Shown: positions 1-64,000 of the stretch, piece by piece | Layout: every line of letters starts with the position of its first letter | Position numbering within the stretch: the first letter of the stretch is position 1 | Assembly (NCBI GenBank): GCA_965372355.1 | Contig: CBDVBZ010000004.1 | Location: forward strand, 5,119-69,118 | Origin: an uncultured bacterium | GTDB lineage: Bacteria; Krumholzibacteriota; Krumholzibacteriia; WVZY01 | Direction: 5' to 3' | DNA: 64,000 nt | The notes under the pieces: model-generated | Databases searched by the model: none | Told to the model about the DNA's origin: nothing | What the model saw: the letters and a program-made list of their open reading frames with translations, nothing else | Made by a program: the position numbers and the translations under genes

Positions 1-471
1 AACGGAGCGGCCTTCGACGGACTCGCTCTCAAGATAACCCTGCAAATCACCACCGGTCAAGCGCTTCACTTTCTTGCGCTCATTGATAAAGAGGACAGCA
101 AGAATCAGAATGATCAGAAAAAGCAGCGGCAGAACAAAACGCCTGAACAGCCGCGGAGACCTTACCCTTTCCTCGATCACCGCCTCCTCGATGTCCCACA
201 TCGTACCGACTCCGTGCGTTCCCCTTCCCCTCTGTCTATCCAGAGCCCTCATCACCTCCTCGACATCCACACCGAGAAACCGCGCGTAGTTCCTCAAGAA
301 TCCCTTGAGATAAATGTCGCTGCCGACCGAGTCGAAATCATCCTGTTCCAAGGACGACAGGACTTCGACGGAGATCTTTGTATCCCGATTCGCAGCCTCG
401 AGCGTCAGCCCCTTTGCCTCGCGCGCAGACCGCAACATTTCACCGACCGAACTCGCAACGTTATCGCTCAT
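1..471 (-). CDS. RodZ-like cytoskeleton/cell-shape protein: N-terminal XRE-type HTH followed by a TM helix (partial; 3' end lies beyond window start)
   Basis: Manual minus-strand translation from ATG at 471-469 gives MSDNVASSVGEMLRSAREAKGLTLEAANRDTKISVEVLSSLEQDDFDSVGSDIYLKGFLRNYARFLGVD..., followed by a hydrophobic segment LFRRFVLPLLFLIILILAVLFI. This matches the RodZ N-terminal pattern (HTH, then ...YLRGFLRSYARxLGLD). It is absent from the ORF track because no stop codon falls inside the window. Confidence 0.55.
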   Translation of the reverse strand, partial: MSDNVASSVGEMLRSAREAKGLTLEAANRDTKISVEVLSSLEQDDFDSVGSDIYLKGFLRNYARFLGVDVEEVMRALDRQRGRGTHGVGTMWDIEEAVIEERVRSPRLFRRFVLPLLFLIILILAVLFINERKKVKRLTGGDLQGYLESESVEGRSV

Positions 472-488
472 CGTACACCCGCTATTCT

Positions 489-3206
489 CTAACCTCCGAC
501 TATCTTCAACGACTCCTCGATCTTACTCAACTCGGACATCAGCACTTCCCGCTTGCTGCGCGCCTTCTCCACGACTTCCTGACGCGCCTTCTTGACGAAG
601 TTGTCGTTGGACAACTTCTTGTCGACGGCCGAGAGCTCGCGCTCGATCTTGGCCTTCTCCTTTTTGAGACGTTGGGTCTCGGCGTCGAGGTCGGCGATAC
701 CGGCCAACGGAACAATGACCTCCAGCTCGCCCACCGGTGAGCTCGCGGCGCCCTTGTCCTTCACGACATCGGGGCCGATCTGCAGAAAGTCCGTGCGCGT
801 GAGCTGTTTGATGCCTGCGGTCATCTCATCGAGCATCCGGGGCGCCGGCTCCGGCGTCTTGATCCGCAGCTCGATCGAGGTCTTCGGGGCGATGCGGTAC
901 TGAGCCCTGATGTTCCTCGTCGCCGTGACGAGCCCCCGAAACACTTCCATCCTCTGATCGGCCGCTTCGTCACCGAGTGCATCAAGCCCTCGCGGGTACT
1001 TCGCTTCGACGAGCAGGCCGTCGGTCATCGGAAACCTCGACCACAACTCCTCGGTAACATACGGCATGAAGGGATGCAGCATCTTGACCGACTCCCCCAG
1101 GGTGAACAACAGCACGGCAAGAACGGTGCGTTTGTCACCCTCGCCGTAAAGTCGAATCTTCGCCAGCTCCAGATACCAGTCGCAAAAATCGCTCCAGAAG
1201 AAATCATATACTCTCGATGCCGCGTCGTTCAAGCGGGACCCGGACAGCCTCTCCGTCACATCACGGCTCGCCGCATGCAGAGCGCTGAGGATCCACCGGT
1301 CCTCCCACTGGAGATCGAGCGGCGCCGCGAGTGACCTTCCGTACCGCTCGCTCCACATGTCGACCAGCGGCCCTTCCCCTCCCGGCTGATCACCCGAGAG
1401 TCCCTCCCCATCCTTGTCATGGGCGGATAGTATCATCCTCGAGGCCTGCCAGATTTTGTTCATAAAATTGCGGCCCATCTCAAGTTTTTCCTCGGCAAAA
1501 AAAACATCACGCCCCGGCGGGGACAGCATCACCAGCGTGAACCGAAAAGCATCGGTCCCCCACTTGTCGATGATATCCAGCGGATCGGGAGAGTTGCCCA
1601 GCGACTTGCTCATCTTGCGGCCCTCGATATCACGAACGATACCGGTGAGAAAGACATGTCGAAACGGGATTTCGTTCATGAATTCGAGCGAGGCCATGAT
1701 CATGCGCGCAACCCAGAAGAATATGATCTCAGAACCAGTGACCAGCACGTTCGTTGGATGAAACGTTTCGAGATCCTTTGTCTCATCGGGCCATCCCAGC
1801 GGCGAGAATGTCCACAGCCACGATGAGAACCAGGTATCCAGCACGTTCTCGTCCTGTGTGATCGACGTCGAGCCACACGTCTCACAGGCGGTCGGGTCAT
1901 CCATCGCCACGGTGAGATGCCCATCGGGGCAATACCACACGGGAATGCGGTGCCCCCACCATAGCTGTCTCGAAATACACCAATCACGGATGTTGTGCAT
2001 CCAGCTGAGATAGACGTTTCTCCAACGAGGCGGGTAGAAATCGATCTCACCGCGCTCGACCACATCGATCGCCGGCTCTGCAAGCGGCTTCATTTTGACG
2101 AACCACTCCCGTGACAGGAGGGGTTCGATCACGGTACCGCACCGGTCGTGCTGACCCACCGAGTGGCGATAGGGCTCTATCTTTTCGATCAGCCCATCCT
2201 CCTCGAGCGCCGCGAGAACCTTCTTCCGTGCCTCGAAGCGGTCCAGACCCGCGAATCGCTCGCCCGCCGCCTCTGTCATCCTGCCTTCGCGATCGATAAC
2301 CACCACATGGGGCAGCTCGTGTCGCTCCGCAATATCGAAATCGTTGGGATCGTGCGCCGGCGTGACCTTTACGAACCCGGAGCCAAACTCGGGATCGACC
2401 GCCGAATCGGTGACGAACGGGATCTCCCGACCGACCAGTGGCAGGATAGCCGTCTTGCCGTGATAGCCCCTGGTCTTTGGATCGTCCGGGTTGACCGCCA
2501 CGGCGGTGTCACCGAGCATCGTCTCCGGTCGCGTCGTCGCTACGACAATCGCCGACCCGTCAACGACCGGATACCGGATCCAGTAGAGCTTCGCGTCCTT
2601 CTCGACATACTCGACCTCCTCATCGGAGATCGCGGTGGCACAAGAAGGACACCAGTTCACGATATAGTTGCCGCGGTAGATGAGAGATTTGTCGTACAGA
2701 CGAACAAAAACGCTGCGGACGGCGCGGCTCCTCGCCTCATCGAGCGTAAAGGCCTCGCGTGTCCAGTCGAGCGAACAACCGAGGTTCTTCAACTGGCTGA
2801 CGATGTGCCGGTGATGCTTGTCTTTCCACTCCCACACGTGCTCGAGAAACTCCTCCCTGCCAAGATCACTACGCTTGATTCCCTTCTTTGCGAGATCCTT
2901 CTCGACAACTTTCTGCGTGGCGATGCCCGCGTGATCGGTGCCCGGCACAAAGAGAGTGGTGAAGCCCTCCATGTGTTTCCAGCGAATCAGCAGATCCTGA
3001 ACGCTATCGCCGAGCACGTGACCCACATGCAGAATTCCGGTTACGTTCGGCGGAGGAAGCACGATGACAAAGGTGTCACCGGCCTTCGCCGCATCGGGCG
3101 TGAAAACACCTTGCTCGTCCCACGCGGCGTTCCAGCGCTCTTGTGCGGTCTTGAAATCGAAGTGTTTTTCGAGTGGCTCGTTCATAAATAGTGTCCATCG
3201 CTCCAA
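489..3206 (-). CDS. valS: valyl-tRNA synthetase
   Basis: 905 aa. Class I HIGH motif (PNVTGILHVGH) and KMSKS motif (GRKMSKSLGN). C-terminal coiled coil typical of ValRS. True start may be the internal MNEPLEKHF. Confidence 0.95.
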   Translation of the reverse strand: MERWTLFMNEPLEKHFDFKTAQERWNAAWDEQGVFTPDAAKAGDTFVIVLPPPNVTGILHVGHVLGDSVQDLLIRWKHMEGFTTLFVPGTDHAGIATQKVVEKDLAKKGIKRSDLGREEFLEHVWEWKDKHHRHIVSQLKNLGCSLDWTREAFTLDEARSRAVRSVFVRLYDKSLIYRGNYIVNWCPSCATAISDEEVEYVEKDAKLYWIRYPVVDGSAIVVATTRPETMLGDTAVAVNPDDPKTRGYHGKTAILPLVGREIPFVTDSAVDPEFGSGFVKVTPAHDPNDFDIAERHELPHVVVIDREGRMTEAAGERFAGLDRFEARKKVLAALEEDGLIEKIEPYRHSVGQHDRCGTVIEPLLSREWFVKMKPLAEPAIDVVERGEIDFYPPRWRNVYLSWMHNIRDWCISRQLWWGHRIPVWYCPDGHLTVAMDDPTACETCGSTSITQDENVLDTWFSSWLWTFSPLGWPDETKDLETFHPTNVLVTGSEIIFFWVARMIMASLEFMNEIPFRHVFLTGIVRDIEGRKMSKSLGNSPDPLDIIDKWGTDAFRFTLVMLSPPGRDVFFAEEKLEMGRNFMNKIWQASRMILSAHDKDGEGLSGDQPGGEGPLVDMWSERYGRSLAAPLDLQWEDRWILSALHAASRDVTERLSGSRLNDAASRVYDFFWSDFCDWYLELAKIRLYGEGDKRTVLAVLLFTLGESVKMLHPFMPYVTEELWSRFPMTDGLLVEAKYPRGLDALGDEAADQRMEVFRGLVTATRNIRAQYRIAPKTSIELRIKTPEPAPRMLDEMTAGIKQLTRTDFLQIGPDVVKDKGAASSPVGELEVIVPLAGIADLDAETQRLKKEKAKIERELSAVDKKLSNDNFVKKARQEVVEKARSKREVLMSELSKIEESLKIVGG

Positions 3207-3244
3207 AGCGAGCGAGTGAGGTCTCCTGTAGGATCCTTTCGCGG

Positions 3245-3270
3245 GAACCCTCTTTCAGAGGACAGGCGAG
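3245..3270. repeat. 26-nt intergenic motif ga[ag]CCCTCTTTCAGAGGACAGGCGAG, copy A; contains hairpin CCTCT-ttc-AGAGG; flanked by stem CGCGG(3240-3244)/CCGCG(3281-3285)
   Basis: Identical 23-nt core recurs at 63151-63173. Both copies lie between minus-strand genes and are enclosed by different but complementary outer stems. Confidence 0.6.
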
Positions 3271-3461
3271 TGAATATCTACCGCGGTGGCGCCGCAGGCG
3301 CCACAGTGAGCGCGCCGCGTCAGCGCCCGCGCCGCGGTTAGCCAAGCGAAGTGGAGCGAGGGTCCCTAGGAAGAGCCTCGCTCGCGAGCAATCGCCGCAC
3401 AAGTGCTCTAAGATCAAAGCAGCGTATCACTTCGCCCTCGGAGGGGTCAACGCCGGATATC

Positions 3462-4301
3462 CTAGATGCGGCCCAGCGCCATCGCGAGGATGCCAAAGAA
3501 CATCTGCACCTTGAGAATCCGGCTCGTCCAGTGCAGGGCGACCCGCTCACGCGAGCGGAGCGCGAGAAAGGCGGCGGCCAGGACACCGGGGACGAAGAGG
3601 AGTTCCATGACAAACCCGTAGGTTATTCCGTAGTAGCCGACCAACGCCGGCACTGGGGAAACGATGACGCACAGATACAGTGAAGCGGCGGCCCAAAGAA
3701 CCGCGACCCTCGCACCGTAACGGACGGCAATGGTCGACGCGCCGGCCTCGCGGTCACCGGGGATATCCTCGGCACCCTTGACCAGCTCGCGGCCCATGAC
3801 CAGCAGAAATGCCAGCAGCGCGGGAAACCCGGTTGCCTCGAAGTTGCCGGTCGGGATCGCGCCACCCACAAAGGCACTCGCGGCGATCGCCGCGACCAGA
3901 AGGTTTCCGGCAAGCGCGATACGTTTTCCCTTGCGCGCATAGTAGTAGAGTAGAACTTGCCACCCCAGAATGAGGGAGAACATCGGCGGGGACAACAGCG
4001 CGATCGCAAGAACTACTGTAATGACGGAACCGACGAGGTATGCGCGAAGGACGTACCCGGGTGTCAGCCGCCCGGACGGAATCGGCCGCCGGGGTTTGTT
4101 CACCCGGTCTATGTCACGATCGCAGTAGTCATTGATCAGATTGCCGAGCCCGGTAACAAAAGCGGTGAAGATGAACGGCAACGAGATATCCGCGGGGCGC
4201 GTACCGCCCGAAAGCAGGTAGCCCGCTACGATGCAACCACCCGCAGCGATCATGTTGTGGGGCCGAGTGATTTCGATCGTCGCGAGCAACCGAGCAGCCA
4301 C
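3462..4301 (-). CDS. UbiA-family aromatic/isoprenoid prenyltransferase (integral membrane)
   Basis: 279 aa, polytopic. First Asp-rich motif NDYCDRDIDRVNKPRRPIPSG is typical of the UbiA/DGGGP-synthase superfamily. Substrate cannot be assigned from sequence. Confidence 0.8.
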   Translation of the reverse strand: MAARLLATIEITRPHNMIAAGGCIVAGYLLSGGTRPADISLPFIFTAFVTGLGNLINDYCDRDIDRVNKPRRPIPSGRLTPGYVLRAYLVGSVITVVLAIALLSPPMFSLILGWQVLLYYYARKGKRIALAGNLLVAAIAASAFVGGAIPTGNFEATGFPALLAFLLVMGRELVKGAEDIPGDREAGASTIAVRYGARVAVLWAAASLYLCVIVSPVPALVGYYGITYGFVMELLFVPGVLAAAFLALRSRERVALHWTSRILKVQMFFGILAMALGRI

Positions 4302-4313
4302 GGGCCGGCTCCT

Positions 4314-5960
4314 TTACAGATTCCACGTCACATGCATGAACACGGATGTCAACCAGTCATCGATATCCTGTTGGTGCGCGACATTCTTCACCCTGGCCTG
4401 AATGAAATTCACGCCGATCGATGAGTTGCCGCGAAGCTCCCATTCCAGACCCAAACCGTATCCATAGGTTTTCTCCACGACACCGGACGGGAACTTCGGG
4501 TTGGGATCATCGCCTGCCACGAACTGGCGCCAGTCGTTGCCCTCTCCGCGACGCTCGAGCGAGAAGGAGAGTAACGTCGTCAAACTGGGGATCGGGTAGA
4601 CCGCCATGTCGATGTACGCGCGGTCGGAATCCGGGCCCAGTGAGGCCCCCAACGGGTTGTCGAGCGAAAGGTCCACGTCTCCGGTGACCCAGTAGTTTAT
4701 CGAGTCCTCGTGCGTGTATGTGTAGATATCGATATAGCGGTACTGGAAACGAAACGTGGCCGGTAAGGGGTCGACAAGAGCCACGCGCCCGCCGACGTCG
4801 AACGCGAGCTTGTCGGGATACGGATCGTCCTCGAACTGATAGTCGTCGATCAGAAAGCTGCCGTACAAAAGAAGACCGTTCGTCACCTCGTACTTCAGAT
4901 CGAACTCCCACGTGGCGTTATCGTTGTTTTCCAACTGCTCGTTGAACTGGTTGGAATAGAAGCTGCTCAACGGCAGAAGATACATGTGGTCAAAACCACG
5001 CCCTGTATAAATAACCGCTTCGCTCAAGCCCAAGACCGCGGGGCCGAACCGCATCTCGAGGCGGTGGGCGGCAAAACGACGATCCGCGGATGCCGAGAGC
5101 GTTGCGTTCAAAAAGCTGAACAGGAGGTTCTTGAAGCCGATCCGTGCGCCCCACTTGTCCAGGCTGCCGGCTGTGTCGGACAAGATCAAGTTGCCGACCT
5201 CGCTCGGACCCCAGTTTGAATAATCACGCCCCCAGAAAAGCGTCACCCGCCGTTTCCACTGGTAGACGAGATACGCACGCTCGTACAGCGACGTCAGTCC
5301 CTTAAAGCTCTTTTCACGGCGCGAGGGCTTACGTCTGTCGACACGATCGCCCCTCTCCGGTCCGAAAGTCAGCCGGTACCGCACCTCCCAAGTAACCCAG
5401 TCTTTGAAATGCAACCGAAGATCGGGGTTACCGGTCAGAAAAAACGCCCACTTCGGATCGTGCAGTGGCTTGCCGGGGACAAACGACAGGGCGACGTCTC
5501 CCTCCAGGTATAACGGGGCATCCTTGGCCCAAATAGCGGGCGGATCAAACCGTGTCTTGGGATCACTCTGGGCTTCGGGTAACGTGTACTCTTTCTGCAG
5601 CCGATCGAGATTGAACCGATCGCGCGCTGACAACAACGTCTCCGTCACTTCGATGCTTCTTAGTATCTGCTCGACGTAACCGATAACGTCCGGGCGTGTG
5701 AACAACGTCTCCGATGGGAGCCGGACGAGACGGAGGGCTTCGAAACGTTTGAGTGTGGGATAGGTCCAATCCTCGGGCGGAATAAACTCGTTGCCGATGC
5801 TTTCTGATTGGCTGTGACTTGCGGTGACCGTTATGAGGACGAAAATGACGAGAACCCCGAGCGTCCTAGGAAGTCCCCCCGTGCGTTTCGCTTTTCTGAA
5901 ATCTGCGATCCGCCGCCCGATAGTTCTCTTTTGCCTTGTCAAGCTGACCAGCCTTGTCAT
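4314..5960 (-). CDS. predicted secreted/outer-membrane protein (possible beta-barrel; Wzi-like capsule-assembly protein is one possibility)
   Basis: Positively charged N-region then hydrophobic signal segment LGVLVIFVLITVTASHS. Body is rich in alternating aromatic/hydrophilic stretches (YRYIDIYTYTHEDSINYWVTGDVDLSL, GYGLGLEWELRG). Start is uncertain: the longest ORF begins at 5996 and overlaps the upstream TPR gene. Confidence 0.5.
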   Translation of the reverse strand: MTRLVSLTRQKRTIGRRIADFRKAKRTGGLPRTLGVLVIFVLITVTASHSQSESIGNEFIPPEDWTYPTLKRFEALRLVRLPSETLFTRPDVIGYVEQILRSIEVTETLLSARDRFNLDRLQKEYTLPEAQSDPKTRFDPPAIWAKDAPLYLEGDVALSFVPGKPLHDPKWAFFLTGNPDLRLHFKDWVTWEVRYRLTFGPERGDRVDRRKPSRREKSFKGLTSLYERAYLVYQWKRRVTLFWGRDYSNWGPSEVGNLILSDTAGSLDKWGARIGFKNLLFSFLNATLSASADRRFAAHRLEMRFGPAVLGLSEAVIYTGRGFDHMYLLPLSSFYSNQFNEQLENNDNATWEFDLKYEVTNGLLLYGSFLIDDYQFEDDPYPDKLAFDVGGRVALVDPLPATFRFQYRYIDIYTYTHEDSINYWVTGDVDLSLDNPLGASLGPDSDRAYIDMAVYPIPSLTTLLSFSLERRGEGNDWRQFVAGDDPNPKFPSGVVEKTYGYGLGLEWELRGNSSIGVNFIQARVKNVAHQQDIDDWLTSVFMHVTWNL

Positions 5961-6996
5961 AAACAACGCCGAGGTAGTAATACGCCTTGCCATCATCGGG
6001 GCTAATCTCGGTCACTCGCTTTAGGGGAGCAATCGCCTTGTCCGGCTCATCCATTCTATTGTAGCACACACCGATGCGGTACAGAATCGAGGGATTCTCC
6101 GGATCCATTTGCAGCGCGCTGTGCAGACTCTTGACCGCTTTTCCGTACAACCCCTTCTTGTCGTATGCCAGGCCGAGGTACAAATGAGCATTCTTGTGTG
6201 ACTGATCGAGCCGCAGAACTCTTCTGAATTCTTCGATTGCACCCTTGATGTCACCTTGTTCAAAAAGGGCCACACCGAGATTGAAGTGCGCCTCGATGCT
6301 TTTTGGCTCGAGTTCGATCGCAAGGCTGAATTGTTGAATCGCCCGTTCGTGCATTCCCCTTTCACCGTAGAGCGCGCCCAGATTGAAACGCGCCGCCGCG
6401 CTATCGGGGTTGAATTGCACCGCCTTCCGAAACAACTGTATCGCAGTCTCGCCTTCGCCCTTCAAATCGAGCAAATAGCCAAGGTTCGTGTACGCTTTAC
6501 TGTGCGCACCGTCCAGAGCGATCGCTCTGCGATAGCACACTTCCGCTTTCTCGTAACGCTCGCCGCACGCCAGGGTGACTCCGTAACGGTAGTGGCATTC
6601 CGCGTTGTCCGGATCGAGCTCGATTGCGTATTCGTGTTCCTTGATCGCTCGATCCATATCACCGAGTTGTTCGCTGAGACGGCCGAGGAAGTAGTGCGAC
6701 AGTGCACGATGGGTCTGCGTTGCCGCCAAACGCTCGTAGCAGGTCAAGGCGTCCCGCAGGCACTTCCGATCCACCAGCGTTTTGCCGATCACCTCGAGCA
6801 ACGTCGGGGAGACATCAGGGCTCTCGACAATACGCCTGGAGTAAGCCAGCGCCTCTTCCCCCCTGTCCGATTGCCAGAGGAGCCCCGCGAGCTCGCAGGT
6901 GGCCATGTGATCGTTCGGATCGCGATCGACCCGCTGCTGCAGACGACCGAGGCGCCTGAGGTCCGCTCTGGATATTTCCTGACTCTCCAATGTCAT
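5866..6996 (-). CDS. TPR-repeat protein
   Basis: 376 aa of consecutive 34-aa TPR units (e.g. AYYYLGVVYDKAGQLDKAKENYRAA, AHLYLGLAYDKKGLYGKAVKSLHSAL). No other domain recognised. Confidence 0.8.
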   Translation of the reverse strand: MTLESQEISRADLRRLGRLQQRVDRDPNDHMATCELAGLLWQSDRGEEALAYSRRIVESPDVSPTLLEVIGKTLVDRKCLRDALTCYERLAATQTHRALSHYFLGRLSEQLGDMDRAIKEHEYAIELDPDNAECHYRYGVTLACGERYEKAEVCYRRAIALDGAHSKAYTNLGYLLDLKGEGETAIQLFRKAVQFNPDSAAARFNLGALYGERGMHERAIQQFSLAIELEPKSIEAHFNLGVALFEQGDIKGAIEEFRRVLRLDQSHKNAHLYLGLAYDKKGLYGKAVKSLHSALQMDPENPSILYRIGVCYNRMDEPDKAIAPLKRVTEISPDDGKAYYYLGVVYDKAGQLDKAKENYRAADRRFQKSETHGGTS

Positions 6997-7094
6997 AGCT
7001 TCACCTTGTTTAGCGTCCCAAAGCGAAACTATTACAGCATTGAAAAAGGTGTCAAGAATTATTGCGCGGAGCAGTGGTACCTATCTAATTGCGA

Positions 7095-8573
7095 CTAAGC
7101 CTCTTCGTCGCCAACCTGGATCTCGAGCTCGATTTTGATCGGGACGGTCTTGCGCATCTGTGACCGTTTGAGATACACGGGGACCGTCACGGTGACCGGT
7201 TCGTCATCCTGGCTGGCCACAGGCGATGGGTGCCCCGGCGGCGGGCTCGCTGTCCTGGGGGGTGGCGATGTCGCCTCCTTGGGCTCCGGCTCCTCTGTTT
7301 CGGCCGTTTTGGACTGAAACGGGTCGACGATAAACTCTCCCCCTTGCGAATCCGTGGGTAACTCGACCGGCGTGTCATCGAAATCGATCACGCGGCCGAC
7401 GTCCTCGTCCACTTCCCGGGAGCTCTCCAACGACGCAAACTGGAACTCCTTGTCGAGGGAGTCATCCATCTTCTTCTCGGTGCCCGCGTTGGCTTCCCCC
7501 AGAGGCGTCTGGGCCATCGGGGGCGCCGTTTCGATCTTCCCGGGCTTAGATGGCGCTGATGTCACGACACGTGGCGTATCCGGCACCGGCACGTTGTTCT
7601 CTTCCACCTCGCGGAGCGCGCTGTCGACCACATCGGAAACGTCGTCGCTCACCGCGGGCGGCTTCGGACCGGCCGGCTGAGACGCCCAGGGCTGCGATTG
7701 GGTTGTCTGCGCGGCCGTCGGCTGCGATCGGGTTGTCTGCGCGGCCGTCGGCTGCGATTGGGTTGTCTGCGCGGCCGTCGGCTGCGATTGGGTTGTCTGT
7801 GCGGCCGTCGGCTGCGATCGGGTTGTCTGCGCGGCCGTCGGCTGCGGCTCGGTGACGTGCGGCATGGGTCCGTGAGCGGCCACCGGCTGCGGCTCCGGAG
7901 TCTGCGGCGTGGGAGGCGCCTCGGTCTGCGACTCCTGCGGCGAACCTTCCACCCCGGCTCCGACACGCGGCGCCGGCTGGGTGCTCTTCAGGCGTTCAAC
8001 GAGCTGCCGGTACAGCAATCCGCCGATCGCGCGGAATGTCTCGTAGATACCGTGGCCGGTCGTCGCAACCGCCTCATAGCTCGGAACGTTCAACAGATTC
8101 AGCTTGCTGTTCAGCATCGCGACGGGCAGTGCGCCGGGGAGATCCCGCTTGTTGTACTGGATCACCCACGGCATCGTATCGAGCGTCAAGCTGTGCTCGT
8201 TGAGGTTTTCCTCGAGGTTGCGAAGGCTTTCGATGTTCTCCTCCATCTTCGAGGCCTGGGAATCCGCGACAAACACCACGGCGTCGGCTCCCTTCAAAAC
8301 TAGTTTTCTCGTCGCGTTGTAGTAGACCTGTCCCGGCACCGTGTAAAGTAGTATCCGTGTTCGATAACCGTTGATCTCCCCGACATCTAGTGGTAAGAAA
8401 TCGAAGAAGAGGGTCCGATCGGTCCGGGTTTTCATCGACACCATTTTGCCCTTCGTGTCCTCCGGCATTCTTTCGTAGATAAATTCGAGATTCGTCGTTT
8501 TGCCACTCAAAGCCGGCCCGTAATAGACGACCTTGGCGTTGAGCTCGGCTCCTGAGTAATTGAAAACAACCAT
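7095..8573 (-). CDS. mglA: MglA-family Ras-like small GTPase with ~300-aa low-complexity C-terminal extension
   Basis: From [33 protein letters not shown]... the first ~195 aa align closely with Myxococcus MglA ([59 protein letters not shown]). P-loop GPALSGKTT, switch-I Thr, TVPGQ and NKRD are all present. The tail is Pro/Thr/Gln-rich with five QPTAAQTT[RQ]S repeats and an acidic segment. The ORF-track start at 8729 is a 52-aa artefactual extension. Confidence 0.85.
   Translation of the reverse strand: [492 protein letters not shown]
7690..7855. repeat. 30-bp tandem repeat, ~5.4 copies (GGCTGCGAT[TC]GGGTTGTCTGCGCGGCCGTC), in-frame inside mglA-like tail
   Basis: Directly visible periodicity at 7690-7719, 7720-7749, 7750-7779, 7780-7809, 7810-7839, plus a partial unit. 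Encodes the [10 protein letters not shown] decapeptide repeats. Confidence 0.9.
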
Positions 8574-8804
8574 GGAATGTCCCCTCGAGTCGCGCGATGC
8601 GGTTGCGGTTGACAAGTGGCGAGTCGCGCGGCCTGTCACAGGTGGTGTACGATACGAATGACTGCAATCGGTTTCGGAGAAGCGGCCAGAGGCCGTTCCG
8701 CTTCGCCTCTCGCGCAAGTACCGTGCCAAGGGTGGGCCTCATCCCGAGGGTGGGATTTTGCCTAATCGCTTGCCGTCAAGTCAAATACGAGTCTAATACG
8801 GTGG

Positions 8805-9731
8805 GTGAGCCGTGACGGCCGGGCCACCCGCGTGCATTCTGCTTGGGTATATAGCAACATGATGCGATCGACCAAGAACGGCGTGGGGACGCGGGTTTCG
8901 CGAACAAGACCGTCTCCGGGATACCGGGCGGTCACGTGGCTCGCGTCCAAAACGCCTCACCCGATGCTCGTGCGGCTGGCAAAACTCGGCGGATGGATCC
9001 ACTACTGGGCTGCTCGTGACAAGCGTCGAAACTACTTGAACAATACGTCACAAGCAATTGACTTCAATGGCACTACAAAACCGTGGCATGCGTTCCAGAA
9101 TCAAGTACTCAACATCCTCGAACTCCTCAAGGCGACGTCGGAGACCGAAGTCCAGGTGATCTCGCGGCTGTCGCTGCACGGTGGCGAGCATATCGACTCC
9201 GCGCTGCAACTTGGAACCGGCTTGATTCTAACCACGATGCATTCCGGCAACTGGGAGTTGTCCGGGCTGCTCCTGTCCTTACGCGGCTACCCGATTACGA
9301 CCGTCGCGGGAACCCAGCTCCGGGAGGGCTGGTCCGATGAAGTCAAGGCGTTCAAGGAGCGCCACGGCATCAGTGTGATTTCGCCCCACAACAGCATGAG
9401 GCCGCTGTATCGGGCTCTACAGTCAAATCGAATCGTTGTCCTTCACATCGATGGCGATGTTTATCGAGCGGGTATCGAAGCGACGCTTCTCGGCAGAACG
9501 GTGATGGTTCCGCGCGGTCCCGCCCACCTCTCTCGAGCGGTGGGTGCACCCACTGCTTTCGCATACTGCCGGCGAACCGCCGACAACCGCTTGCTCGTCC
9601 ACGTCGAGTCACCCCACGCCCCACCAAGCACGGATGCGGATGAGCTTCGGTTGACGCAGCACTACGTTGGCCGCCTCGAAAATTGTATATTGGAAGACCC
9701 TAGCCAGTGGTGTATATTTAGCAGACTGTGA
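8805..9731 (+). CDS. LpxL/HtrB/MsbB-family lipid acyltransferase (LABLAT superfamily; PatA-like)
   Basis: Family motif TTMHSGNWELSG (H-x-GNWE). Downstream ...VLHIDGDVYRAGIEATLLGRTVMVPRGPAHLSRAVGAPTAFAYCRR is typical of lauroyl/palmitoyl acyltransferases. Start could be the internal MMRS (~8859). Confidence 0.8.
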   Translation: MSRDGRATRVHSAWVYSNMMRSTKNGVGTRVSRTRPSPGYRAVTWLASKTPHPMLVRLAKLGGWIHYWAARDKRRNYLNNTSQAIDFNGTTKPWHAFQNQVLNILELLKATSETEVQVISRLSLHGGEHIDSALQLGTGLILTTMHSGNWELSGLLLSLRGYPITTVAGTQLREGWSDEVKAFKERHGISVISPHNSMRPLYRALQSNRIVVLHIDGDVYRAGIEATLLGRTVMVPRGPAHLSRAVGAPTAFAYCRRTADNRLLVHVESPHAPPSTDADELRLTQHYVGRLENCILEDPSQWCIFSRL

Positions 9732-9756
9732 GTGGTCACCGAATCCGGCGGGTCAC

Positions 9757-10938
9757 ATGAAGGTTGTACAAGTTACCCAATCCTACCATCCCCGTCCCGG
9801 TGGAGTGACGGAGCACGTCGATCACGTCACCCGGGAGCTCAGACGTCGCGGCCACGAAGTGACGATTGTCACCACGAATTTCGGCCATGGCTGCGCCGAG
9901 CAGCCGGGCGTCATCCGTATCGGACGCAATGCCCTCGTCCCGATAAACAGCGCCTGGGTCAACATGACCGTCGGCTGGAATCTGCAACGCGAACTTGCCC
10001 GCGTTCTCGACTCGCAACAGCCCGACGTCATCCACACGCACTGCCCGCTGGCACCGACGCTTCCACTCATGACACTCCTGGCGGCTCCCGAGAGCTCAGC
10101 CGTCATTGGGACGTTCCATGCGGCGGCGCGGCAGAGCCTCGGCTACCGGGTCTTTGGCGGCGTGCTCGAGAAATTTGCCGCGCGACTCGACGTGCGCATT
10201 GCAGTCTCGGATGCGGCGCGGTCTCTGGCGGACTCGTACTTCCCTGGCGACTATGTCATCGTCCCGAACGGGGTTGACTGTGAACGGTTCTCTCCGCGCC
10301 ATAAACCAATCGAGGACTTCAAAGACAACGCGTTCAACATCCTGTTTGTCGGACGCATGGACAAACGCAAGGGGCTCAAGTACCTCTTTCGAGCCGTCGC
10401 GTTGGCCGCAAGACGCACGTCGCGGCGTCTTCGTTTGATCGTCGTTGGTGATGACGGCCCCCGGAGGCATCTGCTGCCGAGGATCAACGATGTTGTCGAA
10501 GTCGTTTTCACCGGTGTTGTCGATCGTGATCTGGTGCCGCGCTACTTCGCAACAGGCGATATGTTCTGCTCACCGGCAATAGACCGCGAGAGCTTTGGAA
10601 TCGTTCTTCTGGAAGCGATGGCCTCGGGGCTTCCCGTCGTCGGGACTACGATACGAGGCTATCTGACCATACTCAAGCCGGAGCAGAATGCGCTCGTCGT
10701 CCCGCCAAAGGACCCCACCGCGCTGTGTGACGCCATCGTGCGGATGGCCGAGGACGAACCCCTGCGCTGGAGGCTGCGCAAGGCGGGGCTGAGCTTCGCC
10801 CAGTCCTACCGATGGGACCGCGTCGTCGATCAGCTCGAAGCGGTCTATCGAGGACAAACGGAATTGCAGACCGCCTGGCAATCCGCCGATGCGCAGCTCA
10901 TCGCGGAATCGCCCCCCGCGAGGGCACAAAAGGCCTAG
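9757..10938 (+). CDS. GT4 glycosyltransferase, PimA-like (phosphatidylinositol mannosyltransferase-like)
   Basis: From MKVVQVTQSYHPRPGGVTEHVDHVTRELRRRGHEVTIVT. Blocks RIAVSD...VPNGVD...FVGRMDKRKG...CSPAIDRESFGIVLLEAMASGLPVV parallel mycobacterial PimA (RIAVSD, IPNGVD, FLGRYDEPRKG, CAPHLGGESFGIVLVEAMAAG). The ORF-track start at 9667 is an extension. Confidence 0.8.
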   Translation: MKVVQVTQSYHPRPGGVTEHVDHVTRELRRRGHEVTIVTTNFGHGCAEQPGVIRIGRNALVPINSAWVNMTVGWNLQRELARVLDSQQPDVIHTHCPLAPTLPLMTLLAAPESSAVIGTFHAAARQSLGYRVFGGVLEKFAARLDVRIAVSDAARSLADSYFPGDYVIVPNGVDCERFSPRHKPIEDFKDNAFNILFVGRMDKRKGLKYLFRAVALAARRTSRRLRLIVVGDDGPRRHLLPRINDVVEVVFTGVVDRDLVPRYFATGDMFCSPAIDRESFGIVLLEAMASGLPVVGTTIRGYLTILKPEQNALVVPPKDPTALCDAIVRMAEDEPLRWRLRKAGLSFAQSYRWDRVVDQLEAVYRGQTELQTAWQSADAQLIAESPPARAQKA

Positions 10939-10943
10939 CCGCT

Positions 10944-12176
10944 GTGCCGTCTTCGCGCGCTCTCAAACTCTGTTTTCTTTTCTTTGCACTCGCTCAGATC
11001 ACGTCGATATTCGGTGATCGTCTCCATCAGTTCTCCGTCGTGGGAATGATCGGGCGCATCAACCCCGGCGATGCCGTCGAGCTCTATCAACTCGCTCTTT
11101 TTTCGTTTTTGCCCGTCCTCGTCTTTGCCCCCATGTTTGGCAGCCTGATCGACCGGTCCAACAAAGCCCTCGTGCTGATCGTGGTCGATCTGATCCGCGG
11201 GGGTATCGTGCTTCTGGTTCCCACGCTGTTCTACCTGATGGGCAACCTGTACGCGTTCTATCTGCCCGTGCTTTTCCTCTCGCTCGCCAACCTCTGGTTC
11301 GCGCCCGCGAAGTCTGCCGTCATCCCGGAGATCTTCGGCGAGCGATATCTGCTGCAAATCAACGCGGTCCTCTGGGGACTGGGAATCGTCGGCACGCTGG
11401 GCGGATTTCTGCTGGGCGGGTGGCTGATCGACTTCCACAGCTGGGAACTGAGCTTCTACAGCGACGGCGCGAGCTATCTGATCTCGGTGGTGTTTCTGCT
11501 CCCCATGCTCGCCGTGGCCCGCGCGCGAAAGAACAAATGCTCGAAACAAACGGCGACGCCTGCCGGCGACGCCGCGCGCGGCATGATCGGCTCCGTTCGC
11601 GAGGGACTCGTTCTCATTCGGGGCAACCGGCCGGTGGCATACGGACTGATCACCCAAACCACGTTGTTCGGGGGCCTCGGTATCCTCTACGTGATCGGCA
11701 TTGCGCACATCCAGTCGGTGTTTCCACCGGACAGGACGATTTACCTGAGCATCGTCGCGTCGGCCGCGACGGTTGGTCTCCTGGCAGGCGCCGCGCTCGG
11801 GGCGGCGTTGAGGCGATGGCTATCCGTCAACCCGGTGATCGCGCAGTCGACCTTTCTTCTCGCGATCTCCTGCATCGGCATTGCCAGAACTGACACGCTC
11901 GTACCCATGACCGTTTGGGCGCTCGTCATGGGGATCTCGCTGTCGCCTCTCTTCATCGTCACGGAAACGCTTCTCCAGGTGTCGACACCGGAGGCGTTCC
12001 GGGGGCGCGTGTTCTCCTCCCGCGAGGTTCTGACAAAGGCATCGTTTCTCTTGATGTCATCGGTAGCGACGCTCGCAACAGCGCTCGTCGGCAAAGAAAC
12101 CATCATAATGGGCGTCGGCGTAGTTCTTGCAGGACTTGCGATGTTGCTCGCAACGAAGAACTTCCTTAAGGCGTAG
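10944..12176 (+). CDS. MFS-type transporter (12 predicted TM helices)
   Basis: Hydrophobic helices throughout (LCFLFFALAQITSIFGDRL..., GLGIVGTLGGFLLGGWLIDF...). Putative GTG start at 10944 just after the upstream stop; the ORF-track start at 10812 overlaps the GT4 gene. Confidence 0.7.
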   Translation: MPSSRALKLCFLFFALAQITSIFGDRLHQFSVVGMIGRINPGDAVELYQLALFSFLPVLVFAPMFGSLIDRSNKALVLIVVDLIRGGIVLLVPTLFYLMGNLYAFYLPVLFLSLANLWFAPAKSAVIPEIFGERYLLQINAVLWGLGIVGTLGGFLLGGWLIDFHSWELSFYSDGASYLISVVFLLPMLAVARARKNKCSKQTATPAGDAARGMIGSVREGLVLIRGNRPVAYGLITQTTLFGGLGILYVIGIAHIQSVFPPDRTIYLSIVASAATVGLLAGAALGAALRRWLSVNPVIAQSTFLLAISCIGIARTDTLVPMTVWALVMGISLSPLFIVTETLLQVSTPEAFRGRVFSSREVLTKASFLLMSSVATLATALVGKETIIMGVGVVLAGLAMLLATKNFLKA

Positions 12177-12205
12177 AATCATTACTCAAAGCGGGTGATC
12201 CTGCT

Positions 12206-12646
12206 GTGCGCATAATCGAAAAGATGCTAAACGAGATGTTCGCCAGGCTTCTGAACATCGAAATTGACCCAGCTGTTGTGGAAAAACTCGTACCCGTAGT
12301 TGCCGGTGTCTCTGAAAAGATCAAAGGCACCCTCGATCTCGACACCGTGCAGGGGCAGAATACGTTTCGCGCACTCATCTGCAGCATGATTGCGCACGGT
12401 TGGGGACTCGGCATGCATCCCGACAACAACCCACGGCGAAATCTCGACGACAAGAGGCTCGAGGTCAAGGTCTGCAAGGACATCCTCGTACCGATGGAGA
12501 CCCTGAAGGCGATACGCTACGTCCAGAAAGATGAATACGGCCGTGTCAAAAAGGCGCTCTTCGAGCCCGACCAAAACGCGAGGATATGGAATCAGATCGA
12601 TGAAATGCTGGGGCGAGTCGCCAAAGAGAAGTCGCAGGAGGACTAA
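12206..12646 (+). CDS. hypothetical protein
   Basis: 146-aa ORF in an otherwise unoccupied interval, with mixed charged/hydrophobic composition. No recognisable motif. Confidence 0.45.
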   Translation: MRIIEKMLNEMFARLLNIEIDPAVVEKLVPVVAGVSEKIKGTLDLDTVQGQNTFRALICSMIAHGWGLGMHPDNNPRRNLDDKRLEVKVCKDILVPMETLKAIRYVQKDEYGRVKKALFEPDQNARIWNQIDEMLGRVAKEKSQED

Positions 12647-13560
12647 GGCTTCTTATCGCCTTCGTTCACGGGCGGGTGTGAGTTGCCGTTGATCTTCTCG
12701 AGCTCCACGGACCGTCCACCATCCGAATACACCACCTTGTCCATGATGCTCTGCATCAGATACACTCCCCTCCCCGAGGACCGGAGCACGTTCTGACCCC
12801 TGGTGGGATCCGCTATCGCGGCGAAGTCAAACCCTTCCCCTTGATCCTTGATCTTGATCTTGAAACGCGACGAGCTCACATAGATGTGTACGCTCACCTT
12901 CTTGTGGGGGTCGGATCGATTGCCATGGAGCATGGCGTTTGTCAGCGCCTCGTCACAGGCCAGCGGGATATTGATCCTGCAGTCCGTCGGCGGATAGGAG
13001 AATTCCTTCAACAGGAGTGAAATCAGGTAGTTCAAACCGAGCACGAACGCGAGATCGTTTGGGATCAGGAAATCGAGCCGGACCATCCCGCGTCCCATGA
13101 GATCGGGGTACCGCTTGAACTGTGGGATATTGGGAAGCGCCGTTGCGATTTCCGCCTTGAGATCGATGTCCTCGTACGGCGGCAAGAGCACGTTCTGCAC
13201 TCCGATCGACTGGAACCTCAGGAAACTCACCTGCGGGCACTCACCCAACACGAGCAAATAGTTGAGTTGCGGATACTCGAGCTTGCAACTGCGCAGGAGC
13301 GGAGCGTCGATATCCTGCGCCTTCTTCTCGACGATGACAGCAAAGGCCAGGCTGAGCTTCTCCACCCGGGCAAGCGCCTCCATCAACTTTTCGATACTGG
13401 AATGGACCGTGTAGTGCTCCGGAGCGCCGGAGCATTTTGAAAGAACTACCCTGAGGTGCCCGGAATCACTCGAAACGACGTAGACTATTGGCTCTCGAGC
13501 TCTGGGCGCTTCTTGATATGCGTGACCCGGTACGTGGCGTTCAGAATACTTTTTGCCCAT
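12643..13560 (-). CDS. RsbW-like GHKL ATPase/serine-kinase domain protein with N-terminal pseudo-receiver-like domain
   Basis: C-terminal N-box ACDEALTNAMLHGN and G1-box KDQGEGFD match the HATPase_c fold of anti-sigma-factor kinases. The N-terminal ~190 aa show alternating beta/alpha hydrophobic blocks (IVYVVSS, LAFAVIV, YLLVLG) suggestive of a REC/STAS-like fold. Start taken at MGKKYSE. Confidence 0.6.
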   Translation of the reverse strand: MGKKYSERHVPGHAYQEAPRAREPIVYVVSSDSGHLRVVLSKCSGAPEHYTVHSSIEKLMEALARVEKLSLAFAVIVEKKAQDIDAPLLRSCKLEYPQLNYLLVLGECPQVSFLRFQSIGVQNVLLPPYEDIDLKAEIATALPNIPQFKRYPDLMGRGMVRLDFLIPNDLAFVLGLNYLISLLLKEFSYPPTDCRINIPLACDEALTNAMLHGNRSDPHKKVSVHIYVSSSRFKIKIKDQGEGFDFAAIADPTRGQNVLRSSGRGVYLMQSIMDKVVYSDGGRSVELEKINGNSHPPVNEGDKKP

Positions 13561-14149
13561 CCGCCAAAATCTCGTTGAGCGCTTCTTTGAAGTAGTCGGT
13601 TGATTTGGCAACCTCAGGCCCGACTTTTTCCTTGTAGAGTTCCCAGGATTTCTTTATCTCGTCACCCAGAGCCATCATGAGATTGCCGTCGACGAGCGCC
13701 TGATCCCGTTTATCCTGGTTGTAACACAGGATATCGGAAACCAGAACCCTGGCGAGCCGCCTGGCCCTGTCCTGCTCGGTGTCCCTGCGGCGCTTCCTTC
13801 GCGGCGGCGTCTTCGCAGACGCGCGTTCCGGTGTCGCAGGTGGACTCGCCTTCTCGTCGGGTTGTCCGCCGGCATCCGTCTTCAGAGCGGGCTCGCGTTT
13901 CAGCTCCACGCCCGATCCCTCGGGTGGTTTTGTAAACGCCGCCTGCTCCTGCATTCCAACGGTGGTATCCGGCGATTTCGCCGGTGACCTTACCATGACG
14001 TCTTCGACACCGACAACCACATTCTGGCGTTGCGGCGCCAGGGTGAAAACCGCCTTGCACTGCGGGCACCGGACACGTGTGGGTTTGGATGGAACCTTTG
14101 CATCCGGCAGAAAATATTTCGCCGCACACCCCTCACAGAGAATGGTCAT
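13541..14149 (-). CDS. zinc-ribbon (MJ0042-type CxxC...CxxC) protein with Pro-rich linker and conserved C-terminal helical domain
   Basis: N-terminus MTILCEGCAAKYFLPDAKVPSKPTRVRCPQCKAVF. Pro/Ala/Lys-rich linker with an RRKRRR patch. C-terminal ...ARVLVSDILCYNQDKRDQALVDGNLMMALGDEIKKSWELY.... Confidence 0.55.
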   Translation of the reverse strand: MTILCEGCAAKYFLPDAKVPSKPTRVRCPQCKAVFTLAPQRQNVVVGVEDVMVRSPAKSPDTTVGMQEQAAFTKPPEGSGVELKREPALKTDAGGQPDEKASPPATPERASAKTPPRRKRRRDTEQDRARRLARVLVSDILCYNQDKRDQALVDGNLMMALGDEIKKSWELYKEKVGPEVAKSTDYFKEALNEILADGQKVF

Positions 14150-14301
14150 GGACAGGCCTACCCTTTTTGCTCAACAAGGCAGACCGTGCGGATCGAGCGT
14201 CCCACAGCCTGCACAATCTCCTGCGAAAAAACGGAAACCCGACAGCGTTTGTGCCGTTATGCGGTGACATTAGCAACAATTACGCCAAATGCGCGTCCGA
14301 T

Positions 14302-16395
14302 CTAGCTGATCGTACTCAGTGTCGCGTCGAACTCCATTTCCTCGAGAAATCGACGGCACGGCACCGATTCGGGGCTGGTAAGGCGCAAGTCGTTATCTAT
14401 CAATCGTTTCACGCGCGAGCGCGCAATTTCGACGATTTTCTGATCGAGAGCCGGATTCGCGACCTTGAGCCCGGGCACGCCGTGCTGCCGCACGCCGAAG
14501 AACTCACCCGGCCCGCGGATCTTGAGATCCTCCGCGGCGATCCGAAAACCATCGGAGACGCGCGTCAGCACGCCGAGCCTCTGGCGGGCGATGTGTGAGG
14601 TGGCATCGGAGACGGCGAGAAAGCAGAAACCCGGTGTGCCACCGCGGCCCACGCGCCCCCTGAGCTGGTGAAGCTGGGACAGTCCGAACCGCTCGGGGTG
14701 GTGAACGACCATGATCGTAGCTTCGGGGACGTGTACGCCGACTTCAACGACCGTGGTGGCAATCAGCGCCTTGATTCGCGACGCCGAGAAATCCTCCATC
14801 ACCCTCTCTTTGTCGGCCAGCGGCATCCGCCCGTGCAGCATACCGATCGGCAGACCGGCAAACACGCCGTTCGAGAGTTCGTCAAAGGCCGACACGGCGG
14901 CCTCGAGATCCTGCTTCTCCGTCTCATCGATCAGCGGATAGAGCAGATAGGCCTGACGCCCCGCCTCCAGTTCTTCGCGGACGAACCCATACATCGCGTC
15001 GCGTTTGGCGCTTTCTACAACTCGTGTCTTCACCGCCGCGCGACCCGGCGGCATCTCGTCGATCACGGAGAGATCCAGATCCGCATAGGCGGTCAGCGCC
15101 AGTGTCCGCGGGATCGGCGTCGCCGTCATGACCAGCATGTGCGGGCTGGCGTGCTTGTCGAGGAGAATCGCGCGCTGCCGGACGCCAAAGCGGTGTTGTT
15201 CATCGATGACAACGACGCCGAGGTTCTTGAACCGTACGTCTTCCTGTATCAACGCGTGCGTTCCGATGACCACCCGGGCAACGCCCTCCGCAATTCGGGA
15301 CTGAACGCGTCTCTTCTCTCCGGGCTTGAGCGACCCGATCAGCACATCAACCGGGACCTTCACCGCCTCGAAAAGCCCGGTCAGACTTTTTGCGTGCTGG
15401 ATCGCTAGGATCTCGGTCGGCACCATGAACGCCGCCTGACAGCCCGCCTCCACGCCGGCGAGCAGCGTCAGACCGGCGACGACGGTCTTGCCGGAGCCTA
15501 CATCCCCTTGGAGAAGGCGATGCATTCCCCTGTCGCTGGTGAGATCCGAATGGATATCGCCGAGGACCCTCTGCTGTGCTCCCGTCAACGTGAAAGGCAG
15601 CGCCTGGATCGTCTTCTTCTCGAACACGAAGTCGATGCTGACGGGCGACCGGCGCGATCTCCTCGACCGCTGGCGTTGCAGCGCCAGTGTCAGCTGCAGA
15701 TAGAACAGCTCCTCGAGCTTTAGCCGCCACATTGCCCGCTCGTGGTGTTGCCAATCATCCGGAAAGTGAATGCCGCGCAGCGCGTCGATTCGGCCCAGGA
15801 TCTTCTGTTCGAGAACGACGTCGGATGGCAGGTTCTCTACGATCACCGTCTCGTACCGATCGAGCGCTCGGGCGACGAGGTCTCGCAGATACCGTTGTGA
15901 TACCCCGGCGGTCAACGGGTAGACGGGAACGATCCTCCCCGTGTGCACCAGATCCTCATCCAGCGCTTCTCCGACCATTTCGAACTCCGGGTTGACAACC
16001 TGCCGGACTCCCTGGAAGAAACGCAGCTCACCGTTCAGAATGAGCTCCCCACCGGGTTTTAGCTTCTTGGCCAGATACGGTTGGTTGAACCAGACCACCT
16101 GGACGATTCCCGAATCATCTCCGACCACCACCGTGAGAATCGACCGTCTCCTCCGGGTCCGCCGCTGGGCAACCGTGAGCACCTGACCGAGAAAGCTCAG
16201 GTTTTCCCCAGGTGTCAACTGACCTATTTTCAACAAATTGCGTCTGTCGTAGTATTGGCGTGGAAAATGGGTGATCAGATCGTTGACCGTCTCGATGCCC
16301 AGCTTGAGGAGACGCTGGGCTCGAACCGGCCCCACACCCTTTAGAAACTGGCAGCGATCCGCCAGCGAGAGGCATCTTTGTTGCTGACCGGACAA
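14302..16395 (-). CDS. recG: ATP-dependent DNA helicase RecG
   Basis: 697 aa. N-terminal wedge/HhH region (FLKGVGPVRAQRLLKLGIETVNDL). Helicase motif I GDVGSGKT, motif II VIDEQHRFG, then C-terminal helicase domain. Confidence 0.95.
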   Translation of the reverse strand: MSGQQQRCLSLADRCQFLKGVGPVRAQRLLKLGIETVNDLITHFPRQYYDRRNLLKIGQLTPGENLSFLGQVLTVAQRRTRRRRSILTVVVGDDSGIVQVVWFNQPYLAKKLKPGGELILNGELRFFQGVRQVVNPEFEMVGEALDEDLVHTGRIVPVYPLTAGVSQRYLRDLVARALDRYETVIVENLPSDVVLEQKILGRIDALRGIHFPDDWQHHERAMWRLKLEELFYLQLTLALQRQRSRRSRRSPVSIDFVFEKKTIQALPFTLTGAQQRVLGDIHSDLTSDRGMHRLLQGDVGSGKTVVAGLTLLAGVEAGCQAAFMVPTEILAIQHAKSLTGLFEAVKVPVDVLIGSLKPGEKRRVQSRIAEGVARVVIGTHALIQEDVRFKNLGVVVIDEQHRFGVRQRAILLDKHASPHMLVMTATPIPRTLALTAYADLDLSVIDEMPPGRAAVKTRVVESAKRDAMYGFVREELEAGRQAYLLYPLIDETEKQDLEAAVSAFDELSNGVFAGLPIGMLHGRMPLADKERVMEDFSASRIKALIATTVVEVGVHVPEATIMVVHHPERFGLSQLHQLRGRVGRGGTPGFCFLAVSDATSHIARQRLGVLTRVSDGFRIAAEDLKIRGPGEFFGVRQHGVPGLKVANPALDQKIVEIARSRVKRLIDNDLRLTSPESVPCRRFLEEMEFDATLSTIS

Positions 16396-16464
16396 TGGAC
16401 TACTCCCTTGCCTTGATGGGCGACTTGCGGTATATTACGTGAGTTCTTAAGGGAGGTCTATACA

Positions 16465-16656
16465 ATGAGTCGCAAATGTGAAGTCTGCAAAAAAGGGCCG
16501 ATGGTCGGCAATAAGGTCAGCCACGCTCACAACACATCGAGACGCCGGTGGCTGCCGAATCTCCAGAAGATCACTGTCGAGCTCGACGGCAAGGTACGCA
16601 ACGCCTATGTCTGCACGTCTTGTATACGTTCGGGCAAGGCAAGAAAAGTGGTATGA
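16465..16656 (+). CDS. rpmB: 50S ribosomal protein L28
   Basis: 63 aa: [36 protein letters not shown]... Confidence 0.95.
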
Positions 16657-17025
16657 GACGAGCCGTTCCCGCCTTTTCGCCACAGCACCACCCAAAAAGT
16701 CAGCCTTGAAGCCCCTTGTCAAGATCACCGTGTATTGGTAAGGGGTCGCAGCAGATAGCGCGCCTTTACCCGAGGCCTGCGCCAGGTCTGACGACCTTCT
16801 GCACCCGTCTCAAAGTTGACATTCTGCAGTTTTGTACTAAAATAGACTATAGAAGGGTTCTCCGGAAGCTGTTGCGCTGATTGTCTGGGACTAAAATATA
16901 TTCCTCTTCCTGTGCTCTGGTCCAAGAAATCGGATTACACTTCTTCGGGAATCCTTCTCTTTATTGACCCCCGCGTTTGTGAGCAACCGATTCCCCAACA
17001 AAGGCAAGAGCGAACCCTTCTTCTG

Positions 17026-18246
17026 TTAGTCCATTTGCTTTCTCACGAACGTCGGAACCCTGAAATTGTCTGAGTTGAACGAGCGAATCGAGCCGCTGCC
17101 CATCATGACGGTCTCTTCCGCTTCTTTCGCCTCGGCGACGGGCTCGGCCTCGACCTCGACCGGTTTCTCCTCTGGTTCCGGTGCACGAGGCTGGGGTTTG
17201 AGTTCGACGACGCGCTGATCACTGCTCAGCAGCTCGGTGAAATTGATTTCCTTCCTCTCCGTCTCTTCCTCCTCTTTGATCACCGGGACGCCATCGAATC
17301 CGGTCGCGATCACGGTCACCTTGAGTTCGTCGGCGGACAGTTTCTCATCGATCACCGCGCCGAGAAACACGTGCGCACCGGGGCCTGCTTCCTTGTTGAT
17401 GATCGTCGCCGCTTTGCTGACCTGCTGCAGGCTCAAGGACTTGGATCCGGTGATGTTGACCAGAATCCCGCTCGCGCCGCGGACCGAAATGTTATCGAGC
17501 AGCGGGCTGGCAATCGCCATGTTCGCGGCTTCCTCAGCACCGTTCTTGCCGCTGCCGACACCGGTTCCCATAATGGCATCGCCGCCATCGCTCATGACGC
17601 TACGGACATCGGCAAAATCCAGATTGACCACGCCGGTCTCCGTAATCAGATCCGAGATACCACGAGTCGCGTTGCAGAGCACCTCATCGGCCAGCGAGAA
17701 CGCATCGAGCAACGGTGTGTTCTCATCGGTGATCGCGAGCAGCTTGTCGTTGGGGATGACGAGCAACGTATCCACTTCCCTCTTGAGTTCCTCGATCCCC
17801 TTTTCCGCCTGCGCGATCCGCTGATCCCCTTCGAAAAAGAAGGGTCGCGTGACAATACCCACGGTCAGCGCTCCGGCCTCGCGCGCAATCGAGGCGACAA
17901 TCGGGCAAGCTCCCGTGCCGGTGCCCCCACCCATCCCAGCGGTGAGAAACACCATATCGGCACCCTGAAGGCTTTCCCTGAGGACTTCGCGGCTCTCCTC
18001 GGCAGCCTCTGCCCCGACTCGCGGGTCGCCACCGGATCCCAGTCCTCGGGTGATCTTTGCGCCGATCTGGATTCGCTGTTGAGCCTCCGACCCCCTCAAC
18101 ACCTGCAGGTCCGTATTCAGCGCCGTGAAGTCGACGCCACCAAAACCCGCGTTCACCATTCGGTTCACAGCGTTTCCACCGGCGCCACCAACCCCGACTA
18201 CTTTGAGGACCGTTAGCCGCTTGTCTTCCTCGAGTTGAAAACGCAT
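17026..18246 (-). CDS. ftsZ: cell division protein FtsZ
   Basis: Tubulin signature GGGTGTG ([19 protein letters not shown]). N-terminal [15 protein letters not shown]. Disordered C-terminal linker plus conserved C-terminal peptide. Confidence 0.97.
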
Positions 18247-18267
18247 ACGCCTGCTCCTTTCATCGAG

Positions 18268-19509
18268 CTATACAAAACTTGCAATTGCCTTGCGTAGGTG
18301 GTCAACCGACGTTCTCCACCATCTGGCCGACGATGTCCTTTCCGACCTTCCCGCGCTCCAGGCATCGTCGTAGAGGAGTAAACCAACTCCCGTCGCATAT
18401 TTCGGATGGTTGACGACTTCGGTAAGCCCATCAACCGCTATAGGGGTCCCTATTCTGACCGGTAAATCGAATACCTGTTCGGCGAGTTCCTGGGCTCCGG
18501 CGAGCATCGATGATCCACCAGTGAGAACGACACCGGCCCCCAGTGATTTCTTGTACTCACTCTTCGTGATCTGATCATTGATCAGCGAGAACAGCTCGTT
18601 GACCCTCGGTTCGATGATTCCGGCCAGGAAGTGCTTACCCACCTTCTTATCTTCGCGAAACCCGATACCGGGAACGTCTATCTGTTCGTCGAGCGACGCC
18701 ATACTCGATAGTGCACAACCATGTTCGATCTTTATGGATTCTGCCGCCCGCATGGCGGTTCGCAAGCCATAAGCGATATCGCTCGTCACATTGCTCCCCC
18801 CAATACCGATCACACCGCTGGCCACCACACCGTCTTCCCGGTAGATCATGACATCCGTCGTGCCGCCCCCGATATCGATCAGCATGACGCCGATCTCCCG
18901 TTCATCGTCGGTGACGACCGAGAAGCTGGACGCGAGTGGCTCGAGGACGAGTTCGCCGATATCGATGTGGCAGTTATCGAGTGTCCGGGCAATGTTGTCC
19001 AGCGCTGCCCGGGACGCCGTCACCACATGCGCCCTCGCCTCCAGACGGGTCCCTCGCATACCCGAGGGCTCTCGAATACCGTCCTGATTGTCGATGATGT
19101 ACTGCTGCGGCAACGTGTGAAGAATCTCACGGTCCGCCGGCAGGGAGAAATCGGCCGCCGCTCTGAGTGAGCGTGCCACGTCGTCGCGGTCGATCTCGGG
19201 GTCCGGACCCGGTATTCCCACGACACCACGACTGTTCATGCTGAGTATGTGCTCGCCTGCGACACCGACGTTGTACTGCCGCACGGATGTTCCCGCCATC
19301 TTCTCCGCCTCGGCGACCGCGCAGGCAACCGATCCGCTCGCCTTCTCGATATCGACGACGACCCCCTGCTTGAGACCTTCCGCCGGTGTCGTGCCGATAC
19401 CAATGATGCGGACGGCGCCATCCTGCCGCATCCCGAGCATCGCGGACACTTTGGTCGTACCCATATCAAGGCTACCCACGAGTTGTCCGTCTATTCTCAC
19501 GTCATGCAC
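18268..19509 (-). CDS. ftsA: cell division protein FtsA
   Basis: Actin-like ATPase: DMGTTKVSAMLG..., DIGGGTTDVMIY..., C-terminal amphipathic tail. Lies immediately upstream of ftsZ. Confidence 0.95.
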   Translation of the reverse strand: MHDVRIDGQLVGSLDMGTTKVSAMLGMRQDGAVRIIGIGTTPAEGLKQGVVVDIEKASGSVACAVAEAEKMAGTSVRQYNVGVAGEHILSMNSRGVVGIPGPDPEIDRDDVARSLRAAADFSLPADREILHTLPQQYIIDNQDGIREPSGMRGTRLEARAHVVTASRAALDNIARTLDNCHIDIGELVLEPLASSFSVVTDDEREIGVMLIDIGGGTTDVMIYREDGVVASGVIGIGGSNVTSDIAYGLRTAMRAAESIKIEHGCALSSMASLDEQIDVPGIGFREDKKVGKHFLAGIIEPRVNELFSLINDQITKSEYKKSLGAGVVLTGGSSMLAGAQELAEQVFDLPVRIGTPIAVDGLTEVVNHPKYATGVGLLLYDDAWSAGRSERTSSARWWRTSVDHLRKAIASFV

Positions 19510-19521
19510 CTGCCTCTCGGA

Positions 19522-20292
19522 CTAGATCCCGTTCCTAAGTACGATCTGATCGTCGAAACGGAGATCGATCAGCTTAGCCGAGTCATCATTTCTGGCGATG
19601 GTGTTTTCCAGCAGGAAATACCTTCTTAATCGATTCTCGAATTCTGAACTTCCAAGCAGCAATACCACACCCTCTCTCAAAGAGACAATGCTTATTCCGC
19701 TCGTCCCGATCCTCAATTCCGAGATGCTGTCGGCGAATCCCCCACCGTACTTCTTGCAGATCAGCAGTGTCTCGAGAGCCCATGTCAAACGCTCGTCGTC
19801 GCAGAACTGCCCCTCGCTTACCGCCGCACCGCCCAGCCCCGTGACGATCGGGAGATCCAGGAGATCGGTCAGGTCGTCTGAGCCCATCACCATGCCCTCC
19901 TGATCGACTTCCAGGAACTTGCCCGCATAGATCAGGGCCACCGGCTCGCGCTCCGAAAACGTGCAAATCACCCGATTCGGCAAGACACGTTTGAACCGGG
20001 CGCTCCGGATCCTTGGATGTTGGGCAAATCTTGCCGCAAAATTCTCCAATGGTACAAGAAGAATGTTCTCTCCCCGCATGCCCTGGAGAGCCCTGTCTAT
20101 CTCTCCGCTATCGAGCCGGTTCAACCCGTTGTAATCCACCTGGGTGATGGCGAGCTTCTCCGTGGTGGTCAGATAACTGTGCGCGTAGAAACAGCCCACG
20201 ATCACGGTCCCAATGACGACAGATGTCGCGAGACGTGCGATCACGGCCACGAGGGCCTGCCTTTTCTGACGGCGTGTCTTATCGATTGCCAA
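19522..20292 (-). CDS. ftsQ: cell division protein FtsQ/DivIB (POTRA domain)
   Basis: Single N-terminal TM (LVAVIARLATSVVIGTVIVGCF), then POTRA-like ITQVDYNGLNRLDSGEIDRAL. Positioned between murB and ftsA. Confidence 0.85.
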   Translation of the reverse strand: MAIDKTRRQKRQALVAVIARLATSVVIGTVIVGCFYAHSYLTTTEKLAITQVDYNGLNRLDSGEIDRALQGMRGENILLVPLENFAARFAQHPRIRSARFKRVLPNRVICTFSEREPVALIYAGKFLEVDQEGMVMGSDDLTDLLDLPIVTGLGGAAVSEGQFCDDERLTWALETLLICKKYGGGFADSISELRIGTSGISIVSLREGVVLLLGSSEFENRLRRYFLLENTIARNDDSAKLIDLRFDDQIVLRNGI

Positions 20293-21208
20293 TGATGATC
20301 ACCTCCGGTTTGAGACGAACTCCGAACTTGGCCTCGACCCTGTCGCCGACGAGCCTGATCAGATTCTCCACGTCGTTTGCCCTCGTACCCTCGCCGACGT
20401 TGACCATGAAGTTCGCGTGCTTTTTCGAAACCATCGCTCCACCCCGGCGCTCGCCCTTCAAACCGCACGCTTCGATCATCTGGCCGGCGAAACCGCCGCG
20501 GGGGTTCCTGAACGTGCTCCCGAAGGTGCGCTCCGAGAGCGGTTGTGTGTGTTTTCGGCCGAGCGACTGCTGCAAACAGGCCTCGTCGATCTCGCCCGGC
20601 GGGCAGTGGAAGATGGCCGAAAGCACGATCGAATTCGGAGGCAATGTGCTCCCGCGATAGCGGAACGCCATTTCCTCGGGCTTGAGTACAATGAGCTTCC
20701 CGTTCCCGTCTATCAGCCTCGCGCTCTTCAAGACGTTGGAGAGATCCGATCCGAAGGCGCCCGCATTCATCCGGACGGCGCCGCCCACGGATCCGGGTAT
20801 ACCGACGGCAAACTCGAATCCGGGGCGGGCGTTCTTTGTCAGCACCCTACCCAACTTCGTGAACGACAGACCCGCTTCCGCGTGCGCGGTTCGTTTGAGC
20901 AGACGAAATCCCGCCAGATTGCCGGCGACCTGGATGATCAGACCCTCATATCCTCCGTCGCGTACGATCAGATTCGAACCGCGCCCGACGCCGATATACG
21001 GCAACCCCCATTTGAGAGCCGTCCGAACAACGGAGATCACCTCGGGGCCCCGGTGGGGCACCGCGAAGAACCACGCCTTGCCACCGGCGCCAAACGTCGT
21101 GTGCTTGGACATGGGTTCATCGACCCGGACACCCCGGGGGCAGGCCTTTCGCAACTCAGCCTCTATTCTTTGACTATCCACTGCTCCCATGGCAATCGCC
21201 TGCATCAT
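20279..21208 (-). CDS. murB: UDP-N-acetylenolpyruvoylglucosamine reductase MurB
   Basis: FAD-binding region HTTFGAGGKAWFFAVPHRGPEVISVV...YIGVGRGSNLIV. Start set at MMQAIAMG (21208), an ATGA overlap with the murC stop. The 105-aa upstream extension in the ORF track has no homology. Confidence 0.9.
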   Translation of the reverse strand: MMQAIAMGAVDSQRIEAELRKACPRGVRVDEPMSKHTTFGAGGKAWFFAVPHRGPEVISVVRTALKWGLPYIGVGRGSNLIVRDGGYEGLIIQVAGNLAGFRLLKRTAHAEAGLSFTKLGRVLTKNARPGFEFAVGIPGSVGGAVRMNAGAFGSDLSNVLKSARLIDGNGKLIVLKPEEMAFRYRGSTLPPNSIVLSAIFHCPPGEIDEACLQQSLGRKHTQPLSERTFGSTFRNPRGGFAGQMIEACGLKGERRGGAMVSKKHANFMVNVGEGTRANDVENLIRLVGDRVEAKFGVRLKPEVIIIGNR

Positions 21209-22584
21209 CGCTCTTTCTCGAGCCGGCGGAGAAGAAGCTCTCCCGCCCGATAAATGTCTCCAGCTCCGAGCGTCAGTACGAGATCCCCCGCCTTCAGGTG
21301 GGGTAGCGCCTGTTCTACCAGCGCCTCGATCGAGTCCGATCGGAATACCTCGATCCCCGACTTCCTTACCTTTTCTGCGATGAGATCGGACGTCACTCCG
21401 GGTATCGGGTCCTCCCCTGCTGCGTAGATATCGGTCATAAAGACAACGTCGGCACCGGCAAAACAGCTCCCGAACTGTTTGACCAGGGCTTGTGTCCGTG
21501 TGAAACGATGCGGCTGAAAACAAACGATCAGGCGCTTGTCGTAGTTCTCGCCAGCCGCGCGTATCGTTGCCGCGATCTCCGTAGGATGATGCCCGTAGTC
21601 ATCGACTACGGTGATGCCTGAAGCCTCACCCTTAAGCTCGAACCGCCGCCCCACACCCTCGAACGTCTCGATGCCTTTCTTTATCGACTCAAAGGGCAGA
21701 TCGAGTTCCAACCCGACGGTCGTGGCGGCAAGGGCATTTCGCACCATGTGCTCGCCCGGCAGATCGAGGCGAATGTCACCGAGGAGTCTGTTGCGATGGC
21801 GGACCTCGAATACCCAGCCCCGAGACCCTTTGCGAAGGATCGTGCCCTGCAAATCGGCCTCTCCACCGAGGGAATACGACACCTTTCGTCTGCGGATACG
21901 CGGCATGATGGAAACCACGTTTGGATCGTCGGCGCACAGCACCACCGACCCGTAGAACGGCACCCGCGATGCGTATTCCACAAAGCCATCCTTGATGGCC
22001 TCCAAATCAGGGTAGAAATCGAGGTGCTCGAGATCGATATTGGTGATGACGGCAATACTCGAGGGGAGCTGAACGAATCCCCCGTCGCTTTCATCCGCCT
22101 CCGCCACGATATAACGGCTGTCGCCGAGCCGTGCATTGGTGCCGATGGCTTTCAACTTGCCTCCGACGACAACGGTCGGGTCCAGACCGCCGTAGTTGAG
22201 CACCGATGACACCAGCGAGGTCGTCGTCGTTTTGCCGTGTGAGCCCGCCACGGTGATGGCGAACTTGAGACGCATGAGTTCCGCGAGCATCTCCCCTCTT
22301 GGAATCGCCGGCACGGCGTTCATGTTTGCCTCGACGACTTCTGGGTTCGTGGCCGGGACCGCACTCGAGTACACAACGACATCGGCGCCTTGAACGTTCT
22401 TTGCCTCGTGTTTGCCGAATACAACGGCACCCAGTTTTTCGAGATTCCGGGTCGTATCGGACAACTTGAGGTCGGACCCCGAGACCTCGAAGCCGAGATT
22501 CAGGAGAACCTCGGCGATGCCGCTCATGCCGATGCCGCCGATGCCAACGAAATGAATCCTTCTCGTTCTGCCCAGAAAAACCAT
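21205..22584 (-). CDS. murC: UDP-N-acetylmuramate--L-alanine ligase MurC
   Basis: HFVGIGGIGMSGIAEVL, Mur ligase ATP-binding ITVAGSHGKTTTTS, central and C-terminal Mur ligase domains. Start at MVFLGRTRRIHF. Confidence 0.95.
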   Translation of the reverse strand: MVFLGRTRRIHFVGIGGIGMSGIAEVLLNLGFEVSGSDLKLSDTTRNLEKLGAVVFGKHEAKNVQGADVVVYSSAVPATNPEVVEANMNAVPAIPRGEMLAELMRLKFAITVAGSHGKTTTTSLVSSVLNYGGLDPTVVVGGKLKAIGTNARLGDSRYIVAEADESDGGFVQLPSSIAVITNIDLEHLDFYPDLEAIKDGFVEYASRVPFYGSVVLCADDPNVVSIMPRIRRRKVSYSLGGEADLQGTILRKGSRGWVFEVRHRNRLLGDIRLDLPGEHMVRNALAATTVGLELDLPFESIKKGIETFEGVGRRFELKGEASGITVVDDYGHHPTEIAATIRAAGENYDKRLIVCFQPHRFTRTQALVKQFGSCFAGADVVFMTDIYAAGEDPIPGVTSDLIAEKVRKSGIEVFRSDSIEALVEQALPHLKAGDLVLTLGAGDIYRAGELLLRRLEKER

Positions 22585-22600
22585 CACTCGGGTTCTCCCA

Positions 22601-23755
22601 TCATTGTGCTGTGCTCCCCGCGGCAAGGCTGGGGTGTTCCCGCCGTTGCGCAAGCTCGGGCTTCCCGAGCCCCGCCACTTCTCGGATTCTGGTGGCCGCT
22701 TCGATATCCGCGTCGCCGGGCGCCCAGGCTCGTAGCTTGCGCGCCATCTCCTCGCGCCGGCTCCCGTCGTCGAGGAGAGCGAAGATCATCGTCTCGAGTG
22801 TCTTTGCACCGAGCCTCCGATCCTCCACGACGACAGCCGCATCCACGTCCGTGAGCTCGGCCACGTTGCACGCCTGGTGGTCATCCGCCGCGTACGGGTA
22901 CGGGACGAAAATCGAGGGCACGCCGAAGGCCGCCAGCTCGAAAACGGCCGACGCGCCCGCCCGCGACACGGCAAGATCCGCGACTTCGTAGGCGTTGTCT
23001 ATCTGTTCGAGGAATGGCAGGACACGGACGTGGGTGGCGAGCGGTTCGAGATCGGCGCGAACGGCCTCGTAGTCGTTCCTGCCGGTCAGAAATACGAACT
23101 GGACCTTGCGTTTTGAGAGGATGCTCTTCACTGCCACGCGCGCTGCCTCGTTGATCGCATGGGCTCCACGGCTGCCTCCAAATATCAGCACGGTCGGAAG
23201 CGTCGCATCGAGATCGAAAAAGGCAAACGCCTCATCCCGGTCTCTGCGCGGCTTCACTCTGAGGGGGTTGCCGATGACATCACAGCGAACACCCTTTGGG
23301 AGGAAACCACGGGAGTCCTTGTACGAGAGAAGCACGAGATGCGCGAATCGCGACAACATGCGATTGGCCAGACCCGGGATACTGTTCTGCTCCTGTAGGA
23401 CGCGTTTCTTTCCGCACACAACGGACGCGGCCACAACGGCGACGCTGGCGAACCCACCGGTCCCGACAACCACATCGGGGTTGAATGAGACGATCTCTTT
23501 TACCGCGCGCAACATGCTCGACAAAAACACAAACGGACTCGCCAGTTTGGAAGCCAACCCCGAGCCCCGCACCCCCCGGCCGGCGAGCAAAACGTGGGGG
23601 AGACCGAGATCTTGGAAGATATTGCTCTCGACACCCGACTTCGCGCCGACGAAAAGCACATCGACACCATCCCCGAAACGCTTGAGAGCGTTGTAGATGG
23701 CGATACCCGGATACACATGTCCGCCGGTTCCGCCACCGGCGATCATCACACGCAT
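22601..23755 (-). CDS. murG: UDP-GlcNAc:undecaprenyl-PP-MurNAc-pentapeptide GlcNAc transferase MurG
   Basis: MRVMIAGGGTGGHVYPGIAI signature of the MurG N-terminus. GT28 C-terminal domain. Confidence 0.95.
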   Translation of the reverse strand: MRVMIAGGGTGGHVYPGIAIYNALKRFGDGVDVLFVGAKSGVESNIFQDLGLPHVLLAGRGVRGSGLASKLASPFVFLSSMLRAVKEIVSFNPDVVVGTGGFASVAVVAASVVCGKKRVLQEQNSIPGLANRMLSRFAHLVLLSYKDSRGFLPKGVRCDVIGNPLRVKPRRDRDEAFAFFDLDATLPTVLIFGGSRGAHAINEAARVAVKSILSKRKVQFVFLTGRNDYEAVRADLEPLATHVRVLPFLEQIDNAYEVADLAVSRAGASAVFELAAFGVPSIFVPYPYAADDHQACNVAELTDVDAAVVVEDRRLGAKTLETMIFALLDDGSRREEMARKLRAWAPGDADIEAATRIREVAGLGKPELAQRREHPSLAAGSTAQ

Positions 23756-23781
23756 GTCTTCTCCCTCGGCTTCATCATGTG

Positions 23782-24924
23782 CTAGGCCATCCGTCGTCTG
23801 TCCCGGGTCGCACGTTGCGCTCGGGGTCTCTTGGATACATTGAGCAGTATGCCGATCGAAAATGCGTTCACTACGAGGGCCGATCCGCCATAACTCAAGA
23901 ATGGAAGCGGCAGACCTGTCACCGGAAAGAGACCGGTTGCAACAAACATATTGAGGATCGCATACACAAAGACCGTGCTTCCGATGCCGACGGCGAGCAT
24001 CTCTCCAAAACGGTCATTGCTCTGGCGGGATATCCTCAGCGTCCGCAACGCCAGCAGCAAGAACAGGAGGCTCACGAACATCGTCCCCATCAATCCCGCC
24101 TCTTCACCCAGGATGGAAAAGATAAAATCCGTATGCGAATCGGGGAGCCAGTTGAGTTTCTGCCGGCTCGCGCCGAAGCCCAACCCGAACGGTCCGCCCG
24201 TCCCCAGCCCGATCAGCGACTGGTGAAGCTGCCAGTTCAATTCTCCGATTCCCTCGCTGGGGTTGAAATACGCGTGGAGCCGATCACCGGCATACCCCAC
24301 CGTACGGATTCCGATCGCCGCGAGCCCGATAACGGTGGACGCCAGCAAGGCCAGATGGGAAAGCCGCGCGCCACCGAGGAACAACATCAGAAACGCGATC
24401 ACCGCCGTCGCCGATGCGGACCCGAAGCTCGGCTGTGCAGCCATCAACCCCAACACCAAAACGACCAGAACGCCGGCCGGCAAAAATCCGGACTTGAACT
24501 GACTCAGGTCTTTTCCCTTGCGGGCTATCCAGAAGGCGAGAAACAAAACCAGCGCGAATCTGGCAATTTCCGATGGCTGAAACGTCATCTGCAAAAAATC
24601 CAGTTGGTACGATCGAACCGGTCCGCGTATCGCGACACCAAAGATGAAGAGCCCGATCAGCATCGCAATACCTGCGCCCAGCGCCACCGGCGACAAACGT
24701 CGGAAAACGCGGTAATCGATGTGAAGCGCCAGAACGAGAAACAAACCGGCGATCGCCATTCTTACGAGATGTCGCTTGAGCAGGAAGTACGTATCCCCGA
24801 ACTTGCCCGCCGAGAAATACGAACTGGAGGAAGCAACGAGGCTGCAGCTAATAGCCATCAGGATGACGACGATCAGCAAGATCCTTCTGTCACACTCGAG
24901 TTTTGGAGCTTTGATCTTTCTCAT
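23782..24924 (-). CDS. ftsW: SEDS-family peptidoglycan glycosyltransferase FtsW
   Basis: Polytopic. Blocks ...MTFQPSEIARFALVLFLA... and C-terminal ...PFLSYGGSALVVNAFSIGILLNVS typical of FtsW/RodA. Lies in the dcw position between murD and murG. Start at MRKIKAPKL. Confidence 0.9.
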   Translation of the reverse strand: MRKIKAPKLECDRRILLIVVILMAISCSLVASSSSYFSAGKFGDTYFLLKRHLVRMAIAGLFLVLALHIDYRVFRRLSPVALGAGIAMLIGLFIFGVAIRGPVRSYQLDFLQMTFQPSEIARFALVLFLAFWIARKGKDLSQFKSGFLPAGVLVVLVLGLMAAQPSFGSASATAVIAFLMLFLGGARLSHLALLASTVIGLAAIGIRTVGYAGDRLHAYFNPSEGIGELNWQLHQSLIGLGTGGPFGLGFGASRQKLNWLPDSHTDFIFSILGEEAGLMGTMFVSLLFLLLALRTLRISRQSNDRFGEMLAVGIGSTVFVYAILNMFVATGLFPVTGLPLPFLSYGGSALVVNAFSIGILLNVSKRPRAQRATRDRRRMA

Positions 24925-24934
24925 AACAACTCTC

Positions 24935-26296
24935 TCACAACAGACTCGCCGCAGCCTTGAACGCCTCGCCTCTTTCGGTGTAACCACTGAACATATCGAA
25001 GCTGGAGCAGGCGGGGGCGAGAAGCACTGTGTCACCCGATTTGGCGGTTTCGCTTGCCACCCTGACCGCTTCCTCCATAGTCGCCGCACGGAAGATGTCA
25101 CAATGACCGCGAAGGGCAGCCTCGATCTTGTCACCGGCCTCGCCGATCAGGACGACCCGCCGGACCTTACCGAGATGTTTCACGAGTGGGGCGTAGTCAC
25201 CGCCCTTGTCGACTCCGCCCAGGATCAGGACGAGGTGTCCGTCGATGCTACGTACGCTTTTGATCGCCGCGTCGACGTTTGTCGCCTTGGAATCATCGAT
25301 ATAGGCAACGCCGCCCGCGACCCTCGCAAGCTCCATCCGATGCGGCAGAGCCCGGTACGCTCTCAGCGCCCTCGCAACAACACGCGCATCGATGTCGAAT
25401 GGCATAGCGGCCGCCACAGCGGCCATGGCGTTCTCGAGATTGTGGATCCCGACGGGTGAGAAATCCGATATCGGCATCACCACCTCGACGTCCCCCCGCC
25501 AACGTCTGACGATAGTGCCCTCGTGCACATAGACGCCGTTGTCGCCTGCGGGCGTCCTGCCAAACGGGATCTTCTTGCCCGTGTAGCCATCCGCGATTCG
25601 TTTGCAGACAACGTCATCCTCGTTGTAGACGAACCACGTGTCTTCGTCCGCCGCGTTTAGTATCCTCGATTTGGATTCCGCGTACTTGTCGAACGAGTTG
25701 TCATATCTGTCCAGATGATCGGCGGTGACATTGAGCAGCACGGCGACCCGCGTCTTGAAATCTTCGATCGTGTCCAGCTGAAAACTGCTGATCTCGAGTA
25801 CCGCGACATCAATTTCTCTTTTTTGCGTAATGATCGATGAAAGGGGCGTCCCTATGTTGCCACCAACGGCATACCGTCGCTCCGCGGCTTGAAAGATATC
25901 GCCCAGGAGACTCACAACGGTGGATTTGCCATTCGTGCCCGTCACACCGATGATCTCGGCCGCGCAGAAGTGATAGGCCAGCTCCAGTTCACCAATGACC
26001 TCAATGCCATCGGCTCTTGCCTTTCGCACGACGGGGTGTTCGAGAGAGACACCTGGGCTTACAACAACACAATCGCTATCGATCACGCTCCCCAACACAC
26101 TCTCTCCCGTGGCGATTTCTACCGAACGCTCCAGCCCCTCGAACTCCGGCGAGGCGAGGACCGATTCCAGAACCGATGCATCGTCATCAAAGATGGCGAC
26201 GTTAAACCCCCTGTTGGCGAGGAGGCGCGTGACGGCCACGCCACTCTTCCCCAACCCAATGACAAAGAACTTCTTTTTGCTGGAAATATCCACCAA
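24935..26296 (-). CDS. murD: UDP-N-acetylmuramoylalanine--D-glutamate ligase MurD
   Basis: N-terminal FFVIGLGKSGVAVTRLL. ATP-binding IIGVTGTNGKSTVVSLL. C-terminal Mur ligase domain. Confidence 0.95.
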   Translation of the reverse strand: MVDISSKKKFFVIGLGKSGVAVTRLLANRGFNVAIFDDDASVLESVLASPEFEGLERSVEIATGESVLGSVIDSDCVVVSPGVSLEHPVVRKARADGIEVIGELELAYHFCAAEIIGVTGTNGKSTVVSLLGDIFQAAERRYAVGGNIGTPLSSIITQKREIDVAVLEISSFQLDTIEDFKTRVAVLLNVTADHLDRYDNSFDKYAESKSRILNAADEDTWFVYNEDDVVCKRIADGYTGKKIPFGRTPAGDNGVYVHEGTIVRRWRGDVEVVMPISDFSPVGIHNLENAMAAVAAAMPFDIDARVVARALRAYRALPHRMELARVAGGVAYIDDSKATNVDAAIKSVRSIDGHLVLILGGVDKGGDYAPLVKHLGKVRRVVLIGEAGDKIEAALRGHCDIFRAATMEEAVRVASETAKSGDTVLLAPACSSFDMFSGYTERGEAFKAAASLL

Positions 26297-26306
26297 CAGA
26301 CCCCAA

Positions 26307-27392
26307 TCACTGAAGTTTCAGTGTACTGAGACTCAGCAACGTGAGCAGCATTGCCACGATCCAGAACCGGACCACTATCTTGGACTCCGACCACCCGCAG
26401 AGCTCGAAGTGGTGATGAATCGGCGCCATCCGGAAGACCCGCTTCTTGCGGATCTTGAATGAGACAACCTGAATGATGACGCTCAGCGCCTCGGCAACGA
26501 ACACTCCGCCGATCACGAGCAGCAGTAGCTCCCTCTTGATGAGAACGGCCACGACACCCAACGCACCACCCAGAGCGAGCGACCCGGTGTCGCCCATAAA
26601 CACCTGCGCGGGGTGGGCGTTATACCAGAGAAAGCCCAGCGACGCCCCGACGACCGCCATGCAGTAGATCGCCAGCTCACCGCTGCCATCCAGATAGAGA
26701 ATATTGAGGTACTCCGAAAAGACCCGGTGGCCACTTAAGTAAGCCAAACCCGCAAAAGCCAGAAAGCAGAACGCACCCAAACCGATCGCGAGACCGTCGA
26801 CGCCATCGGTGAGGTTCACCGCATTGCTCGTCCCCGTGATCACGAGCATGACAAGGATGACGTAGGCCGGCCCAAAGTTGATGAACAAGCCCTTCATAAA
26901 CGGAATAGCGGTCAACGTACCGGCATCTTCAACGAGCGGGTTGAAATAGAGATAGACACCGAGAGCCAAGCCATACGTGATCTGCCCGATGAGTTTGTAA
27001 CGGCCAATCAGCCCTTTCCTCCGTTTCTTCACTACGCCGAGGTAATCATCGACAAACCCTATCAACCCCATCCAGGCCGTAGTGACGAGCGCGATCTGAA
27101 CGTAGCGGTTGGTGAGATTGCACCACAGCAGCGCCGGGATAAACACCGCGGCGAGGATGAGCAAACCACCCATCGTAGGTGTCCCCTTCTTTGTCGCGTG
27201 TGTCTCCGGTGTATCCTCGCGGACTTGCGCTCGTACGTTGCGTCTTTGGAGAAAGCGAATAAACCACGGACCGATGACAAAAGCGATCAGGAGGGCTGTG
27301 ACCGTGGCGTAGGCCGCCCTGAATGTGATATATCTGAACACATTCAGGGCCGAAAAATGCTCATGCAGCGGATACAGCAGATGATAAAGCAT
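26307..27392 (-). CDS. mraY: phospho-N-acetylmuramoyl-pentapeptide transferase MraY
   Basis: 10-TM protein with conserved NAVNLTDGVDGLAIG and HHHFELCGWSE motifs. Confidence 0.95.
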   Translation of the reverse strand: MLYHLLYPLHEHFSALNVFRYITFRAAYATVTALLIAFVIGPWFIRFLQRRNVRAQVREDTPETHATKKGTPTMGGLLILAAVFIPALLWCNLTNRYVQIALVTTAWMGLIGFVDDYLGVVKKRRKGLIGRYKLIGQITYGLALGVYLYFNPLVEDAGTLTAIPFMKGLFINFGPAYVILVMLVITGTSNAVNLTDGVDGLAIGLGAFCFLAFAGLAYLSGHRVFSEYLNILYLDGSGELAIYCMAVVGASLGFLWYNAHPAQVFMGDTGSLALGGALGVVAVLIKRELLLLVIGGVFVAEALSVIIQVVSFKIRKKRVFRMAPIHHHFELCGWSESKIVVRFWIVAMLLTLLSLSTLKLQ

Positions 27393-28804
27393 CAGTCACC
27401 ACTCTCCTTGCTGAGTGATTGCCTGAGACGCCCGACGATTGTGTCCAAAGAAACCGCTCGTGATGCCTTGACCAGAACCAGATCTCCCGGCTTCAGCTCG
27501 GCTTCCACGGTCGCGTAGAGCTCATCGAGCGAATCGAACAACTGCACAAACTTGCCGCTCTTTCCAAGACCCTCGCTGACGACCCGCCCGCTATCGCCAA
27601 CCCAATACAAACGATCGACCGCCGATTGGGCGATGAACTCGCCGAGCCGCCGGTGCTCGTCATCGCTGTAAGATCCGAGTTCCGCCATATCGCCGAGTAT
27701 TGCTATCCGGCGCCGGGCCTCGATCCTTGCCAGCGAGGAGAGTGACACGCGCATGCTCGTCGGGTTCGCGTTGTACGAATCGTCGATCAGCACGACACCG
27801 CCATCCTTGTGAACACGTGCGCGACCTCGAATCAGTTGGGCCTCGGCAAGGGCCTCGCGTGAACGCTCTGGTTCGACACCGCAAACATCACCGACGGCAA
27901 AAGCAGCCGCTGCATTGAGAAGGTTATAGAGACCAAAGCTCCTGATCGTGAGGAGCTGATCATTTATGGCGAAGTTGATCTGATCTCCATCATCCTCGAC
28001 GGCGGAAACCCGAAAGTCACACAAATCACCGTATCCAAAGGTGACAACGCGGCAGTCGGCGTTGTCATTCAGAACGTCGAAGTGATCATCGTCTCGCGGC
28101 AGTACGGCATGGCCTTCGGGCTCGATGCATCCGAGCAGCTCCGCCTTCGCCTCTGCGATCTTTCTGCGGCTGCCAAACAGACCGATGTGTGCATCACCGG
28201 TATTGGTGATCACACCCAGGTCAGGCCTTAGAATCTCTGCCAGGAACTGAATCTCACCGGAGTGGTTTGCTCCGATCTCGGCGACAAGATACTCGCTTTC
28301 GTGATCCGTCTCGAGAAGTGTAAGCGGGACCCCGATGTGATTGTTCAGATTGCCCGGGTTCGCAGACACCTTGTATTTCTTTTTCAGAATCAGCCTTATA
28401 TACTCTTTTGTCGTTGTCTTCCCCGCACTACCCGTGACGGCGATAACACGAAGATCCAGTGTGTTTCGGTACTTGCTCGACAGGACCTGGAGCGAGGCCA
28501 ACGCATCGTCGACGAGTACGAACGGTGCTTCCGATTGCCCGAGCGCGTCAGCGACATCCTCGCGTTCGACCACCGAGGCACAACTTCCCCTGGACCTCGC
28601 ATCATCGACATAGCGATGACCATCGGTGTGCTCGCCCTCGAGGGCGAAGAAGATCCGGCGAGAGCAATCGCCGCGCGAGTCGATCGTGGCACCCATCCAC
28701 ATGTCGTTGTCGTGCCCAAAGAGACTGGCCCGCTTGAGCCTGCCGGCCGCATCCAAGGACTCCTCGATCCAGGAGAGCGTTCTCGTTTTCACTCCGAACT
28801 CCAT
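27392..28804 (-). CDS. murF: UDP-MurNAc-tripeptide--D-alanyl-D-alanine ligase MurF
   Basis: VIAVTGSAGKTTTKE P-loop plus Mur ligase central and C-terminal domains. Lies between murE and mraY. Confidence 0.95.
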   Translation of the reverse strand: MEFGVKTRTLSWIEESLDAAGRLKRASLFGHDNDMWMGATIDSRGDCSRRIFFALEGEHTDGHRYVDDARSRGSCASVVEREDVADALGQSEAPFVLVDDALASLQVLSSKYRNTLDLRVIAVTGSAGKTTTKEYIRLILKKKYKVSANPGNLNNHIGVPLTLLETDHESEYLVAEIGANHSGEIQFLAEILRPDLGVITNTGDAHIGLFGSRRKIAEAKAELLGCIEPEGHAVLPRDDDHFDVLNDNADCRVVTFGYGDLCDFRVSAVEDDGDQINFAINDQLLTIRSFGLYNLLNAAAAFAVGDVCGVEPERSREALAEAQLIRGRARVHKDGGVVLIDDSYNANPTSMRVSLSSLARIEARRRIAILGDMAELGSYSDDEHRRLGEFIAQSAVDRLYWVGDSGRVVSEGLGKSGKFVQLFDSLDELYATVEAELKPGDLVLVKASRAVSLDTIVGRLRQSLSKESGD

Positions 28805-30297
28805 AGCTTCAACGCGTTGACCGCCTCCTTACGGTCATCGAAATGGCGCCGCTTTGTTCCAACGATTTGATAGTCTTCGTGTCCCTTTCCGCATACCGCA
28901 ACGAGGTCGTCCGGCCCGGCATTCCGGATGGCTTCTTGGATGGCCTTGTGCCGGTCGGGCTCCACCACGAGGTTCCCCCGCCCACAATCCATTCCCTCGA
29001 GAATATCGTCGATGATTCTCAGGGGATCTTCCGTGCGCGGATTGTCGCTCGTCACATAACAGACATCCGCGCGTCTCTGGGCAATCTCCCCCATCAGCGG
29101 GCGTTTCCCCTTGTCGCGGTCACCGCCGCAACCAAAAACGACGATGAGACGCTGGGGCCCCAGCGCGCGACAGAACTCCAGCGTTCGCTCGAGGCTGTCT
29201 GGTGTGTGTGAGTAATCGACGATGGCTCGTGGTTTGCCCCCTCCACCCAGAGCCTCGAAGCGACCCGGGACCTTGCCGACCGATTCGAGACCCGATTTGA
29301 TGCGGTCGAGCCCGATCCCCAGCAAACTTCCGGCTGCAGCCGCCATCACCGCGTTGGAGGCACTGAAACTTCCCAGGAGTTTGAGATCGATGGCGATCTC
29401 CTCTTTGCCCGCGTGCAGGACGAACCGGGTGCCGCTTAGCGTGGCCCGGACGTCTGTGCCATAGACATCGGCCACCTCGCGGATGCTCGTGGAGACAGCC
29501 CCTCCGGGAAATTCATTTCCGATTTTCCTGGCACGTTCGTCGTCGAGCGAATAGACCAGCGTTCCGGGATCTTTGTGGCGGTCCTCGGCGATCAGCGAAT
29601 AGCAGAACTCACGTTTTGCGTCGATGTAGTCGTCCATCGTTGAGTGATAGTCGAGGTGGTCACGAGTTATGTTGGTTAGCATCCCAATCTCGAAATCAAG
29701 TCCCCATGTGCGCTGCTGCCTCACCGCGTGAGAACTGACCTCCGCGACCACCCCGACACACCCATCTTTCTTCATATCAGCCAGTAGCTGATGTAACGTA
29801 ATTGGCTCGGGCGTCGTATGAACGGCTGCGGACAACCGGCTTCCCGATCCGTGTCCTACCGTCCCGATAATCCCGAACTCTCCGACCGACGACTGCGCGC
29901 ATATTGCGCGGAAGAGGTGTGCCGTCGACGTTTTTCCGTTGGTCCCCGTCACCCCGACGAGGCGCAGATCGCGAGCCGGGTTTTTGTGGATCTCCGAGGC
30001 GAGAACGGCCAACGCTTTGGCCGAGTCGATAACCACGACGTTTGCCGCCTCTCCCGTGTCCAGTGGCTCTTCGGTTACGCACGCCGCCGCGCCGCGCCGG
30101 ACTGCATCACCAACAAAATGATGCCCATCGGTATCCACGCCGCGGATCGCCACGAATACATCGCCGGGCTCGATCTCCCGAGAGTCACTCTTTATCCCCT
30201 TTATCTCGACGTCTGGCATATCTTTCGTATCCACCTCTCCAAGAGCATTCATCAGATCGCGAAGCCGAAGCCCGCTGCTATCTCGCCCCACTCCCAT
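28789..30297 (-). CDS. murE: UDP-MurNAc-L-Ala-D-Glu--2,6-diaminopimelate ligase MurE
   Basis: LVGVTGTNGKTSTAHL. DNPR motif (VTSDNPRTEDP) indicating meso-DAP specificity. Confidence 0.93.
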   Translation of the reverse strand: MGVGRDSSGLRLRDLMNALGEVDTKDMPDVEIKGIKSDSREIEPGDVFVAIRGVDTDGHHFVGDAVRRGAAACVTEEPLDTGEAANVVVIDSAKALAVLASEIHKNPARDLRLVGVTGTNGKTSTAHLFRAICAQSSVGEFGIIGTVGHGSGSRLSAAVHTTPEPITLHQLLADMKKDGCVGVVAEVSSHAVRQQRTWGLDFEIGMLTNITRDHLDYHSTMDDYIDAKREFCYSLIAEDRHKDPGTLVYSLDDERARKIGNEFPGGAVSTSIREVADVYGTDVRATLSGTRFVLHAGKEEIAIDLKLLGSFSASNAVMAAAAGSLLGIGLDRIKSGLESVGKVPGRFEALGGGGKPRAIVDYSHTPDSLERTLEFCRALGPQRLIVVFGCGGDRDKGKRPLMGEIAQRRADVCYVTSDNPRTEDPLRIIDDILEGMDCGRGNLVVEPDRHKAIQEAIRNAGPDDLVAVCGKGHEDYQIVGTKRRHFDDRKEAVNALKLWSSE

Positions 30298-30303
30298 CTC
30301 GCA

Positions 30304-32418
30304 TCAACTCTTGCCTCGTCGCGCTGCTGCGTCCCTGCAGTAGATGCGGACGATTCCCGAACTGGTGGACTTCCCGGGCGCAGGTTTCTGCGACGTGACC
30401 ACACCGGTTCCGCTGATCGAACAGCGCAGCCCCGCCTGGACGGCTTTTCGTTTCGCCGCTCGAATTGGCAAACCCCTGAGATCGGGTGTCTTGTGCTGGG
30501 CCGTGCGCGACGAGCCCTCACTCAAATAGAGTCTCAACACTTCGTCCCGTCCCATTGCGACTCCGGGATCGGGGTCCTGCGCGACCACTTTGCCACTATT
30601 CCCGTTGCACAGGACGTTGAGCTCGAGCTGTCTGGCCTGCGCCATCGCCCGAGCGCGTTCGAGCCTCAGAAAATTCGGAGCGATGATCGTCTCTCCGTTC
30701 CCTGCGGACCCATCCTCCAGGACATCGGTTGTGAGCACCTGATCGAACATCGACGATGAGTTGGCGATCGCGGCCATCATCTTCGAGAACACGGGCGCCG
30801 CCGACACGCCGCCAAAGCGGTTGCGATAGTTGGGTTCATCCAGCATGACGAGGCAGACGATCTGCGGATTCTCGTAGGGCGCGAACCCGACAAAGCTCGC
30901 GATGAATCTGTTCTCCGAGTACCCCCCGGACGAACAAGCCTTCTCCGCCGTCCCTGTCTTGCCCGACAACTCCAGGTACACGAGGTCCGCTCGCTGACCG
31001 GTTCCCTCTTCGACGACGGAACGGCAGAAGCTTCTCAGGCGCTGCGCGGTGTCTTTGGAAACAACCCGTCGAACCCTGACCGGCTCGAAGGTCTCGATAT
31101 CTTCTTTGTTCTCATCGATGATCGATTTGACGATTCTCGGCTTCATCAGAACACCGTCGTTGGCAATCGCCGCAAACGCGTTGGCCAGCTGCAGTGGTGT
31201 CACGGCGATCTCCTGACCGAACGCCATCGTGATCTGCGTTCGTCTGGACCACTTTTTAACTGGCGCCACACTCCCCGCGGACTCGCCGAGGAATCGGATA
31301 CCGGTCTTCGCGCCAAAACCAAAGAGCCGGACGAACTCGAAAAACTCGAGTGGCTTGAGATTGAGCGAGGCCTTGGCCATTACGATATTGCTCGAAAAAA
31401 CAAATCCTTCCCGGAAGGTCAGGTGGCCGTAGGGGTGCGAATCCGATATAACGGCCACACCCATGTCCGCCCGACCGTTCTCGGCATCAAAAACATCGAA
31501 ACTGCGGACCTTCGAGGTCTGAAGCAAGGCGGCGGCGGTCACCAGCTTGAACGTGGATCCCGGCTCGTAGACATTGGACACGGACCGTAATGTCCACAGC
31601 GAATCGGCCAGGTCCCTGGCCCCTCGTGATGCCGCCGAGGGAGACTCGGCGAGTGCCAGGACCCCCCCGGTCGGCACGTTCAGTATGATAAGCGCCCCCC
31701 CGTTCGCGCCCGATTCCCGGACGGAGCGCTCCAACTCGAGCTCGGCGATCTCCTGAAGACCCGCATCGATCGTGAGGACGACGTGCCTGCCGTTGAGCGG
31801 TTTTTCTTCCGCGTATGTGTAATAGCCCTTCGATTTGTAGGTACCGTCTCTCTGCACCACTTCCCAGCCCGGAGTCCCGGCCAGTGTTTCATCGAAGGCC
31901 GCCTCGATGCCGGCCCTTCCCTCGCTCTCGTGCCCCACGAACCCCACGATCTTCGCCGCCGTGCTGCCAAATGGGTATATACGGTCCGCCTCGCGGTGGA
32001 TTTCCACACCACACAACCCTTTGATCTCCAGACGGGCCTCGTCCGACAACGCGCACTGTCGTTTGACATAGACAAAAGACTTGTCGGAACGGAGCAGTTT
32101 CTTGACCGCGCTTTTTGGCATGGAGAGATGTCGTGAGAGAACGGATACGACTTCCCCGCCTTTCTGCACCTTCTGCGGGTTGAGCGATACCGAGCAGGAC
32201 CTGATACTCAGCGCAAGCGGGCGGCCGTTGCGGTCAAAAATGCCTCCACGAATCGGAGGCACCTGTTTCTTGACCTTCCACTGATCCGTCGCCATGTCGG
32301 CGTAGTGGGCTCTCGAGAAGATCTGCACCTTAATCAATTTACCCCAGAGAACCAGGGTAAGAATCACGAACACGCCACCGACGACATAGAGCCGAAAATT
32401 TCGTTTCTTGCGTCTCAT
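30304..32418 (-). CDS. ftsI: peptidoglycan D,D-transpeptidase FtsI (class B PBP) with two C-terminal PASTA-like repeats
   Basis: N-terminal TM, dimerisation domain, transpeptidase motifs (STFK: EPGSTFKLVTAA; SxN; KTG: SGKTGTA). C-terminal IIAPNFLRLERARAMAQARQLELNVL... and PDLRGLPIRAAKRKAVQAGLRCSISG... resemble PASTA units. Confidence 0.92.
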   Translation of the reverse strand: MRRKKRNFRLYVVGGVFVILTLVLWGKLIKVQIFSRAHYADMATDQWKVKKQVPPIRGGIFDRNGRPLALSIRSCSVSLNPQKVQKGGEVVSVLSRHLSMPKSAVKKLLRSDKSFVYVKRQCALSDEARLEIKGLCGVEIHREADRIYPFGSTAAKIVGFVGHESEGRAGIEAAFDETLAGTPGWEVVQRDGTYKSKGYYTYAEEKPLNGRHVVLTIDAGLQEIAELELERSVRESGANGGALIILNVPTGGVLALAESPSAASRGARDLADSLWTLRSVSNVYEPGSTFKLVTAAALLQTSKVRSFDVFDAENGRADMGVAVISDSHPYGHLTFREGFVFSSNIVMAKASLNLKPLEFFEFVRLFGFGAKTGIRFLGESAGSVAPVKKWSRRTQITMAFGQEIAVTPLQLANAFAAIANDGVLMKPRIVKSIIDENKEDIETFEPVRVRRVVSKDTAQRLRSFCRSVVEEGTGQRADLVYLELSGKTGTAEKACSSGGYSENRFIASFVGFAPYENPQIVCLVMLDEPNYRNRFGGVSAAPVFSKMMAAIANSSSMFDQVLTTDVLEDGSAGNGETIIAPNFLRLERARAMAQARQLELNVLCNGNSGKVVAQDPDPGVAMGRDEVLRLYLSEGSSRTAQHKTPDLRGLPIRAAKRKAVQAGLRCSISGTGVVTSQKPAPGKSTSSGIVRIYCRDAAARRGKS

Positions 32419-32858
32419 CGACCCGACTTTCCGCTTTCGCGTAGCAGACTAAACCGGTAAAGATCGTTGTTCCCGGAAAACTCGTGTGTGAACTCGACAG
32501 GCTGCCGCGGACCCTGCGGATCGTTCTCGACAGCGAATCTTTCAATGGTACCGTCGTGGGCCTGAACCATGCCAAGCTTCGACTCACAGTATTCCGTCAC
32601 CTTCCCCCGCGACGACCTCGAGATATACTCACCGGTGAGTTTGTGGAGCGCCTCGTTACGCCCCTGCCTCGAGCGTTTCAACTCTGCAATGTCTTGCGTG
32701 AGCACCGACGTGTACACCTGTGCAGAAACATACGTCAGCAAGAGCAGGGCAATCCCCGTGTAGACAAGAAGTGTCACGTGCAGGCGGGTACTGCACGTTA
32801 AGGCGGCAGCCAAACCGTGGCCGAGCCTGCGATAGATGTCGTTCTTGTTTTTCTTCAT
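32415..32858 (-). CDS. ftsL: cell division protein FtsL-like (single TM + coiled coil)
   Basis: From MKKNKNDIYRR: TM helix LLVYTGIALLLLTYV followed by coiled-coil TQDIAELKRSRQGRNEALHKL. Canonical position between rsmH and ftsI. Stop overlaps the ftsI start. Confidence 0.65.
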   Translation of the reverse strand: MKKNKNDIYRRLGHGLAAALTCSTRLHVTLLVYTGIALLLLTYVSAQVYTSVLTQDIAELKRSRQGRNEALHKLTGEYISRSSRGKVTEYCESKLGMVQAHDGTIERFAVENDPQGPRQPVEFTHEFSGNNDLYRFSLLRESGKSGR

Positions 32859-32868
32859 CTGTCTTCTC

Positions 32869-33774
32869 CTAGACAACAACTCGTGCGGCACGCAGCCGGG
32901 CGCTTCGCGCTCTGGGGTTGGCCTCAACTTCTTGCGATGACGGTTTCACCACGCGCCGCGTCAGAACCTCCAGCGTCGCCGTGTGATCACAGGCACATAC
33001 CGGCACCCGGGGAGGACATATGCAATCACGGCTTTCCCGCCGAAAGGAGTCTTTGACAAGTCGATCTTCAAGAGAGTGATAACTTATGACAACGATCCTT
33101 GCGTTCTTGCGCAGTTTTGCAGCAAGCCCATCGAGGAATCGTTCGAGATTGCGAAGTTCATCGTTGACTACGATGCGAATCGCCTGAAACACCTTGCTCA
33201 ACAGGGCCGGTGGCGCGGGGCCCCGCAATACGGTTTCGACGGCCTGCCGGAGATCGGATGTCGTGGTCATTTCGTTTCGTTCGACCGCGGCGCGAATCTC
33301 CTTCGCGATCTTCGACGCTCCCCTCACTTCACCAAGGCGTTTTATCATCCGTGAGAGCTCGCGCTTATCGGTTCTCTCCAGCAACGCTCCGGCCGTTTCT
33401 CCCTCGGAGGACATTCGCATGTCGAGCGGTCCGTCGCTAGCGTGACTGAATCCGCGCTCGTGTCTGTCTATCTGCAGGCTCGACACACCGAGATCGACGA
33501 GCACTCCGTCCGCCCGCTCCTGCTCGATCTGGTGAAGATCAGCGTAGTTGGCTCTCACGAGTCGAACTCGCTCCTTGAAAGGTTTGAGGGTTTTCTCCGC
33601 CTCGGCGAGCGCCTGCGGATCGCGATCGATTCCGAGAACGCGCACATCCTGGTTCGCAACGAGAATCGCGGCCGTGTGTCCTCCGCCACCAACGGTGGCA
33701 TCGATCAACAGCCGCGACTGTTCGTGCAGCAGGTAGTGCACGACTTCGGTTGTCATCACCGGGGTATGGATCAT
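32869..33774 (-). CDS. rsmH: 16S rRNA (cytosine1402-N4)-methyltransferase RsmH (MraW)
   Basis: MIHTPVMTTEVVHYL...DATVGGGGHT SAM-binding motif. 301 aa. Confidence 0.95.
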   Translation of the reverse strand: MIHTPVMTTEVVHYLLHEQSRLLIDATVGGGGHTAAILVANQDVRVLGIDRDPQALAEAEKTLKPFKERVRLVRANYADLHQIEQERADGVLVDLGVSSLQIDRHERGFSHASDGPLDMRMSSEGETAGALLERTDKRELSRMIKRLGEVRGASKIAKEIRAAVERNEMTTTSDLRQAVETVLRGPAPPALLSKVFQAIRIVVNDELRNLERFLDGLAAKLRKNARIVVISYHSLEDRLVKDSFRRESRDCICPPRVPVCACDHTATLEVLTRRVVKPSSQEVEANPRARSARLRAARVVV

Positions 33775-33837
33775 TGAATGCTCCCGTGCCTGGATCCGGA
33801 TCGAAACACGCTCCAGCCAGGTTTCGATCTACCCCCA

Positions 33838-34281
33838 TCAGAACAACCGATCGTTCGTTTCCTTGAACGCGCGTATCATGTCCTCGTACTTCCTCTCCAT
33901 GTGACTCTTGTGCCAAACTTCTATGTAGATATCCATATCGACAACTGCGACCGTCCCGTCGAGTCTGCACGTCTCTCGAATACGGCCCGGAATCATGAAT
34001 CTCCCCTGGCCATCGACGACAGCCGTTTCCTTGATCATCATCGCGTACCGGTACGTGTCCTTTTTTTGCTCCCCGGGTGTCCCGCTTCGCAGGGTCTGCC
34101 GGTACTCCTCCCACTGCGAGGCCGTGCGAATCTCGAGATATGGAGGGTCGGAGAGGTTGGGCACGAGGTACAGAGTGTCGCCTTTCTTGATCTCAAACGC
34201 CTCGCGGACCTCCTTCGGGAGCAGCAATCGGCCCTTGCTGTCAATGGCGTGCAGGGACTTCTCATTGAAGTGGTTGATCAT
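33838..34281 (-). CDS. mraZ: transcriptional regulator MraZ
   Basis: 147 aa with two MraZ repeats: DSKGRLLLPKEVRE and DGQGRFMIPGRIRE (DxxGR motifs). Confidence 0.95.
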   Translation of the reverse strand: MINHFNEKSLHAIDSKGRLLLPKEVREAFEIKKGDTLYLVPNLSDPPYLEIRTASQWEEYRQTLRSGTPGEQKKDTYRYAMMIKETAVVDGQGRFMIPGRIRETCRLDGTVAVVDMDIYIEVWHKSHMERKYEDMIRAFKETNDRLF

Positions 34282-34652
34282 AGATATATACCAGAAATTT
34301 CGGTTTGTTGATCAAGCTCTAGTGAAACTGGGAACTACCTCCACAATAGCGCCTAGAATAGGTTCTATTTGGGACACAGTCAAGCGCAAAATCCGTCATC
34401 TGGAAGATTCCCTGGAGATTTCCATGAACGGCATAACCTGTTTGTTTATATTAGATTAATGGTCTCTCAAGAACGGGATCAGTCGTCCGGAGGGCCGAGA
34501 ACGCCCGAGAGGCCCGACGGGGCATTTTTCGGCGTAAAATAGCGTATCACACTATGTCACAATAGGTTGCGCTGGCCGAAGGTCTCTGGAGCGTGCCTGA
34601 GCCTCCACGAGCCTCTTGGACAGGGTTCCCTCCCCACCGGAAGGTGCTTTTT

Positions 34653-36209
34653 TCAGTCGGAGTACACGCGATACAGCGTGAAGTAGTACGGGCCGGGCAT
34701 GCGGATACCGAGGTTCTCCATCCGCTCCACCCGGATGGCCGCCAGCCGGCAGTCACCAAAGGTCCGCCCATCCAGCCGGTTTGGCGTCGTCGCCCGGTCG
34801 ATCAGGAAGTCGACCCGCGGAAAAGCGGCGAGGTCGAGGTAGAGCCCCTGTTGAACCACTTCCTCGTATGTGTGCTCGCGCATCAGTCTCGCGGTCGCTG
34901 TATCCACCAGCCCACCGAGATCGAGAACGCGGCGCTTCGAATAGAATCCGACGTAACCGATGTCGATCGCGGCCACGACGGCGTCTTCGTCGGAGTGATT
35001 CTTGATGTGGAGAGCGAGATGTTTAAGGTTGTGGGTAAGGTCCCGCGAGAACGCGCGCGACGGTCCGACCACGAACCCGAAGTAGAGCGCGATATTCAAC
35101 GTCACCACGATGATCGCCGTGGCCGTTATCAGGGCACGCCGGCCGCTTGCCGCCCTGCCGAGTTTCCCCGCCAGATCCTCCAGGGCGACAAAACCAAGCA
35201 CCAGGGCAAAAGGAGTCGTGAGCAGCAAGTAGCGGGACAAGATCTGGACATCGAAAACAACGAACGCGACCGGCAACGCAACAATCCACAACAGCAGAAA
35301 CCGGCATTGGTCAGAGAGCACCTTCGCTCGACCGCGAAGTACCACGATGGATGCGAGGATCGCGAGGAGCAGAATACCTTCGGTACCGCCCGAGATCTCT
35401 GCGACGGGCTCCAGTCTCTGAACGAGGGAGATGGGGTTGAGACTGAACCCACCGCTCTTTGCTCCCGCGGTAAGCGGCAAAAACTGTCCGAGATGAAGTT
35501 TGGCGAAAGCGAGCCACGGCGCAATGAGTGCCGCGTAGATCGTGAGAGTGCGAACCAAACACGACCACTCGCGCCGTCTTACGGACAGAAACGCCAGCAC
35601 ATAGACGGGCACCAACAAATACGCCTCCGGACGGACAAGTGCGGCAATCGCCATAGCGAATCCAAGCAGCCACGCCTTGCGGGGCGAGTGCGACGCGTCG
35701 AGCCATGCGATACCCGCCGCCGCGATCACAAGAACCGCCGAAGCGGTTTCCATGCTCAGGGCCGTCCATCGCACGTGCCACGCGTGCGTGGCCAGCGTCA
35801 AAGCGCACATCCACGCGGTGAACACGGCAAGCCCGATCGCACGGGCGAAGCCAAACATGAGAACCACGGCGACACCGCCGCTGAGCCACGACAGAATGCG
35901 CGAGTACACAACGAGATTCTCTCCGCCCCCGAAGATGCTTCCCAACGCAGCGAGGCACAACACCCACAGGGGGCTGGTTGTCCCATACGCCACGTTGCCG
36001 GCGTTAAAGCTGTACTCCCCGCGGATGATCATGTTGTCTGCGTACTGGATGTGGATATAGGTGTCGTCGATCACACCGTGCTTCAATGGCACGAGCAGCA
36101 CGGCCAGAACAAAGACAGGGATGAGAAGCGATGCGTTTTGCCTTGCAGTCACGACGTTCGTAATCCCCTTTCTTACCCTATCGCCACAGCATTCTGGCCA
36201 GTCCACCAA
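34653..36209 (-). CDS. GT-C-fold membrane glycosyltransferase, ArnT/PMT-like (GT39/GT83-like)
   Basis: First extracytoplasmic loop GVIDDTYIHIQYADNMIIRGEYSFNAGNVAYGTTSPLWVL mirrors the ArnT/PMT pattern (DE.RYA.IAREM..GDW...G.PYFEKPPLLYW). ~11 TM helices plus a ~140-aa C-terminal soluble domain. Confidence 0.6.
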   Translation of the reverse strand: MVDWPECCGDRVRKGITNVVTARQNASLLIPVFVLAVLLVPLKHGVIDDTYIHIQYADNMIIRGEYSFNAGNVAYGTTSPLWVLCLAALGSIFGGGENLVVYSRILSWLSGGVAVVLMFGFARAIGLAVFTAWMCALTLATHAWHVRWTALSMETASAVLVIAAAGIAWLDASHSPRKAWLLGFAMAIAALVRPEAYLLVPVYVLAFLSVRRREWSCLVRTLTIYAALIAPWLAFAKLHLGQFLPLTAGAKSGGFSLNPISLVQRLEPVAEISGGTEGILLLAILASIVVLRGRAKVLSDQCRFLLLWIVALPVAFVVFDVQILSRYLLLTTPFALVLGFVALEDLAGKLGRAASGRRALITATAIIVVTLNIALYFGFVVGPSRAFSRDLTHNLKHLALHIKNHSDEDAVVAAIDIGYVGFYSKRRVLDLGGLVDTATARLMREHTYEEVVQQGLYLDLAAFPRVDFLIDRATTPNRLDGRTFGDCRLAAIRVERMENLGIRMPGPYYFTLYRVYSD

Positions 36210-37803
36210 ACCCGCTCTTTCGCAGGACCGTCTTCATCCGTTCCTTCTCGTTCTCGTCGAAGACCCGCAAAACCTTCAGCAGTCCTGGATACACCACACA
36301 CCCGACAAGAAAGAGTACCACTCTTATGACAAGAGACAAGCCTCCGGATCCAGTATCGATCAACGCCATGACGACGAGGAGAGGAAGCATCGCCACACAC
36401 ACGCCAACCAGAATACTCGCAAGAACGCGGCCTACGAAGCGGAGGTCAATAGATAGCGCGGATATTCTGACGGCGAGCACGAGTTGCACGACGCATGCAG
36501 CCAGACTCGCCAACCCTATGCCGGTCAAGTCGAGCACCGGGCCAAGAACCGCGATGAGGGCAACATAGACGATTGCCCAGGCCAGGTCGACCCGAAGCGC
36601 GCCGCGAACATGGTCCGTCGCCTTCATCACCGTTGTCAAAGGCGCGGTCGCGGTCACGATCGGTATGCAAGCGGCCAGCATGATCACGAGCGGAATGGCA
36701 GGCGTATAACTGACGCTCGAAACGAGAATGATGAGATCGCGCCCAAATGCACCGATGCTAAACGCCACGAGCACGCCGACCGCCACGCTGAACTTGAGGA
36801 ACATTCGGGCAATCGAATCGGCATCTCTTGCTCTTCCTTCGACGTGAAGCCGGGTGACCTCCGGCTGGATCGCCGTGTTCGATGCGGCAAGCAGCCGGTT
36901 TGCCGATTGTGTGATACGGGCGCCGATGTGAAACAGGGCAATGAGTTCGAGAGGGAGAACCTGTGCCACAACGTACCGGTCGACATCGGTAAAGGCCACT
37001 GCCACCAGACTGATCCCCAGCGCACCGAGAAAGTAGTCGCGGTATGCGACACCGCTCGCCGCAGCACTCGCCGCGTCCCGGCCACCGTTCTCAATACCCG
37101 TCCGCGCCACCAACCACAGAAACACCGGGATGCCGATACCGGTTGAGACAAGATGCACAACACCGAGAATCCTGAAGATCAGCGCGAGGGACAGGTCATG
37201 TCGAGCGATATACATCCACACCAATGTGGCGAGCAATGACAATAGTTCGATAGGCACCTGAACGGTGATCCTGCGCAACCCCTGCAGCCCACCATAGACG
37301 ATCTGCTTGAGAACAATCCCTAATGTCGTGATCGCAAACCACAGGAGGAGTTCACCGCTGACGACCCCGGGATCCACGAAGGAGAGCAACCACGACCGCA
37401 TACCATACGCCACAGCACCGAGCAGCGCGAACAAAACGGTCGAGACGACCAGACACACAACGCTCAGACGCATCGCCCGCGCGCCGTCGTTGGCCGATTC
37501 GTGTACGGGAAGATAACGTACCAGCAGTTGCGGCAGACCGTTGGCGGCAAGCATCGCCAGCAGGAGCGAAAAACCCCTGAGAGAGGCAAACAAACCAAAC
37601 GTATCAAGAGCCAGAAAGTTGGACAGTATCTTTATCTGAACAAGAGCGAGGAGCGTACCGAGGATAGCCTGGATGACGAGCGCCATCGCATTCGGCAGAA
37701 ATCTGGACTCTCCGTGTGACGTGGGGATGCGATCTCTCATTCGCCTGGTTGTTTGATTGAACGCCTGGCAGCCGCAGCAAATCTCAAGGGGATCGAACGC
37801 CAA
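36178..37803 (-). CDS. MOP-superfamily oligosaccharide flippase (Wzx/MurJ-like polysaccharide biosynthesis protein)
   Basis: ~14 TM helices with conserved Arg/Asp in the first helices (LVRYLP...). No soluble domains. Located inside a glycan gene cluster. Confidence 0.7.
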   Translation of the reverse strand: MAFDPLEICCGCQAFNQTTRRMRDRIPTSHGESRFLPNAMALVIQAILGTLLALVQIKILSNFLALDTFGLFASLRGFSLLLAMLAANGLPQLLVRYLPVHESANDGARAMRLSVVCLVVSTVLFALLGAVAYGMRSWLLSFVDPGVVSGELLLWFAITTLGIVLKQIVYGGLQGLRRITVQVPIELLSLLATLVWMYIARHDLSLALIFRILGVVHLVSTGIGIPVFLWLVARTGIENGGRDAASAAASGVAYRDYFLGALGISLVAVAFTDVDRYVVAQVLPLELIALFHIGARITQSANRLLAASNTAIQPEVTRLHVEGRARDADSIARMFLKFSVAVGVLVAFSIGAFGRDLIILVSSVSYTPAIPLVIMLAACIPIVTATAPLTTVMKATDHVRGALRVDLAWAIVYVALIAVLGPVLDLTGIGLASLAACVVQLVLAVRISALSIDLRFVGRVLASILVGVCVAMLPLLVVMALIDTGSGGLSLVIRVVLFLVGCVVYPGLLKVLRVFDENEKERMKTVLRKSGFGGLARMLWR

Positions 37804-38708
37804 CGAAGGACCGGGTACTCGTACCGGGCACCACCGAGCGATTCCTTGTAATCGATCAGCGTGTCCTTGTTCAGGCTGCCTCCGAGGTTATAGCGTTTGT
37901 AACCATTGTCGCACGCATGCCGGATACACGAACTATAGAGGAGTGTGCTCGCCTGGACCGATCGGCTGTCTTGTGTCGTCACACCGTTCCACGCAATCAC
38001 GGTGTCCCCAAAGTAGAAATTCAAGTGACCGCCGAGCAATTCGTCACCCGCCCGCGCGAGAAACAACCGTACGTTGCCACCACCTCTTTGCACCAATTCG
38101 ACAAACAGCGACTCGGGGTACGCGCGCGGTAGATTCCACTCGTCCGCTCGCTCCCTGTATATCCGGTAATAGCCTCTCACCTCGTCTGCAGAGGCTGTTT
38201 GCGCGACCGTAATACCTTCGCGCTCCGCCTTCCTCGTTTGACGCCGTTTTGATTTCTCGAACTGCCCGCTCCACAGCTCGTCGAAGCCAGGTTCCAGATC
38301 GATAATGTGCGTCGTCACAGTGTCGCGCGACATCCGTGATTCCGGTAAGCGATTCAGAAAGTCAACCATTGCGACCTCGTGCACATCCATTCTCCGACGC
38401 GTGCGTGCAAATCGATCGGCCAGAAGTTTCTCGACCGGGCCTGCCTCGACGGTGACGGGTCCCCCGTAAGTACCAAAGGGCAGAGACAAGCACCTCCGCA
38501 AAATACCGCTTCCGGTCACGAAGTATGGTAGATATCCGAGGAGGTTCTCACCGCTTCGTGCGACGAGACACCTGAACTTGAACTGTGGAAAGCTGTTTGT
38601 GAGGCACTCGAGCCAGACGCGCGTGTGATAGAAGCTGGCCAGTGGAGACTGACATGCTATCTCATCGAGACCATCAGGGACTCGATCCACGGTTTCTACT
38701 CGCATCAC
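37737..38708 (-). CDS. FemAB-family (Acetyltransf_6/GNAT-fold) acyl/aminoacyl transferase
   Basis: Architecture and blocks such as LLGYLPYFVTGSGILRRCLSLPFGTYGGPV and LFLARAGDELLGGHLNFYFGDTVIAWNGVT...YKRYNLGGS match FemAB/BioF2-like transferases. Adjacent to a DegT aminotransferase. Confidence 0.65.
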   Translation of the reverse strand: MMRVETVDRVPDGLDEIACQSPLASFYHTRVWLECLTNSFPQFKFRCLVARSGENLLGYLPYFVTGSGILRRCLSLPFGTYGGPVTVEAGPVEKLLADRFARTRRRMDVHEVAMVDFLNRLPESRMSRDTVTTHIIDLEPGFDELWSGQFEKSKRRQTRKAEREGITVAQTASADEVRGYYRIYRERADEWNLPRAYPESLFVELVQRGGGNVRLFLARAGDELLGGHLNFYFGDTVIAWNGVTTQDSRSVQASTLLYSSCIRHACDNGYKRYNLGGSLNKDTLIDYKESLGGARYEYPVLRWRSIPLRFAAAARRSIKQPGE

Positions 38709-39913
38709 GACCTCGAATAATGGGCGGCGATACGGTTTATCGCCCGGACGACATCATCGACGTCGCTGTCACTCATCCCCGGGAATATGGGAAGAGAGAG
38801 ACACCTGGAGTAGTACGATTCGCAGTTCGGAACATCCGCGGGTCCGTCGAGATATCGCTGAAAGAAACCGTGCTTGTACACCGGGATGAAATGGACCGAA
38901 CACCCGATGTTCTCGGCGTTGAGCGCCTTCGCGAACCGGTCCCGGTCAATGGTAAGAGCGTCGACATTGAGAAGTATGACAAAGAGGTGCCACGTGTGGA
39001 CGTTGCCCTTTCCTACCCGAGGCAGCTCGACGCAGGCCGAACCGTCGAGTTGGCTCAGATATCCCTCGGCGACAACGCGTCTGTCCTCCAACAGTTCGTC
39101 GATCCGCATGAGCTGAGACAGTCCAAGCGAGGACAGAAGGTCGCTCATATTGAACTTGTAACCAAGGGCCTCCACGTTATAGAACCACGAACCACGGTCG
39201 GAATGACGGTTCCAGCTGTCCTCAGACATACCGTGATACGACAGGACCCGGAACTGCCGAGCCAGCTCGTCGTTGTTCGTCGACAGGCATCCTCCTTCGC
39301 CGCTGGTCAGGTTCTTTGTGGCGTAAAAACTAAAGGCGGTCGCATCGCCGAATCCCCCTATCGTCTTACCGCCCGCAGCCGCGCCGAAGCTGTGTGCCGC
39401 GTCTTCGACGACCCGTATCGAATTCGATTCGGCAAGGCTGATAATTTCGTCAATCTTGCACGCCTGTCCGCCGAAATGAACCGGCATGTATACCTTGGTT
39501 TGATTTGTCGTTCGCTTCGCGAACTCTTCGGGCGCGGGTCCAAACGTCTCCATCTCGATATCGGCAAGAACGGGTTTCGCGCCGGTGTGCATAATCGCAT
39601 GGACCGTCGAAGCGAACGTGAGCGCCGATGTCACAACCTCGTCTCCAGGGCCGACACCAAGCGCGGCCAAAGCAAGATACATGGCAGCGCTGCACGAGTT
39701 CACCGACACGACGTTGCGCACACCCAGGTACTTGCGAAGATCCCTCTCGAAAAGCTGGGTCTGGGGGCCCGTTGTCAACCAGCCCGACTGCAGCGTGTCC
39801 GTGACACGCTCGATATCGCTTGCGTTGATCGACGGCCGGAAGAAGGGCAGGAACTTCTCTCTTATCGGATCGCCGCCCTCAATTGCGGGTAGTTTGTCAC
39901 GTCTGTTTCCCAA
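38705..39913 (-). CDS. DegT/DnrJ/EryC1/StrS-family PLP-dependent sugar aminotransferase
   Basis: RVVEDAAHSFGAAAGGKTIGGFGDATAFSFYATKNLTSGEGG (Lys of ATKN is the PLP-binding residue). N-terminal ...IEGGDPIREKFLPF typical of PglE/ArnB/WecE-like enzymes. Confidence 0.9.
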   Translation of the reverse strand: MGNRRDKLPAIEGGDPIREKFLPFFRPSINASDIERVTDTLQSGWLTTGPQTQLFERDLRKYLGVRNVVSVNSCSAAMYLALAALGVGPGDEVVTSALTFASTVHAIMHTGAKPVLADIEMETFGPAPEEFAKRTTNQTKVYMPVHFGGQACKIDEIISLAESNSIRVVEDAAHSFGAAAGGKTIGGFGDATAFSFYATKNLTSGEGGCLSTNNDELARQFRVLSYHGMSEDSWNRHSDRGSWFYNVEALGYKFNMSDLLSSLGLSQLMRIDELLEDRRVVAEGYLSQLDGSACVELPRVGKGNVHTWHLFVILLNVDALTIDRDRFAKALNAENIGCSVHFIPVYKHGFFQRYLDGPADVPNCESYYSRCLSLPIFPGMSDSDVDDVVRAINRIAAHYSRS

Positions 39914-39946
39914 AGTATACGTCCTCTATCTCCAGCCAATAAATGT

Positions 39947-41365
39947 TCAAGAGCTCAACTTGGCGTCCGGGATTACAGAGTCCAGAAACGAACGGATCCC
40001 GGCCCCGTCACCGCGTTCTGCAAGCTCGCCGAGCCGGCCGAGCACTTGCTGCTGATCCCAGCCGTCCGGCAAGCCAGGACGGGCTGTCAGAATGTAGTTA
40101 TGGGCTGAGTCCTCGATCAGTTCTCCATCGGCAACAAGATTCTCGTGCAGCTTCTCGCCGGGTCTGAGCCCACTTTGCTTGATCACAATGTCATCTTCCG
40201 GCCTCAGCCCGTGCAGGGCGATGAGATCCTTGGCAATCTCCATGATTTTGATCGGAGAGCCCATTTGAAGGATAAAGATCTCGCCACCTTTTCCCATCAT
40301 CGACGCCTGGATGACGAGCATACAGGCCTCTTTGAGCGTCATAAAAAAGCGAGACGCTCGCGCGTCGCTGACCGTGACGGGCCCACCGGCCCGGATCTGG
40401 CGTATGAAAAGCGGCACGACGCTTCCTCGGCTTCCCAAAACATTGCCAAAACGGACCGTGATGAGACGCGGGTTGTCTGCTTCTTCTGCCCCCTCGATCA
40501 TCAGGTATTCGGCGATCCGTTTGGTTGCGCCCATGACACCCACCGGACGGACGGCCTTATCCGTGGAGATCAGAACCAGCCGCTCGGTTTCCGCGTCACG
40601 ACAGATCCGAATGATGTTTGCGGTGCCGAAAACGTTGTTCTTTACCGCCTCTTCGGGATGACTCTCCATATAATGGACATGCTTGTGGGCGGCGGTGTGA
40701 TATACAAACTCCGGATGAAGACGATCGAACACATGCGACAAACCGTTCGCATCGCGTATATCCGCAATGACGGGTGTGATCTTCAAATGAGGATGGGCCG
40801 TGCGAAGCTCCTCCTCGATCCGGAACACTTGGTTTTCCCCCCGGCCGAGCAGGTGGATCTCGCTCAAACCAAACCTGGCCAGTTGACGGCAAATCTCCCC
40901 CCCGATCGAGCCACCGGCCCCCGTGACCATCACGGAACGTCCCGAAAGCTCTCCACCGATCGCGTCTTCATCGAACTCGACGGTTTCCCGTCCGAGCAGG
41001 TCATCCGGGTGTACTTCCCGGATCTGCTCGAGATGAACCGGCCCCTGGATGATCTCGATGAGACCTGGGACGATCTTGAATGTCACACCCGCGTCGCGGC
41101 ACAGTGCCACTACCCGGCGTACAAACTCGCGAGAGCCCGAGGGGACGGCAATGATTGCCTCTTCGACGTGTTCACGCCGGGCAACGTGCGGCAACTCACC
41201 GCTTCCCCCAAAGACGCGGAAACCCTCTATCGTCTTTCCGTGCAGGGTTGTGTCGTCGTCCAGGTATCCGACGATATCCAGTCCGGCTTCCTTGTGCGAC
41301 TGGATTTCGCGGACCACCATGATGCCGGCCTCACCGGCACCAATTATGATAACGCGTTTTGACAT
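39947..41365 (-). CDS. nucleotide-sugar 4,6-dehydratase/epimerase, PglF/CapD/WbpM family (short form)
   Basis: Rossmann VMVTGAGGSIGGEICRQL, catalytic region STDKAVRPVGVMGATKRIAEYL, and C-terminal CapD block. An N-terminal CoA-binding-like domain (VIIIGAGEAG) precedes it, but no N-terminal TM helices. Confidence 0.85.
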   Translation of the reverse strand: MSKRVIIIGAGEAGIMVVREIQSHKEAGLDIVGYLDDDTTLHGKTIEGFRVFGGSGELPHVARREHVEEAIIAVPSGSREFVRRVVALCRDAGVTFKIVPGLIEIIQGPVHLEQIREVHPDDLLGRETVEFDEDAIGGELSGRSVMVTGAGGSIGGEICRQLARFGLSEIHLLGRGENQVFRIEEELRTAHPHLKITPVIADIRDANGLSHVFDRLHPEFVYHTAAHKHVHYMESHPEEAVKNNVFGTANIIRICRDAETERLVLISTDKAVRPVGVMGATKRIAEYLMIEGAEEADNPRLITVRFGNVLGSRGSVVPLFIRQIRAGGPVTVSDARASRFFMTLKEACMLVIQASMMGKGGEIFILQMGSPIKIMEIAKDLIALHGLRPEDDIVIKQSGLRPGEKLHENLVADGELIEDSAHNYILTARPGLPDGWDQQQVLGRLGELAERGDGAGIRSFLDSVIPDAKLSS

Positions 41366-41391
41366 GGCAATTCTGCCCGGACACTCCCGAT

Positions 41392-43785
41392 CTAGCGAAT
41401 CAACGAGATCGTTCTGACGACCGTGCCCGTGTCCGCCGATATTCGAACCAGATATACACCGCTTGCCGCGAAAAACCCGGATTCCGTCGTCAGATCCCAC
41501 ACCTCGCGTTCATTGGGACGGACGTTTTCCTCCGCGTGGACCAGCTCGCCTTCCAGTGTGTAGATCTCGATGTCGACCGGGCTGTTGTGATTCGCGATCT
41601 TCAACATGGTGTGGCCCCGGCGCGGGCGAATCGGGTTTGGGTATAGATAGACCTTTGAAAGATCCGTCGGGCCCGGTTCCAATGACGACAGATCCAGTAT
41701 AGATAAACCACCCGCGGTTGCAATGTAAAGCAGGTTCTGAGTCGGATGCAGCGTGAGGGCATGACAGAGCGCATCGGCCAGCGCCGACACAACCTTCTTC
41801 TGGTCAGGAAAGAAAAGACTCAGTTGCTCCCGCCACGCGGCCTGCGTAGTGAAGGACAAGATCTCGCGCTCATTGTCCCGGCTGATCCGGTTCAGACCCA
41901 AATCGGTGGCCACCCAAAGGTTTTCGTCGTGGTCGAGCGCAAGATCCATAACGGCGTTGCTGAGTAATTCGCCCCCCAACCCACGCTTCGCTTGAAACCT
42001 TCTGAACAAACCGTTCTCGTATCCATAAACCCCCGCTTTCGTACCCACCCACACAACCCCGTCGCTCCGCACGGTCACGGCGGACACGTCTCCGCCGTCG
42101 AAGTCATCGGCGACCGTACCCAAATGGGTCCACACATCGCCCGACAGATCGAAGAGGCTGGCTTTGTCGTACCCTCCGGTTCTCCACTCCCGGACGCCGT
42201 CCGATGCGTCCGCAACCCAGACCACCCCCCCGGGGCCAAAAGCGACGTCTGTGATATCGCCCACTTGCATGCCGAGGTTTGTGCTCGTGGGCGTGATGTG
42301 CCGCCATTCGTTTCCGTCTTCGCTCAAGATACTGATGCCGCGCCATTCGTCCGGGGCTGTTCCGCCGGGGTCGACAGCGTGCAGAAACCACCGGTTGCCC
42401 GCGGGGTCTTCCATTGCCCTATGGTGTCTCAACGATCCCAAACCGTCGCCGCCACCGGATCCGATGTCGTGATGTGTCCAGATATCGTTTTCGTACGAAA
42501 GATCCAAACCATCCTCCAGCTGGTCAACCTCTATCTCCGGCACTAACGGCCTCCACAACGAACAGAACCACTTCGATCCTTGCGAATCGGCAAGTAAGGC
42601 GAGGTTCGTGGACCGAGTACTCAGATTCGTGTCACCAACGGCGGGGTTGTAGTTGAACCACGTTCCACTCGGTGTCAGTTTGCCAACGCCAAAGCTCGCA
42701 CTCGACACCCACAACGACCCATCGATATCGAATGAGCTGCGACGCAGGTCTCTGCCCGTTGGCGCGTTGGCGCGCAGATCCCGCACGGTCGTTCCATCAA
42801 AAAGGAGAAGGTATCCACCGCGGCCGCGGCTCACCTGGCCGGTTCCCATATAGACCGTCCCATCCACCATGGGTTGAAGTCCGCGGGTCTCGGCCTGGCT
42901 GTTGAGCCCGTACTTGTGGAAGATGTGGACAAAGCTATGGGTGATCCACCCGCTGCCGTCGTTTTCGAACAACCGGGAATTCGACGCCGCCCAAAGCTTC
43001 TGTCCGCCAAACTTGATCGAGAAGATCGATTCTGTGCCGAGCCCCGCCGGGATCCACGTGCCGCCAGAATCATCGAGATACGCCAGACCAGCGCTGGTAC
43101 CTACCCACAGTGCGGTGTCGTCTCTGGCAAACACGTGTGCATTGAGACTCGGGAGACCGTTCGATACCTCCTCCGTGAAGCCAAGACGGTCGCGTCTGGC
43201 GACACCGTTGTCCGTCGCAAACCACAGGAAGTCACCGTCGACAAAGACGTCCGCGATCTCCTCGCTCGGCAGACTGTCCGTGGGAAACCGGGAACTCGGA
43301 AACCCGGCAACGATGAGACCGGCGCCGGCCTTGGTGCCGTAAACAACACTGTCTCCCCAGGCCGTCACCGTTGTTATGCGATCGTCGGCAATCCCATCCC
43401 CGGTGGCCTCGAATGTGCTCACATCGAACCCCCCGGGCACGAAGTCGAGCCGGGCAATCCCCAACCGGTCGGTTCCGACCCAAAGCGAGCCCTTGCTGTC
43501 GAACGCAAGACACGTGAGAAAGCTCGTTGGAAGACCGATCGTGTTGGTAAACTGTTCGAAGGTCGAGTCGTCGGGTTGGTATACGAGAAGTCCGCCGCTC
43601 GTCGCGCAGTAGAGTTCCCCGTCCCTCATGACGATCTCCGAAATGAGGTTTGGGTTGATATGATTGACCCACTCGCTCTGCTGGGCTTCGGCGTCCTCAC
43701 GCCAGATCGTAGCGATGGCAATGAGAACGAGGAGGTGTCTCGAGATTCGACGGATTGGGCTGATCATTGGTGGTATAGCGCGCAC
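41392..43785 (-). CDS. secreted multi-bladed beta-propeller protein (Reg_prop-like repeats) with T9SS-type C-terminal sorting domain
   Basis: Signal peptide MISPIRRISRHLLVLIAIATIWREDAEAQ. Many W/G-rich repeats (GSLWVGTDRLGIARLD, TALWVGTSAGLAYLD, GVVWVGTKAGVYGY, NLWVATDLGLNRI). C-terminal ~85 aa LYPNPIRP...IEIYTLEGELVH...EVWDLTTESGFFAASGVYLVRI matches the Por/T9SS CTD (or FlgD-Ig-like) pattern. Confidence 0.75.
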   Translation of the reverse strand: MRAIPPMISPIRRISRHLLVLIAIATIWREDAEAQQSEWVNHINPNLISEIVMRDGELYCATSGGLLVYQPDDSTFEQFTNTIGLPTSFLTCLAFDSKGSLWVGTDRLGIARLDFVPGGFDVSTFEATGDGIADDRITTVTAWGDSVVYGTKAGAGLIVAGFPSSRFPTDSLPSEEIADVFVDGDFLWFATDNGVARRDRLGFTEEVSNGLPSLNAHVFARDDTALWVGTSAGLAYLDDSGGTWIPAGLGTESIFSIKFGGQKLWAASNSRLFENDGSGWITHSFVHIFHKYGLNSQAETRGLQPMVDGTVYMGTGQVSRGRGGYLLLFDGTTVRDLRANAPTGRDLRRSSFDIDGSLWVSSASFGVGKLTPSGTWFNYNPAVGDTNLSTRSTNLALLADSQGSKWFCSLWRPLVPEIEVDQLEDGLDLSYENDIWTHHDIGSGGGDGLGSLRHHRAMEDPAGNRWFLHAVDPGGTAPDEWRGISILSEDGNEWRHITPTSTNLGMQVGDITDVAFGPGGVVWVADASDGVREWRTGGYDKASLFDLSGDVWTHLGTVADDFDGGDVSAVTVRSDGVVWVGTKAGVYGYENGLFRRFQAKRGLGGELLSNAVMDLALDHDENLWVATDLGLNRISRDNEREILSFTTQAAWREQLSLFFPDQKKVVSALADALCHALTLHPTQNLLYIATAGGLSILDLSSLEPGPTDLSKVYLYPNPIRPRRGHTMLKIANHNSPVDIEIYTLEGELVHAEENVRPNEREVWDLTTESGFFAASGVYLVRISADTGTVVRTISLIR

Positions 43786-43789
43786 TACC

Positions 43790-45925
43790 CTAAAGAGGCT
43801 GCTTGAGTCTCAGGCTGCGTTTTCTTCCCATTAGAATATTGCCAAACGTCACCACAAGGATCTTCACATCCCTGCCCAACGACCAATTCCTCGTGTAGCT
43901 GGCATCCTGTGCCAGAAGATCTTCCAGGGAGATCTCGTCGTAACGCCCGGCTCTCCACAGGCCGGTCACTCCCGGGCGAACGTCAAAACGAAAGCCCGCC
44001 TTGGAATCGAGCATATCCGCATGCGACGACGGCATCGGATACGGACCGACGATGCTCAGCTTTCCTGTGACCACCAACCAAAAGAGGGGCGAATTGACGA
44101 TATCAGAGGGGCCGTTCGAACTCCTTGCATCGGCTACCGGCAACATGAAGGCCTCACCACACAACCCAAGCCTTGACTCTCGAGAGAAAGGTGTCCTCCC
44201 GCGAATCGATGCATACATAAAGTATAACACGCTAAACGGCAGCGACACTACCAGAAAAACCACACCGATGCCGATATCAAGCAGTCGTTTACCCAGTTTG
44301 TCGATCGCATAACGCGTATCCCTGCGGTAGGCGATCGCCGGACGACCGGCCAGATCGGTCACCTCAGCCTGATGGATAACGAGTCCCGAGAAGTCCGCCA
44401 CAACAGTGACATCCAGAACCCGTTTGCGCCCCATGACGATGATATCCGTCATCCGGTCCTCCGGCACGGCTCCGGGCAGCAATATGAGTTCCTGAACGCG
44501 AAACCTGTCAACAATCTCACCGATCTCAGAGACATCACCCAGGCTCCGTTGATGCTCACCGTCGGTCGCCACAATACCCACAATGTCCAGACCGCTGGAG
44601 GCGCCCCCGCGGAGCTCCTGCTCGAGCGCTCTTGCCTCTGAAAGGGCTCCTACGATGCAGACCCTCTTGAGATCGAGCTTCTGAGCGAGCAGCGCCCGGT
44701 GAAAACGCCGCAGGAGCGACCGTAGCAGCCAGTCGTAAAGTATGGCGAACGGAACCAGGAACGCGACAACCAACCTCGAGTAGCTCTGAATCTGGCTCAG
44801 ATAGGTACTGGCCATGAGCAACACGGAGGAAAAGATCACTGCCCGGCCGATGGCGAAAAGCTCGTCCACCCGCGATGTGTCACGTCGGATTCTATACAGA
44901 CCCAGAACCAAGAACGTGAAAACAAAAAGGATGTTCTGGTAAATCGTAAACTTGTCGTACGCCTGAAGCGGGAACAGCGGCTTCGCAAGAAAATCTCCGA
45001 GCGCCAGCCTCGAATAGTACGCCGATAGGAACGCGAGGTTGAACGCGACAAGGTCAGCCCCGAGAAAGAGCGTGACCTTCAACACCTCTCTGTATTTCTT
45101 GAGCGCATAGAAAACGGCGTTCCACTTCTCGTAATAACGGATCAAGCTGGCAAGATGCGCCACAAAGGGCCGGTTGAGCACCGACTTTGCACTCTCGCGG
45201 GCATGGTCATGGACCACCACGGCCTCCGGGTGATAATAGACGTCCCAGCGCTTCTGCTTCATCCGGTAGCACCAGTCGACATCCTCGAAATACAGAAAGA
45301 ACCGCTCGTCCATCATCCCGACGGACTCCACCGCTTCGCGCCGAACAAGCATGCACGCTCCCAGCACCCAGTCAACCTTTGCCGTCGTCTCGTGATTAAA
45401 ATCCAACATGAGATGTTTGGAGATCACCGAGGAGTTTCTGAAGATCCTTCCGAGAGGTGTTCTTCGGAGAAGGAGAACTCTCCAGTTATAAAACCTGCGG
45501 CAGGAATACTGGAGGTTGCCGTCGTAGAAAACCAGCTTAGGAGCGACGATACCCGCATCCGGAGTTTTCTCCATGAACTGATAGAGCGTTCTTATCGAAT
45601 GCTCCCGGATAACCGTGTCGGGATTCAGAATCAGCAAGTATCTTCCACGAGCCCGTTGTATACCCAGATTCACGGCGACCGAAAAGCCGGCGTTTCTCGT
45701 ACCGGCACTGAGATCGACCCATGGATAACAGTCTTGCACCAACTGAGAAGTGCCGTCGGAACTCGCGTTGTCCACGACAATGACTTCCGTCCGGTCGAAC
45801 ATGCTCTGCTTTTTGAGTGAATCAAGGCAGAGCCCGAGAACCGAGCGGCTGTTGTGCGTGACAATAACGACTGAAACGTCCACGGTGGAATCAGTCTCTC
45901 TGAAAGGCATCACGGAGTGATTCAA
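43790..45925 (-). CDS. bifunctional GT2 glycosyltransferase fused to WbaP-type polyprenyl-phosphate glycosylphosphotransferase (PGT) domain
   Basis: N-terminal GT2 (VSVVIVTHNSRSVLGLCLDSL...VIVVDNASSDGT...DxD-type region). Middle TM helices plus a CoA-binding-like region (RVCIVGALSEARALEQEL...IVGIVA). C-terminal Bac_transf-like block LSIVGPYP...RPGVTGLWRAGRYDEISLEDLLAQDASYTRNWSLGRDVKIL. The canonical KFRSM and SLDELPQL motifs appear absent or altered. Confidence 0.8.
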   Translation of the reverse strand: MNHSVMPFRETDSTVDVSVVIVTHNSRSVLGLCLDSLKKQSMFDRTEVIVVDNASSDGTSQLVQDCYPWVDLSAGTRNAGFSVAVNLGIQRARGRYLLILNPDTVIREHSIRTLYQFMEKTPDAGIVAPKLVFYDGNLQYSCRRFYNWRVLLLRRTPLGRIFRNSSVISKHLMLDFNHETTAKVDWVLGACMLVRREAVESVGMMDERFFLYFEDVDWCYRMKQKRWDVYYHPEAVVVHDHARESAKSVLNRPFVAHLASLIRYYEKWNAVFYALKKYREVLKVTLFLGADLVAFNLAFLSAYYSRLALGDFLAKPLFPLQAYDKFTIYQNILFVFTFLVLGLYRIRRDTSRVDELFAIGRAVIFSSVLLMASTYLSQIQSYSRLVVAFLVPFAILYDWLLRSLLRRFHRALLAQKLDLKRVCIVGALSEARALEQELRGGASSGLDIVGIVATDGEHQRSLGDVSEIGEIVDRFRVQELILLPGAVPEDRMTDIIVMGRKRVLDVTVVADFSGLVIHQAEVTDLAGRPAIAYRRDTRYAIDKLGKRLLDIGIGVVFLVVSLPFSVLYFMYASIRGRTPFSRESRLGLCGEAFMLPVADARSSNGPSDIVNSPLFWLVVTGKLSIVGPYPMPSSHADMLDSKAGFRFDVRPGVTGLWRAGRYDEISLEDLLAQDASYTRNWSLGRDVKILVVTFGNILMGRKRSLRLKQPL

Positions 45926-46616
45926 AACGAAGCTTCCACACCAGAAAAACCGCTTCCCATACGATTCGACGAGACATCTTCGAGGCCCCGCTCGTTCTGT
46001 CCACGAAGATGATCGGAATTTCCTTGATCCGGAACTTCTTTCTCCAGACGTAATGGTTCACTTCGATTTGAAAGGAATAGCCGTCACTCTTGATCTCATC
46101 GAGGGGGAGGCTCTCGAGAACCTCTCGACGAAAGCACTTGAATCCGCCGGTGGCGTCTTTTAGCGGCATACCGGTGACGAACCGCGTATAGATGTTGGCC
46201 CCCACGCTCAGAAAGAGCCTCGATAGAGGCCAGTTCATCACGGTGATGCCGTCGAGATACCTCGAGCCTAGCACGAGGTCCGCGTCCTTGATCGCCTCGA
46301 GAAATTCGGGCAACGCACCGGGATCGTGCGAGAAATCAGCATCCATCTCGAACACAAACTGCACAGAAGTGTTCTGCAGCGCCCATTTGAACCCCGCGAT
46401 ATAGGCGCTGCCCAGGCCCAGCTTACTCGGGCGTCGCAGCACGTGCAGTCGGTCGTTCGTCTTGGTCAACTCGTCGACGCGATCGCCGGTGCCATCCGGA
46501 GAGTTATCGTCGACAACGAGAACGCCGATGTCGAAATTGAGGCTGAAAATCTTCTCAATGAGCGCATCGATGTTTTCGCGCTCATTGTATGTCGGAACGA
46601 TTACGAGCGTTTCCAA
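45891..46616 (-). CDS. polyprenol-phosphate mannose/glycose synthase, Dpm1/Ppm1-like GT2 (soluble form)
   Basis: METLVIVPTYNERENI...VLVVDDNSPDGT...FEMDADFSHDP. Classic Dpm1-family sequence with no TM helices. Confidence 0.85.
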   Translation of the reverse strand: METLVIVPTYNERENIDALIEKIFSLNFDIGVLVVDDNSPDGTGDRVDELTKTNDRLHVLRRPSKLGLGSAYIAGFKWALQNTSVQFVFEMDADFSHDPGALPEFLEAIKDADLVLGSRYLDGITVMNWPLSRLFLSVGANIYTRFVTGMPLKDATGGFKCFRREVLESLPLDEIKSDGYSFQIEVNHYVWRKKFRIKEIPIIFVDRTSGASKMSRRIVWEAVFLVWKLRFESLRDAFQRD

Positions 46617-49198
46617 ATCATTCTTCCCCGCAGGTTGAAGACAACGGCAAAAAGCAGTATGCCAAGGGCTGTGGCGAACGTGATAACCGACACCGCCAGC
46701 GATTTCTTTAGCAGCGACATGTCGTAACGAAACACGATGTCATGATCGCCGGCGGGCAGCGCCACCGCCCGCAGAACGTGGTTGGCACGGATGATCTCTC
46801 CGGGCTCACCATCCACCTCGACCTGCCAGCCCGGGTAATAAATCTCGCCCAACACCATCAGCGCCGGGGACGGCAACGACGCCTGCACCCGGATCTCGTT
46901 GAAACGGTACTCCGTTATCTCCGCCGTGGCACCCTCGCGGGACACCGGCTCGATAGACGGGGCCTTCTCGAGAAGCGCGGTCCGCGACACATCGAGGCGC
47001 CTGTCGGCCAGCAACGTCTGTAGGGCCTGCGAACCCGGGCGCACCTCGAACCGATCGACAAAGAACACACGCGGCAACGCGTGTGTGTTCTCATAGACGA
47101 ACTTCTCCCGGCCAGTGCGGTCCATCCCGCGCCACAGCATCTTGAAGACCGGGTCCTCGCCGAGCGGATTCGACGTGACCAGATACCGGACATTGAGCAT
47201 GTCTGCCATCCGATAGTCGTTTCTCTGAACCGCGATATCAAGAGCATCGATGAACTCCTTGTAGATCGACAGCTTGGCGGGTTGGTAGCCGCCTATCGAC
47301 GAGATTCCGAAGTTCATGTACCGGTTCGTCTCGAAATCACCAACAACAGGGCGAGACGGATGAAGCATCGGGAAGACGCGAAACCGGCCGCCCTGTTTCT
47401 GGAGAAACTCGACCACGGCGTCCGGCTCGAGCACCCTGTTCGAATCATCTACTGACCTTATTATGCTCATCTGCGGATTTCGAAACAGCTTCTCGGGATA
47501 AATGATGTGACGGTCCACGAGATAGATATCCAGCATCCCCACACCCAGTACCGCCAGCACCAGGGCCAGTGCGCCGATATGTCGTTTGAAAAAGGCCCAG
47601 ACCAGCGACGCGGTCACGAGGAACAGTACGGAGAACTTGACAAGATCCGTAAACAGGTGTCCCCCGACGATTCGTGCGAGCTCGAGCTGTTCCCTTACCG
47701 AGCGCACGTTTCGGATCCTGTCGGCTATCGATTCGGTGAATCCGCCCGTCCAGTAGCTGTACGTGACGAGAACAATCAGCAGAACGGCCGCCGCTGCGAT
47801 CGCCGCCCTGAGCGCAGAACGGCTGCCCCTTATGGGATCGTACTTGAGCGCAGCCGATAAACCGATCCCGCAGAGCAGAACCAGCCCGAGCTGCTGAACG
47901 ATCAACACCATAACAGGCACCCGGAACTTGTTGAAATACGGGAGGAACTTGAAGAGCGGGCCATAGAGCAGGGGAAGATGCTTGCCAAAGGCGACCAGGG
48001 TCGTCACGGCCACGACAAAGACGAGAAACCATGTGAAACGCGTTCGCGCGATAAGCACGGCGACGACGGCAAAGAATGCTACGATCACACCCACGTAGTT
48101 GGCGTAATCCGTAAAAGGCATGTGCCCGAAATAGTAAAATTTGCCAAACCCGAACGCGAACGGTACCAGAAAACTCAACGTTTCGGCGGGATGAAGACTC
48201 CAGTTGGTGGCGTAGTCATAGGTGAGCCCACCTCCACCCGCGGCACCGCGGATCGAGTACTGCGCGTAGTCGTGCACGGGCAGAAACAACACCGCGCTGA
48301 TACCCAGCGCTCCCAGAACGATGAGGGCCAAAACACCAACGGCACCTCCGACATCCACCAATGCCGCGCGTTTCGCCGACGAGGCTCCACGCTCGTAGGC
48401 ATCTTTCAGGAATCCGAACACCGGGGGATCGGCTGCGCTCACCCCGCGAAACGCGTCCTTGATCTTGAGCGTCCCGAAAAAGACCACATGCATACCGATC
48501 AACGCAAACGTGTAGTAGGAGATCTGAAGATGCGACCTCAAAAACTGAAATCCGAGCAGGACCGTAAGGGCGCTCGCGTTGAGCAGAACACCCTTACCTC
48601 TCCATAAACGATCCCAGAAGAACAAGGCAAACGGCATGTACCCCACCGCGCTTGCCTGGCTACCGTGACCGTTGGCCCCTACGGCGACTTGGTTGGGCAT
48701 CCACATCATCATGACCCCAACGCCTGCCGCTATGAGGAAATTGACCCCACGGCCGATCAGGATTAACCACACGCCGAGCCCCAAGAAGAAGATGTGGAAG
48801 AGAAGCCACGTGGTGTTGGGAAACTTGAGCTTTGTGATCAGAAAACCGGTGACTACCGTGATGGGATACACATGAGGGACGTAGGTCATGCTGCCGTAAC
48901 TCGGCATCCCCGAGAACAGGTGTGGGTTCCACTGAGGGTACTCGCCCTCACTCATTGCTTTTTTGATCGGAGTCGACAGACTGAGCGCCGACTCCACGTC
49001 ACCGGCCACGAAGAGCTTGTTCTCAAAAACGAGTTCCGGGTACAGCACGCATATGGCGGCGATGAGAATAAAGATCGAGATGAGTGCCTGGTGGACAACG
49101 GGAATGCTCGCAGGCAGACCACCTTTCGCGGACGGACGATGGTTGACGGCAGCCGCCTTCTTTTCTGCGGCCCCACCTCTCTTTTTCTTCCTTTTCGC
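46601..49198 (-). CDS. YfhO-family GT-C membrane glycosyltransferase
   Basis: Start at MAKRKKKRGG. ~13 N-terminal TM helices, a large extracytoplasmic domain, and a single terminal TM helix (LAVSVITFATALGILLFAVVF) match YfhO topology. It sits among GtrB/Dpm1-like genes. Confidence 0.7.
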   Translation of the reverse strand, partial: AKRKKKRGGAAEKKAAAVNHRPSAKGGLPASIPVVHQALISIFILIAAICVLYPELVFENKLFVAGDVESALSLSTPIKKAMSEGEYPQWNPHLFSGMPSYGSMTYVPHVYPITVVTGFLITKLKFPNTTWLLFHIFFLGLGVWLILIGRGVNFLIAAGVGVMMMWMPNQVAVGANGHGSQASAVGYMPFALFFWDRLWRGKGVLLNASALTVLLGFQFLRSHLQISYYTFALIGMHVVFFGTLKIKDAFRGVSAADPPVFGFLKDAYERGASSAKRAALVDVGGAVGVLALIVLGALGISAVLFLPVHDYAQYSIRGAAGGGGLTYDYATNWSLHPAETLSFLVPFAFGFGKFYYFGHMPFTDYANYVGVIVAFFAVVAVLIARTRFTWFLVFVVAVTTLVAFGKHLPLLYGPLFKFLPYFNKFRVPVMVLIVQQLGLVLLCGIGLSAALKYDPIRGSRSALRAAIAAAAVLLIVLVTYSYWTGGFTESIADRIRNVRSVREQLELARIVGGHLFTDLVKFSVLFLVTASLVWAFFKRHIGALALVLAVLGVGMLDIYLVDRHIIYPEKLFRNPQMSIIRSVDDSNRVLEPDAVVEFLQKQGGRFRVFPMLHPSRPVVGDFETNRYMNFGISSIGGYQPAKLSIYKEFIDALDIAVQRNDYRMADMLNVRYLVTSNPLGEDPVFKMLWRGMDRTGREKFVYENTHALPRVFFVDRFEVRPGSQALQTLLADRRLDVSRTALLEKAPSIEPVSREGATAEITEYRFNEIRVQASLPSPALMVLGEIYYPGWQVEVDGEPGEIIRANHVLRAVALPAGDHDIVFRYDMSLLKKSLAVSVITFATALGILLFAVVFNLRGRMIWKRS

Positions 49199-49278
49199 CA
49201 TAGAGTTGGATCCTTCCGATGATGGTACCACACCGTCATCGGGCCGTAAATCAAGGAATGTACGTGCTTTAACGCTCC

Positions 49279-50418
49279 TTACCCACGCGCCGGTTTCTCG
49301 GCCAGGCCGCACAGGATCTCCCGACATCGCCCCCAGGAAAACCGGTGTTTCGCCTTCGCGATCCCGTCTTGCAACCGTTGCGCAGTACCATCGCGGAAGA
49401 ACTCGAGCATCGCCCCGCTCAGAGCATCCGGGTCACCCGGTGTCACGACGTAACCCGACACTCCATCCTCTACGACATCGGGTAATCCACCGACCCGCGT
49501 GACGACAACCGGCCTGTCGAATCCGAACGCTATCTGCACGATTCCGCTCTGCGTCGCGGAGAGATACGGCAGCACCACAACATCGGCGGCCACGAAGTAT
49601 TTCTCGACTTCCTCGTTCGGCACATACTGGTCCACCATCCGCACGCGGTCTCCGATCCCCAGACCCTCGATCTCGCTGACGTACGGCTGCCTGTCCTCGT
49701 AGAATTCGCCGACGATCATCAGCGTGGCCTCGATCTGCTGAATGGTTTTGGCGAAGGCCTGAATTAAAACCCGGAGACCTTTATAGGGGCGGATCAGTCC
49801 AAAAAAGAGAATGACCCGACCATCGACTCCAATCTCCCGGCGCGCCGTTTCCCTCGTATGCCGGCCTTTGTTGAATATGTCATAGATCGGATGTGGATGG
49901 ACATCCACGACGGCACCCTTTTTTATGCTTAGGAGGTTGCGACGATCCTCCTGCGATTGGACGAGGAAACGGCTGACCTGAGAGAACCCCAACCGGATCA
50001 GAACCGTGTCGATCAACGATTTCTCGTGGGGCAACACGTTGTGACACAAAAAGGCGACTCTCCGCTTCAGCGATCCGCCGAGAAGCAGAATGATCACGGC
50101 ATAGGCGACGGCAAAAAACGGATGCCACCACTGAAATACGATCAGATCGGGTCGATAAGATCTCATCGCTTGAGCGGCGCTCCAGAACGACAACGGATTC
50201 ATCGTGTCAATGAGACGCCTCGAGGGCACATCGAGCGGCTCACCACTCGTATCGAACTGCGTCTTGCCGGGGAATAGGAATGATGGATAGAGTCGTTTGA
50301 AATTCACCACCAGAACATCGTGGTGCTTACCAAACTCCTCTGCAAGCACGGATGTGAAGTGTGCGATCCCGCCGCGATACGGATAGACAGGTCCGACGAG
50401 ACAGACCTTTTTGATCAT
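49279..50418 (-). CDS. GT4 (group 1) glycosyltransferase
   Basis: MIKKVCLVGPVYPYRGGIAHF.... C-terminal EX7E-type region (LPYLSATQSGIVQIAFGFDRPVVVTRVGGLPDVV). Confidence 0.85.
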   Translation of the reverse strand: MIKKVCLVGPVYPYRGGIAHFTSVLAEEFGKHHDVLVVNFKRLYPSFLFPGKTQFDTSGEPLDVPSRRLIDTMNPLSFWSAAQAMRSYRPDLIVFQWWHPFFAVAYAVIILLLGGSLKRRVAFLCHNVLPHEKSLIDTVLIRLGFSQVSRFLVQSQEDRRNLLSIKKGAVVDVHPHPIYDIFNKGRHTRETARREIGVDGRVILFFGLIRPYKGLRVLIQAFAKTIQQIEATLMIVGEFYEDRQPYVSEIEGLGIGDRVRMVDQYVPNEEVEKYFVAADVVVLPYLSATQSGIVQIAFGFDRPVVVTRVGGLPDVVEDGVSGYVVTPGDPDALSGAMLEFFRDGTAQRLQDGIAKAKHRFSWGRCREILCGLAEKPARG

Positions 50419-51374
50419 GGCGCTTGCCCGCCTCCAAGGGGCAGCCCGGAGTCGTGCGTGAGGTGTTCGCGCAGGGTGTAGGTGGCTTCCTGGGCGCCGC
50501 GCGCCGTGATCAGCTCAGCGAGTAGCCCGATCGAGCCGATCTGAAGCGCCACGATGATCAGAACAAAACCCGCGAGCATGATCGGCCGAACCCTCAGGCC
50601 GACGCCACCAATGTACTGTATGAGAAAGATGATCTGAGGTATGGCTCCGATTACGAACAGAACGAATGCGATACGTCCAAAAAAATGAAGCGGTTTCAAC
50701 GCTCGTCGCGTGATGAACATCACTGTGACGAGGTCAAAGAACCCATTCAGAAAACGCTCGCCACCGTACTTGCTCCGACCGTACTTGCGTTTGAAATGCC
50801 GGACCTGGATCTCATCGACCTTGAACCCTTCCCAACCGGCCAGAACGGGTATAAAGCGATGCAGCTCTCCATACACCGCTATGGATCTAGCCACTTCCCC
50901 TCTGTAGGCCTTGAGTCCGCAGTTGAAATCGTGGAGGCGAAGACCGCTCATGACGGAAGTGACGAAATTGAAGAACTTGGACGGCAACCTCTTCGTCCAC
51001 GGATCTTGTCTATCCATTTTCCAACCCGACACCAGATCGGCGCCCTCGTGGAGCTTATTGATCAGCGCGGGTATCTCAGCGGGGTCGTCCTGAAGATCCG
51101 CATCCATCGTGATGATGATATCGCCCGTGGCCTCCTTGAATCCCACCGACAGCGCGGCCGATTTGCCGTGATTGCGTCTAAAGCTCAGGACTTTGACCTT
51201 GGGAGAACGCTCATAGAGATCGCGCAGAATGAGGAGTGACTTATCCACGCTGCCATCGTCGACAAAGATATACTCGTAGTCCACCCCGATGCCTGTCATC
51301 ACGGATTCGAGGCTTTCGAACAGCTCAGGGAGGCTTTCTTCCTCGTTGTAGAGCGGGATCACCACGGATATCAT
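50415..51374 (-). CDS. polyprenyl-phosphate glycosyltransferase, GtrB/ArnC-like GT2 with C-terminal TM anchors
   Basis: MISVVIPLYNEEESL...FVDDGSVDKS...ITMDADLQDDP, then two C-terminal TM helices (FVLFVIGAIPQIIFLIQYIGG, IMLAGFVLIIVALQIGSIGLLAELI). Confidence 0.85.
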   Translation of the reverse strand: MISVVIPLYNEEESLPELFESLESVMTGIGVDYEYIFVDDGSVDKSLLILRDLYERSPKVKVLSFRRNHGKSAALSVGFKEATGDIIITMDADLQDDPAEIPALINKLHEGADLVSGWKMDRQDPWTKRLPSKFFNFVTSVMSGLRLHDFNCGLKAYRGEVARSIAVYGELHRFIPVLAGWEGFKVDEIQVRHFKRKYGRSKYGGERFLNGFFDLVTVMFITRRALKPLHFFGRIAFVLFVIGAIPQIIFLIQYIGGVGLRVRPIMLAGFVLIIVALQIGSIGLLAELITARGAQEATYTLREHLTHDSGLPLGGGQAP

Positions 51375-51383
51375 TTCGACCTC

Positions 51384-52340
51384 CTAATCACCGATCAATC
51401 GCTTGAGTGTGGCCTGCAGCCACTCCGTCTCCATCGCGAGGCCTTCCTCCACCGTCGTCTTTGGCGCGTATCCAAGCTCCCCCCTGGCCAGACTGATGTC
51501 GGCATACGTGTGAGTGACATCCCCTTTTGCCCGGTCTTCGTATCGCACGTCCAGACCCGTGGGAAGTATTCCGGAGATGATGTCGAGCGCGGCATTCAAT
51601 GCGATCCGTGTGCCACCCCCCACATTGAAAACGCTCTCTTCCCCATCGTATTCCATGGCGAGCGTACAAGCCTCAACGATATCGGAAACGAACGTGAAAT
51701 CCCTCGTCTGAGTACCATTGCCAAAAACCGTAACCGGTTGTTCGTCCAGACCGGCTCGGATAAACCGATGAAACGCCATATCGGGTCGTTGTCTGGGCCC
51801 AAACACGGTGAAGAACCTCAGAGCCACCACCGGCAATCCGAAGTTGCTCCGGTACAGCAGGCAAAGCGCCTCGCCGGAGAGCTTGGTAACACCGTATGGG
51901 GAGACGGGGCACGTCGGATGGGTCTCGGACATGGGAAGCTCCTGGGTCTCCCCATAGACTGAGCTCGAGCTCGCATACACAAAACGTCTGACACCCTTGT
52001 TTCGCGCCGCCTCGCACAGTCGCTGAGTCGCCCGTATATTGGCGTCGACATAGCTGTCGAACAGGCTGTCCCAACTGTCCCTTACACCGGCCCACGCCGC
52101 GAGATGAAAGACGTAGTCGACTCCCTCGAGAATGCCGTCGAGATCGAGTTCGTTGAGATCGCCCTCGATCAGCGAGAAACCCTTCTTCTTCTCAAGACTG
52201 TTGAGATTCTCTCGTTTGAACCGGACATCGTAGTTCGCGCAGAGCGAATCGACACCGACGACGTCGAGGTCCTTTGCCAACAACGCCTCAGTGAGATGCG
52301 AGCCGATAAACCCTGCAGCACCGGTTACGAGCGTTTTCAT
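51384..52340 (-). CDS. NAD-dependent nucleotide-sugar epimerase/dehydratase (SDR family)
   Basis: MKTLVTGAAGFIGSHL Rossmann motif. Catalytic YASSSSVYG...Y/K context. 318 aa. Confidence 0.85.
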   Translation of the reverse strand: MKTLVTGAAGFIGSHLTEALLAKDLDVVGVDSLCANYDVRFKRENLNSLEKKKGFSLIEGDLNELDLDGILEGVDYVFHLAAWAGVRDSWDSLFDSYVDANIRATQRLCEAARNKGVRRFVYASSSSVYGETQELPMSETHPTCPVSPYGVTKLSGEALCLLYRSNFGLPVVALRFFTVFGPRQRPDMAFHRFIRAGLDEQPVTVFGNGTQTRDFTFVSDIVEACTLAMEYDGEESVFNVGGGTRIALNAALDIISGILPTGLDVRYEDRAKGDVTHTYADISLARGELGYAPKTTVEEGLAMETEWLQATLKRLIGD

Positions 52341-52390
52341 AGGCGTCCATATTCGCCGATTGCGCCGCCGCGACGCCGGCCTGACTCAGG

Positions 52391-54919
52391 TTACTGGTTC
52401 TCTGGAACCGAATCTTGCGTCTGTGTGCTGCGATCCAGGAGCTTCTGTCTGGATCTTATCATCGAATCGTCGTTGGGGTGACGCGCGATCCAGTTGTCGA
52501 CAAAGCGCAGCGCCCGGTCAACGCGATTGTACCGCATGCATATCGCTGTTGCGCTCACAACCGCGTCTCTGTGGTCGGGACAGTACTCTATCATCGCCTC
52601 TATCGTGGCAAGCACTCCTTGAAAATCCTCGATCCGCTCCTGCACACCCGCGAGACGATAGCGCACGTCGCAATCGTAGGGATCCTCTTCGATCTTGTCT
52701 CGGTAGTACTGTACTGCTCGGGTCGTGTCACCGCTCTCGAGGTAGTACCAGCCCAGCCACATCACAACGGGCGTCAAACCCGGCGAGATCTGCTCGGCCG
52801 CCTCCAGGTTCTTGATTGCCGCTTCGTAATCCTGTGCGCGGTATTGCATAAAACCGAGCTGGGTAAACGCTGCCGCATAGTTCTGAACCAGGCGATGCAC
52901 AAATGGCGGGTGATAAATCGATTCATCCCGCTGGTAGTCCTCGTCGAGCAGCCCCAGATAGCTGTAGTTCTGCCAGACGTTCTCTTCGAGTTTTGCAAGA
53001 TTGACCATGTTCTGCCCCTTGCGGGGAACAACACGGTAGGCCAACCCCTCCATCTCGAGGAACTCACGGTAGGGCTTGTAAATATTCGGTGGGATCGTGA
53101 CGGCAAAGTAGATCGGCTTCTTGTTGCTGTTGTATTTGAGGATGTGCTGCACGCCAATATCCCTGACGAGGATCCAGCTGCCGTCCTTGGTTTTGATCGG
53201 GCCCAAACGCGCGAGCTCGGCATCGGTCCAACGAATATTCACCTTTGGCTCATTGTCCCTCAGCTGCTTTATGTACCACGGCGTGTTTAGAAGGCTCAGG
53301 TTTACCACACGCACATCGGCGCGGTACTTCTCGACCTCCTGGATATACCAAAGTGGAAACGTGTCATTGTCACCGTTTGTAAAGATGATCCCATCTCGGT
53401 CCAGTCCCACCAGCATGTTCTTCGCGTACTCGCTGCATACGAAGTCGGCGGAGCGGTCGTGCTGAAAGAAGTGAGCCCGAAGCGTGAACGCTGGAAGAAC
53501 CAGAAATATAACGGCGGGCACGACAGCGGATGCCATACCGGTAACACCGACGCGAGATGCGAGACGCCGAATCTCGGACAGCAGGCTCGCCGCTCCGATC
53601 GCGATGAAAACGGCGAAATAGTAGAACGCGGGCAGATAGAAGTAGTCTCGCTCACGAACCTCCGCGTCGGAGAAGTTGAGATAAACGATCATGCCGAGGC
53701 TCGTCACCAGGAATGTCGCAAACAGTATGACAAATGTCTTCCGGTGCTTTGCATAGTGATCCACCATACCCCAGATACCCAGCGCCAGCGGGATCACCGA
53801 CCCGATATTCAGTCTACCAAGATAGACGGTCGCCATCTTGAACTGATCCTGGAGGTATTCGTTGAAATGCTGGAGCTGAAACCCAAAAAACGAGGATTTG
53901 CGCTCAAAGACGTTTGGCGGCGGGTACTGTTCGCGCCTGAGCACCGCATACAAACCGCGCCAGGTTTCCGGGTCCGCCTCGTCGATGGCGGGGTTGTGCC
54001 CCGAGCGAATCTTGAGATACAGGTGCACCGAAATCCCGAGAATGAAGAGCGCGCTGCAAATGATGGCGAATTTTGATTTGGACTGTGCGAAAAAGACCGC
54101 CAGCGCGACCACGAAGAGCGCGATGAGGGTAAGTGTGATCTGACCGTTCCTGTAGAGCGTCGCGTCGGCCACAAAGATCGCCACGCCCGCGCAGGCAAGC
54201 AAAAACTGCGTATTGCTGAACGACTTCTCCTTCGTCATCAGGATGACCAGGAAAACCCCCGAGAATGCCAGAATCGTTCCCAGGTGAAGACCGACGGTCA
54301 GCGCGAGCAGATAGAACAGAAGATAGACATATGAGACCGATTTCGGTCCCGTCGGGTTGTCCGCCCATTTGAGGGCCAGCCACGTCATGAAACCCATCAC
54401 GAACACGCTCATCGCGTACACTTCGGATTCCGTCGAATTCGCCCAGTACGTGTGACTGAACGTTAGGAAGAGCGCGCCCACCGTCGCCCCGGCCACCCTG
54501 ATCAAGGCGTCTGCCGCCGTGGCGCACCTCCCCATCATGTAGTCGAGGAAGCGAATCGCCAGCAGATACACCATCAGCACGCCGAGGCTGCCGGCAACCA
54601 CCGATATGAAGTTCACCTTACCGGCGATCGAAAACGGCAGTGGAAGCATCGTAAACACCCTCCCCACTAGGACATAGAGCGGCGTCCCGGGTGAGTGTGG
54701 CACACCGAGTGTGTACGCGCTGGCAATAAACTCGCCGGCATCCCAGAATGGCGCGCTGGGAGCCATGGTTCTCATATAGAGAAACAGGCTGAGCACGGCC
54801 GTAAACACAGCCCCGACAAGGAAATACACCCGAACAACGGGGTCCGCCGGCGCCGGCCTGGGTTGTGGCTCGGCCCTGGGGGCCGGCCGCGGTTTCGTTG
54901 ATTTCTGCTTTTTTGCCAT
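52391..54919 (-). CDS. GT-C-fold glycosyltransferase-like membrane protein (DUF2723/TMEM260-type) fused to C-terminal TPR repeats
   Basis: N-terminus ...SAPFWDAGEFIASAYTLGVPHSPGTPLY (first-loop acidic motif plus HPPG-like block) and ~11 TM helices. The C-terminal ~250 aa are TPR units (YEAAIKNLEAAEQISPGL..., RAVQYYRDKIEEDPYD...). Confidence 0.7.
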   Translation of the reverse strand: MAKKQKSTKPRPAPRAEPQPRPAPADPVVRVYFLVGAVFTAVLSLFLYMRTMAPSAPFWDAGEFIASAYTLGVPHSPGTPLYVLVGRVFTMLPLPFSIAGKVNFISVVAGSLGVLMVYLLAIRFLDYMMGRCATAADALIRVAGATVGALFLTFSHTYWANSTESEVYAMSVFVMGFMTWLALKWADNPTGPKSVSYVYLLFYLLALTVGLHLGTILAFSGVFLVILMTKEKSFSNTQFLLACAGVAIFVADATLYRNGQITLTLIALFVVALAVFFAQSKSKFAIICSALFILGISVHLYLKIRSGHNPAIDEADPETWRGLYAVLRREQYPPPNVFERKSSFFGFQLQHFNEYLQDQFKMATVYLGRLNIGSVIPLALGIWGMVDHYAKHRKTFVILFATFLVTSLGMIVYLNFSDAEVRERDYFYLPAFYYFAVFIAIGAASLLSEIRRLASRVGVTGMASAVVPAVIFLVLPAFTLRAHFFQHDRSADFVCSEYAKNMLVGLDRDGIIFTNGDNDTFPLWYIQEVEKYRADVRVVNLSLLNTPWYIKQLRDNEPKVNIRWTDAELARLGPIKTKDGSWILVRDIGVQHILKYNSNKKPIYFAVTIPPNIYKPYREFLEMEGLAYRVVPRKGQNMVNLAKLEENVWQNYSYLGLLDEDYQRDESIYHPPFVHRLVQNYAAAFTQLGFMQYRAQDYEAAIKNLEAAEQISPGLTPVVMWLGWYYLESGDTTRAVQYYRDKIEEDPYDCDVRYRLAGVQERIEDFQGVLATIEAMIEYCPDHRDAVVSATAICMRYNRVDRALRFVDNWIARHPNDDSMIRSRQKLLDRSTQTQDSVPENQ

Positions 54920-55044
54920 GAAGTTACCGATGCGGGGGTCGTTCCAAACCTGACTATTCTAGTGTTTTCTCGCGATAAGGTTCCGCAAAAACCGGACCGA
55001 TTCGAATGCTATAAGCTACCCCAGCTAGCAGATCGGATCAACAG

Positions 55045-56034
55045 CTAAATGGTGGAGGCATCGGCCCTTGGGTTGGACATCTCGCGCCTACGGGCTAAAA
55101 AGAACGCAAAACCGAGCAGACTAATCGAGACCGAGATCAGATAGGTCAGGAATTCTATCGCGAACGCATCGGTCCGTCCGATCCCTGCCTGCGCAAAGAG
55201 CAAGATTCCCAACCCCTCCCTGACACCAAGCCCGTTTATCGTGATCGGGGGTATCATGGCCAGACCCAGCACCGGCACAAAGACGAAAAACAACCCAAAG
55301 ACCACGGCGTCGATCGGCACACCCAGCGCGACCGCCGCGAGAACGTGCGTCATGACCCGGAGGAACTGGATGACCAGCGACAGGAGAATCAGCCTCAGAA
55401 CGAGCCACCGCCTGCTCTTGAACTCACTCAGGCCATCGAATATCCATCCCGCCCGTTTGTCGACCGACAACGGGCGAATCAGACCCACGAGCCGTCTCAG
55501 AAGTGTGCCCAGTGGCTTGATGAAATAGAAGCCCACCAACGGCATCATGCATCCGAGAAACACAATCAGGTAGACGGCTACGGTCCCGCCCGGCCAGAAC
55601 GCCGTGCTCAGCAACACGGCCGCAACGGCCAACAGACAGAGGCTGAAAATCCCGATAAAGCGATCCATCAGTGTGACCGCCGTCACCCGATAGACGTTGC
55701 TGCCTATTCGGCTGACATCGTAGATCTTCATCGCGTCCCCGCCGATATTCGCCGGCAGGAAGTTGTTGAAAAACAACCCCACGAAATAGAAGCGAAACGA
55801 TTGCGGAAAAGTCAGTCGAACGCCCGATGCGACCAGAAGGAAATGCCACTGGAGTGCGCCGAGGACGTTACTCACAAAGAAGACGAGGATGGCAAGCGCC
55901 ACGGTGGCTCGATCGAGGGTCCGCACGAGGGCGAACAGATCCTCGAGCGATATCTTGCTGACGAGAAAAATCAAGAGCCCGGCGCTTACCAGGAGCTTGA
56001 CCAGGAGCTTTGCTAACGGACCGGGCGCCTTCAT
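55045..56034 (-). CDS. LPG_synthase_TM/UPF0104-type flippase-like integral membrane protein
   Basis: Start at MKAPGPLAKLLV (ATGA overlap with the upstream GT4 stop). 8 TM helices with a conserved ...FFNNFLPANIGGDAMKIYDV... block. The 93-aa Arg/Gly-rich extension in the ORF track is rejected. Confidence 0.65.
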   Translation of the reverse strand: MKAPGPLAKLLVKLLVSAGLLIFLVSKISLEDLFALVRTLDRATVALAILVFFVSNVLGALQWHFLLVASGVRLTFPQSFRFYFVGLFFNNFLPANIGGDAMKIYDVSRIGSNVYRVTAVTLMDRFIGIFSLCLLAVAAVLLSTAFWPGGTVAVYLIVFLGCMMPLVGFYFIKPLGTLLRRLVGLIRPLSVDKRAGWIFDGLSEFKSRRWLVLRLILLSLVIQFLRVMTHVLAAVALGVPIDAVVFGLFFVFVPVLGLAMIPPITINGLGVREGLGILLFAQAGIGRTDAFAIEFLTYLISVSISLLGFAFFLARRREMSNPRADASTI

Positions 56035-57149
56035 CCAGCGGACCCAATCTGACCGAGAAAGACACGCTCCATTTCCGCGGCCGTCCGGTCCCACGTCAAC
56101 GATCCCGCCCATTGGACCGCCTTGCCGCTCATCTCCTGCCACTTGTGCTTGTCCCTGAGCAACTCGAGAGATTTCTCGGCAAACGCCCGATCGTCTCCGT
56201 ACTCCACCAGATAACCGGTCTCCCCGTCCTTGACGGAGTCTTGAAGCCCCGGACGGTTGCTCGCGACGACAGGGACGCCACAGGCGTTGGCCTCGACGAC
56301 GGTGAGTCCCCAACCCTCCTTTGGGCTCGCGTTGAGAAAGAGATGCGCCTGGTTAAGCACCGCCACCAGTTCGTTCGTCTTTACCACACCGAGGAATTTT
56401 ACCGAGGTGTTCAAACCCATCTTCTCCACCAGATCGACGAGCTCGTCCACCCCCGGTCCGCCGCCAATGATAAACAGCCGGGCGTTTGGCAGCTGTTCCC
56501 GGATCCGCGCGAAGGCCTTTATCACGACATCGATCGACTTGTATTTTCGGATTCGCCCAAAGTGAACGATGGTCGGATCCGAATACCGGTCGAGACCCTC
56601 GATCCGCCTGTACGTGTCGTGATCGAGTCCGCACAGGACAACATCGATGCGCTCCGCCGCGATGCCCCGCCTAATCAGGTCTTCCTTCGTACTCGGGCTG
56701 ATTACGGCGAACTGACAGTTTTTGTAAACCGCAGGTATCAGTCGTTCCCATAGATAGACGTAGCTCGCAAGCACGGCATTCGTCTCGCGGTAGATCGTGG
56801 TGCCGAACAGATGCGGGATAACGGGAAGCACCCGGGTGCGTGTCAGTGCGGGTAGAAAAAACGGGATCTTGTTTATGTCCTCGATGATGAGATCGACTGG
56901 GTTCCGTTTGATAAATGACCTGACGTGAAACGGCAGAACGAAGTTCGCGTTGTACCAGCTGCCCTTCCTGATAACACGGATACCATCGCACAAATCCGTC
57001 TCCTCACAACCCGGGAATCCGGTCGCGAACATTGTCACCTCGTGACCGTTCTTGACCATCCGCGTGAGGATTTCGTGGAGATGGACTTCGGCTCCGCCGG
57101 CATCCGGGTTCTTGAGGTCCCGCCAGTTCACAGCTACAAATTTTGCCAA
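56031..57149 (-). CDS. GT4 (group 1) glycosyltransferase
   Basis: MAKFVAVNWRDLKNPDAGGAEVHLHEILTRMVKNGHEVTMF.... C-terminal EX7E region GLTVVEANACGVPVVASNRPGLQDSV. Confidence 0.85.
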   Translation of the reverse strand: MAKFVAVNWRDLKNPDAGGAEVHLHEILTRMVKNGHEVTMFATGFPGCEETDLCDGIRVIRKGSWYNANFVLPFHVRSFIKRNPVDLIIEDINKIPFFLPALTRTRVLPVIPHLFGTTIYRETNAVLASYVYLWERLIPAVYKNCQFAVISPSTKEDLIRRGIAAERIDVVLCGLDHDTYRRIEGLDRYSDPTIVHFGRIRKYKSIDVVIKAFARIREQLPNARLFIIGGGPGVDELVDLVEKMGLNTSVKFLGVVKTNELVAVLNQAHLFLNASPKEGWGLTVVEANACGVPVVASNRPGLQDSVKDGETGYLVEYGDDRAFAEKSLELLRDKHKWQEMSGKAVQWAGSLTWDRTAAEMERVFLGQIGSAG

Positions 57150-57161
57150 GCCACCCTCCCG

Positions 57162-57920
57162 CTATTTCTTGATCGCGATACAGCCAATGACCATGGCCGT
57201 ATTCGTGCGTAGTTTCTCCGGCACAGCCGATTTGACCGTTCCGTGAAGGCCTTGGAACCAACGGGGTTTCAACGGGTACATCGGCATCCGCAGACCGGTC
57301 TTGAGCAGGATTCGCCGAATCCCCCGGTACCATATCGGCGGCGACGGGTTGTGTCCATAGACCCCCACAACCTGCATACCGCGCTCCTCCACCAGGCGGC
57401 ACAGCTGTGCCACCGAGAATTCGGTCTCCCAACCGGCGAACCACCGGCCCAGAAAAATCAGAATGTGTTTCAAAACGGTGTAATAATGATAACGCTGCGG
57501 CACATCGACGAGGAGCACACCACCCCTTTTCAACACCCGTACGTGATCGTCCAGCATATCGCCCGGGTTGCGGAAGTGCTCCAGCAGTCCCTGGTGAAAC
57601 ACAACGTCGAGCGACTCATCCAAAAACGGGAGATCGAACGCGTCGCCGCACACGATTCGTACGTTGTGCCGCACCGAGCGGCTCATCAGTGTTAGCGACT
57701 TCTCGCTGTAGTCCAGCGCATAGGTGATCGCGTCCTGCGACGCGATTTTGTCCGCGTCACGTCCTGTTCCCGCGCCGACCTCGAGAACTTTTCGCCCGGC
57801 CAGATCCATGTACTTTGTCAGGTTCTCGACGATTCGGTCATCGGTACCGTATACATCCTCGAGATCGCTGGAGGCTTCCCAGAAGTCATCCCAATGCTTT
57901 TTCTCTGAGGAACGTTTCAT
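57162..57920 (-). CDS. class I SAM-dependent methyltransferase
   Basis: Motif I VLEVGAGTGRD. Post-I acidic ALDYSE. Motif II/III ...VVFHQGLLEHF...LKRGGVLLV. Confidence 0.8.
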   Translation of the reverse strand: MKRSSEKKHWDDFWEASSDLEDVYGTDDRIVENLTKYMDLAGRKVLEVGAGTGRDADKIASQDAITYALDYSEKSLTLMSRSVRHNVRIVCGDAFDLPFLDESLDVVFHQGLLEHFRNPGDMLDDHVRVLKRGGVLLVDVPQRYHYYTVLKHILIFLGRWFAGWETEFSVAQLCRLVEERGMQVVGVYGHNPSPPIWYRGIRRILLKTGLRMPMYPLKPRWFQGLHGTVKSAVPEKLRTNTAMVIGCIAIKK

Positions 57921-57938
57921 CGGTGAGACGTCGCCAGG

Positions 57939-58670
57939 CTAGTAGCCGCGTCGCAATCGGTCCGCCAGCATGGGAGGCAGCCCCGCATCGAGGATTTTTG
58001 CCGCGGCCCGATCTACATCATACTCGACCCTGTGTATGTTGATTGATTTTGATTCGCTGTCGTAGACAACGTAGGCAGACCGCGCGTCTCCATCCCGTGG
58101 CTGACCCACGCTGCCGACGTTTACCATGATCTTCTTGTTCGCGTTGACCCTGACGCTATCCTCGGGAGCCAGCGGGACCACGGAACCGTTGTCAGTGTGT
58201 ACGGCTGGGAAATGGGTATGTCCAATAAAGGCAAGTGTCGGTTTCATCGCGTGAAATGCGTCTGCCGCTTCCAGAGGCTCGACGACGTAGACCCATGCCT
58301 CCGGTCTGAAAGGCGACGAATGCACAGCCACGAACTCCGAGTCGACATCAATCAGCATTGGTAACGTTCGCAGATACTCCCGTCCGTTCTCCGTGAGGTT
58401 GGCCTCGCTGTAAAGAATCCCCGCCCTCGCCACGGGGTTGAACATCTCCCGCTGTGACGGATCGATCACCGCCGCGTCGTGATTGCCCAACACGGCCCGA
58501 GCCCCGGGAAGCGAGACAAACTTTTCCACACACTCACTCGGGTTGGCACCATATCCAACAAAATCGCCCAGACAGATTATCTCGTCGACGTTCCTTTCCA
58601 TCGCGTCGGAAAGTACCGAGGTTAGCGCCTCGAGGTTGCTGTGAATGTCGGATATGATCAAGTATCTCAA
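57939..58670 (-). CDS. metallophosphoesterase (calcineurin-like, YfcE/MJ0936-type)
   Basis: MRYLIISDIHSNLEAL...ICLGDFVGYG...GNHD...GHTH metal-ligand motifs. Confidence 0.8.
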   Translation of the reverse strand: MRYLIISDIHSNLEALTSVLSDAMERNVDEIICLGDFVGYGANPSECVEKFVSLPGARAVLGNHDAAVIDPSQREMFNPVARAGILYSEANLTENGREYLRTLPMLIDVDSEFVAVHSSPFRPEAWVYVVEPLEAADAFHAMKPTLAFIGHTHFPAVHTDNGSVVPLAPEDSVRVNANKKIMVNVGSVGQPRDGDARSAYVVYDSESKSINIHRVEYDVDRAAAKILDAGLPPMLADRLRRGY

Positions 58671-59104
58671 TTGGTGTCCTGCCTGAACATGTGCACGAAG
58701 TGGTCGAGCACTCCATTTACAAACTGTCCGGCGTCCCGCGAGCTGAAGGTGTGTGCGATCTCGATCGCCTCATTGATGATGACCTTCGACGGCACATCGG
58801 GGAAATACAGGATTTCGGCCAGAGCGAATCTGATGATGCTCTTGTCGATCAACGACACTCGCTCGAGGTCCCAGTTGATCAGCCCTTCGCGAATCTTCTC
58901 GTCTAGCTCCGCGAGGTGCTCCTGCGTTATTGTCAACAGGGCGCTTGCGTACTCGACCGTTTCCTGGCCCGAGGATCTTCGCTCCACCTGCTCCCCCAGG
59001 ATCTCCTCCCACGACAGATCCGAGAACTCCGCCTCGTAGAGCACCTGGAGAACGATCTCTCTCGCCCTTCTTCGCTTGCCCACTTTCACGCTCAGCCTTC
59101 CCAC
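58667..59104 (-). CDS. nusB: transcription antitermination factor NusB
   Basis: 145 aa. RRRAREIVLQVLYEAEF...NWDLERVSLIDKSIIRFALAEILY is typical NusB. Classic position downstream of ribH. Confidence 0.9.
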   Translation of the reverse strand: MGRLSVKVGKRRRAREIVLQVLYEAEFSDLSWEEILGEQVERRSSGQETVEYASALLTITQEHLAELDEKIREGLINWDLERVSLIDKSIIRFALAEILYFPDVPSKVIINEAIEIAHTFSSRDAGQFVNGVLDHFVHMFRQDTN

Positions 59105-59559
59105 AGGTTCATCATCTCGACCAGCGCGAGAGCGCTATCCCACCCCTTGTTGCCCTTCCTGCCACCGGCGCGAGCCATCGCCTGGTCTGTATTCTCGGCG
59201 GTTACCACTCCATACGTAACCGGGATAGAACAGCTGGATGAAACCTCGGCTATGGAGAATATCACCGAGTCGCAAAGGTTGTCGAAGTGATTGGTTTCAC
59301 CACGAATTATCGCTCCCAAACAGATCAGACCATCGTATTTCCCCGCGCTGCCGAGCTTGCGCGCCATCTGCGGCACCTCGAACGATCCCGGCACCCAATA
59401 TACATCAACGTCCGAAGAGTTGACGCCGTGTTTGATCACGCAGTCAACGGCGCTGTCGACGAGGCGTTTGGTTACGAAATCATTGAACCGCCCGGCTACG
59501 ATTGCAACTTTTTTATCCGCGCCGTTGAGATCGGCCTCATGGATGTTTGGCGCCACCAT
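59092..59559 (-). CDS. ribH: 6,7-dimethyl-8-ribityllumazine synthase
   Basis: 155 aa. KVAIVAGRFNDFVTKRL...VYWVPGSFEVP...GAIIRGETNHFD. Confidence 0.95.
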   Translation of the reverse strand: MVAPNIHEADLNGADKKVAIVAGRFNDFVTKRLVDSAVDCVIKHGVNSSDVDVYWVPGSFEVPQMARKLGSAGKYDGLICLGAIIRGETNHFDNLCDSVIFSIAEVSSSCSIPVTYGVVTAENTDQAMARAGGRKGNKGWDSALALVEMMNLWEG

Positions 59560-60806
59560 TACTCCTTGCGGTCCGTTCCGTTCAACCGCTCCGCTTCGGG
59601 GAGACCGTGAAGAATATGGCCGAGTTTGTCGCGTTTTGTCGCCAGATAACGGATGTTGTTCCGGTTGGGCTGAACTTCAACCGCCACGCGTTCGACGATC
59701 TCTATCCCGTAGCCCTTCAACCCCACGACCTTCTTTGGGTTATTCGTGAGCAACCGCATTTTGCGTACCCCCAGATCACGCAGAATCTGTGCCCCGATGC
59801 CATAGTCGCGGAGATCGGGTGCAAAACCGAGTTCCTCGTTCGCCTCCACCGTGTCACGGCCCTCGTCCTGTAGTGCGTACGCACGGATCTTGTTCTCCAG
59901 GCCAATACCCCGTCCTTCCTGCCGCATGTAGAGAAGCACCCCTTTTCCGGCGCGCTCGATCTGCATGAGCGCCCTCTCCAGCTGGAGGCCGCAGTCACAC
60001 CGCAACGACCCAAACAGATCTCCGGTGAGGCACTCCGAGTGGACCCGGACGAGGATAGGCTCCTCGACGTCGATCTCACCCTTGACCAGCGCCACGTGCT
60101 GGGAGTTGTCCAGACGGTTCACATAGAGGTGAAGCATAAAAGTTCCATAGTTGGTAGGCAGGGTGGTGCTGGTCCTGTGTTCGACCAGTTTCTCGTGTTT
60201 CCTGCGATACTCGATTAGATTCTGAATCGTGAGAATTTTGAGGCCGTGCTCCTCCGCCATGCGCTCGAGCTTTGGCAAACGCGCCATATGTCCGTCATCA
60301 TCCATCACCTCGCAAAGCACTCCAGCAGGATCGAGACCGCACAACGCCGCGAGATCCACGGATGCCTCGGTGTGACCCGCGCGTCTCAAAACTCCTCCGG
60401 GAAACGCAGCGAGCGGGAAAATGTGCCCGGGACGCGCGAAATCCTCCGCTTGCGCATCCGGGTCGATTGCGGCACGGATCGTTTCCGCTCGGTCGAACGC
60501 ACTGATACCTGATGTTGTTCCCTCTATGGCGTCTATCGACACGGTAAACGCGGTTCCCAGTTTGGCCGTATTCCTCGCCACCATCGGTCCGAGATCGAGG
60601 GTGTCTAGCCGTTCGGGGGTAAGCGCCAGACAGATCAGCCCACGCGCGTGCTTCGCCATGAAGTTGATCTTGTCCGGTGTGGCCTTCACCGCAGGCAGGA
60701 TCATATCCCCCTCGTTCTCGCGGGCCTCGTCATCGACGACGATGACGATGTTGCCCTGCTGCATCTCTTTAATTGCCTCTTCTATGGTGCAGAAAACGCT
60801 CATCAT
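59559..60806 (-). CDS. ribBA: bifunctional 3,4-dihydroxy-2-butanone-4-phosphate synthase / GTP cyclohydrolase II
   Basis: N-domain [16 protein letters not shown]...[10 protein letters not shown]-domain Zn site [20 protein letters not shown] and [11 protein letters not shown]. Start taken at [11 protein letters not shown]. Confidence 0.93.
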
Positions 60807-60881
60807 TCCACCTCTCTGTAGCACCAGCACCCGGCGGCTCTCTGTAGCATCCGCTGGCTCTCTGGGGATATCCACGGGATG

Positions 60882-61523
60882 TCACTCCGACGCTTGCTCC
60901 CCTTGGATGTTCATCAGGTAATGTCGTACATACTTGGCTATGATATCGATTTCCAGGTTCACCGGTGTGCCGGGCTCGTACTCGCTGACTATTGTTTCCT
61001 GCAACGTGTACGGGATGATCGTAATCGTAATCGTCCTGCCCGATCCAACCCCGGCGATCGTCAGACTCACGCCATCAACGGTTATGGACCCTTTTTCAAC
61101 TGCGTATACAAAAATTTCCTCGGGCATCTCGATGGTCAGGAAGCGGTCACTGAGATCCTTGCCTCCTGGATTCTCCCGGCCGACCCTTTCGAAGGCCACA
61201 ACCCGACCCATGCCATCGACGTGACCCTGCACGATGTGTCCCCCGAGCGCCGTGTCGGGCGTCGCCGCCGGTTCCAGGTTGACGGGGCTTCCCTCGTCGA
61301 TGCTCCCGAGCGTGGTTCGGCTGAGCGACTCTCCCACGGCCGTAAACGCAAACGTGTCGTCGGCGACGGATTCTACCGTCATGCAAGCGCCGCTCACCGC
61401 GATGCTGTCACCGGGCGACAGCCGCTTCGCCAACTCGGTCGCTGAAATCGTGAATGTGTGACCAGCCGGGTTTTCCACCCGGCTCACCACCCGACCCATC
61501 GAACGTATTATTCCAGTAAACAT
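60882..61523 (-). CDS. ribE: riboflavin synthase (alpha subunit)
   Basis: Two lumazine-binding repeats beginning MFTGIIRSMGRV and ...GHIVQGHVDGMGRV. Confidence 0.95.
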   Translation of the reverse strand: MFTGIIRSMGRVVSRVENPAGHTFTISATELAKRLSPGDSIAVSGACMTVESVADDTFAFTAVGESLSRTTLGSIDEGSPVNLEPAATPDTALGGHIVQGHVDGMGRVVAFERVGRENPGGKDLSDRFLTIEMPEEIFVYAVEKGSITVDGVSLTIAGVGSGRTITITIIPYTLQETIVSEYEPGTPVNLEIDIIAKYVRHYLMNIQGEQASE

Positions 61524-61527
61524 TCAA

Positions 61528-62691
61528 TCACCGTCCCTCAACCAGACAATCGGTTATTCCTGTGTAGGTTTTTCTCTTCAAGTAGCTTATCAAGACATCC
61601 TGCCCAAAGCTCTCCACACCGGCCAGAACCGCGTCACCCGGGTCGACGAGCGAGTTGACCAGAGTCACACCTTCCGGACCAAAAACTCCCGGGGACACGA
61701 ACAACCGCAGGGCATCCCATGTCTCGCTCCCAAGGAAGCTCGTCAGCACATCTGCGCCACCCTCGACAAGGATGCTCGAGATACCCCACTCCGTCATCGT
61801 CTTTATCGCCAGTGTCTCGTCGACACGGTCGCCGCGTTTGTCACATCGAAGCACGGCGCCGCCACCGGCCTCGATCGCCCGAAACTTGTCGCCCGCTGGC
61901 TCCTCTCCGGTGATAACCAGGAAGCGCCGCCCTTCCTCCAGCCACCGGTAATCCGCCGGAAAACGAAAACGCGTATCCAGCACGACCGGCGCTGGATTCT
62001 GAACACCGTCGAGCGTTCGACAGTCGAGGCGCGGCCGGTCGACGAGGAGTGTGTTGATGCCAATCAGCACTCCCTCGTGCGTTGCCCGGAGACGATGGAC
62101 AAAGACCTGCGACTCCATCCCGGTAATGCTGTCCCGCGCCCCGGGCCGTGACGCGATCCGTCCGTCCCAAGTCGACGCCACCTTGATCGTCACGGCGCAA
62201 CCCAGGTTCATCATCCGCTTGAAATACGGCAGATTAAGGAGAATCGCCCGTGCCGCTCGGCGACCGACATCCACCCGGATTCCCCGTGAGCGGAGCGCTT
62301 CGATCCCCAGACCGTCCATCCGCGGATCGGGATCGGCCGCGCACACAACGACCCGCTCGACACCACTGCCAATGATGCGGCCGACACAGGGTGGCGTCTT
62401 GCCCTGATGGGTACACGGCTCGAGTGTGACATACAACGTCGCACCCCGTGCCCGCTCCCCGGCCCGGTCCAACGCCACGGTCTCGGCGTGGGCCAGGCCA
62501 AAGGCCTCGTGATAACCTTCGCCCACGATCCGGCCATCTCTTGCGACGACGGCCCCAACCATCGGGTTCGCCAGCGTCTTACCGGACCCGAGCCACGCCA
62601 GATCGATCGCCCGGTCCAGATAGAAATCATCGACCGTCGACGAAACGCTCGGCGTCGAGGGTCCTGATCCCTCTGGCAGAATTCGGTTCAT
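61528..62691 (-). CDS. ribD: bifunctional diaminohydroxyphosphoribosylaminopyrimidine deaminase / 5-amino-6-(5-phosphoribosylamino)uracil reductase
   Basis: CMP/dCMP deaminase Zn motifs HAE...PCTHQGKTPPC. C-terminal RibD_C reductase domain. Start taken at ATG (MNRILPEG) preceded by GGGTGG. Confidence 0.93.
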   Translation of the reverse strand: MNRILPEGSGPSTPSVSSTVDDFYLDRAIDLAWLGSGKTLANPMVGAVVARDGRIVGEGYHEAFGLAHAETVALDRAGERARGATLYVTLEPCTHQGKTPPCVGRIIGSGVERVVVCAADPDPRMDGLGIEALRSRGIRVDVGRRAARAILLNLPYFKRMMNLGCAVTIKVASTWDGRIASRPGARDSITGMESQVFVHRLRATHEGVLIGINTLLVDRPRLDCRTLDGVQNPAPVVLDTRFRFPADYRWLEEGRRFLVITGEEPAGDKFRAIEAGGGAVLRCDKRGDRVDETLAIKTMTEWGISSILVEGGADVLTSFLGSETWDALRLFVSPGVFGPEGVTLVNSLVDPGDAVLAGVESFGQDVLISYLKRKTYTGITDCLVEGR

Positions 62692-62827
62692 TCGTTCCAC
62701 CCGGCGTCAGGAGACGCCAGTTTACAAGTACCTGGGCAATGTGTGTGGAAAACTGGGGGTACGAAGAAAGCTCGACCCACGCACAACTCCGCGCGAGGGC
62801 CCGCGAGTAGCGGACACATCCGTGCAA

Positions 62828-62956
62828 CAAACCTTCTCCCATCCAGACTTTAACTGTCGGCTCCGTGATTCCAACGGATCAGTGAGCGCATGCGCTCACT
62901 CGCGGGCTTTGACCGCCGGTGGGGACTTTCACCCCGCCCCGAAGGTTTTCTCACGT
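62828..62956 (-). promoter_or_regulatory. FMN riboswitch (RFN element) in 5' leader of the rib operon
   Basis: Minus-strand read: CUUCGGGGCGGGGUGAAAGUCCCCACCGGCGGU...AAAGCCCGCGAGUGAGCGCAUGCGCUCACUGAUCCGUUGGAAUCACGGAGCCGACAGUUAAAGUCUGGAUGGGAGAAGG. This matches the FMN aptamer consensus (CUUCGGGGCAGGGUGAAAUUCCCGACCGGCGGU...GCCGACAGU.AAAGUCUGGAUGGGAGAAGG). Confidence 0.9.
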
Positions 62957-62959
62957 AAT

Positions 62960-62987
62960 ATATTACGCCGTTCCGCGCCAATGTCAA
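62960..62987 (-). promoter_or_regulatory. sigma70-like promoter for rib operon leader: TTGACA -16 nt- TAATAT
   Basis: On minus strand: -35 TTGACA (62987-62982), 16-nt spacer, -10 TAATAT (62965-62960). Ends ~5-10 nt upstream of the riboswitch 5' end. The -10 lies in a perfect palindrome CGTAATATATTACG. Confidence 0.5.
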
Positions 62988-63147
62988 GCCCCCTCGGGGC
63001 CCGTCAGGACGGACACGGGGCACGGCGAGCGCTCGAACGGATATTTCGAGCAAGCGCCGAGTCCGGCGCGCTGTCGCCAGCTTGGCGGCCGAGCGGACCC
63101 GGAGACAGCCTGGAGATGGCCACGTACGCCACGAGCGAGGTCGCGGC

Positions 63148-63173
63148 GAGCCCTCTTTCAGAGGACAGGCGAG
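63148..63173. repeat. 26-nt intergenic motif gagCCCTCTTTCAGAGGACAGGCGAG, copy B; flanked by stem GGCGAGCC(63145-63152)/GGCTCGCC(63190-63197)
   Basis: Same 23-nt core as 3248-3270. Enclosed by a complementary 8-bp outer helix whose sequence differs from the helix around copy A. Confidence 0.6.
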
Positions 63174-63214
63174 ACATGAAGCGAGGGTGGCTCGCCGTGT
63201 CCCGTGCGCCGAGA

Positions 63215-64000
63215 CTAGCCGGAGAGGAGGGCGTCTACGAAGTCGGGGGCGGAGAATTCGGAGAAGTCGTCGACCGATTCACCGGCGCCGATGAATTTGA
63301 CGGGGATGCCAAGGACTTGTTTGATGGCGATCACCATCCCGCCCTTTGCCGTGCTGTCGAGTTTCGTAAGAATGATGCCGTCGGTCTCCACATTCTTCGC
63401 AAACTCCCTGGCCTGGTGGAGGCTATTCTGTCCGAGCGTGGCATCGAGCGTTAGATAGGTATCAATCGCATCGTCGCTGAGAACCTTTCCGCAGACCCGC
63501 TTGATCTTCTTGAGTTCCTCCATCAGGTTGGTGCGCGTGTGCAACCGTCCCGCCGTGTCAATGATCACATAGTCCAGGCCTCGAGCCTTTGCCGCCGTGC
63601 AGGCGTCAAAGGCAACTGCCGCCGGATCGGAACCCTCGTCGTGTCCGATGATCTCCAGACCGAGCCGTTCCGCCCACAGGCTCAGCTGATCCTTCGCCGC
63701 CGCGCGGAATGTATCACCGGCGGCCAATAGCACTTTCTTGCCCTGCTTTTCGTAGTGCCTTGCAAGTTTCGCGACGCTCGTCGTTTTGCCGACTCCGTTC
63801 ACACCGACAACAACAACGGCCCTCGGCCAGGACGTGACCGCCGCCCCGTCATCATCACCCTCACCGAGGAGCCGGAGAAACTCATCCCTCAAGAACTCCA
63901 TGTGATCCGTGCGATCGCGGCGCGACTTGAGATCATCCATAAAACGCTCACACGCCTCGACACCAATGTCCGACCCGAGCAACAGTTCTTCGATCGTATC
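63215..64000 (-). CDS. ftsY: signal recognition particle receptor FtsY (partial; N-terminus beyond window end)
   Basis: SRP-GTPase G-domain: GVNGVGKTT, DTAGR, TKLD. Ends right after the G-domain (no Ffh M-domain), so FtsY rather than Ffh. The reading frame stays open to position 64000. Confidence 0.9.
   Translation of the reverse strand, partial: DTIEELLLGSDIGVEACERFMDDLKSRRDRTDHMEFLRDEFLRLLGEGDDDGAAVTSWPRAVVVVGVNGVGKTTSVAKLARHYEKQGKKVLLAAGDTFRAAAKDQLSLWAERLGLEIIGHDEGSDPAAVAFDACTAAKARGLDYVIIDTAGRLHTRTNLMEELKKIKRVCGKVLSDDAIDTYLTLDATLGQNSLHQAREFAKNVETDGIILTKLDSTAKGGMVIAIKQVLGIPVKFIGAGESVDDFSEFSAPDFVDALLSG

Follow-up and report, generated by a model that had tools for sequence, protein, structure and literature searches.

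An MglA-type GTPase with a conserved C-terminal tail, encoded beside a TPR protein and without a local mglB, in an uncultured Krumholzibacteriota bacterium

Main finding

We describe a Ras-like GTPase gene of the MglA type in a 64-kb window (the whole stretch of DNA analyzed here) from an uncultured Krumholzibacteriota bacterium. Its product carries a long conserved tail, no mglB adjoins it, and it is paired with a gene for a TPR protein (Table 1). We put at about even the chance that the locus belongs to an undescribed sub-lineage of Group 1 MglAs defined by these three traits and works by the mechanism proposed below. In the best reading, it would encode an MglB-independent MglA with its TPR adaptor, here wired to cell-envelope genes, echoing the Bdellovibrio MglA-Bd2492-TamAB and M. 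xanthus MglA-SgmX arrangements.

Among bacteria, MglA serves as the model of a Ras-like switch for polarity; its logic has been worked out almost wholly in Myxococcus, where MglB is its GAP and RomRX its GEF, RomR being made up of REC, Pro-rich, and Glu-rich parts. The first-pass annotation of this DNA held that mglA is almost always paired with mglB; in figures, this means 390 of 449 cases, or 87% (Wuichet & Sogaard-Andersen 2014, PMC4316618). The remaining orphan Group 1 MglAs are a minority (59/449) that includes SofG and Bdellovibrio MglA (PMC4316618). Since such orphans, and the TPR effectors SgmX and Bd2492, are already known, the locus is not a new kind of system and is less surprising than that annotation implied.

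Table 1. Coordinates of the features of the locus within the window
Feature	Position	Strand	Description
UbiA-family membrane prenyltransferase	3462..4301	(-)	279 aa; PF01040, 4.4e-34; closest to archaeal DGGGP synthase
Wzi-like secreted OM protein	4314..5996	(-)	signal peptide, N-terminal helical (SLH-like) domain, beta-barrel modeled with about 20 strands
TPR protein	5866..6996	(-)	cytoplasmic, 376 aa, about 8 repeats; downstream partner of tailed MglA
mglA-like gene	7095..8573	(-)	492 aa + stop; Group 1 MglA G domain, then long C-terminal tail
Terminal motif, residues 459-492	7098..7199	(-)	TVPVxxxRSQxRKTxPxKLxLEIxVxDD; two amphipathic beta-like segments
Linker, residues 196-458	7200..7988	(-)	Pro/Thr/Gln/Glu-rich, acidic, net charge -23
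30-bp tandem repeat inside linker	7690..7846	(-)	5.2 copies, PTAAQTT[R/Q]SQ; TRF
G domain, residues 1-195	7989..8573	(-)	R53/T54, TVPGQ 78-82, NKRD 141-144
Ala21 codon in P-loop GPALSGKT	8511..8513	(-)	equivalent to M. xanthus MglA Gly21 and Ras Gly12
Divergent lipid/glycolipid genes	8805..12176	(+)	LpxL/PIM-acyltransferase-like, GT4 glycosyltransferase, LplT-like MFS transporter

The GTPase is a tailed Group 1 MglA

The G domain is a true Ras-like MglA with an intact catalytic set. In a phmmer search of the PDB, the protein matches M. xanthus MglA with an E value of 3e-71 and T. thermophilus MglA with one of 3e-68, and the top Foldseek matches of its AF2 model are MglA structures (58% identity, target TM 0.83 to 0.87). 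The motifs fall in register with the M. xanthus numbering (GPALSGKT at 19-26, R53-T54, then TVPGQ and NKRD as in Table 1), which bears out its earlier description as an unambiguous MglA. Group 1 MglAs are defined by a G3 TVPGQ in which Thr replaces Asp and by an intrinsic Arg finger next to the G2 Thr (PMC4316618). Both occur here, together with a Ras-like P-loop (GxxxxGKT) and a G4 [NT]KxD motif. The exception is size: a Group 1 MglA is a single domain of about 195 aa, while the closest homologues of this protein span 295 to 594 aa. An alignment of 121 homologues, which open with MVV, places the start codon at the ATG at 8573. Across all 121, R53, T54, and TVPGQ (including Q82) are invariant, which favors a hydrolyzing switch.

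Neither Pfam nor NCBIfam holds an MglA model, and the GTPase matches there only Arf (1e-5) and Gtr1_RagA; the MglA identity therefore rests on the PDB sequences and the fold. JGI calls many of the homologues "signal recognition particle receptor subunit beta," a generic Arf-like label that we rejected in view of TVPGQ and R53, both specific to MglA.

The first-pass annotation treated the GTPase as a bare G domain. The actual protein continues into an acidic, Pro-rich tail of roughly 300 aa with four conserved islands. Column conservation places islands of the linker at roughly residues 312-323 (VxxVxDxALREV), 391-400 (VGRVxxLD), and 413-420 (EFITDP). AF2 confidence is low in the linker (pLDDT about 45 to 55) and rises to 80 to 86 in the terminal motif, as opposed to about 50 before it. 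An HMM of the terminal motif finds its matches at the extreme C terminus of the relatives. A query of 188 tail residues (about 305 to 492) returned 22 matching proteins among 1.84 billion representatives, all with the match at or near their own C terminus. With no Pfam match in the tail and these 22 proteins as its only matches, we discarded the idea that it is a known or widespread domain. Both the tail and the G21A change in the P-loop had been overlooked in the first-pass annotation. The linker repeat varies in copy number between strains: a near-identical 13.5-kb ENA contig (L081), reached through the barrel protein, is short by exactly one 10-aa unit.

Absence of mglB and the clade that shares it

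The first-pass annotation reported no MglB in the window, and neither a Pfam scan nor an MglB HMM found one. Among the Pfam matches better than 2e-5 for the window's 138 ORFs of 100 to 300 aa, none is to the Roadblock family. The HMM drew on 40 MglB/Roadblock proteins of related loci, and its seed was confirmed as MglB against PDB 6izw_B (1e-27); run over every window ORF of 60 aa or more, it came back empty (best E value, 1.6). Coupled MglA/MglB pairs have mglB within four genes of mglA, and no such pair exists at this locus. The mglB search covered the 64-kb window and 20-kb related loci; mglB, romR, or romX could sit elsewhere in the genome.

At least 596 stretches matched, and the related loci compared here are the 80 best among them; this holds for every count of loci given below. 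In a tree of these 80, the window GTPase falls into a TPR-linked clade with a bootstrap of 99/100, whose members come from Latescibacterota, Krumholzibacteriia, Eisenbacteria, and some Gemmatimonadota, all of them uncultured MAGs. The GTPases of this clade are all tailed (300 to 630 aa), and within the best 80 of at least 596 loci none of its 27 has mglB within 10 kb. A second MglB-less tailed group, of the Thermoanaerobaculia type, brings the count to 0 of 49 loci (27 TPR-linked plus 22 of this type), while outside the tailed groups mglB lies within 10 kb in 22 of 31 loci, most of the other nine being contig-truncated. The Thermoanaerobaculia orphan tailed MglAs have no adjacent TPR gene, and the terminal-motif HMM matches their tails weakly (E values of 0.002 to 0.6). 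The union of this group with the TPR-linked, FCB-type clade received a bootstrap of 50/100 and disappeared when Kimura distances were used. We thus dropped the notion of a single clade for the orphan tailed MglAs as a whole and limit our claim to the TPR-linked subclade with its 99/100. We found no paper in the open-access literature on tailed MglAs or tying MglA to these phyla.

It is rather unlikely, in our judgment, that the missing gene simply lies elsewhere, with a canonical short mglA-mglB pair in the same genome, the tailed gene encoding a specialized second MglA, and its regulators acting in trans, so that "MglB-less" would describe the locus and not the organism. Such a division exists in M. 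xanthus, which has MglA/MglB plus the orphan SofG, an Arg-finger GTPase of Group 1 that MglB fails to stimulate and that lacks any known GAP (PMC4316618). Short MglB-coupled MglAs also occur in Gemmatimonadota-labeled MAGs of the same scan (L062 and L069), and the 80 loci compared are the top of a set of at least 596. However, the 64-kb window holds neither a second mglA nor an mglB, and among the best 80 of at least 596 loci no second one comes from a genome with the tailed form. In addition, the G domain described here, at 58% identity to MglA, is presumably far closer to MglA than SofG is, which counts against a SofG-like origin. We keep an MglA that works without a local MglB as the preferred reading.

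A substitution at P-loop position 21 is unlikely to account for the loss of MglB

Bdellovibrio-type orphans have a non-Gly residue at position 21. The window GTPase shares this trait through Ala21, as do only 61 of its 121 closest homologues, all with Ala, the other 60 having Gly. Bdellovibrio MglA, with its G21S change and no mglB, was proposed to be locked in the GTP form (PMC3983030). By analogy, Ala21 of the window GTPase, in its P-loop GPALSGKT, might render that protein GAP insensitive and permanently GTP bound. MglB would then have become useless and been lost, and the GTPase, instead of cycling as a switch, would constitutively tag the pole for the TPR protein. We regard such a locked landmark as improbable. 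Indeed, the 60 homologues with Gly21 and most of the syntenic relatives (L002 to L006 and L008 to L015, also Gly21) likewise lack mglB, so that MglB loss is not tied to G21A, and R53 and Q82 are still invariant. As a general rule, the proposal that G21A explains MglB loss was ruled out, about half of the clade having Gly21. A hydrolyzing switch remains the reading that we favor.

The mglA-TPR pair

The TPR protein matches Pfam TPR_1 with an E value of 3e-54 over eight stretches and has no signal peptide. Its gene lies downstream of mglA in 21 of 23 informative loci (from the best 80 of at least 596), and the adjacency is kept where the other flanks differ (L007, L012, L024, L025, L063, and L074). 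The first-pass annotation had suggested checking whether related genomes share the order of mglA, TPR, outer-membrane protein, and ubiA, and it took a neighborhood not conserved across relatives, combined with an mglB elsewhere, as counting against its reading. The part on the neighborhood does not apply, because the mglA-TPR pair is kept in those 21 loci; the whole four-gene unit is conserved only in Latescibacterota and Krumholzibacteriia. A gene for a stand-alone receiver (REC) domain separates mglA from the TPR gene only in Krumholzibacteriia relatives, an insertion that we count as a signaling link in favor of the best reading.

We infer from their adjacency that the MglA and the TPR protein bind each other. 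Such a pair is reminiscent of B. bacteriovorus, in which Bd2492, a TPR protein, is bound by the orphan G21S MglA (Milner et al. 2014, PMC3983030) and is encoded in an operon with tamAB-like outer-membrane genes (PMC3983030). The two cases share an orphan MglA, a substitution of Gly21, a TPR partner, and a TPR gene in an operon with outer-membrane genes. They differ in that the Bdellovibrio genes for MglA and the TPR protein are unlinked, its MglA is single domain with Ser21, and the outer-membrane genes are TamA/TamB-like, whereas here the genes are linked, the GTPase is tailed with Ala21, the outer-membrane protein is Wzi-like, and the TPR interaction is deduced from gene position. In M. xanthus, the TPR protein SgmX is a direct effector of MglA-GTP (PMC7519303, PMC7668184). 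Compared by description, SofG and the MglA-SgmX pair resemble the present locus in having, respectively, an orphan Group 1 GTPase with an Arg finger and a TPR effector; they differ by the rare tail found here. A non-systematic annotation of the window noted no genes for type IV pili. M. xanthus and T. thermophilus MglA, so similar to ours in G-domain fold, sequence, and the register of R53, TVPGQ, and NKRD, are proteins of about 195 aa with Gly21 encoded in an mglBA operon, unlike the much longer Ala21 protein described here, which is flanked by TPR and envelope genes and has no adjacent MglB.

The envelope genes around the pair

All four genes singled out in the first-pass annotation lie on the minus strand at the positions that it gave, and, as stated there, those for the TPR protein, the outer-membrane-type protein, and UbiA run in the same direction, overlapping or closely spaced. 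The barrel ORF, at most 560 aa long, has usable start codons only at 5942-5996, and depending on the one used it overlaps the 3' end of the TPR gene by 77 to 131 nt; the barrel-UbiA gap measures 12 nt. A sigma-70-like site (10/12 matches) is found in the 98-nt mglA-TPR gap, suggesting that the TPR, barrel, and UbiA genes may be transcribed apart from mglA; the terminator and promoter scans were at background level.

The outer-membrane protein had been guessed to be a possible beta-barrel, and its AF2 model now supports this (pLDDT 93.5, pTM 0.91). Its top Foldseek match and best PDB match is E. coli Wzi (2ynk), an outer-membrane lectin of group 1 capsule, with an E value of 3e-15, TM-scores of 0.60/0.69, and 11% sequence identity. 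The likeness lies in an N-terminal helical domain followed by a large barrel, which in Wzi has 18 strands. In contrast, the match to Pfam Wzi (PF14052) is a single 42-residue stretch scoring 29.1 bits, below the cutoff of 30.1, and no wza-wzb-wzc capsule locus adjoins the gene, whose neighbors are mglA, TPR, ubiA, and valS. An OmpM-like SLH tether was also considered for this protein and set aside, the profile match of its N terminus to the OmpM SLH domain being weak (E value, 3e-4) and Wzi fitting the fold better.

The closest solved relative of the UbiA-family protein is the DGGGP synthase of M. jannaschii (PDB 6m31; 2.6e-32, full length). Archaeal DGGGP synthase has bacterial homologues in the FCB group (Villanueva et al. 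2021, PMC7852524). Despite this likeness in the closest structure and closest NCBIfam models, the scores stay below the equivalog cutoffs (PRK12884, 188 bits against 269; PRK12882, 183 against 296), and the Pfam scan lists no GGGPS/PcrB partner among the window ORFs of 100 to 300 aa. In relatives, UbiA is followed by an UppP-like gene, read as such from its EFLPVSSSGH motif alone; this neighbor suggests that UbiA serves polyprenyl carriers and not membrane ether lipids. On the other side of mglA, the acyltransferase and GT4 genes co-occur with it in 13 of 23 relatives (from the best 80 of at least 596), in divergent orientation. The lipid/glycolipid genes are called shorter on L081, at 255, 393, and 376 aa.

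Among 20 informative loci (from the best 80 of at least 596), the barrel gene is found in 10 and UbiA in 11. All of these loci belong to Latescibacterota or Krumholzibacteriia, apart from two with UbiA, L018 and L020. The valS, recG, and Zn-ribbon/RsbW-like genes are syntenic in the lineages with the barrel and UbiA too, so that the linkage may reflect shared ancestry and not function. Together with the promoter-like site upstream of the TPR gene, these distributions lend appreciable, if less than even, probability to the view that mglA and TPR form the functional pair and that the barrel, UbiA, and divergent lipid genes are housekeeping envelope neighbors whose order was kept by vertical descent within one superphylum. 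However, an incidental neighborhood sits poorly with the TPR/barrel overlap and the tight barrel-UbiA spacing. Moreover, TPR, barrel, and UbiA remain contiguous even where REC and small secreted-protein genes are inserted after mglA, and L018 and L020, which have no barrel gene there, carry UbiA immediately downstream of TPR. We retain the reading in which the pair is wired to envelope genes.

Proposed mechanism and implications

We propose that the G domain would act as a functional GTP/GDP switch, one nucleotide state of which would bind the TPR protein, the latter serving as an effector or adaptor in the way that SgmX does for MglA-GTP in Myxococcus and Bd2492 in Bdellovibrio. The tail may provide localization, partner-docking, or in-cis regulatory contacts that replace control by MglB. 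In Latescibacterota and Krumholzibacteriia, the pair would be cotranscribed with the Wzi-fold barrel and the DGGGPS-like prenyltransferase, with the glycolipid genes divergent. Since the pair sits with these genes, its output might be envelope assembly: the switch would probably position or gate envelope or surface-polymer assembly, and not a characterized motility engine. The "polarity or secretion-targeting module" of the first-pass annotation is conjectural in the same way. A more specific version, to which we give a low probability, is an undescribed MglA subfamily in which the built-in tail replaces MglB control, the terminal motif has its docking site on either the G domain or the TPR partner, and the GTPase, with its TPR adaptor, spatially controls outer-membrane, surface-polymer, or isoprenoid-lipid assembly in uncultured FCB-related phyla.

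If true, this would place a small-GTPase polarity switch in envelope biogenesis rather than motility. A phylum-spanning clade with a full catalytic set and no local MglB offers a natural system for studying how such a switch is regulated without a Roadblock GAP, and also for TPR effector roles beyond motility. The barrel, the DGGGPS-like prenyltransferase, and the glycolipid genes hint that a GTPase may control how the envelope is assembled in Latescibacterota and Krumholzibacteriota, phyla that lack cultured models, and the proteins of the locus are of a size that suits direct biochemistry.

Elsewhere in the window, the link to T9SS cargo drawn in the first-pass annotation is weak, the Por_Secre_tail match on 41392-43785 (E value, 2.7e-4) being below the Pfam cutoff. 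The only feature picked up by an Rfam scan of the window is an FMN riboswitch (62827-62950), far from the locus.

The MglA GTPase and its tail

Four co-oriented genes had been reported at 3462-8573 in the first-pass annotation, and all four were indeed found on the minus strand (table). The gap between mglA and the gene for the tetratricopeptide-repeat (TPR) protein is 98 nt, the secreted-protein ORF has usable start codons only at 5942-5996 and therefore shares its first 77-131 nt with the end of the TPR gene, the UbiA gene starts 12 nt past the secreted-protein stop, and valS follows about 255 nt beyond UbiA. Divergent from mglA are an LpxL/PIM-acyltransferase-like gene, a GT4 glycosyltransferase and an LplT-like MFS transporter. 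The remainder of the window is core chromosome, with a dcw cluster, polysaccharide genes and a rib operon whose upstream FMN riboswitch (113.7 bits) is ordinary.

Features of the window discussed in the text
Feature	Position	Strand	Product
mglA-like gene	7095-8573	-	492 aa
30-bp in-frame tandem repeat, 5.2 copies, in mglA	7690-7846		
TPR gene	5866-6996	-	376 aa
Secreted-protein (barrel) ORF	4314-5996	-	<=560 aa
UbiA gene	3462-4301	-	279 aa
Zinc-ribbon protein gene	13541-14149	-	202 aa
Reg_prop repeat protein	41392-43785	-	
FMN riboswitch	62827-62950	-	

The GTPase is truly an MglA, as originally assigned, and falls in Group 1. Residues 1-192 match the MglA proteins of M. xanthus (E 3e-71) and T. 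thermophilus (3e-68), and Foldseek ranks MglA structures first for the AF2 model (58% identity, target TM 0.83-0.87). Group 1 is defined by an Arg finger beside the G2 Thr, TVPGQ and NKxD (Wuichet & Sogaard-Andersen 2014, PMC4316618), all present here in the exact M. xanthus register (R53-T54, TVPGQ 78-82, NKRD 141-144); R53-T54 and TVPGQ are invariant in an alignment of 121 homologues. The P-loop, GPALSGKT, has Ala at the Gly21 position (Ras Gly12), so that one could imagine a G21A-locked landmark, which we regard as quite improbable; the 121 closest homologues carry Ala in 61 cases and Gly in 60. Given the strict conservation of the catalytic residues, the protein most likely acts as a working switch.

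At 492 aa, the protein also departs from the textbook MglA in length. Beyond the G domain lies a tail, in which residues 196-458 are 67% P/T/Q/S/A/E, with a net charge of -23. Its linker contains the tandem repeat; a near-identical ENA contig from another strain carries exactly one 10-aa unit fewer, a length polymorphism at strain level. The alignment shows conserved islands in the linker (approximately VxxVxDxALREV, VGRVxxLD and EFITDP) and a strongly conserved terminus, TVPVxxxRSQxRKTxPxKLxLEIxVxDD; AF2 pLDDT is about 50 for the linker and 80-86 for the last 30 residues. No Pfam family was found for the tail, and a 188-residue segment (~305-492) matches only 22 proteins among 1.84 billion representatives, always at or near the C terminus of the matched protein.

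An MglA clade without a nearby mglB

The claim that the window lacks mglB was substantiated. When all 138 window ORFs of 100-300 aa were compared with Pfam, no Roadblock family came up among the matches better than 2e-5, and an HMM built from 40 MglB/Roadblock proteins adjoining mglA in related loci, its seed checked against PDB MglB 6izw_B (1e-27), found nothing better than E 1.6 when run on all window ORFs of 60 aa or more. Since both searches were negative, the absence of MglB within these 64 kb is solid.

Relatives were collected by scanning one genome per species, and 80 loci (20-kb stretches around mglA homologues, designated by L-numbers) were retained as the best of at least 596 matching stretches. 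The closest is a complete Latescibacterota chromosome (79% identity). In the tree of these best 80, the window MglA falls within a clade (99/100 bootstrap) of Latescibacterota, Krumholzibacteriia, Eisenbacteria and some Gemmatimonadota-labelled MAGs; its 27 loci have no mglB within 10 kb of mglA, and all its complete members are 312-716 aa long. A second orphan tailed group in the same set, from Thermoanaerobaculia/Acidobacteriota, likewise has no mglB within 10 kb and no TPR neighbor; its union with the first is unsupported (50/100). Of the M. xanthus-type loci in the tree, 22 have an adjacent mglB, and most of the nine loci without it are contig-truncated on the relevant side. That the window gene is a SofG-like paralogue served by an MglB acting in trans seems unlikely to us, if less so than the locked landmark.

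Among the informative loci of the best 80, a TPR orthologue (36-64% identity) lies downstream of mglA in 21 of 23, the Wzi-like barrel is present in 10 of 20, UbiA in 11 of 20, and the divergent acyltransferase and GT4 in 13 of 23. The four-gene order is therefore kept in its mglA-TPR portion and only about half the time in the rest. The TPR gene persists even where every other flank differs between lineages, barrel and UbiA are essentially confined to Latescibacterota and Krumholzibacteriia, and the acyltransferase and GT4 extend to Eisenbacteria and Gemmatimonadota. Hence, the robust conserved unit is mglA-TPR, with barrel and UbiA as lineage-specific additions. In Krumholzibacteriia (L006, L008, L010, L011 and L015; ~11250-12100), a stand-alone receiver of the response-regulator type (~120 aa, Pfam 3.8e-20) and a small (~150-aa) secreted protein that matches no Pfam family are encoded between mglA and TPR; TPR, barrel and UbiA remain contiguous despite this insertion. 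In L009, the sequence of this small protein closes the reading frame that runs on from mglA, yielding 716 aa.

A possible switch-adaptor pair

TPR proteins are established MglA effectors, such as SgmX in Myxococcus (PMC7519303, PMC7668184) and Bd2492 in Bdellovibrio, where MglA is likewise MglB-less and substituted at G21, and where genes for outer-membrane biogenesis accompany the TPR gene (PMC3983030). The most economical model, to which we would give even odds, is an MglB-independent pair in which MglA would be the switch and bind the cytoplasmic TPR protein as adaptor, the tail providing localization or regulation. In this lineage the pair may act on the cell envelope, with the outer-membrane barrel, the polyprenyl or ether-lipid enzyme and the glycolipid genes taking part. 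The overlap of the TPR and barrel ORFs suggests a functional linkage of barrel and UbiA and speaks against a merely incidental one; as recG and valS are also syntenic in the lineages with barrel and UbiA, incidental linkage remains a serious, if lesser, contender.

The suspected β-barrel nature of the secreted protein is borne out by its AF2 model (pLDDT 93.5, pTM 0.91), which shows a large barrel along with a signal helix and a small helical domain at the N terminus. Among PDB structures, it most resembles the capsule lectin Wzi (2ynk, E 3e-15) and, after that, the OccD, AlgE and OmpM barrels; its Pfam Wzi score is 29.1 versus a cutoff of 30.1. The family is small (160 proteins at E <= 1e-10) and displays a conserved motif, IPxxxWxYxALxxFExLGL, which in the window protein (4314-5870, minus strand) belongs to the ~130 N-terminal residues; its profile has a weak match (E 3e-4) in the SLH domain of OmpM, an outer-membrane tether of Veillonella (8bz2), and the N terminus could possibly be a peptidoglycan- or polymer-binding periplasmic domain.

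UbiA is nearest to an archaeal DGGGP synthase (PDB 6m31, 2.6e-32), with NCBIfam scores under the cutoffs; homologues of this type have been discussed for FCB bacteria (PMC7852524), and no GGGPS/PcrB was found among window ORFs of 100-300 aa. In several relatives (L007, L008, L010, L015, L018 and L020), UbiA is followed by a gene called UppP/BacA-like solely on its EFLPVSSSGH motif, a tentative pointer to a polyprenyl-carrier role.

Other MglA variants and neighbors

In the survey of Wuichet & Sogaard-Andersen 2014 (PMC4316618), 59 of 449 MglAs (13%) are orphans, and Group-1 neighborhoods were called variable, with TPR pairing and tailed forms unmentioned. Searches of the open-access literature turned up no account of tailed MglAs and none of MglA in the phyla of this clade. 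The mglA-TPR finding is of moderate interest to specialists and not categorically new.

Many MglAs of the MglB-coupled sister group are also long (L041, L047, L066, L067, L073, L077 and L078, ~9600-12200 each; L042, L050, L060 and L068). In Zixibacteriota, Ignavibacteriales and Fibrobacteria their C terminus is a basic amphipathic helix, KKRGFFKRLFGLK, that looks like a MinD/FtsA-type membrane-targeting sequence; in Planctomycetota it is a transmembrane helix. With a small Roadblock protein encoded upstream of them and MglB on the downstream side, they suggest membrane-anchored MglA modules. Two short Gemmatimonadetes MglAs (L055 and L079, ~10000-10580) have odd P-loops (GTGLGGKT and GSGLGGKT), no MglB within 10 kb and, by eye, a recR-like gene upstream, a synteny shared with the orphan Bdellovibrio mglA.

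The Reg_prop repeat protein, previously taken for T9SS cargo, matches Por_Secre_tail only below threshold (E 2.7e-4, 21.6 bits versus a cutoff of 27). Finally, the MJ0042-type zinc-ribbon protein weakly matches the N terminus of the gliding protein GltJ (NCBIfam, E 3e-4). GltJ contacts MglA-GTP through a linker next to its zinc finger and uses the zinc-finger domain to help bring in MglB (PMC11135422). In Latescibacterota and Krumholzibacteriia, synteny with the mglA region extends to the zinc-ribbon gene.

Follow-up and report, generated by a model that had tools for sequence, protein, structure and literature searches.

A long-tailed MglA subfamily with a conserved C-terminal module and no adjacent mglB gene

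Introduction

MglA is the model Ras-like polarity switch of bacteria, and current models describe a protein of 195 amino acids that is localised and cycled by the separate proteins MglB, RomR/RomX and MglC. How, then, might a small GTPase of this kind be localised and controlled when it has no neighbouring GAP, and what could disordered tethers and short motifs contribute to bacterial polarity? These questions are opened by a locus from an uncultured member of the Krumholzibacteriota. The window (the whole stretch of DNA that was analysed, 64,000 nucleotides) carries an mglA gene whose product continues for ~300 amino acids beyond its G domain. No description of a long-tailed MglA subfamily was found in the literature searched. 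The reference survey of the family kept single-domain sequences of 150-240 amino acids and dropped those of more than 240 by design (Wuichet and Sogaard-Andersen 2014, PMC4316618), so long MglAs were never classified; at 492 amino acids, the window protein falls outside that limit.

A complete MglA switch at the N-terminus

The long-tailed mglA gene occupies positions 7095..8573 of the minus strand (492 codons, a stop codon at 7095-7097 and an ATG at 8573), and its 492-amino-acid product can be aligned with homologues from the first methionine to the final residue. Because the N-terminus MVVFNYSG is common to all homologues aligned, the ATG at 8573 was taken as the correct start; an upstream TTG at 8729 was ruled out by this shared beginning. 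Direct reading of the sequence gave a Shine-Dalgarno-like GAGGGGA 6 nt 5' of the ATG (8580..8586, minus strand), and a promoter-like TTGACT-18-CAAAAT lies 5' of the gene (8755..8784, minus strand), picked out purely by its match to the consensus.

Amino acids 1-195 (7989..8573, minus strand) were assigned as an MglA G domain from PDB phmmer and Foldseek searches, invariant residues and dN/dS. In the phmmer search, amino acids 3-191 matched the Myxococcus xanthus MglA structures 6hjh/5ymx/6h17 with an E value of 3e-71 and Thermus thermophilus MglA (3t12) with 6e-68, bearing out the name that a first, sequence-only reading of this DNA had given to the domain. Foldseek aligned the full-length model with MglA structures including 6izw/6h17 over ~189 columns (TM 0.82-0.86 relative to the target, E value 7e-22), and nothing outside the G domain of the model was aligned.

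The P-loop, GPALSGKT at amino acids 19-26, fits the pattern GxxxxGK[ST] and has alanine at position 21. The intrinsic Arg53 (in TDRTLFFDF) and the catalytic Gln82 (in TVPGQ) are both present and are invariant in 72 homologues as well as in all 81 MglAs aligned across classes, while NKRD at amino acids 141-144 is kept in 119 of 120 homologues. Thr78, which sits with Gln82 in LYTVPGQ, is invariant in the alignments; its replacement of the conserved Asp of the G3 motif DxxG is a trait of MglA (PMC3000849) that the window protein shares. Compared with the canonical Group 1 MglAs of M. xanthus and T. thermophilus (PMC4316618), the window G domain is 50-58% identical, has the same fold and keeps the P-loop, the Arg53 finger, Thr78, Gln82, NKRD and the beta-2 residues Phe56, Phe57 and Phe59. 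The two differ in length and at position 21 (~195 amino acids and Gly21 in the canonical protein, 492 and Ala21 in the window protein), in the alpha-5 lysines, which the window protein keeps only in part, and in the lack of an adjacent mglB at the window locus.

With every catalytic residue in place, the N-terminal 195 amino acids form a complete MglA nucleotide switch. The domain has a dN/dS of ~0.05, against 0.23-0.5 for the tail motifs and terminal module and 0.45-1.1 for the linkers. Ala21 was considered as a GTP-locking mark of the whole long-tailed family and ruled out because half of the family has glycine there (60 Gly versus 58 Ala across 118 close homologues).

A long tail is the rule in this subfamily

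The sequence-only reading had regarded a tail on MglA as unusual; it is instead standard for a whole subfamily. When homologues were compared, the 120 best were found to be mostly long (270-594 amino acids, median 434), and at least 117 of them carry the same ~30-amino-acid module at their extreme C-terminus, three clearly being without it. The long-tailed architecture is the norm for an MglA subfamily in the Latescibacterota, Krumholzibacteriota and Eisenbacteria, with comparable long tails also in the Acidobacteriota. Long MglAs without a membrane-type end formed two clades separate from canonical MglA. A frameshift or assembly collapse in the repeat region had also been feared; for the tail this doubt is settled by motifs and a module that continue in frame past the repeat in more than 100 homologues. 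The tail is real and not an artefact.

Variable linkers and a 30-bp repeat

Linker 1 (amino acids 196-306; 7656..7988, minus strand) is rich in Pro, Thr, Gln and Ala, is predicted to be disordered (AlphaFold pLDDT 41-56; 93% disorder-promoting residues) and shows low conservation, its alignment occupancy falling to about zero beyond close relatives and its dN/dS being 0.46-0.56. Within it lies a 30-bp tandem repeat, which Tandem Repeats Finder (TRF) placed at 7690..7846 on the minus strand with 5.2 copies, 96% matches and a score of 293; the earlier figures of 7690-7855 and 5.4 copies agree with this in essence. At amino acids 244-293 its product contains five exact QPTAAQTT[RQ]S units, where five near-perfect decapeptides had been read. 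It had further been marked as probably variable in copy number, and such variation was observed: contig L001 (ENA ERZ25074835), which comes from a different assembly and encodes an MglA 97% identical to that of the window, has 4.2 copies, exactly one 30-bp unit fewer, in frame and with identical flanks where compared. The decapeptide is missing from more distant homologues, and 12 of 120 family tails hold tandem peptide repeats unrelated to it, which shows a spacer tolerant of repeats. The decapeptide array is a recent expansion, specific to its lineage, within a variable spacer that evolves fast. The number of repeats alters the length of the tether, not its function.

Linker 2 (amino acids 421-459; 7197..7313, minus strand) consists of 28% proline and is likewise variable, with a dN/dS of 0.5-1.1. 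In the full-length AlphaFold model, pLDDT stays below 56 throughout amino acids 200-459, and the ~300 amino acids beyond the G domain are accordingly modelled as an intrinsically disordered, fast-evolving tether.

Conserved motifs and a terminal module

Four elements recur along the tail in the same order: first an acidic helix, next an F.F...GRVIDLD island, then the EFITDP motif and finally the C-terminal module. Their dN/dS values of 0.23-0.5 indicate purifying selection. The first is an acidic amphipathic helix island at amino acids 307-324 (7602..7655, minus strand), in which D317, A319, L320, R321 and E322 are invariant or nearly so, L320 and R321 strictly; it is helical in an AlphaFold model of the tail alone (pLDDT ~60), is recognisable at the Krumholzibacteriota locus L009 and has a looser counterpart at L011 and L013. 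The second, at amino acids 373-400 (7374..7457, minus strand), is also acidic, with F377, F379, G393, R394 and D397 conserved and a dN/dS of 0.25-0.5. The third is a short linear motif at amino acids 411-420 (7314..7343, minus strand) with the family consensus EFITDP.R and conserved F414, D417 and P418; its dN/dS is ~0.23, and it is tandemly tripled in homologues P0085 and P0087. The acidic character that had been noticed in the tail amounts to a net charge of -18 over amino acids 307-420.

The C-terminal module (amino acids 460-492; 7098..7196, minus strand) consists of two segments of alternating hydrophobic and polar residues, with a short helical turn between them and an acidic stretch at the end, and its net charge is zero. 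Its presence at the end of nearly all of the best homologues agrees with the earlier impression of a conserved C-terminal segment, and a confident module after a low-pLDDT tail agrees with the disordered tether and terminal motif that had been proposed. AlphaFold gave the module a pLDDT of 77-85 within the whole protein and of 73-88 when the tail was modelled alone; because this confidence persists without the G domain, it is not evidence of docking. DSSP assigned no strands to the module in either model. A similar pattern is found in long MglAs of the Acidobacteriota.

No match was found when 32 C-terminal modules were searched against Pfam at E values up to 10, a module profile gave no PDB match better than E 2.2, and Pfam and NCBIfam matches to the full protein were confined to the G domain, with none past amino acid 195. 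A profile of the tail returned 61 matches from 1.84 billion representative proteins, and those inspected were long MglAs or their fragments apart from one spurious repeat protein. With the module alone as profile, 14 matches were obtained, all short fragments of long MglA tails of the Acidobacteriota/Krumholzibacteriota type, from a word-indexed search that scored just 207 candidates and was not exhaustive. Two other identities for the module were considered. A PilZ-like, c-di-GMP-binding reading (RxxxR plus (D/N)xSxxG) was rejected: RSQMR in the window protein fits the first motif, although homologues have G, H, K, S or other residues in place of its second Arg, and the second motif and any Pfam match are absent. 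An AbrB/MazE-like reading was dropped for want of motif conservation or a profile match.

Uncoupling from mglB

Coupled MglA/MglB pairs have mglB, a Roadblock/LC7 gene, within about four genes of mglA, and at the window locus there is no such gene. An MglB profile built from 78 sequences matched none of the ORFs of the 64-kb window or of L001, L002, L003 or L005, and no MglB-like ORF lies within 10 kb of the long mglA in L002, L003 or L005. Across 80 species genomes, long MglAs that do not end in a membrane-type segment had mglB within 6 kb in one case of 33, against 44 of 47 for other MglAs (Fisher p 9e-18, a value that treats related genomes as independent). This beta-type class was defined by exclusion: its members are long and do not end in an amphipathic helix or a transmembrane segment. 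The MglA class of the window is uncoupled from an adjacent mglB gene.

A conserved TPR gene beside mglA

Beginning 98 nt past the mglA stop is a gene for a TPR protein of 376 amino acids (5866..6996, minus strand), with eight repeats (Pfam TPR_1, E 3e-54) and no evident signal peptide. This gene, overlooked in the sequence-only reading, is the most concrete partner candidate. Orthologues 52-64% identical to it lie directly 3' of long mglA at L002, L003, L005, L007, L008, L010, L012, L014, L044 and L081, and one gene further downstream at L011 and L013, so that the gene is kept 3' of long mglA in four phylum-level lineages despite rearranged surroundings. A reciprocal check from one TPR orthologue found a 580-amino-acid long MglA upstream. 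The TPR homologue search was swamped by generic TPR proteins, with four clear orthologues among the matches listed. The DNA here is GC-rich, and shadow ORFs confounded the clustering of neighbouring genes, from which only the TPR cluster was taken. A longer gene block, with UbiA and ValRS downstream, is conserved within the Latescibacterota, and the TPR adjacency may for that reason partly reflect shared ancestry.

On this conserved adjacency, the neighbouring TPR protein is likely to be a partner of the MglA tail. Long MglAs of the Acidobacteriota have the module and no adjacent TPR gene; the module probably binds something more general. A type IV pilus context for long mglA was also considered and rejected: PilO and PilQ are encoded ~9 kb from long mglA in L002, but a dcw cell-division cluster occupies the corresponding position in the window, and no consistent link emerges.

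Discussion

The best reading of these results, and one that we place just on the probable side, is that the window encodes an MglB-uncoupled MglA of a distinct long-tailed subfamily, and that a flexible tail bearing short binding motifs tethers it to a partner. The tail motifs and terminal module would hold the switch at a fixed partner or site, and localisation and effector coupling would be built into the GTPase itself, as opposed to being supplied by an adjacently encoded MglB/RomR module. The most likely binder of the clade-specific motifs would be the cytoplasmic TPR protein, in parallel with Bdellovibrio Bd2492 and M. xanthus SgmX: MglA binds TPR proteins in Bdellovibrio, which is without MglB (PMC3983030), and M. 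xanthus MglA binds the TPR protein SgmX (PMC7519303).

The tail might, on the other hand, be mainly a cis-acting regulator that replaces MglB/RomR, the acidic helix at amino acids 307-324 or other motifs folding onto the G domain. In MglB and RomR, D/E-rich helices at the C-terminus bind an allosteric pocket of MglA and promote nucleotide exchange (PMC6785124), and the window protein has a comparable D/E-rich amphipathic helix, short and flexibly tethered, conserved and with invariant L320 and R321, although theirs act in trans and this one would act in cis. The near absence of adjacent mglB from this class and the Ala21 of the window protein also favour cis-regulation; in a published survey of nine species with MglA and without MglB, position 21 was A or S in five (PMC3983030). 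Gly21 is nevertheless retained by half of the long-tailed family, and K181 and K185, the basic residues of alpha-5 to which the MglB helix binds, are poorly kept (R181/G185 in the window, a family consensus of Q at 181, and K/R at each position in six of 11 clade I members). In the full-length model the helix and other islands have pLDDT values of 44-56, and AlphaFold predicts no docking of the tail onto the G domain. The genomic context, with 32 of 33 such loci lacking an adjacent mglB, lends only indirect support to the earlier idea of a tail that stands in for MglB or RomR. We consider cis-regulation unlikely as the main role of the tail; it is compatible with the tether model and would make the GTPase self-regulating.

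It is quite improbable, in our assessment, that the module is a membrane-binding or self-associating amphipathic beta-hairpin and the tail a membrane or oligomer anchor comparable to the hypervariable region and lipid anchor of eukaryotic Ras/Rho/Rab. Other long MglAs do have such ends: those of the Ignavibacteria, Zixibacteria and others finish in amphipathic helices (KPGFLKRLFGNK, KKKRGFFKRLFGVK), which we take to resemble the membrane-targeting sequence of MinD, and those of the Planctomycetota in transmembrane helices. The strict hydrophobic/polar alternation of two module segments and an AlphaFold confidence independent of the G domain would also suit an anchor. Against this, the module is neutral overall with an acidic end, is without the cluster of basic residues that peripheral membrane binders typically carry and contains no DSSP strands. 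Moreover, the anchored sister MglAs keep mglB whereas the window class is without an adjacent copy, so neither class can simply stand in for the other.

That the tail is an artefact or junk, arising from a frameshift, collapsed repeat or read-through or drifting as a functionless low-complexity extension, is extremely improbable: low-complexity tails are prone to assembly error, the linkers evolve near neutrality and the related assembly L089 has the tail ORF split into two gene calls, yet four motifs stand in one frame in more than 100 homologues of several phyla and end at a conserved C-terminus, the independent assembly L001 matches except for one in-frame repeat unit, and the motifs are under purifying selection.

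The tethered, MglB-uncoupled switch that we favour has counterparts among known systems. In FtsZ and in Ras/Rho/Rab proteins, a GTPase domain is followed by a disordered linker that varies in length and sequence and then by a short conserved terminus for docking to partners or the membrane. The likeness is one of design only, with no homology, and the window linker adds three internal conserved motifs. We know of no tail on the MglA of Bdellovibrio bacteriovorus. That protein likewise lacks a cognate MglB, as the window lacks an adjacent mglB, and it has Ser at position 21 in place of the Ala of the window protein and the Gly of half the long-tailed family (PMC3983030). Its cytoplasmic TPR partner Bd2492 (~350-380 amino acids) was demonstrated there and is here suggested by conserved adjacency. 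In both organisms a TPR gene is followed by a gene for an outer-membrane protein, tamAB in Bdellovibrio and a Wzi-like gene in the window; the Bdellovibrio TPR gene does not adjoin mglA, whereas that of the window does.

SofG of M. xanthus carries extensions beyond its G domain. It too is a Group 1 MglA-family GTPase with an intrinsic Arg and without MglB service, and it positions type IV pilus ATPases (Bulyha 2013, cited in PMC4316618). The window G domain is probably far closer to MglA itself.

In several phyla that have been little studied, long-tailed MglAs are common, and they fall into classes set by the end of the tail. A broader, speculative extension, which we think unlikely to hold as a whole, is that MglAs repeatedly gained a hypervariable linker and terminal anchor of a eukaryote-like kind, with interchangeable ends, and that the beta-type class became self-contained and MglB-free, its terminal module giving localisation, its TPR-binding motifs recruiting the effector and its acidic helix controlling the nucleotide state. 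If so, the acidic helix would mimic the C-terminal helices of MglB and RomR within one protein. For experimental work, the analysis supplies defined peptides and a single candidate partner. The end pieces of long MglAs are of at least three types: a module of the beta type, an amphipathic helix like that of MinD, and a tail anchor that spans the membrane.

A complete MglA switch with a conserved tail

The long mglA gene occupies 7095-8573 (-) and encodes a protein of 492 aa. Although the ORF list begins it at an upstream TTG (7095-8729), we place the start at 8573 because all homologues in the alignment share the N-terminus MVVFNYSG and because the sequence reads GAGGGGA 6 nt 5' of this ATG. 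The MglA G domain recognised in the sequence-only reading was borne out: aa 3-191 matched MglA of M. xanthus (E 3e-71) and T. thermophilus (E 6e-68), and the AlphaFold model aligned with MglA structures at TM 0.82-0.86 relative to the target, across ~189 columns only. The MglA-defining residues, invariant in the family, are retained, namely the P-loop (aa 19-26), Arg53, Thr78, Gln82 and NKRD (aa 141-144). The gene encodes a full MglA switch.

The tail was compared across the best 120 homologues of a large MglA set from a protein search (270-594 aa, median 434; several labelled Latescibacterota). At least 117 of these 120 end in the same terminal module, [VI]T[VI]PV.[LI].RSQ.RKT.P.K[LI].LE[IV].V.DD, which in the window protein is the C-terminal segment (aa 460-492) that the sequence-only reading had picked out. 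The tails align at four conserved elements, which always come in the same order and are set apart by Pro-rich spacers that could not be aligned: an acidic helix (..V..V.D.ALREV), an island (F.F...D..VGRV.DLD), an EFITDP.R motif and the terminal module. An acidic segment had likewise been noted, and aa 307-420 carry a net charge of -18. All four elements lie 3' of the repeat in the same frame, which excludes that the G domain is followed by a stop or a frameshift, a possibility that had been raised as grounds for regarding the tail as an artefact.

No Pfam, NCBIfam or PDB family matched anywhere in the tail. When 1.84 billion representative proteins were scanned with a profile of the tail alone, 61 matched; all those inspected were long MglAs or their fragments, except one spurious repeat protein. 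Among the 207 candidates scored with a profile of the C-terminal module, the matches were further tail fragments, and neither search found a stand-alone tail protein.

AlphaFold, supplied with a 72-sequence alignment, gave the full-length protein pLDDT <56 over aa 200-459 and 77-85 over aa 461-490. When the tail was folded alone as a control, the module retained pLDDT 73-88 (a helix at aa 309-320 reached about 60), indicating that packing against the G domain is not the source of its confidence; in these models it resembles an element that is self-contained or that folds conditionally. Its sole DSSP call is a short helical turn (RSQM), flanked by two extended segments of alternating hydrophobic and polar residues. 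Pairwise dN/dS values between the window gene and two relatives were noisy but ordered, with the G domain at about 0.05, the motifs and module at 0.23-0.5 and the linkers at 0.45-1.1. The tail is a disordered tether bearing conserved motifs.

Two local irregularities were seen among relatives. Against L087, the contig encoding the 77% identical homologue P0002, linker codons 325-372 (7458-7601) gave dN 0.19 and dS only 0.03, a ratio of about 6 over 45 codons; dS was also low (0.06) over codons 373-400, and 0.19-0.5 in the remaining gene. Chance could explain this excess, as could diversifying selection or a recombination tract. In two assemblies of one population that are 99.7-99.9% identical (L089:3257-5040 and L088:3997-5739), a ~41-nt offset and a 1-nt gap in the tail split the L089 gene into 295-aa and 110-aa calls; the split may come from misassembly or from a genuine break in the gene.

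The repeat array

The five QPTAAQTT[RQ]S units (aa 244-293) are encoded, as the unaided sequence had suggested, by a 30-bp tandem repeat, placed by Tandem Repeats Finder at 7690-7846 (5.2 copies, 96% matches, score 293). The suspected copy-number variability is real: L001, a contig from an independent ENA assembly that encodes a 97% identical protein, has 4.2 copies, differing from the window by an exact 30-bp gap in the repeat and by a small number of substitutions in the unit next to it, with identical compared flanks. The decapeptide array is confined to the closest relatives, alignment occupancy being near zero in other homologues. Other tandem peptide repeats, differing in period, sequence and position, occur in 12 of the 120 tails, so the spacer tolerates, and often gains, repeats. 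For the window's array, a tether length polymorphism is the best reading. In two of the 12 repeat-bearing tails (P0085 and P0087) it is the EFITDPMQRSE motif that is tripled, as expected if it were a binding site of changeable valency; motif and flank stand there in three tandem copies (period 19, tail positions about 352-420).

Distribution of long MglAs

The MglA ORF was read at the 80 MglA loci closest to the query in a one-genome-per-species collection. Canonical MglAs measured 192-209 aa. Long MglAs ended in an amphipathic helix, which we take to resemble that of MinD (Ignavibacteria, Zixibacteria, Brocadiia, Chitinivibrionales, Deferrisomatales), in a transmembrane helix (Planctomycetota), or in a window-like module of alternating hydrophobic and polar residues (Latescibacterota, Krumholzibacteriota, Eisenbacteria, Thermoanaerobaculia, Holophagae, Vicinamibacteria, Polarisedimenticolia).

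Using an MglB profile seeded with the Cystobacter mglB adjoining mglA and then iterated, mglB was found within 6 kb of mglA at 34/36 short loci, 10/11 membrane-anchored long loci (often as two copies flanking mglA) and 1/33 remaining long loci (Fisher's exact test over the 80 loci, uncorrected for relatedness, p = 9e-18). The profile detected no MglB-like ORF in the window's 64 kb, and no mglB adjoins its long mglA. In a neighbour-joining tree of G domains, 28 of the 33 orphan long MglAs fell into two clades apart from canonical MglA: clade I (the window, Latescibacterota, Krumholzibacteriota, Eisenbacteria and one locus labelled Gemmatimonadetes) and clade II (Acidobacteriota). Clade II proteins are probably paralogues, since Acidobacteriota also own canonical mglBA pairs.

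Seven loci from Zixibacteria, Ignavibacteria, Brocadiia and Chitinivibrionales (L016, L021, L029, L046, L047, L054, L076) have MinD-like ends such as KPGFLKRLFGNK or KKKRGFFKRLFGVK; MglB-like genes flank mglA in five, and lie on one side only in L046 and L076. The Deferrisomatales locus L042 has this type of end and no mglB nearby. Three Planctomycetota loci (L050, L053, L071), all with adjacent mglB, have a C-terminal hydrophobic helix of ~20-25 residues and look like tail-anchored membrane proteins. Acidobacteriota long orphan MglAs (about 294-412 aa; Thermoanaerobaculia L019, L020, L022, L028, L031, L034, L038; Holophagae and relatives L018, L048, L056, L068, L080) have conserved ends, ...LVKEVTVPLNLSLDELRQHRRLRLKITLDVNLLP or ...VVEVPVVLDRSLFSGEGPVEIKLKLYIK, and no TPR neighbour; this long MglA is a second one in a phylum that also has the canonical pairs, with a 194-aa MglA.

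The enzyme itself is already known; its tail architecture is, to our knowledge, undescribed. A limited literature collection yielded no description of long-tailed MglAs, and a reference survey of prokaryotic small GTPases dropped sequences >240 aa (PMC4316618). The architecture carries a clear genomic signature.

A conserved TPR neighbour

A 376-aa gene encoding eight TPR repeats, with no signal peptide evident at the N-terminus, starts 98 nt 3' of the long mglA. At all clade I loci that were informative, an orthologue (52-64% identity) lies downstream of long mglA, an order kept even where other neighbours differ. Reciprocally, the neighbourhood of one TPR orthologue (52% identical) was inspected, and the gene upstream of it encodes a long MglA of 580 aa that carries all four tail elements. 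No TPR gene adjoined long mglA at the clade II loci examined.

MglA-TPR partnerships are experimentally established: Bdellovibrio MglA, with Ser21 and without MglB, binds the 353-aa TPR protein Bd2492 (PMC3983030), and SgmX, also a TPR protein, works with MglA in M. xanthus (PMC7519303). We infer that the tail tethers the MglA switch to a partner or site, the clade I-specific motifs (aa 307-324, 373-400, 411-420) being the best candidates for TPR protein binding. The terminal module probably recognises something more general, as it is common to clade II, which is without the TPR neighbour. That it binds membrane or oligomerises is suggested by the membrane anchoring of the sister long MglA classes, although the module is neutral in charge and acidic at its end, which speaks against this. 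By analogy with the C-terminal helices of MglB and RomR (PMC6785124), the acidic helix could possibly regulate the G domain in cis, but its region is of low confidence in the full-length AlphaFold model, the alpha-5 lysines are poorly kept, and only half of the family has Ala at residue 21.

The 98-nt gap holds no terminator-like site but does contain, at 7028-7055 (-), a sequence that strongly matches a promoter (TTGACA, 16 nt, AATAGT, with TG); from sequence, transcription of the TPR gene may come both from a promoter of its own and from read-through. At the Krumholzibacteriota locus L011, long mglA and the TPR gene are separated by a stand-alone receiver domain gene of response-regulator type (7268-7642 (+), 124 aa), which hints at phosphorelay input to this module of genes; L013 has the same ~1-kb mglA-TPR spacing. 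On L087 (2867-3918 (+)) gene calling breaks the TPR gene into two short pieces (119 + 105 aa), reflecting either assembly frameshifts or a degraded copy.

Surrounding genes

Opposite-strand ORFs over mglA and the TPR gene (7698-8303 (+), 7550-7855 (+), 6256-7098 (+)) were rejected as shadow ORFs of the kind usual in GC-rich coding DNA; in one of them the repeat is read as a Cys/Arg/Leu-rich (CLRGRRLR-type) repeat. From its first ATG, the ORF of a Wzi-like outer-membrane protein (4314-5996 (-)) overlaps the TPR gene 3' end by 131 nt. Its true start is probably further downstream, since the protein is called as 463 aa in the 97% relative (L001, 7662-9053) and not as the 560 aa listed for the window. 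A division and cell-wall (dcw) cluster lies at 17026-26296 (-), comprising FtsZ (17026-18246), FtsA, FtsQ, MurB, MurC, MurG, FtsW and MurD; at the corresponding distance the Latescibacterota genome CP070631.1 (L002) has PilO and a PilQ-type secretin.

What the first reader, a model, noticed from the sequence alone, without database searches (positions are those of the whole stretch)
8805..12176. PatA/PimA-like pair (HtrB-family acyltransferase + PimA-like GT4) followed by an MFS transporter: candidate mannosyl-phosphoinositide-type glycolipid module
An LpxL/HtrB-family acyltransferase with the H-x-GNWE motif is followed immediately by a GT4 enzyme. That is the patA-pimA arrangement that builds acylated phosphatidylinositol mannosides in Actinobacteria.

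The GT4 enzyme's conserved blocks parallel mycobacterial PimA:
- RIAVSD;
- VPNGVD;
- FVGRMDKRKG;
- ESFGIVLLEAMASG.

An MFS transporter follows directly, reminiscent of lysophospholipid (LplT-type) transporters paired with acyltransferases.

The same window also encodes a Dpm1-like polyprenyl-P-sugar synthase and several GT-C enzymes (45.9-54.9 kb). These are the enzyme classes that extend PIMs to lipomannan-type lipoglycans. Such a pathway in a non-actinobacterial, T9SS-bearing lineage would be noteworthy.
Basis: inference. Interest (0 to 1): 0.5.

Follow-up and report, generated by a model that had tools for sequence, protein, structure and literature searches.

The report
PimA/PatA-like glycolipid operon with transporter
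An uncultured Latescibacterota/Krumholzibacteriota-like bacterium carries a tight four-gene operon whose two enzymes are the closest known relatives of the mycobacterial pair that builds acylated phosphatidylinositol mannosides. It belongs to a distinct, uncharacterised branch that is coupled to a membrane transporter instead of an inositol-lipid synthase, so the lipid it decorates is still unproven.

Summary

Among solved structures, PimA and PatA are the best matches by wide margins (147 vs 73 bits; 55 vs 20 bits).

In about 170 related loci the GT4 family splits into two context types:
- **Terrabacteria type** (Chloroflexota, Dormibacterota, Dehalococcoidia): keeps PimA's acceptor residues Y9 and R68 and sits beside a phosphatidylinositol-phosphate synthase (PIPS)-like gene.
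- **FCB type** (this window, Krumholzibacteriota, Eisenbacteria, WOR-3): has S9 and N/D68, is followed by the MFS, and has no PIPS nearby.

There is one exception. In an Eisenbacteria clade (six loci), a lipid cassette ending in a PIPS-like gene sits between the GT4 and the orthologous MFS, at the same chromosomal position as the window operon.

I therefore favour a PIM-like acylated glycosyl inositol-phospholipid that the MFS flips (confidence about 0.5). A non-inositol acceptor stays open (about 0.3).

No PI synthase or inositol-phosphate synthase lies in the window, and I could not search the rest of the genome. The proposed link to the GT-C glycan cluster 33 kb away is unsupported.

Verdict: new variant of a known kind, moderate interest.

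The parts
8730..8858 (.). Divergent intergenic region between the MglA/Arf-like GTPase gene (minus strand) and the operon. It is the presumed promoter region.
   Evidence: Inference from gene layout. The consensus scan found no sigma-70-like site on the + strand here. One weak minus-strand site lies at 8784-8755. FCB-type promoters are not covered by that scan.
8859..9731 (+). HtrB/LpxL-superfamily acyltransferase, PatA-like, about 290 aa. The ORF is open from 8805, and some gene callers start at 8964.
   Evidence: Pfam PF03279, E = 4e-26. NCBIfam PatA model PRK07920 is the best hit at 97.9 bits, below its cut-off of 209. PDB PatA 5f2t/5oce scores 55 bits, against 20 bits for 5kn7. The catalytic His sits in HSGNWE, and PatA E200 aligns with Asp in HIDGD (roles from PMC4792965). 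The start was chosen from alignment A3.
9757..10938 (+). GT4 (GT-B) glycosyltransferase of the PimA-like family, MFS-linked (S9/N68) subfamily, 393 aa.
   Evidence: PDB PimA 2gej/4n9w scores 147 bits (E = 7e-42) over residues 12-365, and the next hit scores 73 bits. G15, G16, H118, R196, R201, K202, E274 and E282 are conserved. Y9, Q18, Y62 and R68 are not. It equals P0001.
10944..12176 (+). MFS transporter of about 410 aa, DHA3/LplT-like. Proposed lipid flippase.
   Evidence: Pfam MFS_1. NCBIfam TIGR00900 scores 107 bits, the MFS part of PRK08633 73 bits, and LplT 38 bits, all below cut-off. The GTG start lies 5 nt after the GT4 stop. It is found directly after the GT4 in 32 S9/[DN]68 loci. 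No solved-structure sequence match.
12206..12646 (+). Conserved 146-aa protein of unknown function ('p146'), the fourth gene of the operon.
   Evidence: It always follows the MFS in the closest clade (L003-L011, L089, L090, L092). Only 468 homologues are known, and all that carry a name are called 'hypothetical'. It is 58-83% identical where the acyltransferase and MFS are 32-62% and the GT4 48-61%. No Pfam or NCBIfam hit. The AF2 model has pLDDT 58 and gives no credible fold match.

Best explanation
Window 8859-12646 is a four-gene operon that builds and moves an acylated membrane glycolipid of the Ac-PIM1 type.

Proposed steps, all inferred from homology:
1. On the cytoplasmic face of the inner membrane, the PimA-like GT4 transfers a hexose from a nucleotide sugar to the head group of a membrane lipid. 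By analogy the sugar is mannose from GDP-mannose.
2. The PatA-like acyltransferase then esterifies a fatty acyl chain onto that sugar.
3. The MFS, which resembles DHA3/LplT transporters, flips the product or its precursor across the inner membrane. This would mirror S. aureus LtaA, which flips the glycolipid made by YpfP (recalled from memory).
4. The 146-aa protein is an obligatory partner of unknown role.

The acceptor is most likely an inositol phospholipid made by a PIPS/AIPS-like CDP-alcohol transferase encoded elsewhere in the genome.

What is shown: the homologies, the catalytic residues, the operon structure and the neighbourhood patterns. What is inferred: the sugar, the acceptor, the order of the steps and the direction of transport.
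For: 1. PimA and PatA are the closest characterised relatives by wide margins.
2. The donor-side and catalytic residues of PimA (G15, G16, H118, R196, R201, K202, E274, E282) are invariant across the whole family. The PatA catalytic His plus an acidic partner are kept.
3. The genes are spaced 25, 5 and 29 nt apart in the window. In relatives the starts and stops overlap.
4. The order acyltransferase-GT4 is kept from Actinobacteria through Chloroflexota and Dormibacterota to the FCB phyla.
5. In 44 loci with R68-type GT4s and 9 with T68-type, a PIPS/AIPS-like gene lies in the same locus, in many cases immediately beside the GT4. In the neighbour-joining tree, MsPimA and these PIPS-linked GT4s lie outside the window's clade.
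6. In six Eisenbacteria loci (L015, L032, L110, L111, L170, L171) a lipid cassette lies next to the acyltransferase-GT4 pair. In the four loci that extend far enough (L015, L032, L170, L171) it ends in a PIPS-like gene directly upstream of an MFS. In L170 and L171 RecG follows, with the dcw/FtsZ genes after it, which is the window operon's chromosomal position. The L015 PIPS-like protein scores AIPS 125, BT1523-type PIPS 101 and PIPSynth 99 bits, against PgsA 22, and its best PDB match is PIPS 5d91.
7. The L015 MFS is 49-68% identical to the MFS genes that follow the GT4 directly in other Eisenbacteria loci, so it is their orthologue.
8. Complete myo-inositol synthesis has been reported in some Latescibacterota MAGs (PMC12993501).
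Against: - R68, whose alanine mutant is inactive and which is proposed to hold the PI phosphate, is N here and D in Eisenbacteria. Y9 and Y62 are also changed (PMC9202250).
- The split tracks gene context almost perfectly. Y9/R68 goes with PIPS next door, and S9/[DN]68 goes with the MFS next door. That pattern is what a change of acceptor would produce.
- No CDP-alcohol transferase motif occurs in the 64-kb window. None occurs within 10 kb in the 12 closest loci or in about 30 other MFS-type loci.
- Both enzymes fall below curated equivalog cut-offs.
- The six cassette loci may trace back to a single evolutionary event.
- I could not show that PIPS or MIPS is present in this genome, or in any genome of the p146-bearing clade.
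Confidence: 0.5

Rival explanations
1. Same machinery, different acceptor. The MFS-linked S9/[DN]68 subfamily has moved away from PI and glycosylates another membrane lipid. Candidates are diacylglycerol, a ceramide or other sphingoid lipid, an amino- or ether-lipid, or a lysophospholipid delivered by the LplT-like MFS. The product would be an acylated glycolipid without inositol.
For: - Residue 68 is R (44 loci) or T (9 loci) where PIPS is adjacent. It is N or D (neutral or acidic, a poor phosphate ligand) in 32 loci where the MFS is adjacent. Y9 becomes S in the same set.
- PIPS and the MFS are almost mutually exclusive as neighbours of the GT4.
- The window and all close loci lack PIPS.
- The cassette found in Eisenbacteria also encodes a serine-palmitoyltransferase-like enzyme, a lipid kinase and a PlsC-like enzyme. 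The local lipid chemistry is therefore unusual.
- A DGGGP-synthase-like UbiA gene is syntenic with the operon.
Against: - T68 Chloroflexia enzymes are still PIPS-linked, so R68 is not strictly needed for PIPS linkage.
- D68-type enzymes are the ones found with a PIPS-like gene in the same locus, between them and their MFS.
- No glycosyl-diacylglycerol synthase model scores near PimA. The MGlcDAG synthase model gives 50 bits.
Confidence: 0.3
2. Lipopolysaccharide biosynthesis. The acyltransferase would be the lineage's late (LpxL-type) lipid A acyltransferase. The GT4 would be an inner-core glycosyltransferase (WaaG/LpcC-like). The MFS would be unrelated or would export something else.
For: - The acyltransferase belongs to Pfam 'Bacterial lipid A biosynthesis acyltransferase' and hits several LpxL models weakly, at 65, 49 and 48 bits.
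- The host is probably diderm. The window holds a Wzi-like OM protein gene and a weak Por_Secre_tail match.
- The GT4 matches WaaG at 62 bits.
Against: - PatA beats every lipid A model (98 vs 65 bits; 55 vs 20 bits in PDB).
- PimA beats WaaG (147 vs 62 bits).
- The same gene pair occurs in Actinobacteria, Chloroflexota and Patescibacteria. From memory, these groups are mostly regarded as lacking LPS.
- The parts of the window scanned against Pfam/NCBIfam hold no lpx or kdo genes.
Confidence: 0.07
3. Lysophospholipid salvage, as in E. coli LplT-Aas. The MFS would flip lysolipids inward and the acyltransferase would re-acylate them. The GT4 would be a neighbour with a separate role.
For: The MFS matches the MFS part of the fused acyl-ACP-phospholipid acyltransferase model PRK08633 (73 bits) and LplT (38 bits).
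Against: - Aas uses a PlsC-type domain, not an HtrB/PatA-type one (knowledge of the family).
- The acyltransferase-GT4 pair is the ancient, invariant core, and the MFS is the later addition.
- All the MFS matches are far below cut-off.
Confidence: 0.05

Closest known systems
Mycobacterial PimA (Rv2610c / MSMEG_2935), GDP-mannose:phosphatidylinositol alpha-mannosyltransferase, GT4
   Same: - Same GT-B/GT4 fold family.
- Alignable over residues 12-365 at about 29-33% identity.
- Same nucleotide-sugar and catalytic residues: GG loop, H118, R196, R201-K202, and E274 and E282 of the EX7E motif.
- A basic stretch at the position of the membrane-binding helix.
- Sits immediately after a PatA-like gene.
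   Different: - Acceptor-side residues are changed: Y9 to S (with Y10 next to it), Q18 to T, Y62 to I, R68 to N.
- One residue is missing in the 198-DEPRKG loop.
- No adjacent PI(P) synthase gene.
- Followed by an MFS and a 146-aa gene that mycobacteria lack at this locus (my knowledge of the Rv2613c-Rv2609c operon).
Mycobacterial PatA (Rv2611c / MSMEG_2934), PIM acyltransferase
   Same: - Same HtrB/LpxL-superfamily fold.
- HSGNW[D/E] catalytic motif.
- An acidic residue at the E200 position (block 3).
- Sits upstream of the GT4.
   Different: - Only 55 bits to the solved protein, aligned over 177 residues (query 126-302).
- 97.9 bits against the 209-bit NCBIfam cut-off.
- R164 becomes K.
- The acceptor-binding residues could not be compared.
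PIPS-linked PimA/PatA-like clusters of Chloroflexota, Dormibacterota and Dehalococcoidia (uncharacterised)
   Same: - About 40% identity to the window GT4.
- Same gene order, acyltransferase then GT4.
   Different: - They keep Y9 and R68 (or T68).
- They carry a PIPS/AIPS-like gene next to the GT4.
- They often have two tandem acyltransferases.
- They have no MFS and no p146.
S. aureus YpfP-LtaA (glycolipid synthase plus MFS glycolipid flippase) and E. coli LplT (MFS lysophospholipid flippase)
   Same: A membrane-lipid-modifying enzyme co-transcribed with an MFS. There is weak family resemblance to LplT. The analogy is recalled from memory.
   Different: - No detectable sequence match to any solved MFS.
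- LtaA was not compared directly.
- The direction of transport and the substrate are unknown.

Membership tests
PimA (PI alpha-mannosyltransferase, GT4) | GT-B GT4 fold with the EX7E motif and the R196/K202 nucleotide-sugar phosphate ligands | tested here: met
   Pfam GT4 domains. 147 bits to 2gej/4n9w. G15, G16, R196, K202, E274 and E282 are conserved.
PimA (PI alpha-mannosyltransferase, GT4) | Acceptor-side residues essential in M. smegmatis PimA: Y9, Q18, Y62, N63, R68, H118 (PMC9202250) | tested here: not met
   Only N63 and H118 are kept. The others are S9, T18, I62 and N68. Q18 is also T or N in PIPS-linked relatives, so it is not diagnostic. Y9 and R68 track PIPS linkage.
PimA (PI alpha-mannosyltransferase, GT4) | Genomic linkage to a PI(P) synthase (pgsA1-patA-pimA) | tested here: not met
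   No CDP-alcohol transferase motif in the window or in the 12 closest loci. The feature is met only in a related Eisenbacteria clade.
PimA (PI alpha-mannosyltransferase, GT4) | The organism makes phosphatidylinositol (PIPS plus inositol-1-phosphate synthase in the genome) | not testable with these tools
   The rest of the genome cannot be reached. The search with an FCB PIPS-like query was saturated by Eisenbacteria and Gemmatimonadota hits. The only indirect evidence is PMC12993501, which reports myo-inositol synthesis in other Latescibacterota MAGs.
PimA (PI alpha-mannosyltransferase, GT4) | GDP-mannose as donor | tested here: inconclusive
   The guanine and ribose contacts D252, D253 and K256 are not conserved here. 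They are not conserved in the PIPS-linked relatives either.
PatA (PIM acyltransferase) | HtrB/LpxL-family domain with a catalytic His (HX4D/E) and a block-3 acidic residue | tested here: met
   PF03279. HSGNWE is present, and D aligns with E200 (roles from PMC4792965).
PatA (PIM acyltransferase) | Score above the NCBIfam equivalog cut-off (PRK07920, 209 bits) | tested here: not met
   97.9 bits. It is the best of all families but below the cut-off.
PatA (PIM acyltransferase) | Adjacent to, and co-directional with, the pimA-type GT4 | tested here: met
   25-nt gap in the window. The genes overlap by 4 bases in L003 and L005 and are separated by a few bases in L004.
LpxL/LpxM lipid A late acyltransferases | Score above cut-off for a lipid A acyltransferase model, with lpx gene context | tested here: not met
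   The best lipid A model gives 65 bits against a 248-bit cut-off. 5kn7 scores 20 bits. The parts of the window scanned hold no lpx genes.
LplT lysophospholipid transporter (MFS) | Score above the NCBIfam cut-off (PRK11195, 297 bits) | tested here: not met
   37.9 bits. TIGR00900 (DHA3) gives 107 bits against 320. The protein is related to this family but is not a member.
Mycobacterial PIM to LM/LAM pathway | PimB', PimE, MptA/B-type GT-C enzymes and Ppm1 functionally linked to pimA | tested here: inconclusive
   GT2 polyprenyl-P-sugar-synthase-like and GT-C-like genes exist at 45.9-54.9 kb. They sit in a separate glycan cluster with PglF-like, Wzx-like and sugar-transferase genes, beyond RecG and the dcw cluster. 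No orthology to Mpt or PimE was tested.

The most novel reading that the evidence does not exclude
The MFS-linked S9/[DN]68 branch of the PimA/PatA family would define a previously undescribed envelope glycolipid of uncultured diderm FCB-related phyla (Latescibacterota, Krumholzibacteriota, Eisenbacteria, WOR-3).

That lipid would be an acylated glycosyl lipid built on an unusual inositol-phospho backbone, or on a non-inositol backbone. The backbone could be sphingoid or ether-linked. Two observations point that way: the SPT-like/PIPS-like cassette in Eisenbacteria, and the syntenic DGGGP-synthase-like UbiA gene.

A dedicated MFS flippase would export it, working with a hyper-conserved 146-aa partner protein. 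In effect this would be a PIM-like anchor system invented outside the Actinobacteria.
Probability: 0.2. Interest if true: 0.7.

Novelty: new variant of a known kind. Interest (0 to 1): 0.45.

Why it matters
As far as I know, PIMs and their enzymes PimA and PatA have been studied almost only in Actinobacteria, where they are essential and are drug targets.

This analysis shows that the gene pair belongs to a large family (877 clusters at 50% identity with E <= 1e-30). The family has two context-defined branches. One is tied to inositol-lipid synthesis in Terrabacteria. The other is tied to an MFS transporter in uncultured FCB-related phyla.

If the second branch makes an inositol glycolipid, PIM-like lipids would be a much older and broader envelope component than assumed, reaching phyla thought to be diderm.

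If it uses another acceptor, the R68 to N/D switch gives a simple, testable specificity determinant for a GT4 lipid glycosyltransferase.

Either way the operon gives a concrete set of four genes to express and assay. It also offers a candidate glycolipid flippase, and it flags an unknown, extremely conserved 146-aa partner protein.

Tried and rejected
1. **Finding a PIPS in Latescibacterota.** I searched with the Eisenbacteria PIPS-like protein. The 120 listed hits were all at least 57% identical. Those that carry a name are mostly Eisenbacteria or Gemmatimonadota, so nothing can be said about Latescibacterota.
2. **Reaching the parent contig.** I tried to reach the unseen 26 kb of the 90-kb contig through proteins at the window ends. 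One protein is not on record, and the other returned only the 13.5-kb ENA contig.
3. **Naming the organism.** An exact-sequence look-up of the cluster members returned no names. The lineage is inferred only from named homologues at 57-61% identity.
5. **MFS against solved structures.** No match at E <= 0.01.
6. **A faulty motif pattern.** My first loose CDP-alcohol pattern was mis-written and gave only spurious hits. It was corrected. The strict pattern was correct.
7. **Literature.** No paper combines PIMs with Latescibacteria. Heaver et al. 2022 (PMC9246714) does not cover these phyla or PimA.
8. **Rejected ideas.**
   - LPS late acylation plus core glycosylation (see rivals).
   - A functional link to the 34-57 kb glycan cluster.
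   - Q18 as a diagnostic PimA residue, because it is T or N even in PIPS-linked relatives.

Full report
**What is there**

The region holds four co-directional genes on the + strand.
- The acyltransferase ORF is open from 8805. Alignment with five orthologues places the start near residue 19-27, so I take the ATG at 8859. Some gene callers start at 8964.
- The GT4 runs from 9757 to 10938 (393 aa, identical to database protein P0001).
- The MFS ORF is open from 10812. A GTG at 10944, five bases after the GT4 stop codon, gives a 410-aa protein of the same length as its orthologues. It also restores the first transmembrane segment.
- A fourth gene, 12206-12646 (146 aa, 'p146'), follows after 29 bases.
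- The gaps are 25, 5 and 29 nt. In relatives the neighbouring genes overlap or nearly abut. This is one operon.
- It is transcribed divergently from an MglA/Arf-like GTPase gene, and it converges on a HATPase_c_2 gene and a zinc-ribbon gene that precede recG.

**Identity of the two enzymes**

The acyltransferase:
- It matches Pfam Lip_A_acyltrans (E = 4e-26).
- Among NCBIfam models the best is the PIM acyltransferase PatA (PRK07920) at 97.9 bits. The best lipid A model gives 65 bits. All are below their cut-offs.
- Among solved structures PatA scores 55 bits, against 20 bits for the only lipid A lauroyl acyltransferase chain matched, 5kn7.
- The catalytic His lies in HSGNWE. PatA's E200 aligns with an Asp. 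Those roles come from PMC4792965.

The GT4:
- It matches M. smegmatis PimA at 147 bits (E = 7e-42) over nearly its whole length.
- The next solved GT4 scores 73 bits, WaaG 62, MshA about 60 and PimB' 45.
- JGI's pipeline already names many homologues 'phosphatidylinositol alpha-mannosyltransferase'.

The observation and the 'PatA/PimA-like' label therefore hold.

**Lineage and conservation**

- Named homologues at 57-61% identity come from Latescibacterota and Krumholzibacteriota MAGs.
- In the complete Latescibacterota genome CP070631.1 the same order is kept: ValRS, UbiA, Wzi-like, TPR, Arf-like GTPase, then acyltransferase-GT4-MFS-p146, then HATPase, Zn-ribbon and RecG.
- More distant loci keep the four-gene unit and RecG.

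**The family has two branches**

I scanned GTDB species genomes and JGI metagenomes with an alignment of the GT4. This gave 160 loci, which I searched for neighbours with phmmer and for the CDP-alcohol phosphotransferase motif.

I then read off the residues that mutagenesis showed to be essential in PimA, taken from PMC9202250, in all the GT4s.
- Donor-side and catalytic residues (G15, G16, H118, R196, R201, K202, E274, E282) are invariant throughout.
- The acceptor side splits the family, and the split follows gene context.

| Residues | Lineages | Neighbour of the GT4 | Loci |
|---|---|---|---|
| Y9 / R68 | Dormibacterota, Dehalococcoidia, other Chloroflexota, some Acidobacteriota | PIPS/AIPS-like gene in the locus | 44 |
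| Y9 / R68 | same | MFS directly downstream | 1 |
| Y9 / T68 | Chloroflexia | PIPS-like gene in the locus | 9 |
| S9 / N68 or D68 | window, Krumholzibacteriota, Eisenbacteria | MFS directly downstream, no PIPS | 32 |

- The PIPS/AIPS-like genes have the motif DGxLARxxGxxxxxGAFLDSTxD. The L045 example scores AIPS 154 bits and PIPS 133 bits.
- In a neighbour-joining tree rooted on the window's other GT4s, MsPimA branches first. The PIPS-linked enzymes come next, and the MFS-linked enzymes form a nested group.
- Q18 is T or N in almost all non-actinobacterial members, so it is not diagnostic.

**The one link between the MFS branch and inositol lipids**

- In six Eisenbacteria loci the acyltransferase-GT4 pair is followed by a lipid cassette.
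- The cassette holds, on the opposite strand, a zinc alcohol dehydrogenase, a YegS/DAG-kinase-like lipid kinase, an acetoacetate-decarboxylase-like protein and an alpha-oxoamine synthase (serine-palmitoyltransferase-like).
- On the same strand it holds a PlsC-like acyltransferase, a protein of about 335 aa with a faint Tam41 resemblance, and a CDP-alcohol transferase.
- In L015, L032, L170 and L171 an MFS follows directly. L110 and L111 end inside the cassette.
- The L015 CDP-alcohol transferase scores AIPS 125, Bacteroides BT1523-type PIPS 101 and PIPSynth 99 bits. PgsA gives 22 and PssA 23. Its best solved relatives are PIP synthases.
- The L015 MFS is 49-68% identical to the MFS genes that directly follow the GT4 in other Eisenbacteria loci, so it is their orthologue.
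- In L170 and L171 the whole arrangement sits before recG (after a Zn-ribbon gene in L171), with the FtsZ/dcw genes beyond. That is the window operon's chromosomal position.
- The same cassette occurs in Gemmatimonadota without the GT4 or the MFS, so it behaves as a separable module.
- This is a real association between a D68-type GT4, its MFS and a PIPS-like gene. It may stem from a single insertion event.

**What could not be shown**

- The window holds no CDP-alcohol transferase motif. The parts I scanned hold no inositol-phosphate synthase or lpx gene.
- I could not search the rest of this genome or of CP070631.1.
- The only indirect support is a report that sponge-associated Latescibacterota MAGs encode complete myo-inositol synthesis (PMC12993501).

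**The MFS and p146**

- The MFS resembles DHA3 transporters (TIGR00900, 107 bits), the MFS part of fused LplT-Aas-type proteins (73 bits) and LplT (38 bits). All are below cut-off. It has no solved relative by sequence.
- p146 has 468 homologues, and all that carry a name are called hypothetical.
- p146 is the most conserved protein of the operon. It is 58-83% identical where the GT4 is 48-61% and the acyltransferase and MFS are 32-62%.

**The distant glycan genes**

- 17.0-33.8 kb is the dcw cluster: FtsZ, FtsA, FtsQ, MurB, MurC, MurG, MurD, an unassigned Mur ligase, FtsI and MraW.
- 34-57 kb is a polysaccharide or protein-glycosylation-type cluster. It contains Wzx-like, FemAB-like and PglF-like genes, a protein with a weak T9SS C-terminal sorting-domain match, a GT2-sugar-transferase fusion, two polyprenyl-P-sugar-synthase-like GT2s, YfhO-like and TMEM260-like GT-C proteins, an epimerase and further GT4s.
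- Nothing connects this cluster to the operon, and relatives do not keep the two together.

**Conclusion**

- The operon most likely makes an acylated glycolipid on the cytoplasmic face of the membrane and moves it, or a precursor, with the MFS.
- I put about 0.5 on an inositol-phospholipid acceptor (a PIM-like lipid).
- I put about 0.3 on a changed acceptor, 0.07 on an LPS role and 0.05 on lysolipid salvage.
- It is a new variant of a known kind: a transporter-coupled branch of the PimA/PatA family with an altered acceptor site.

Noticed in passing
window 12206-12646 (+): The 146-aa protein with no family assignment is the most conserved gene of the operon. It is 76-97% identical among the 120 best homologues. 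It is 58-83% identical in loci where the GT4 is only 48-61%. It occurs only in the Latescibacterota/Krumholzibacteriota-like clade, not in Eisenbacteria or WOR-3. The reason for such strong constraint is unexplained.
   Followed up: partly
window 3462-4301 (-); also L003 3585-4424, L006 17-853: A UbiA-family prenyltransferase whose best NCBIfam matches are a model named only 'prenyltransferase' (188 bits) and geranylgeranylglycerol-phosphate geranylgeranyltransferase (DGGGP synthase, 183 bits). Both are below cut-off. It is syntenic with the operon in Latescibacterota and Krumholzibacteria. It recalls the archaeal-type ether-lipid genes reported in FCB bacteria (PMC7852524).
   Followed up: no
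L015 3445-10145; L170 3980-10756; L171 3859-10578; L087 and L088 (Gemmatimonadota): A conserved seven-gene lipid cassette, apparently uncharacterised. It holds a Zn-ADH, a YegS/DAGK-like lipid kinase, an ADC-like protein and a serine-palmitoyltransferase-like alpha-oxoamine synthase. Divergent from these are a PlsC-like acyltransferase, a protein of about 335 aa (faint Tam41 hit, E = 0.2) and a PIPS/AIPS-like CDP-alcohol transferase. It may make an inositol sphingo- or phospholipid.
   Followed up: partly
window 7095-8729 (-), repeats at about 7680-7830: An MglA/Arf-like small GTPase (Pfam Arf, E = 1e-5) carries a long low-complexity C-terminal half. That half includes about five tandem copies of a 10-residue unit (QPTAAQTT[RQ]S). 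The gene is divergent from the operon and is syntenic in Latescibacterota loci.
   Followed up: no
window 12643-14149 (-): A HATPase_c_2 (anti-sigma/RsbW-like kinase) protein with a long N-terminal extension, plus a zinc-ribbon (Zn_ribbon_4) protein. The pair converges on the operon. It is kept between the operon and recG in distant relatives L003, L004 and L005.
   Followed up: no
L045, L050, L056, L063, L071, L085, L127, L136 and many other Terrabacteria-type loci: The PIPS-linked clusters usually carry two tandem PatA-like acyltransferase genes upstream of the GT4. Actinobacteria carry one at this locus (from memory). The second might be the unidentified inositol acyltransferase of the PIM pathway, or a paralogue with another specificity.
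   Followed up: no
window 34000-57200: A large glycan cluster. It contains a GT2-bacterial sugar transferase fusion (43790-45925), a YfhO-like 908-aa membrane protein, a TMEM260/PMT-like GT-C with TPR repeats (52391-54919) and an LPG_synthase_TM/flippase-like protein (55045-56313). It also holds a Reg_prop protein with a weak T9SS C-terminal sorting domain (41392-43785). This suggests protein O-glycosylation or EPS synthesis.
   Followed up: partly
window 30304-32418 (-): The FtsI-type class B PBP in the dcw cluster carries a C-terminal PASTA domain. From memory, PASTA domains are mostly seen in Gram-positive PBPs and kinases.
   Followed up: no
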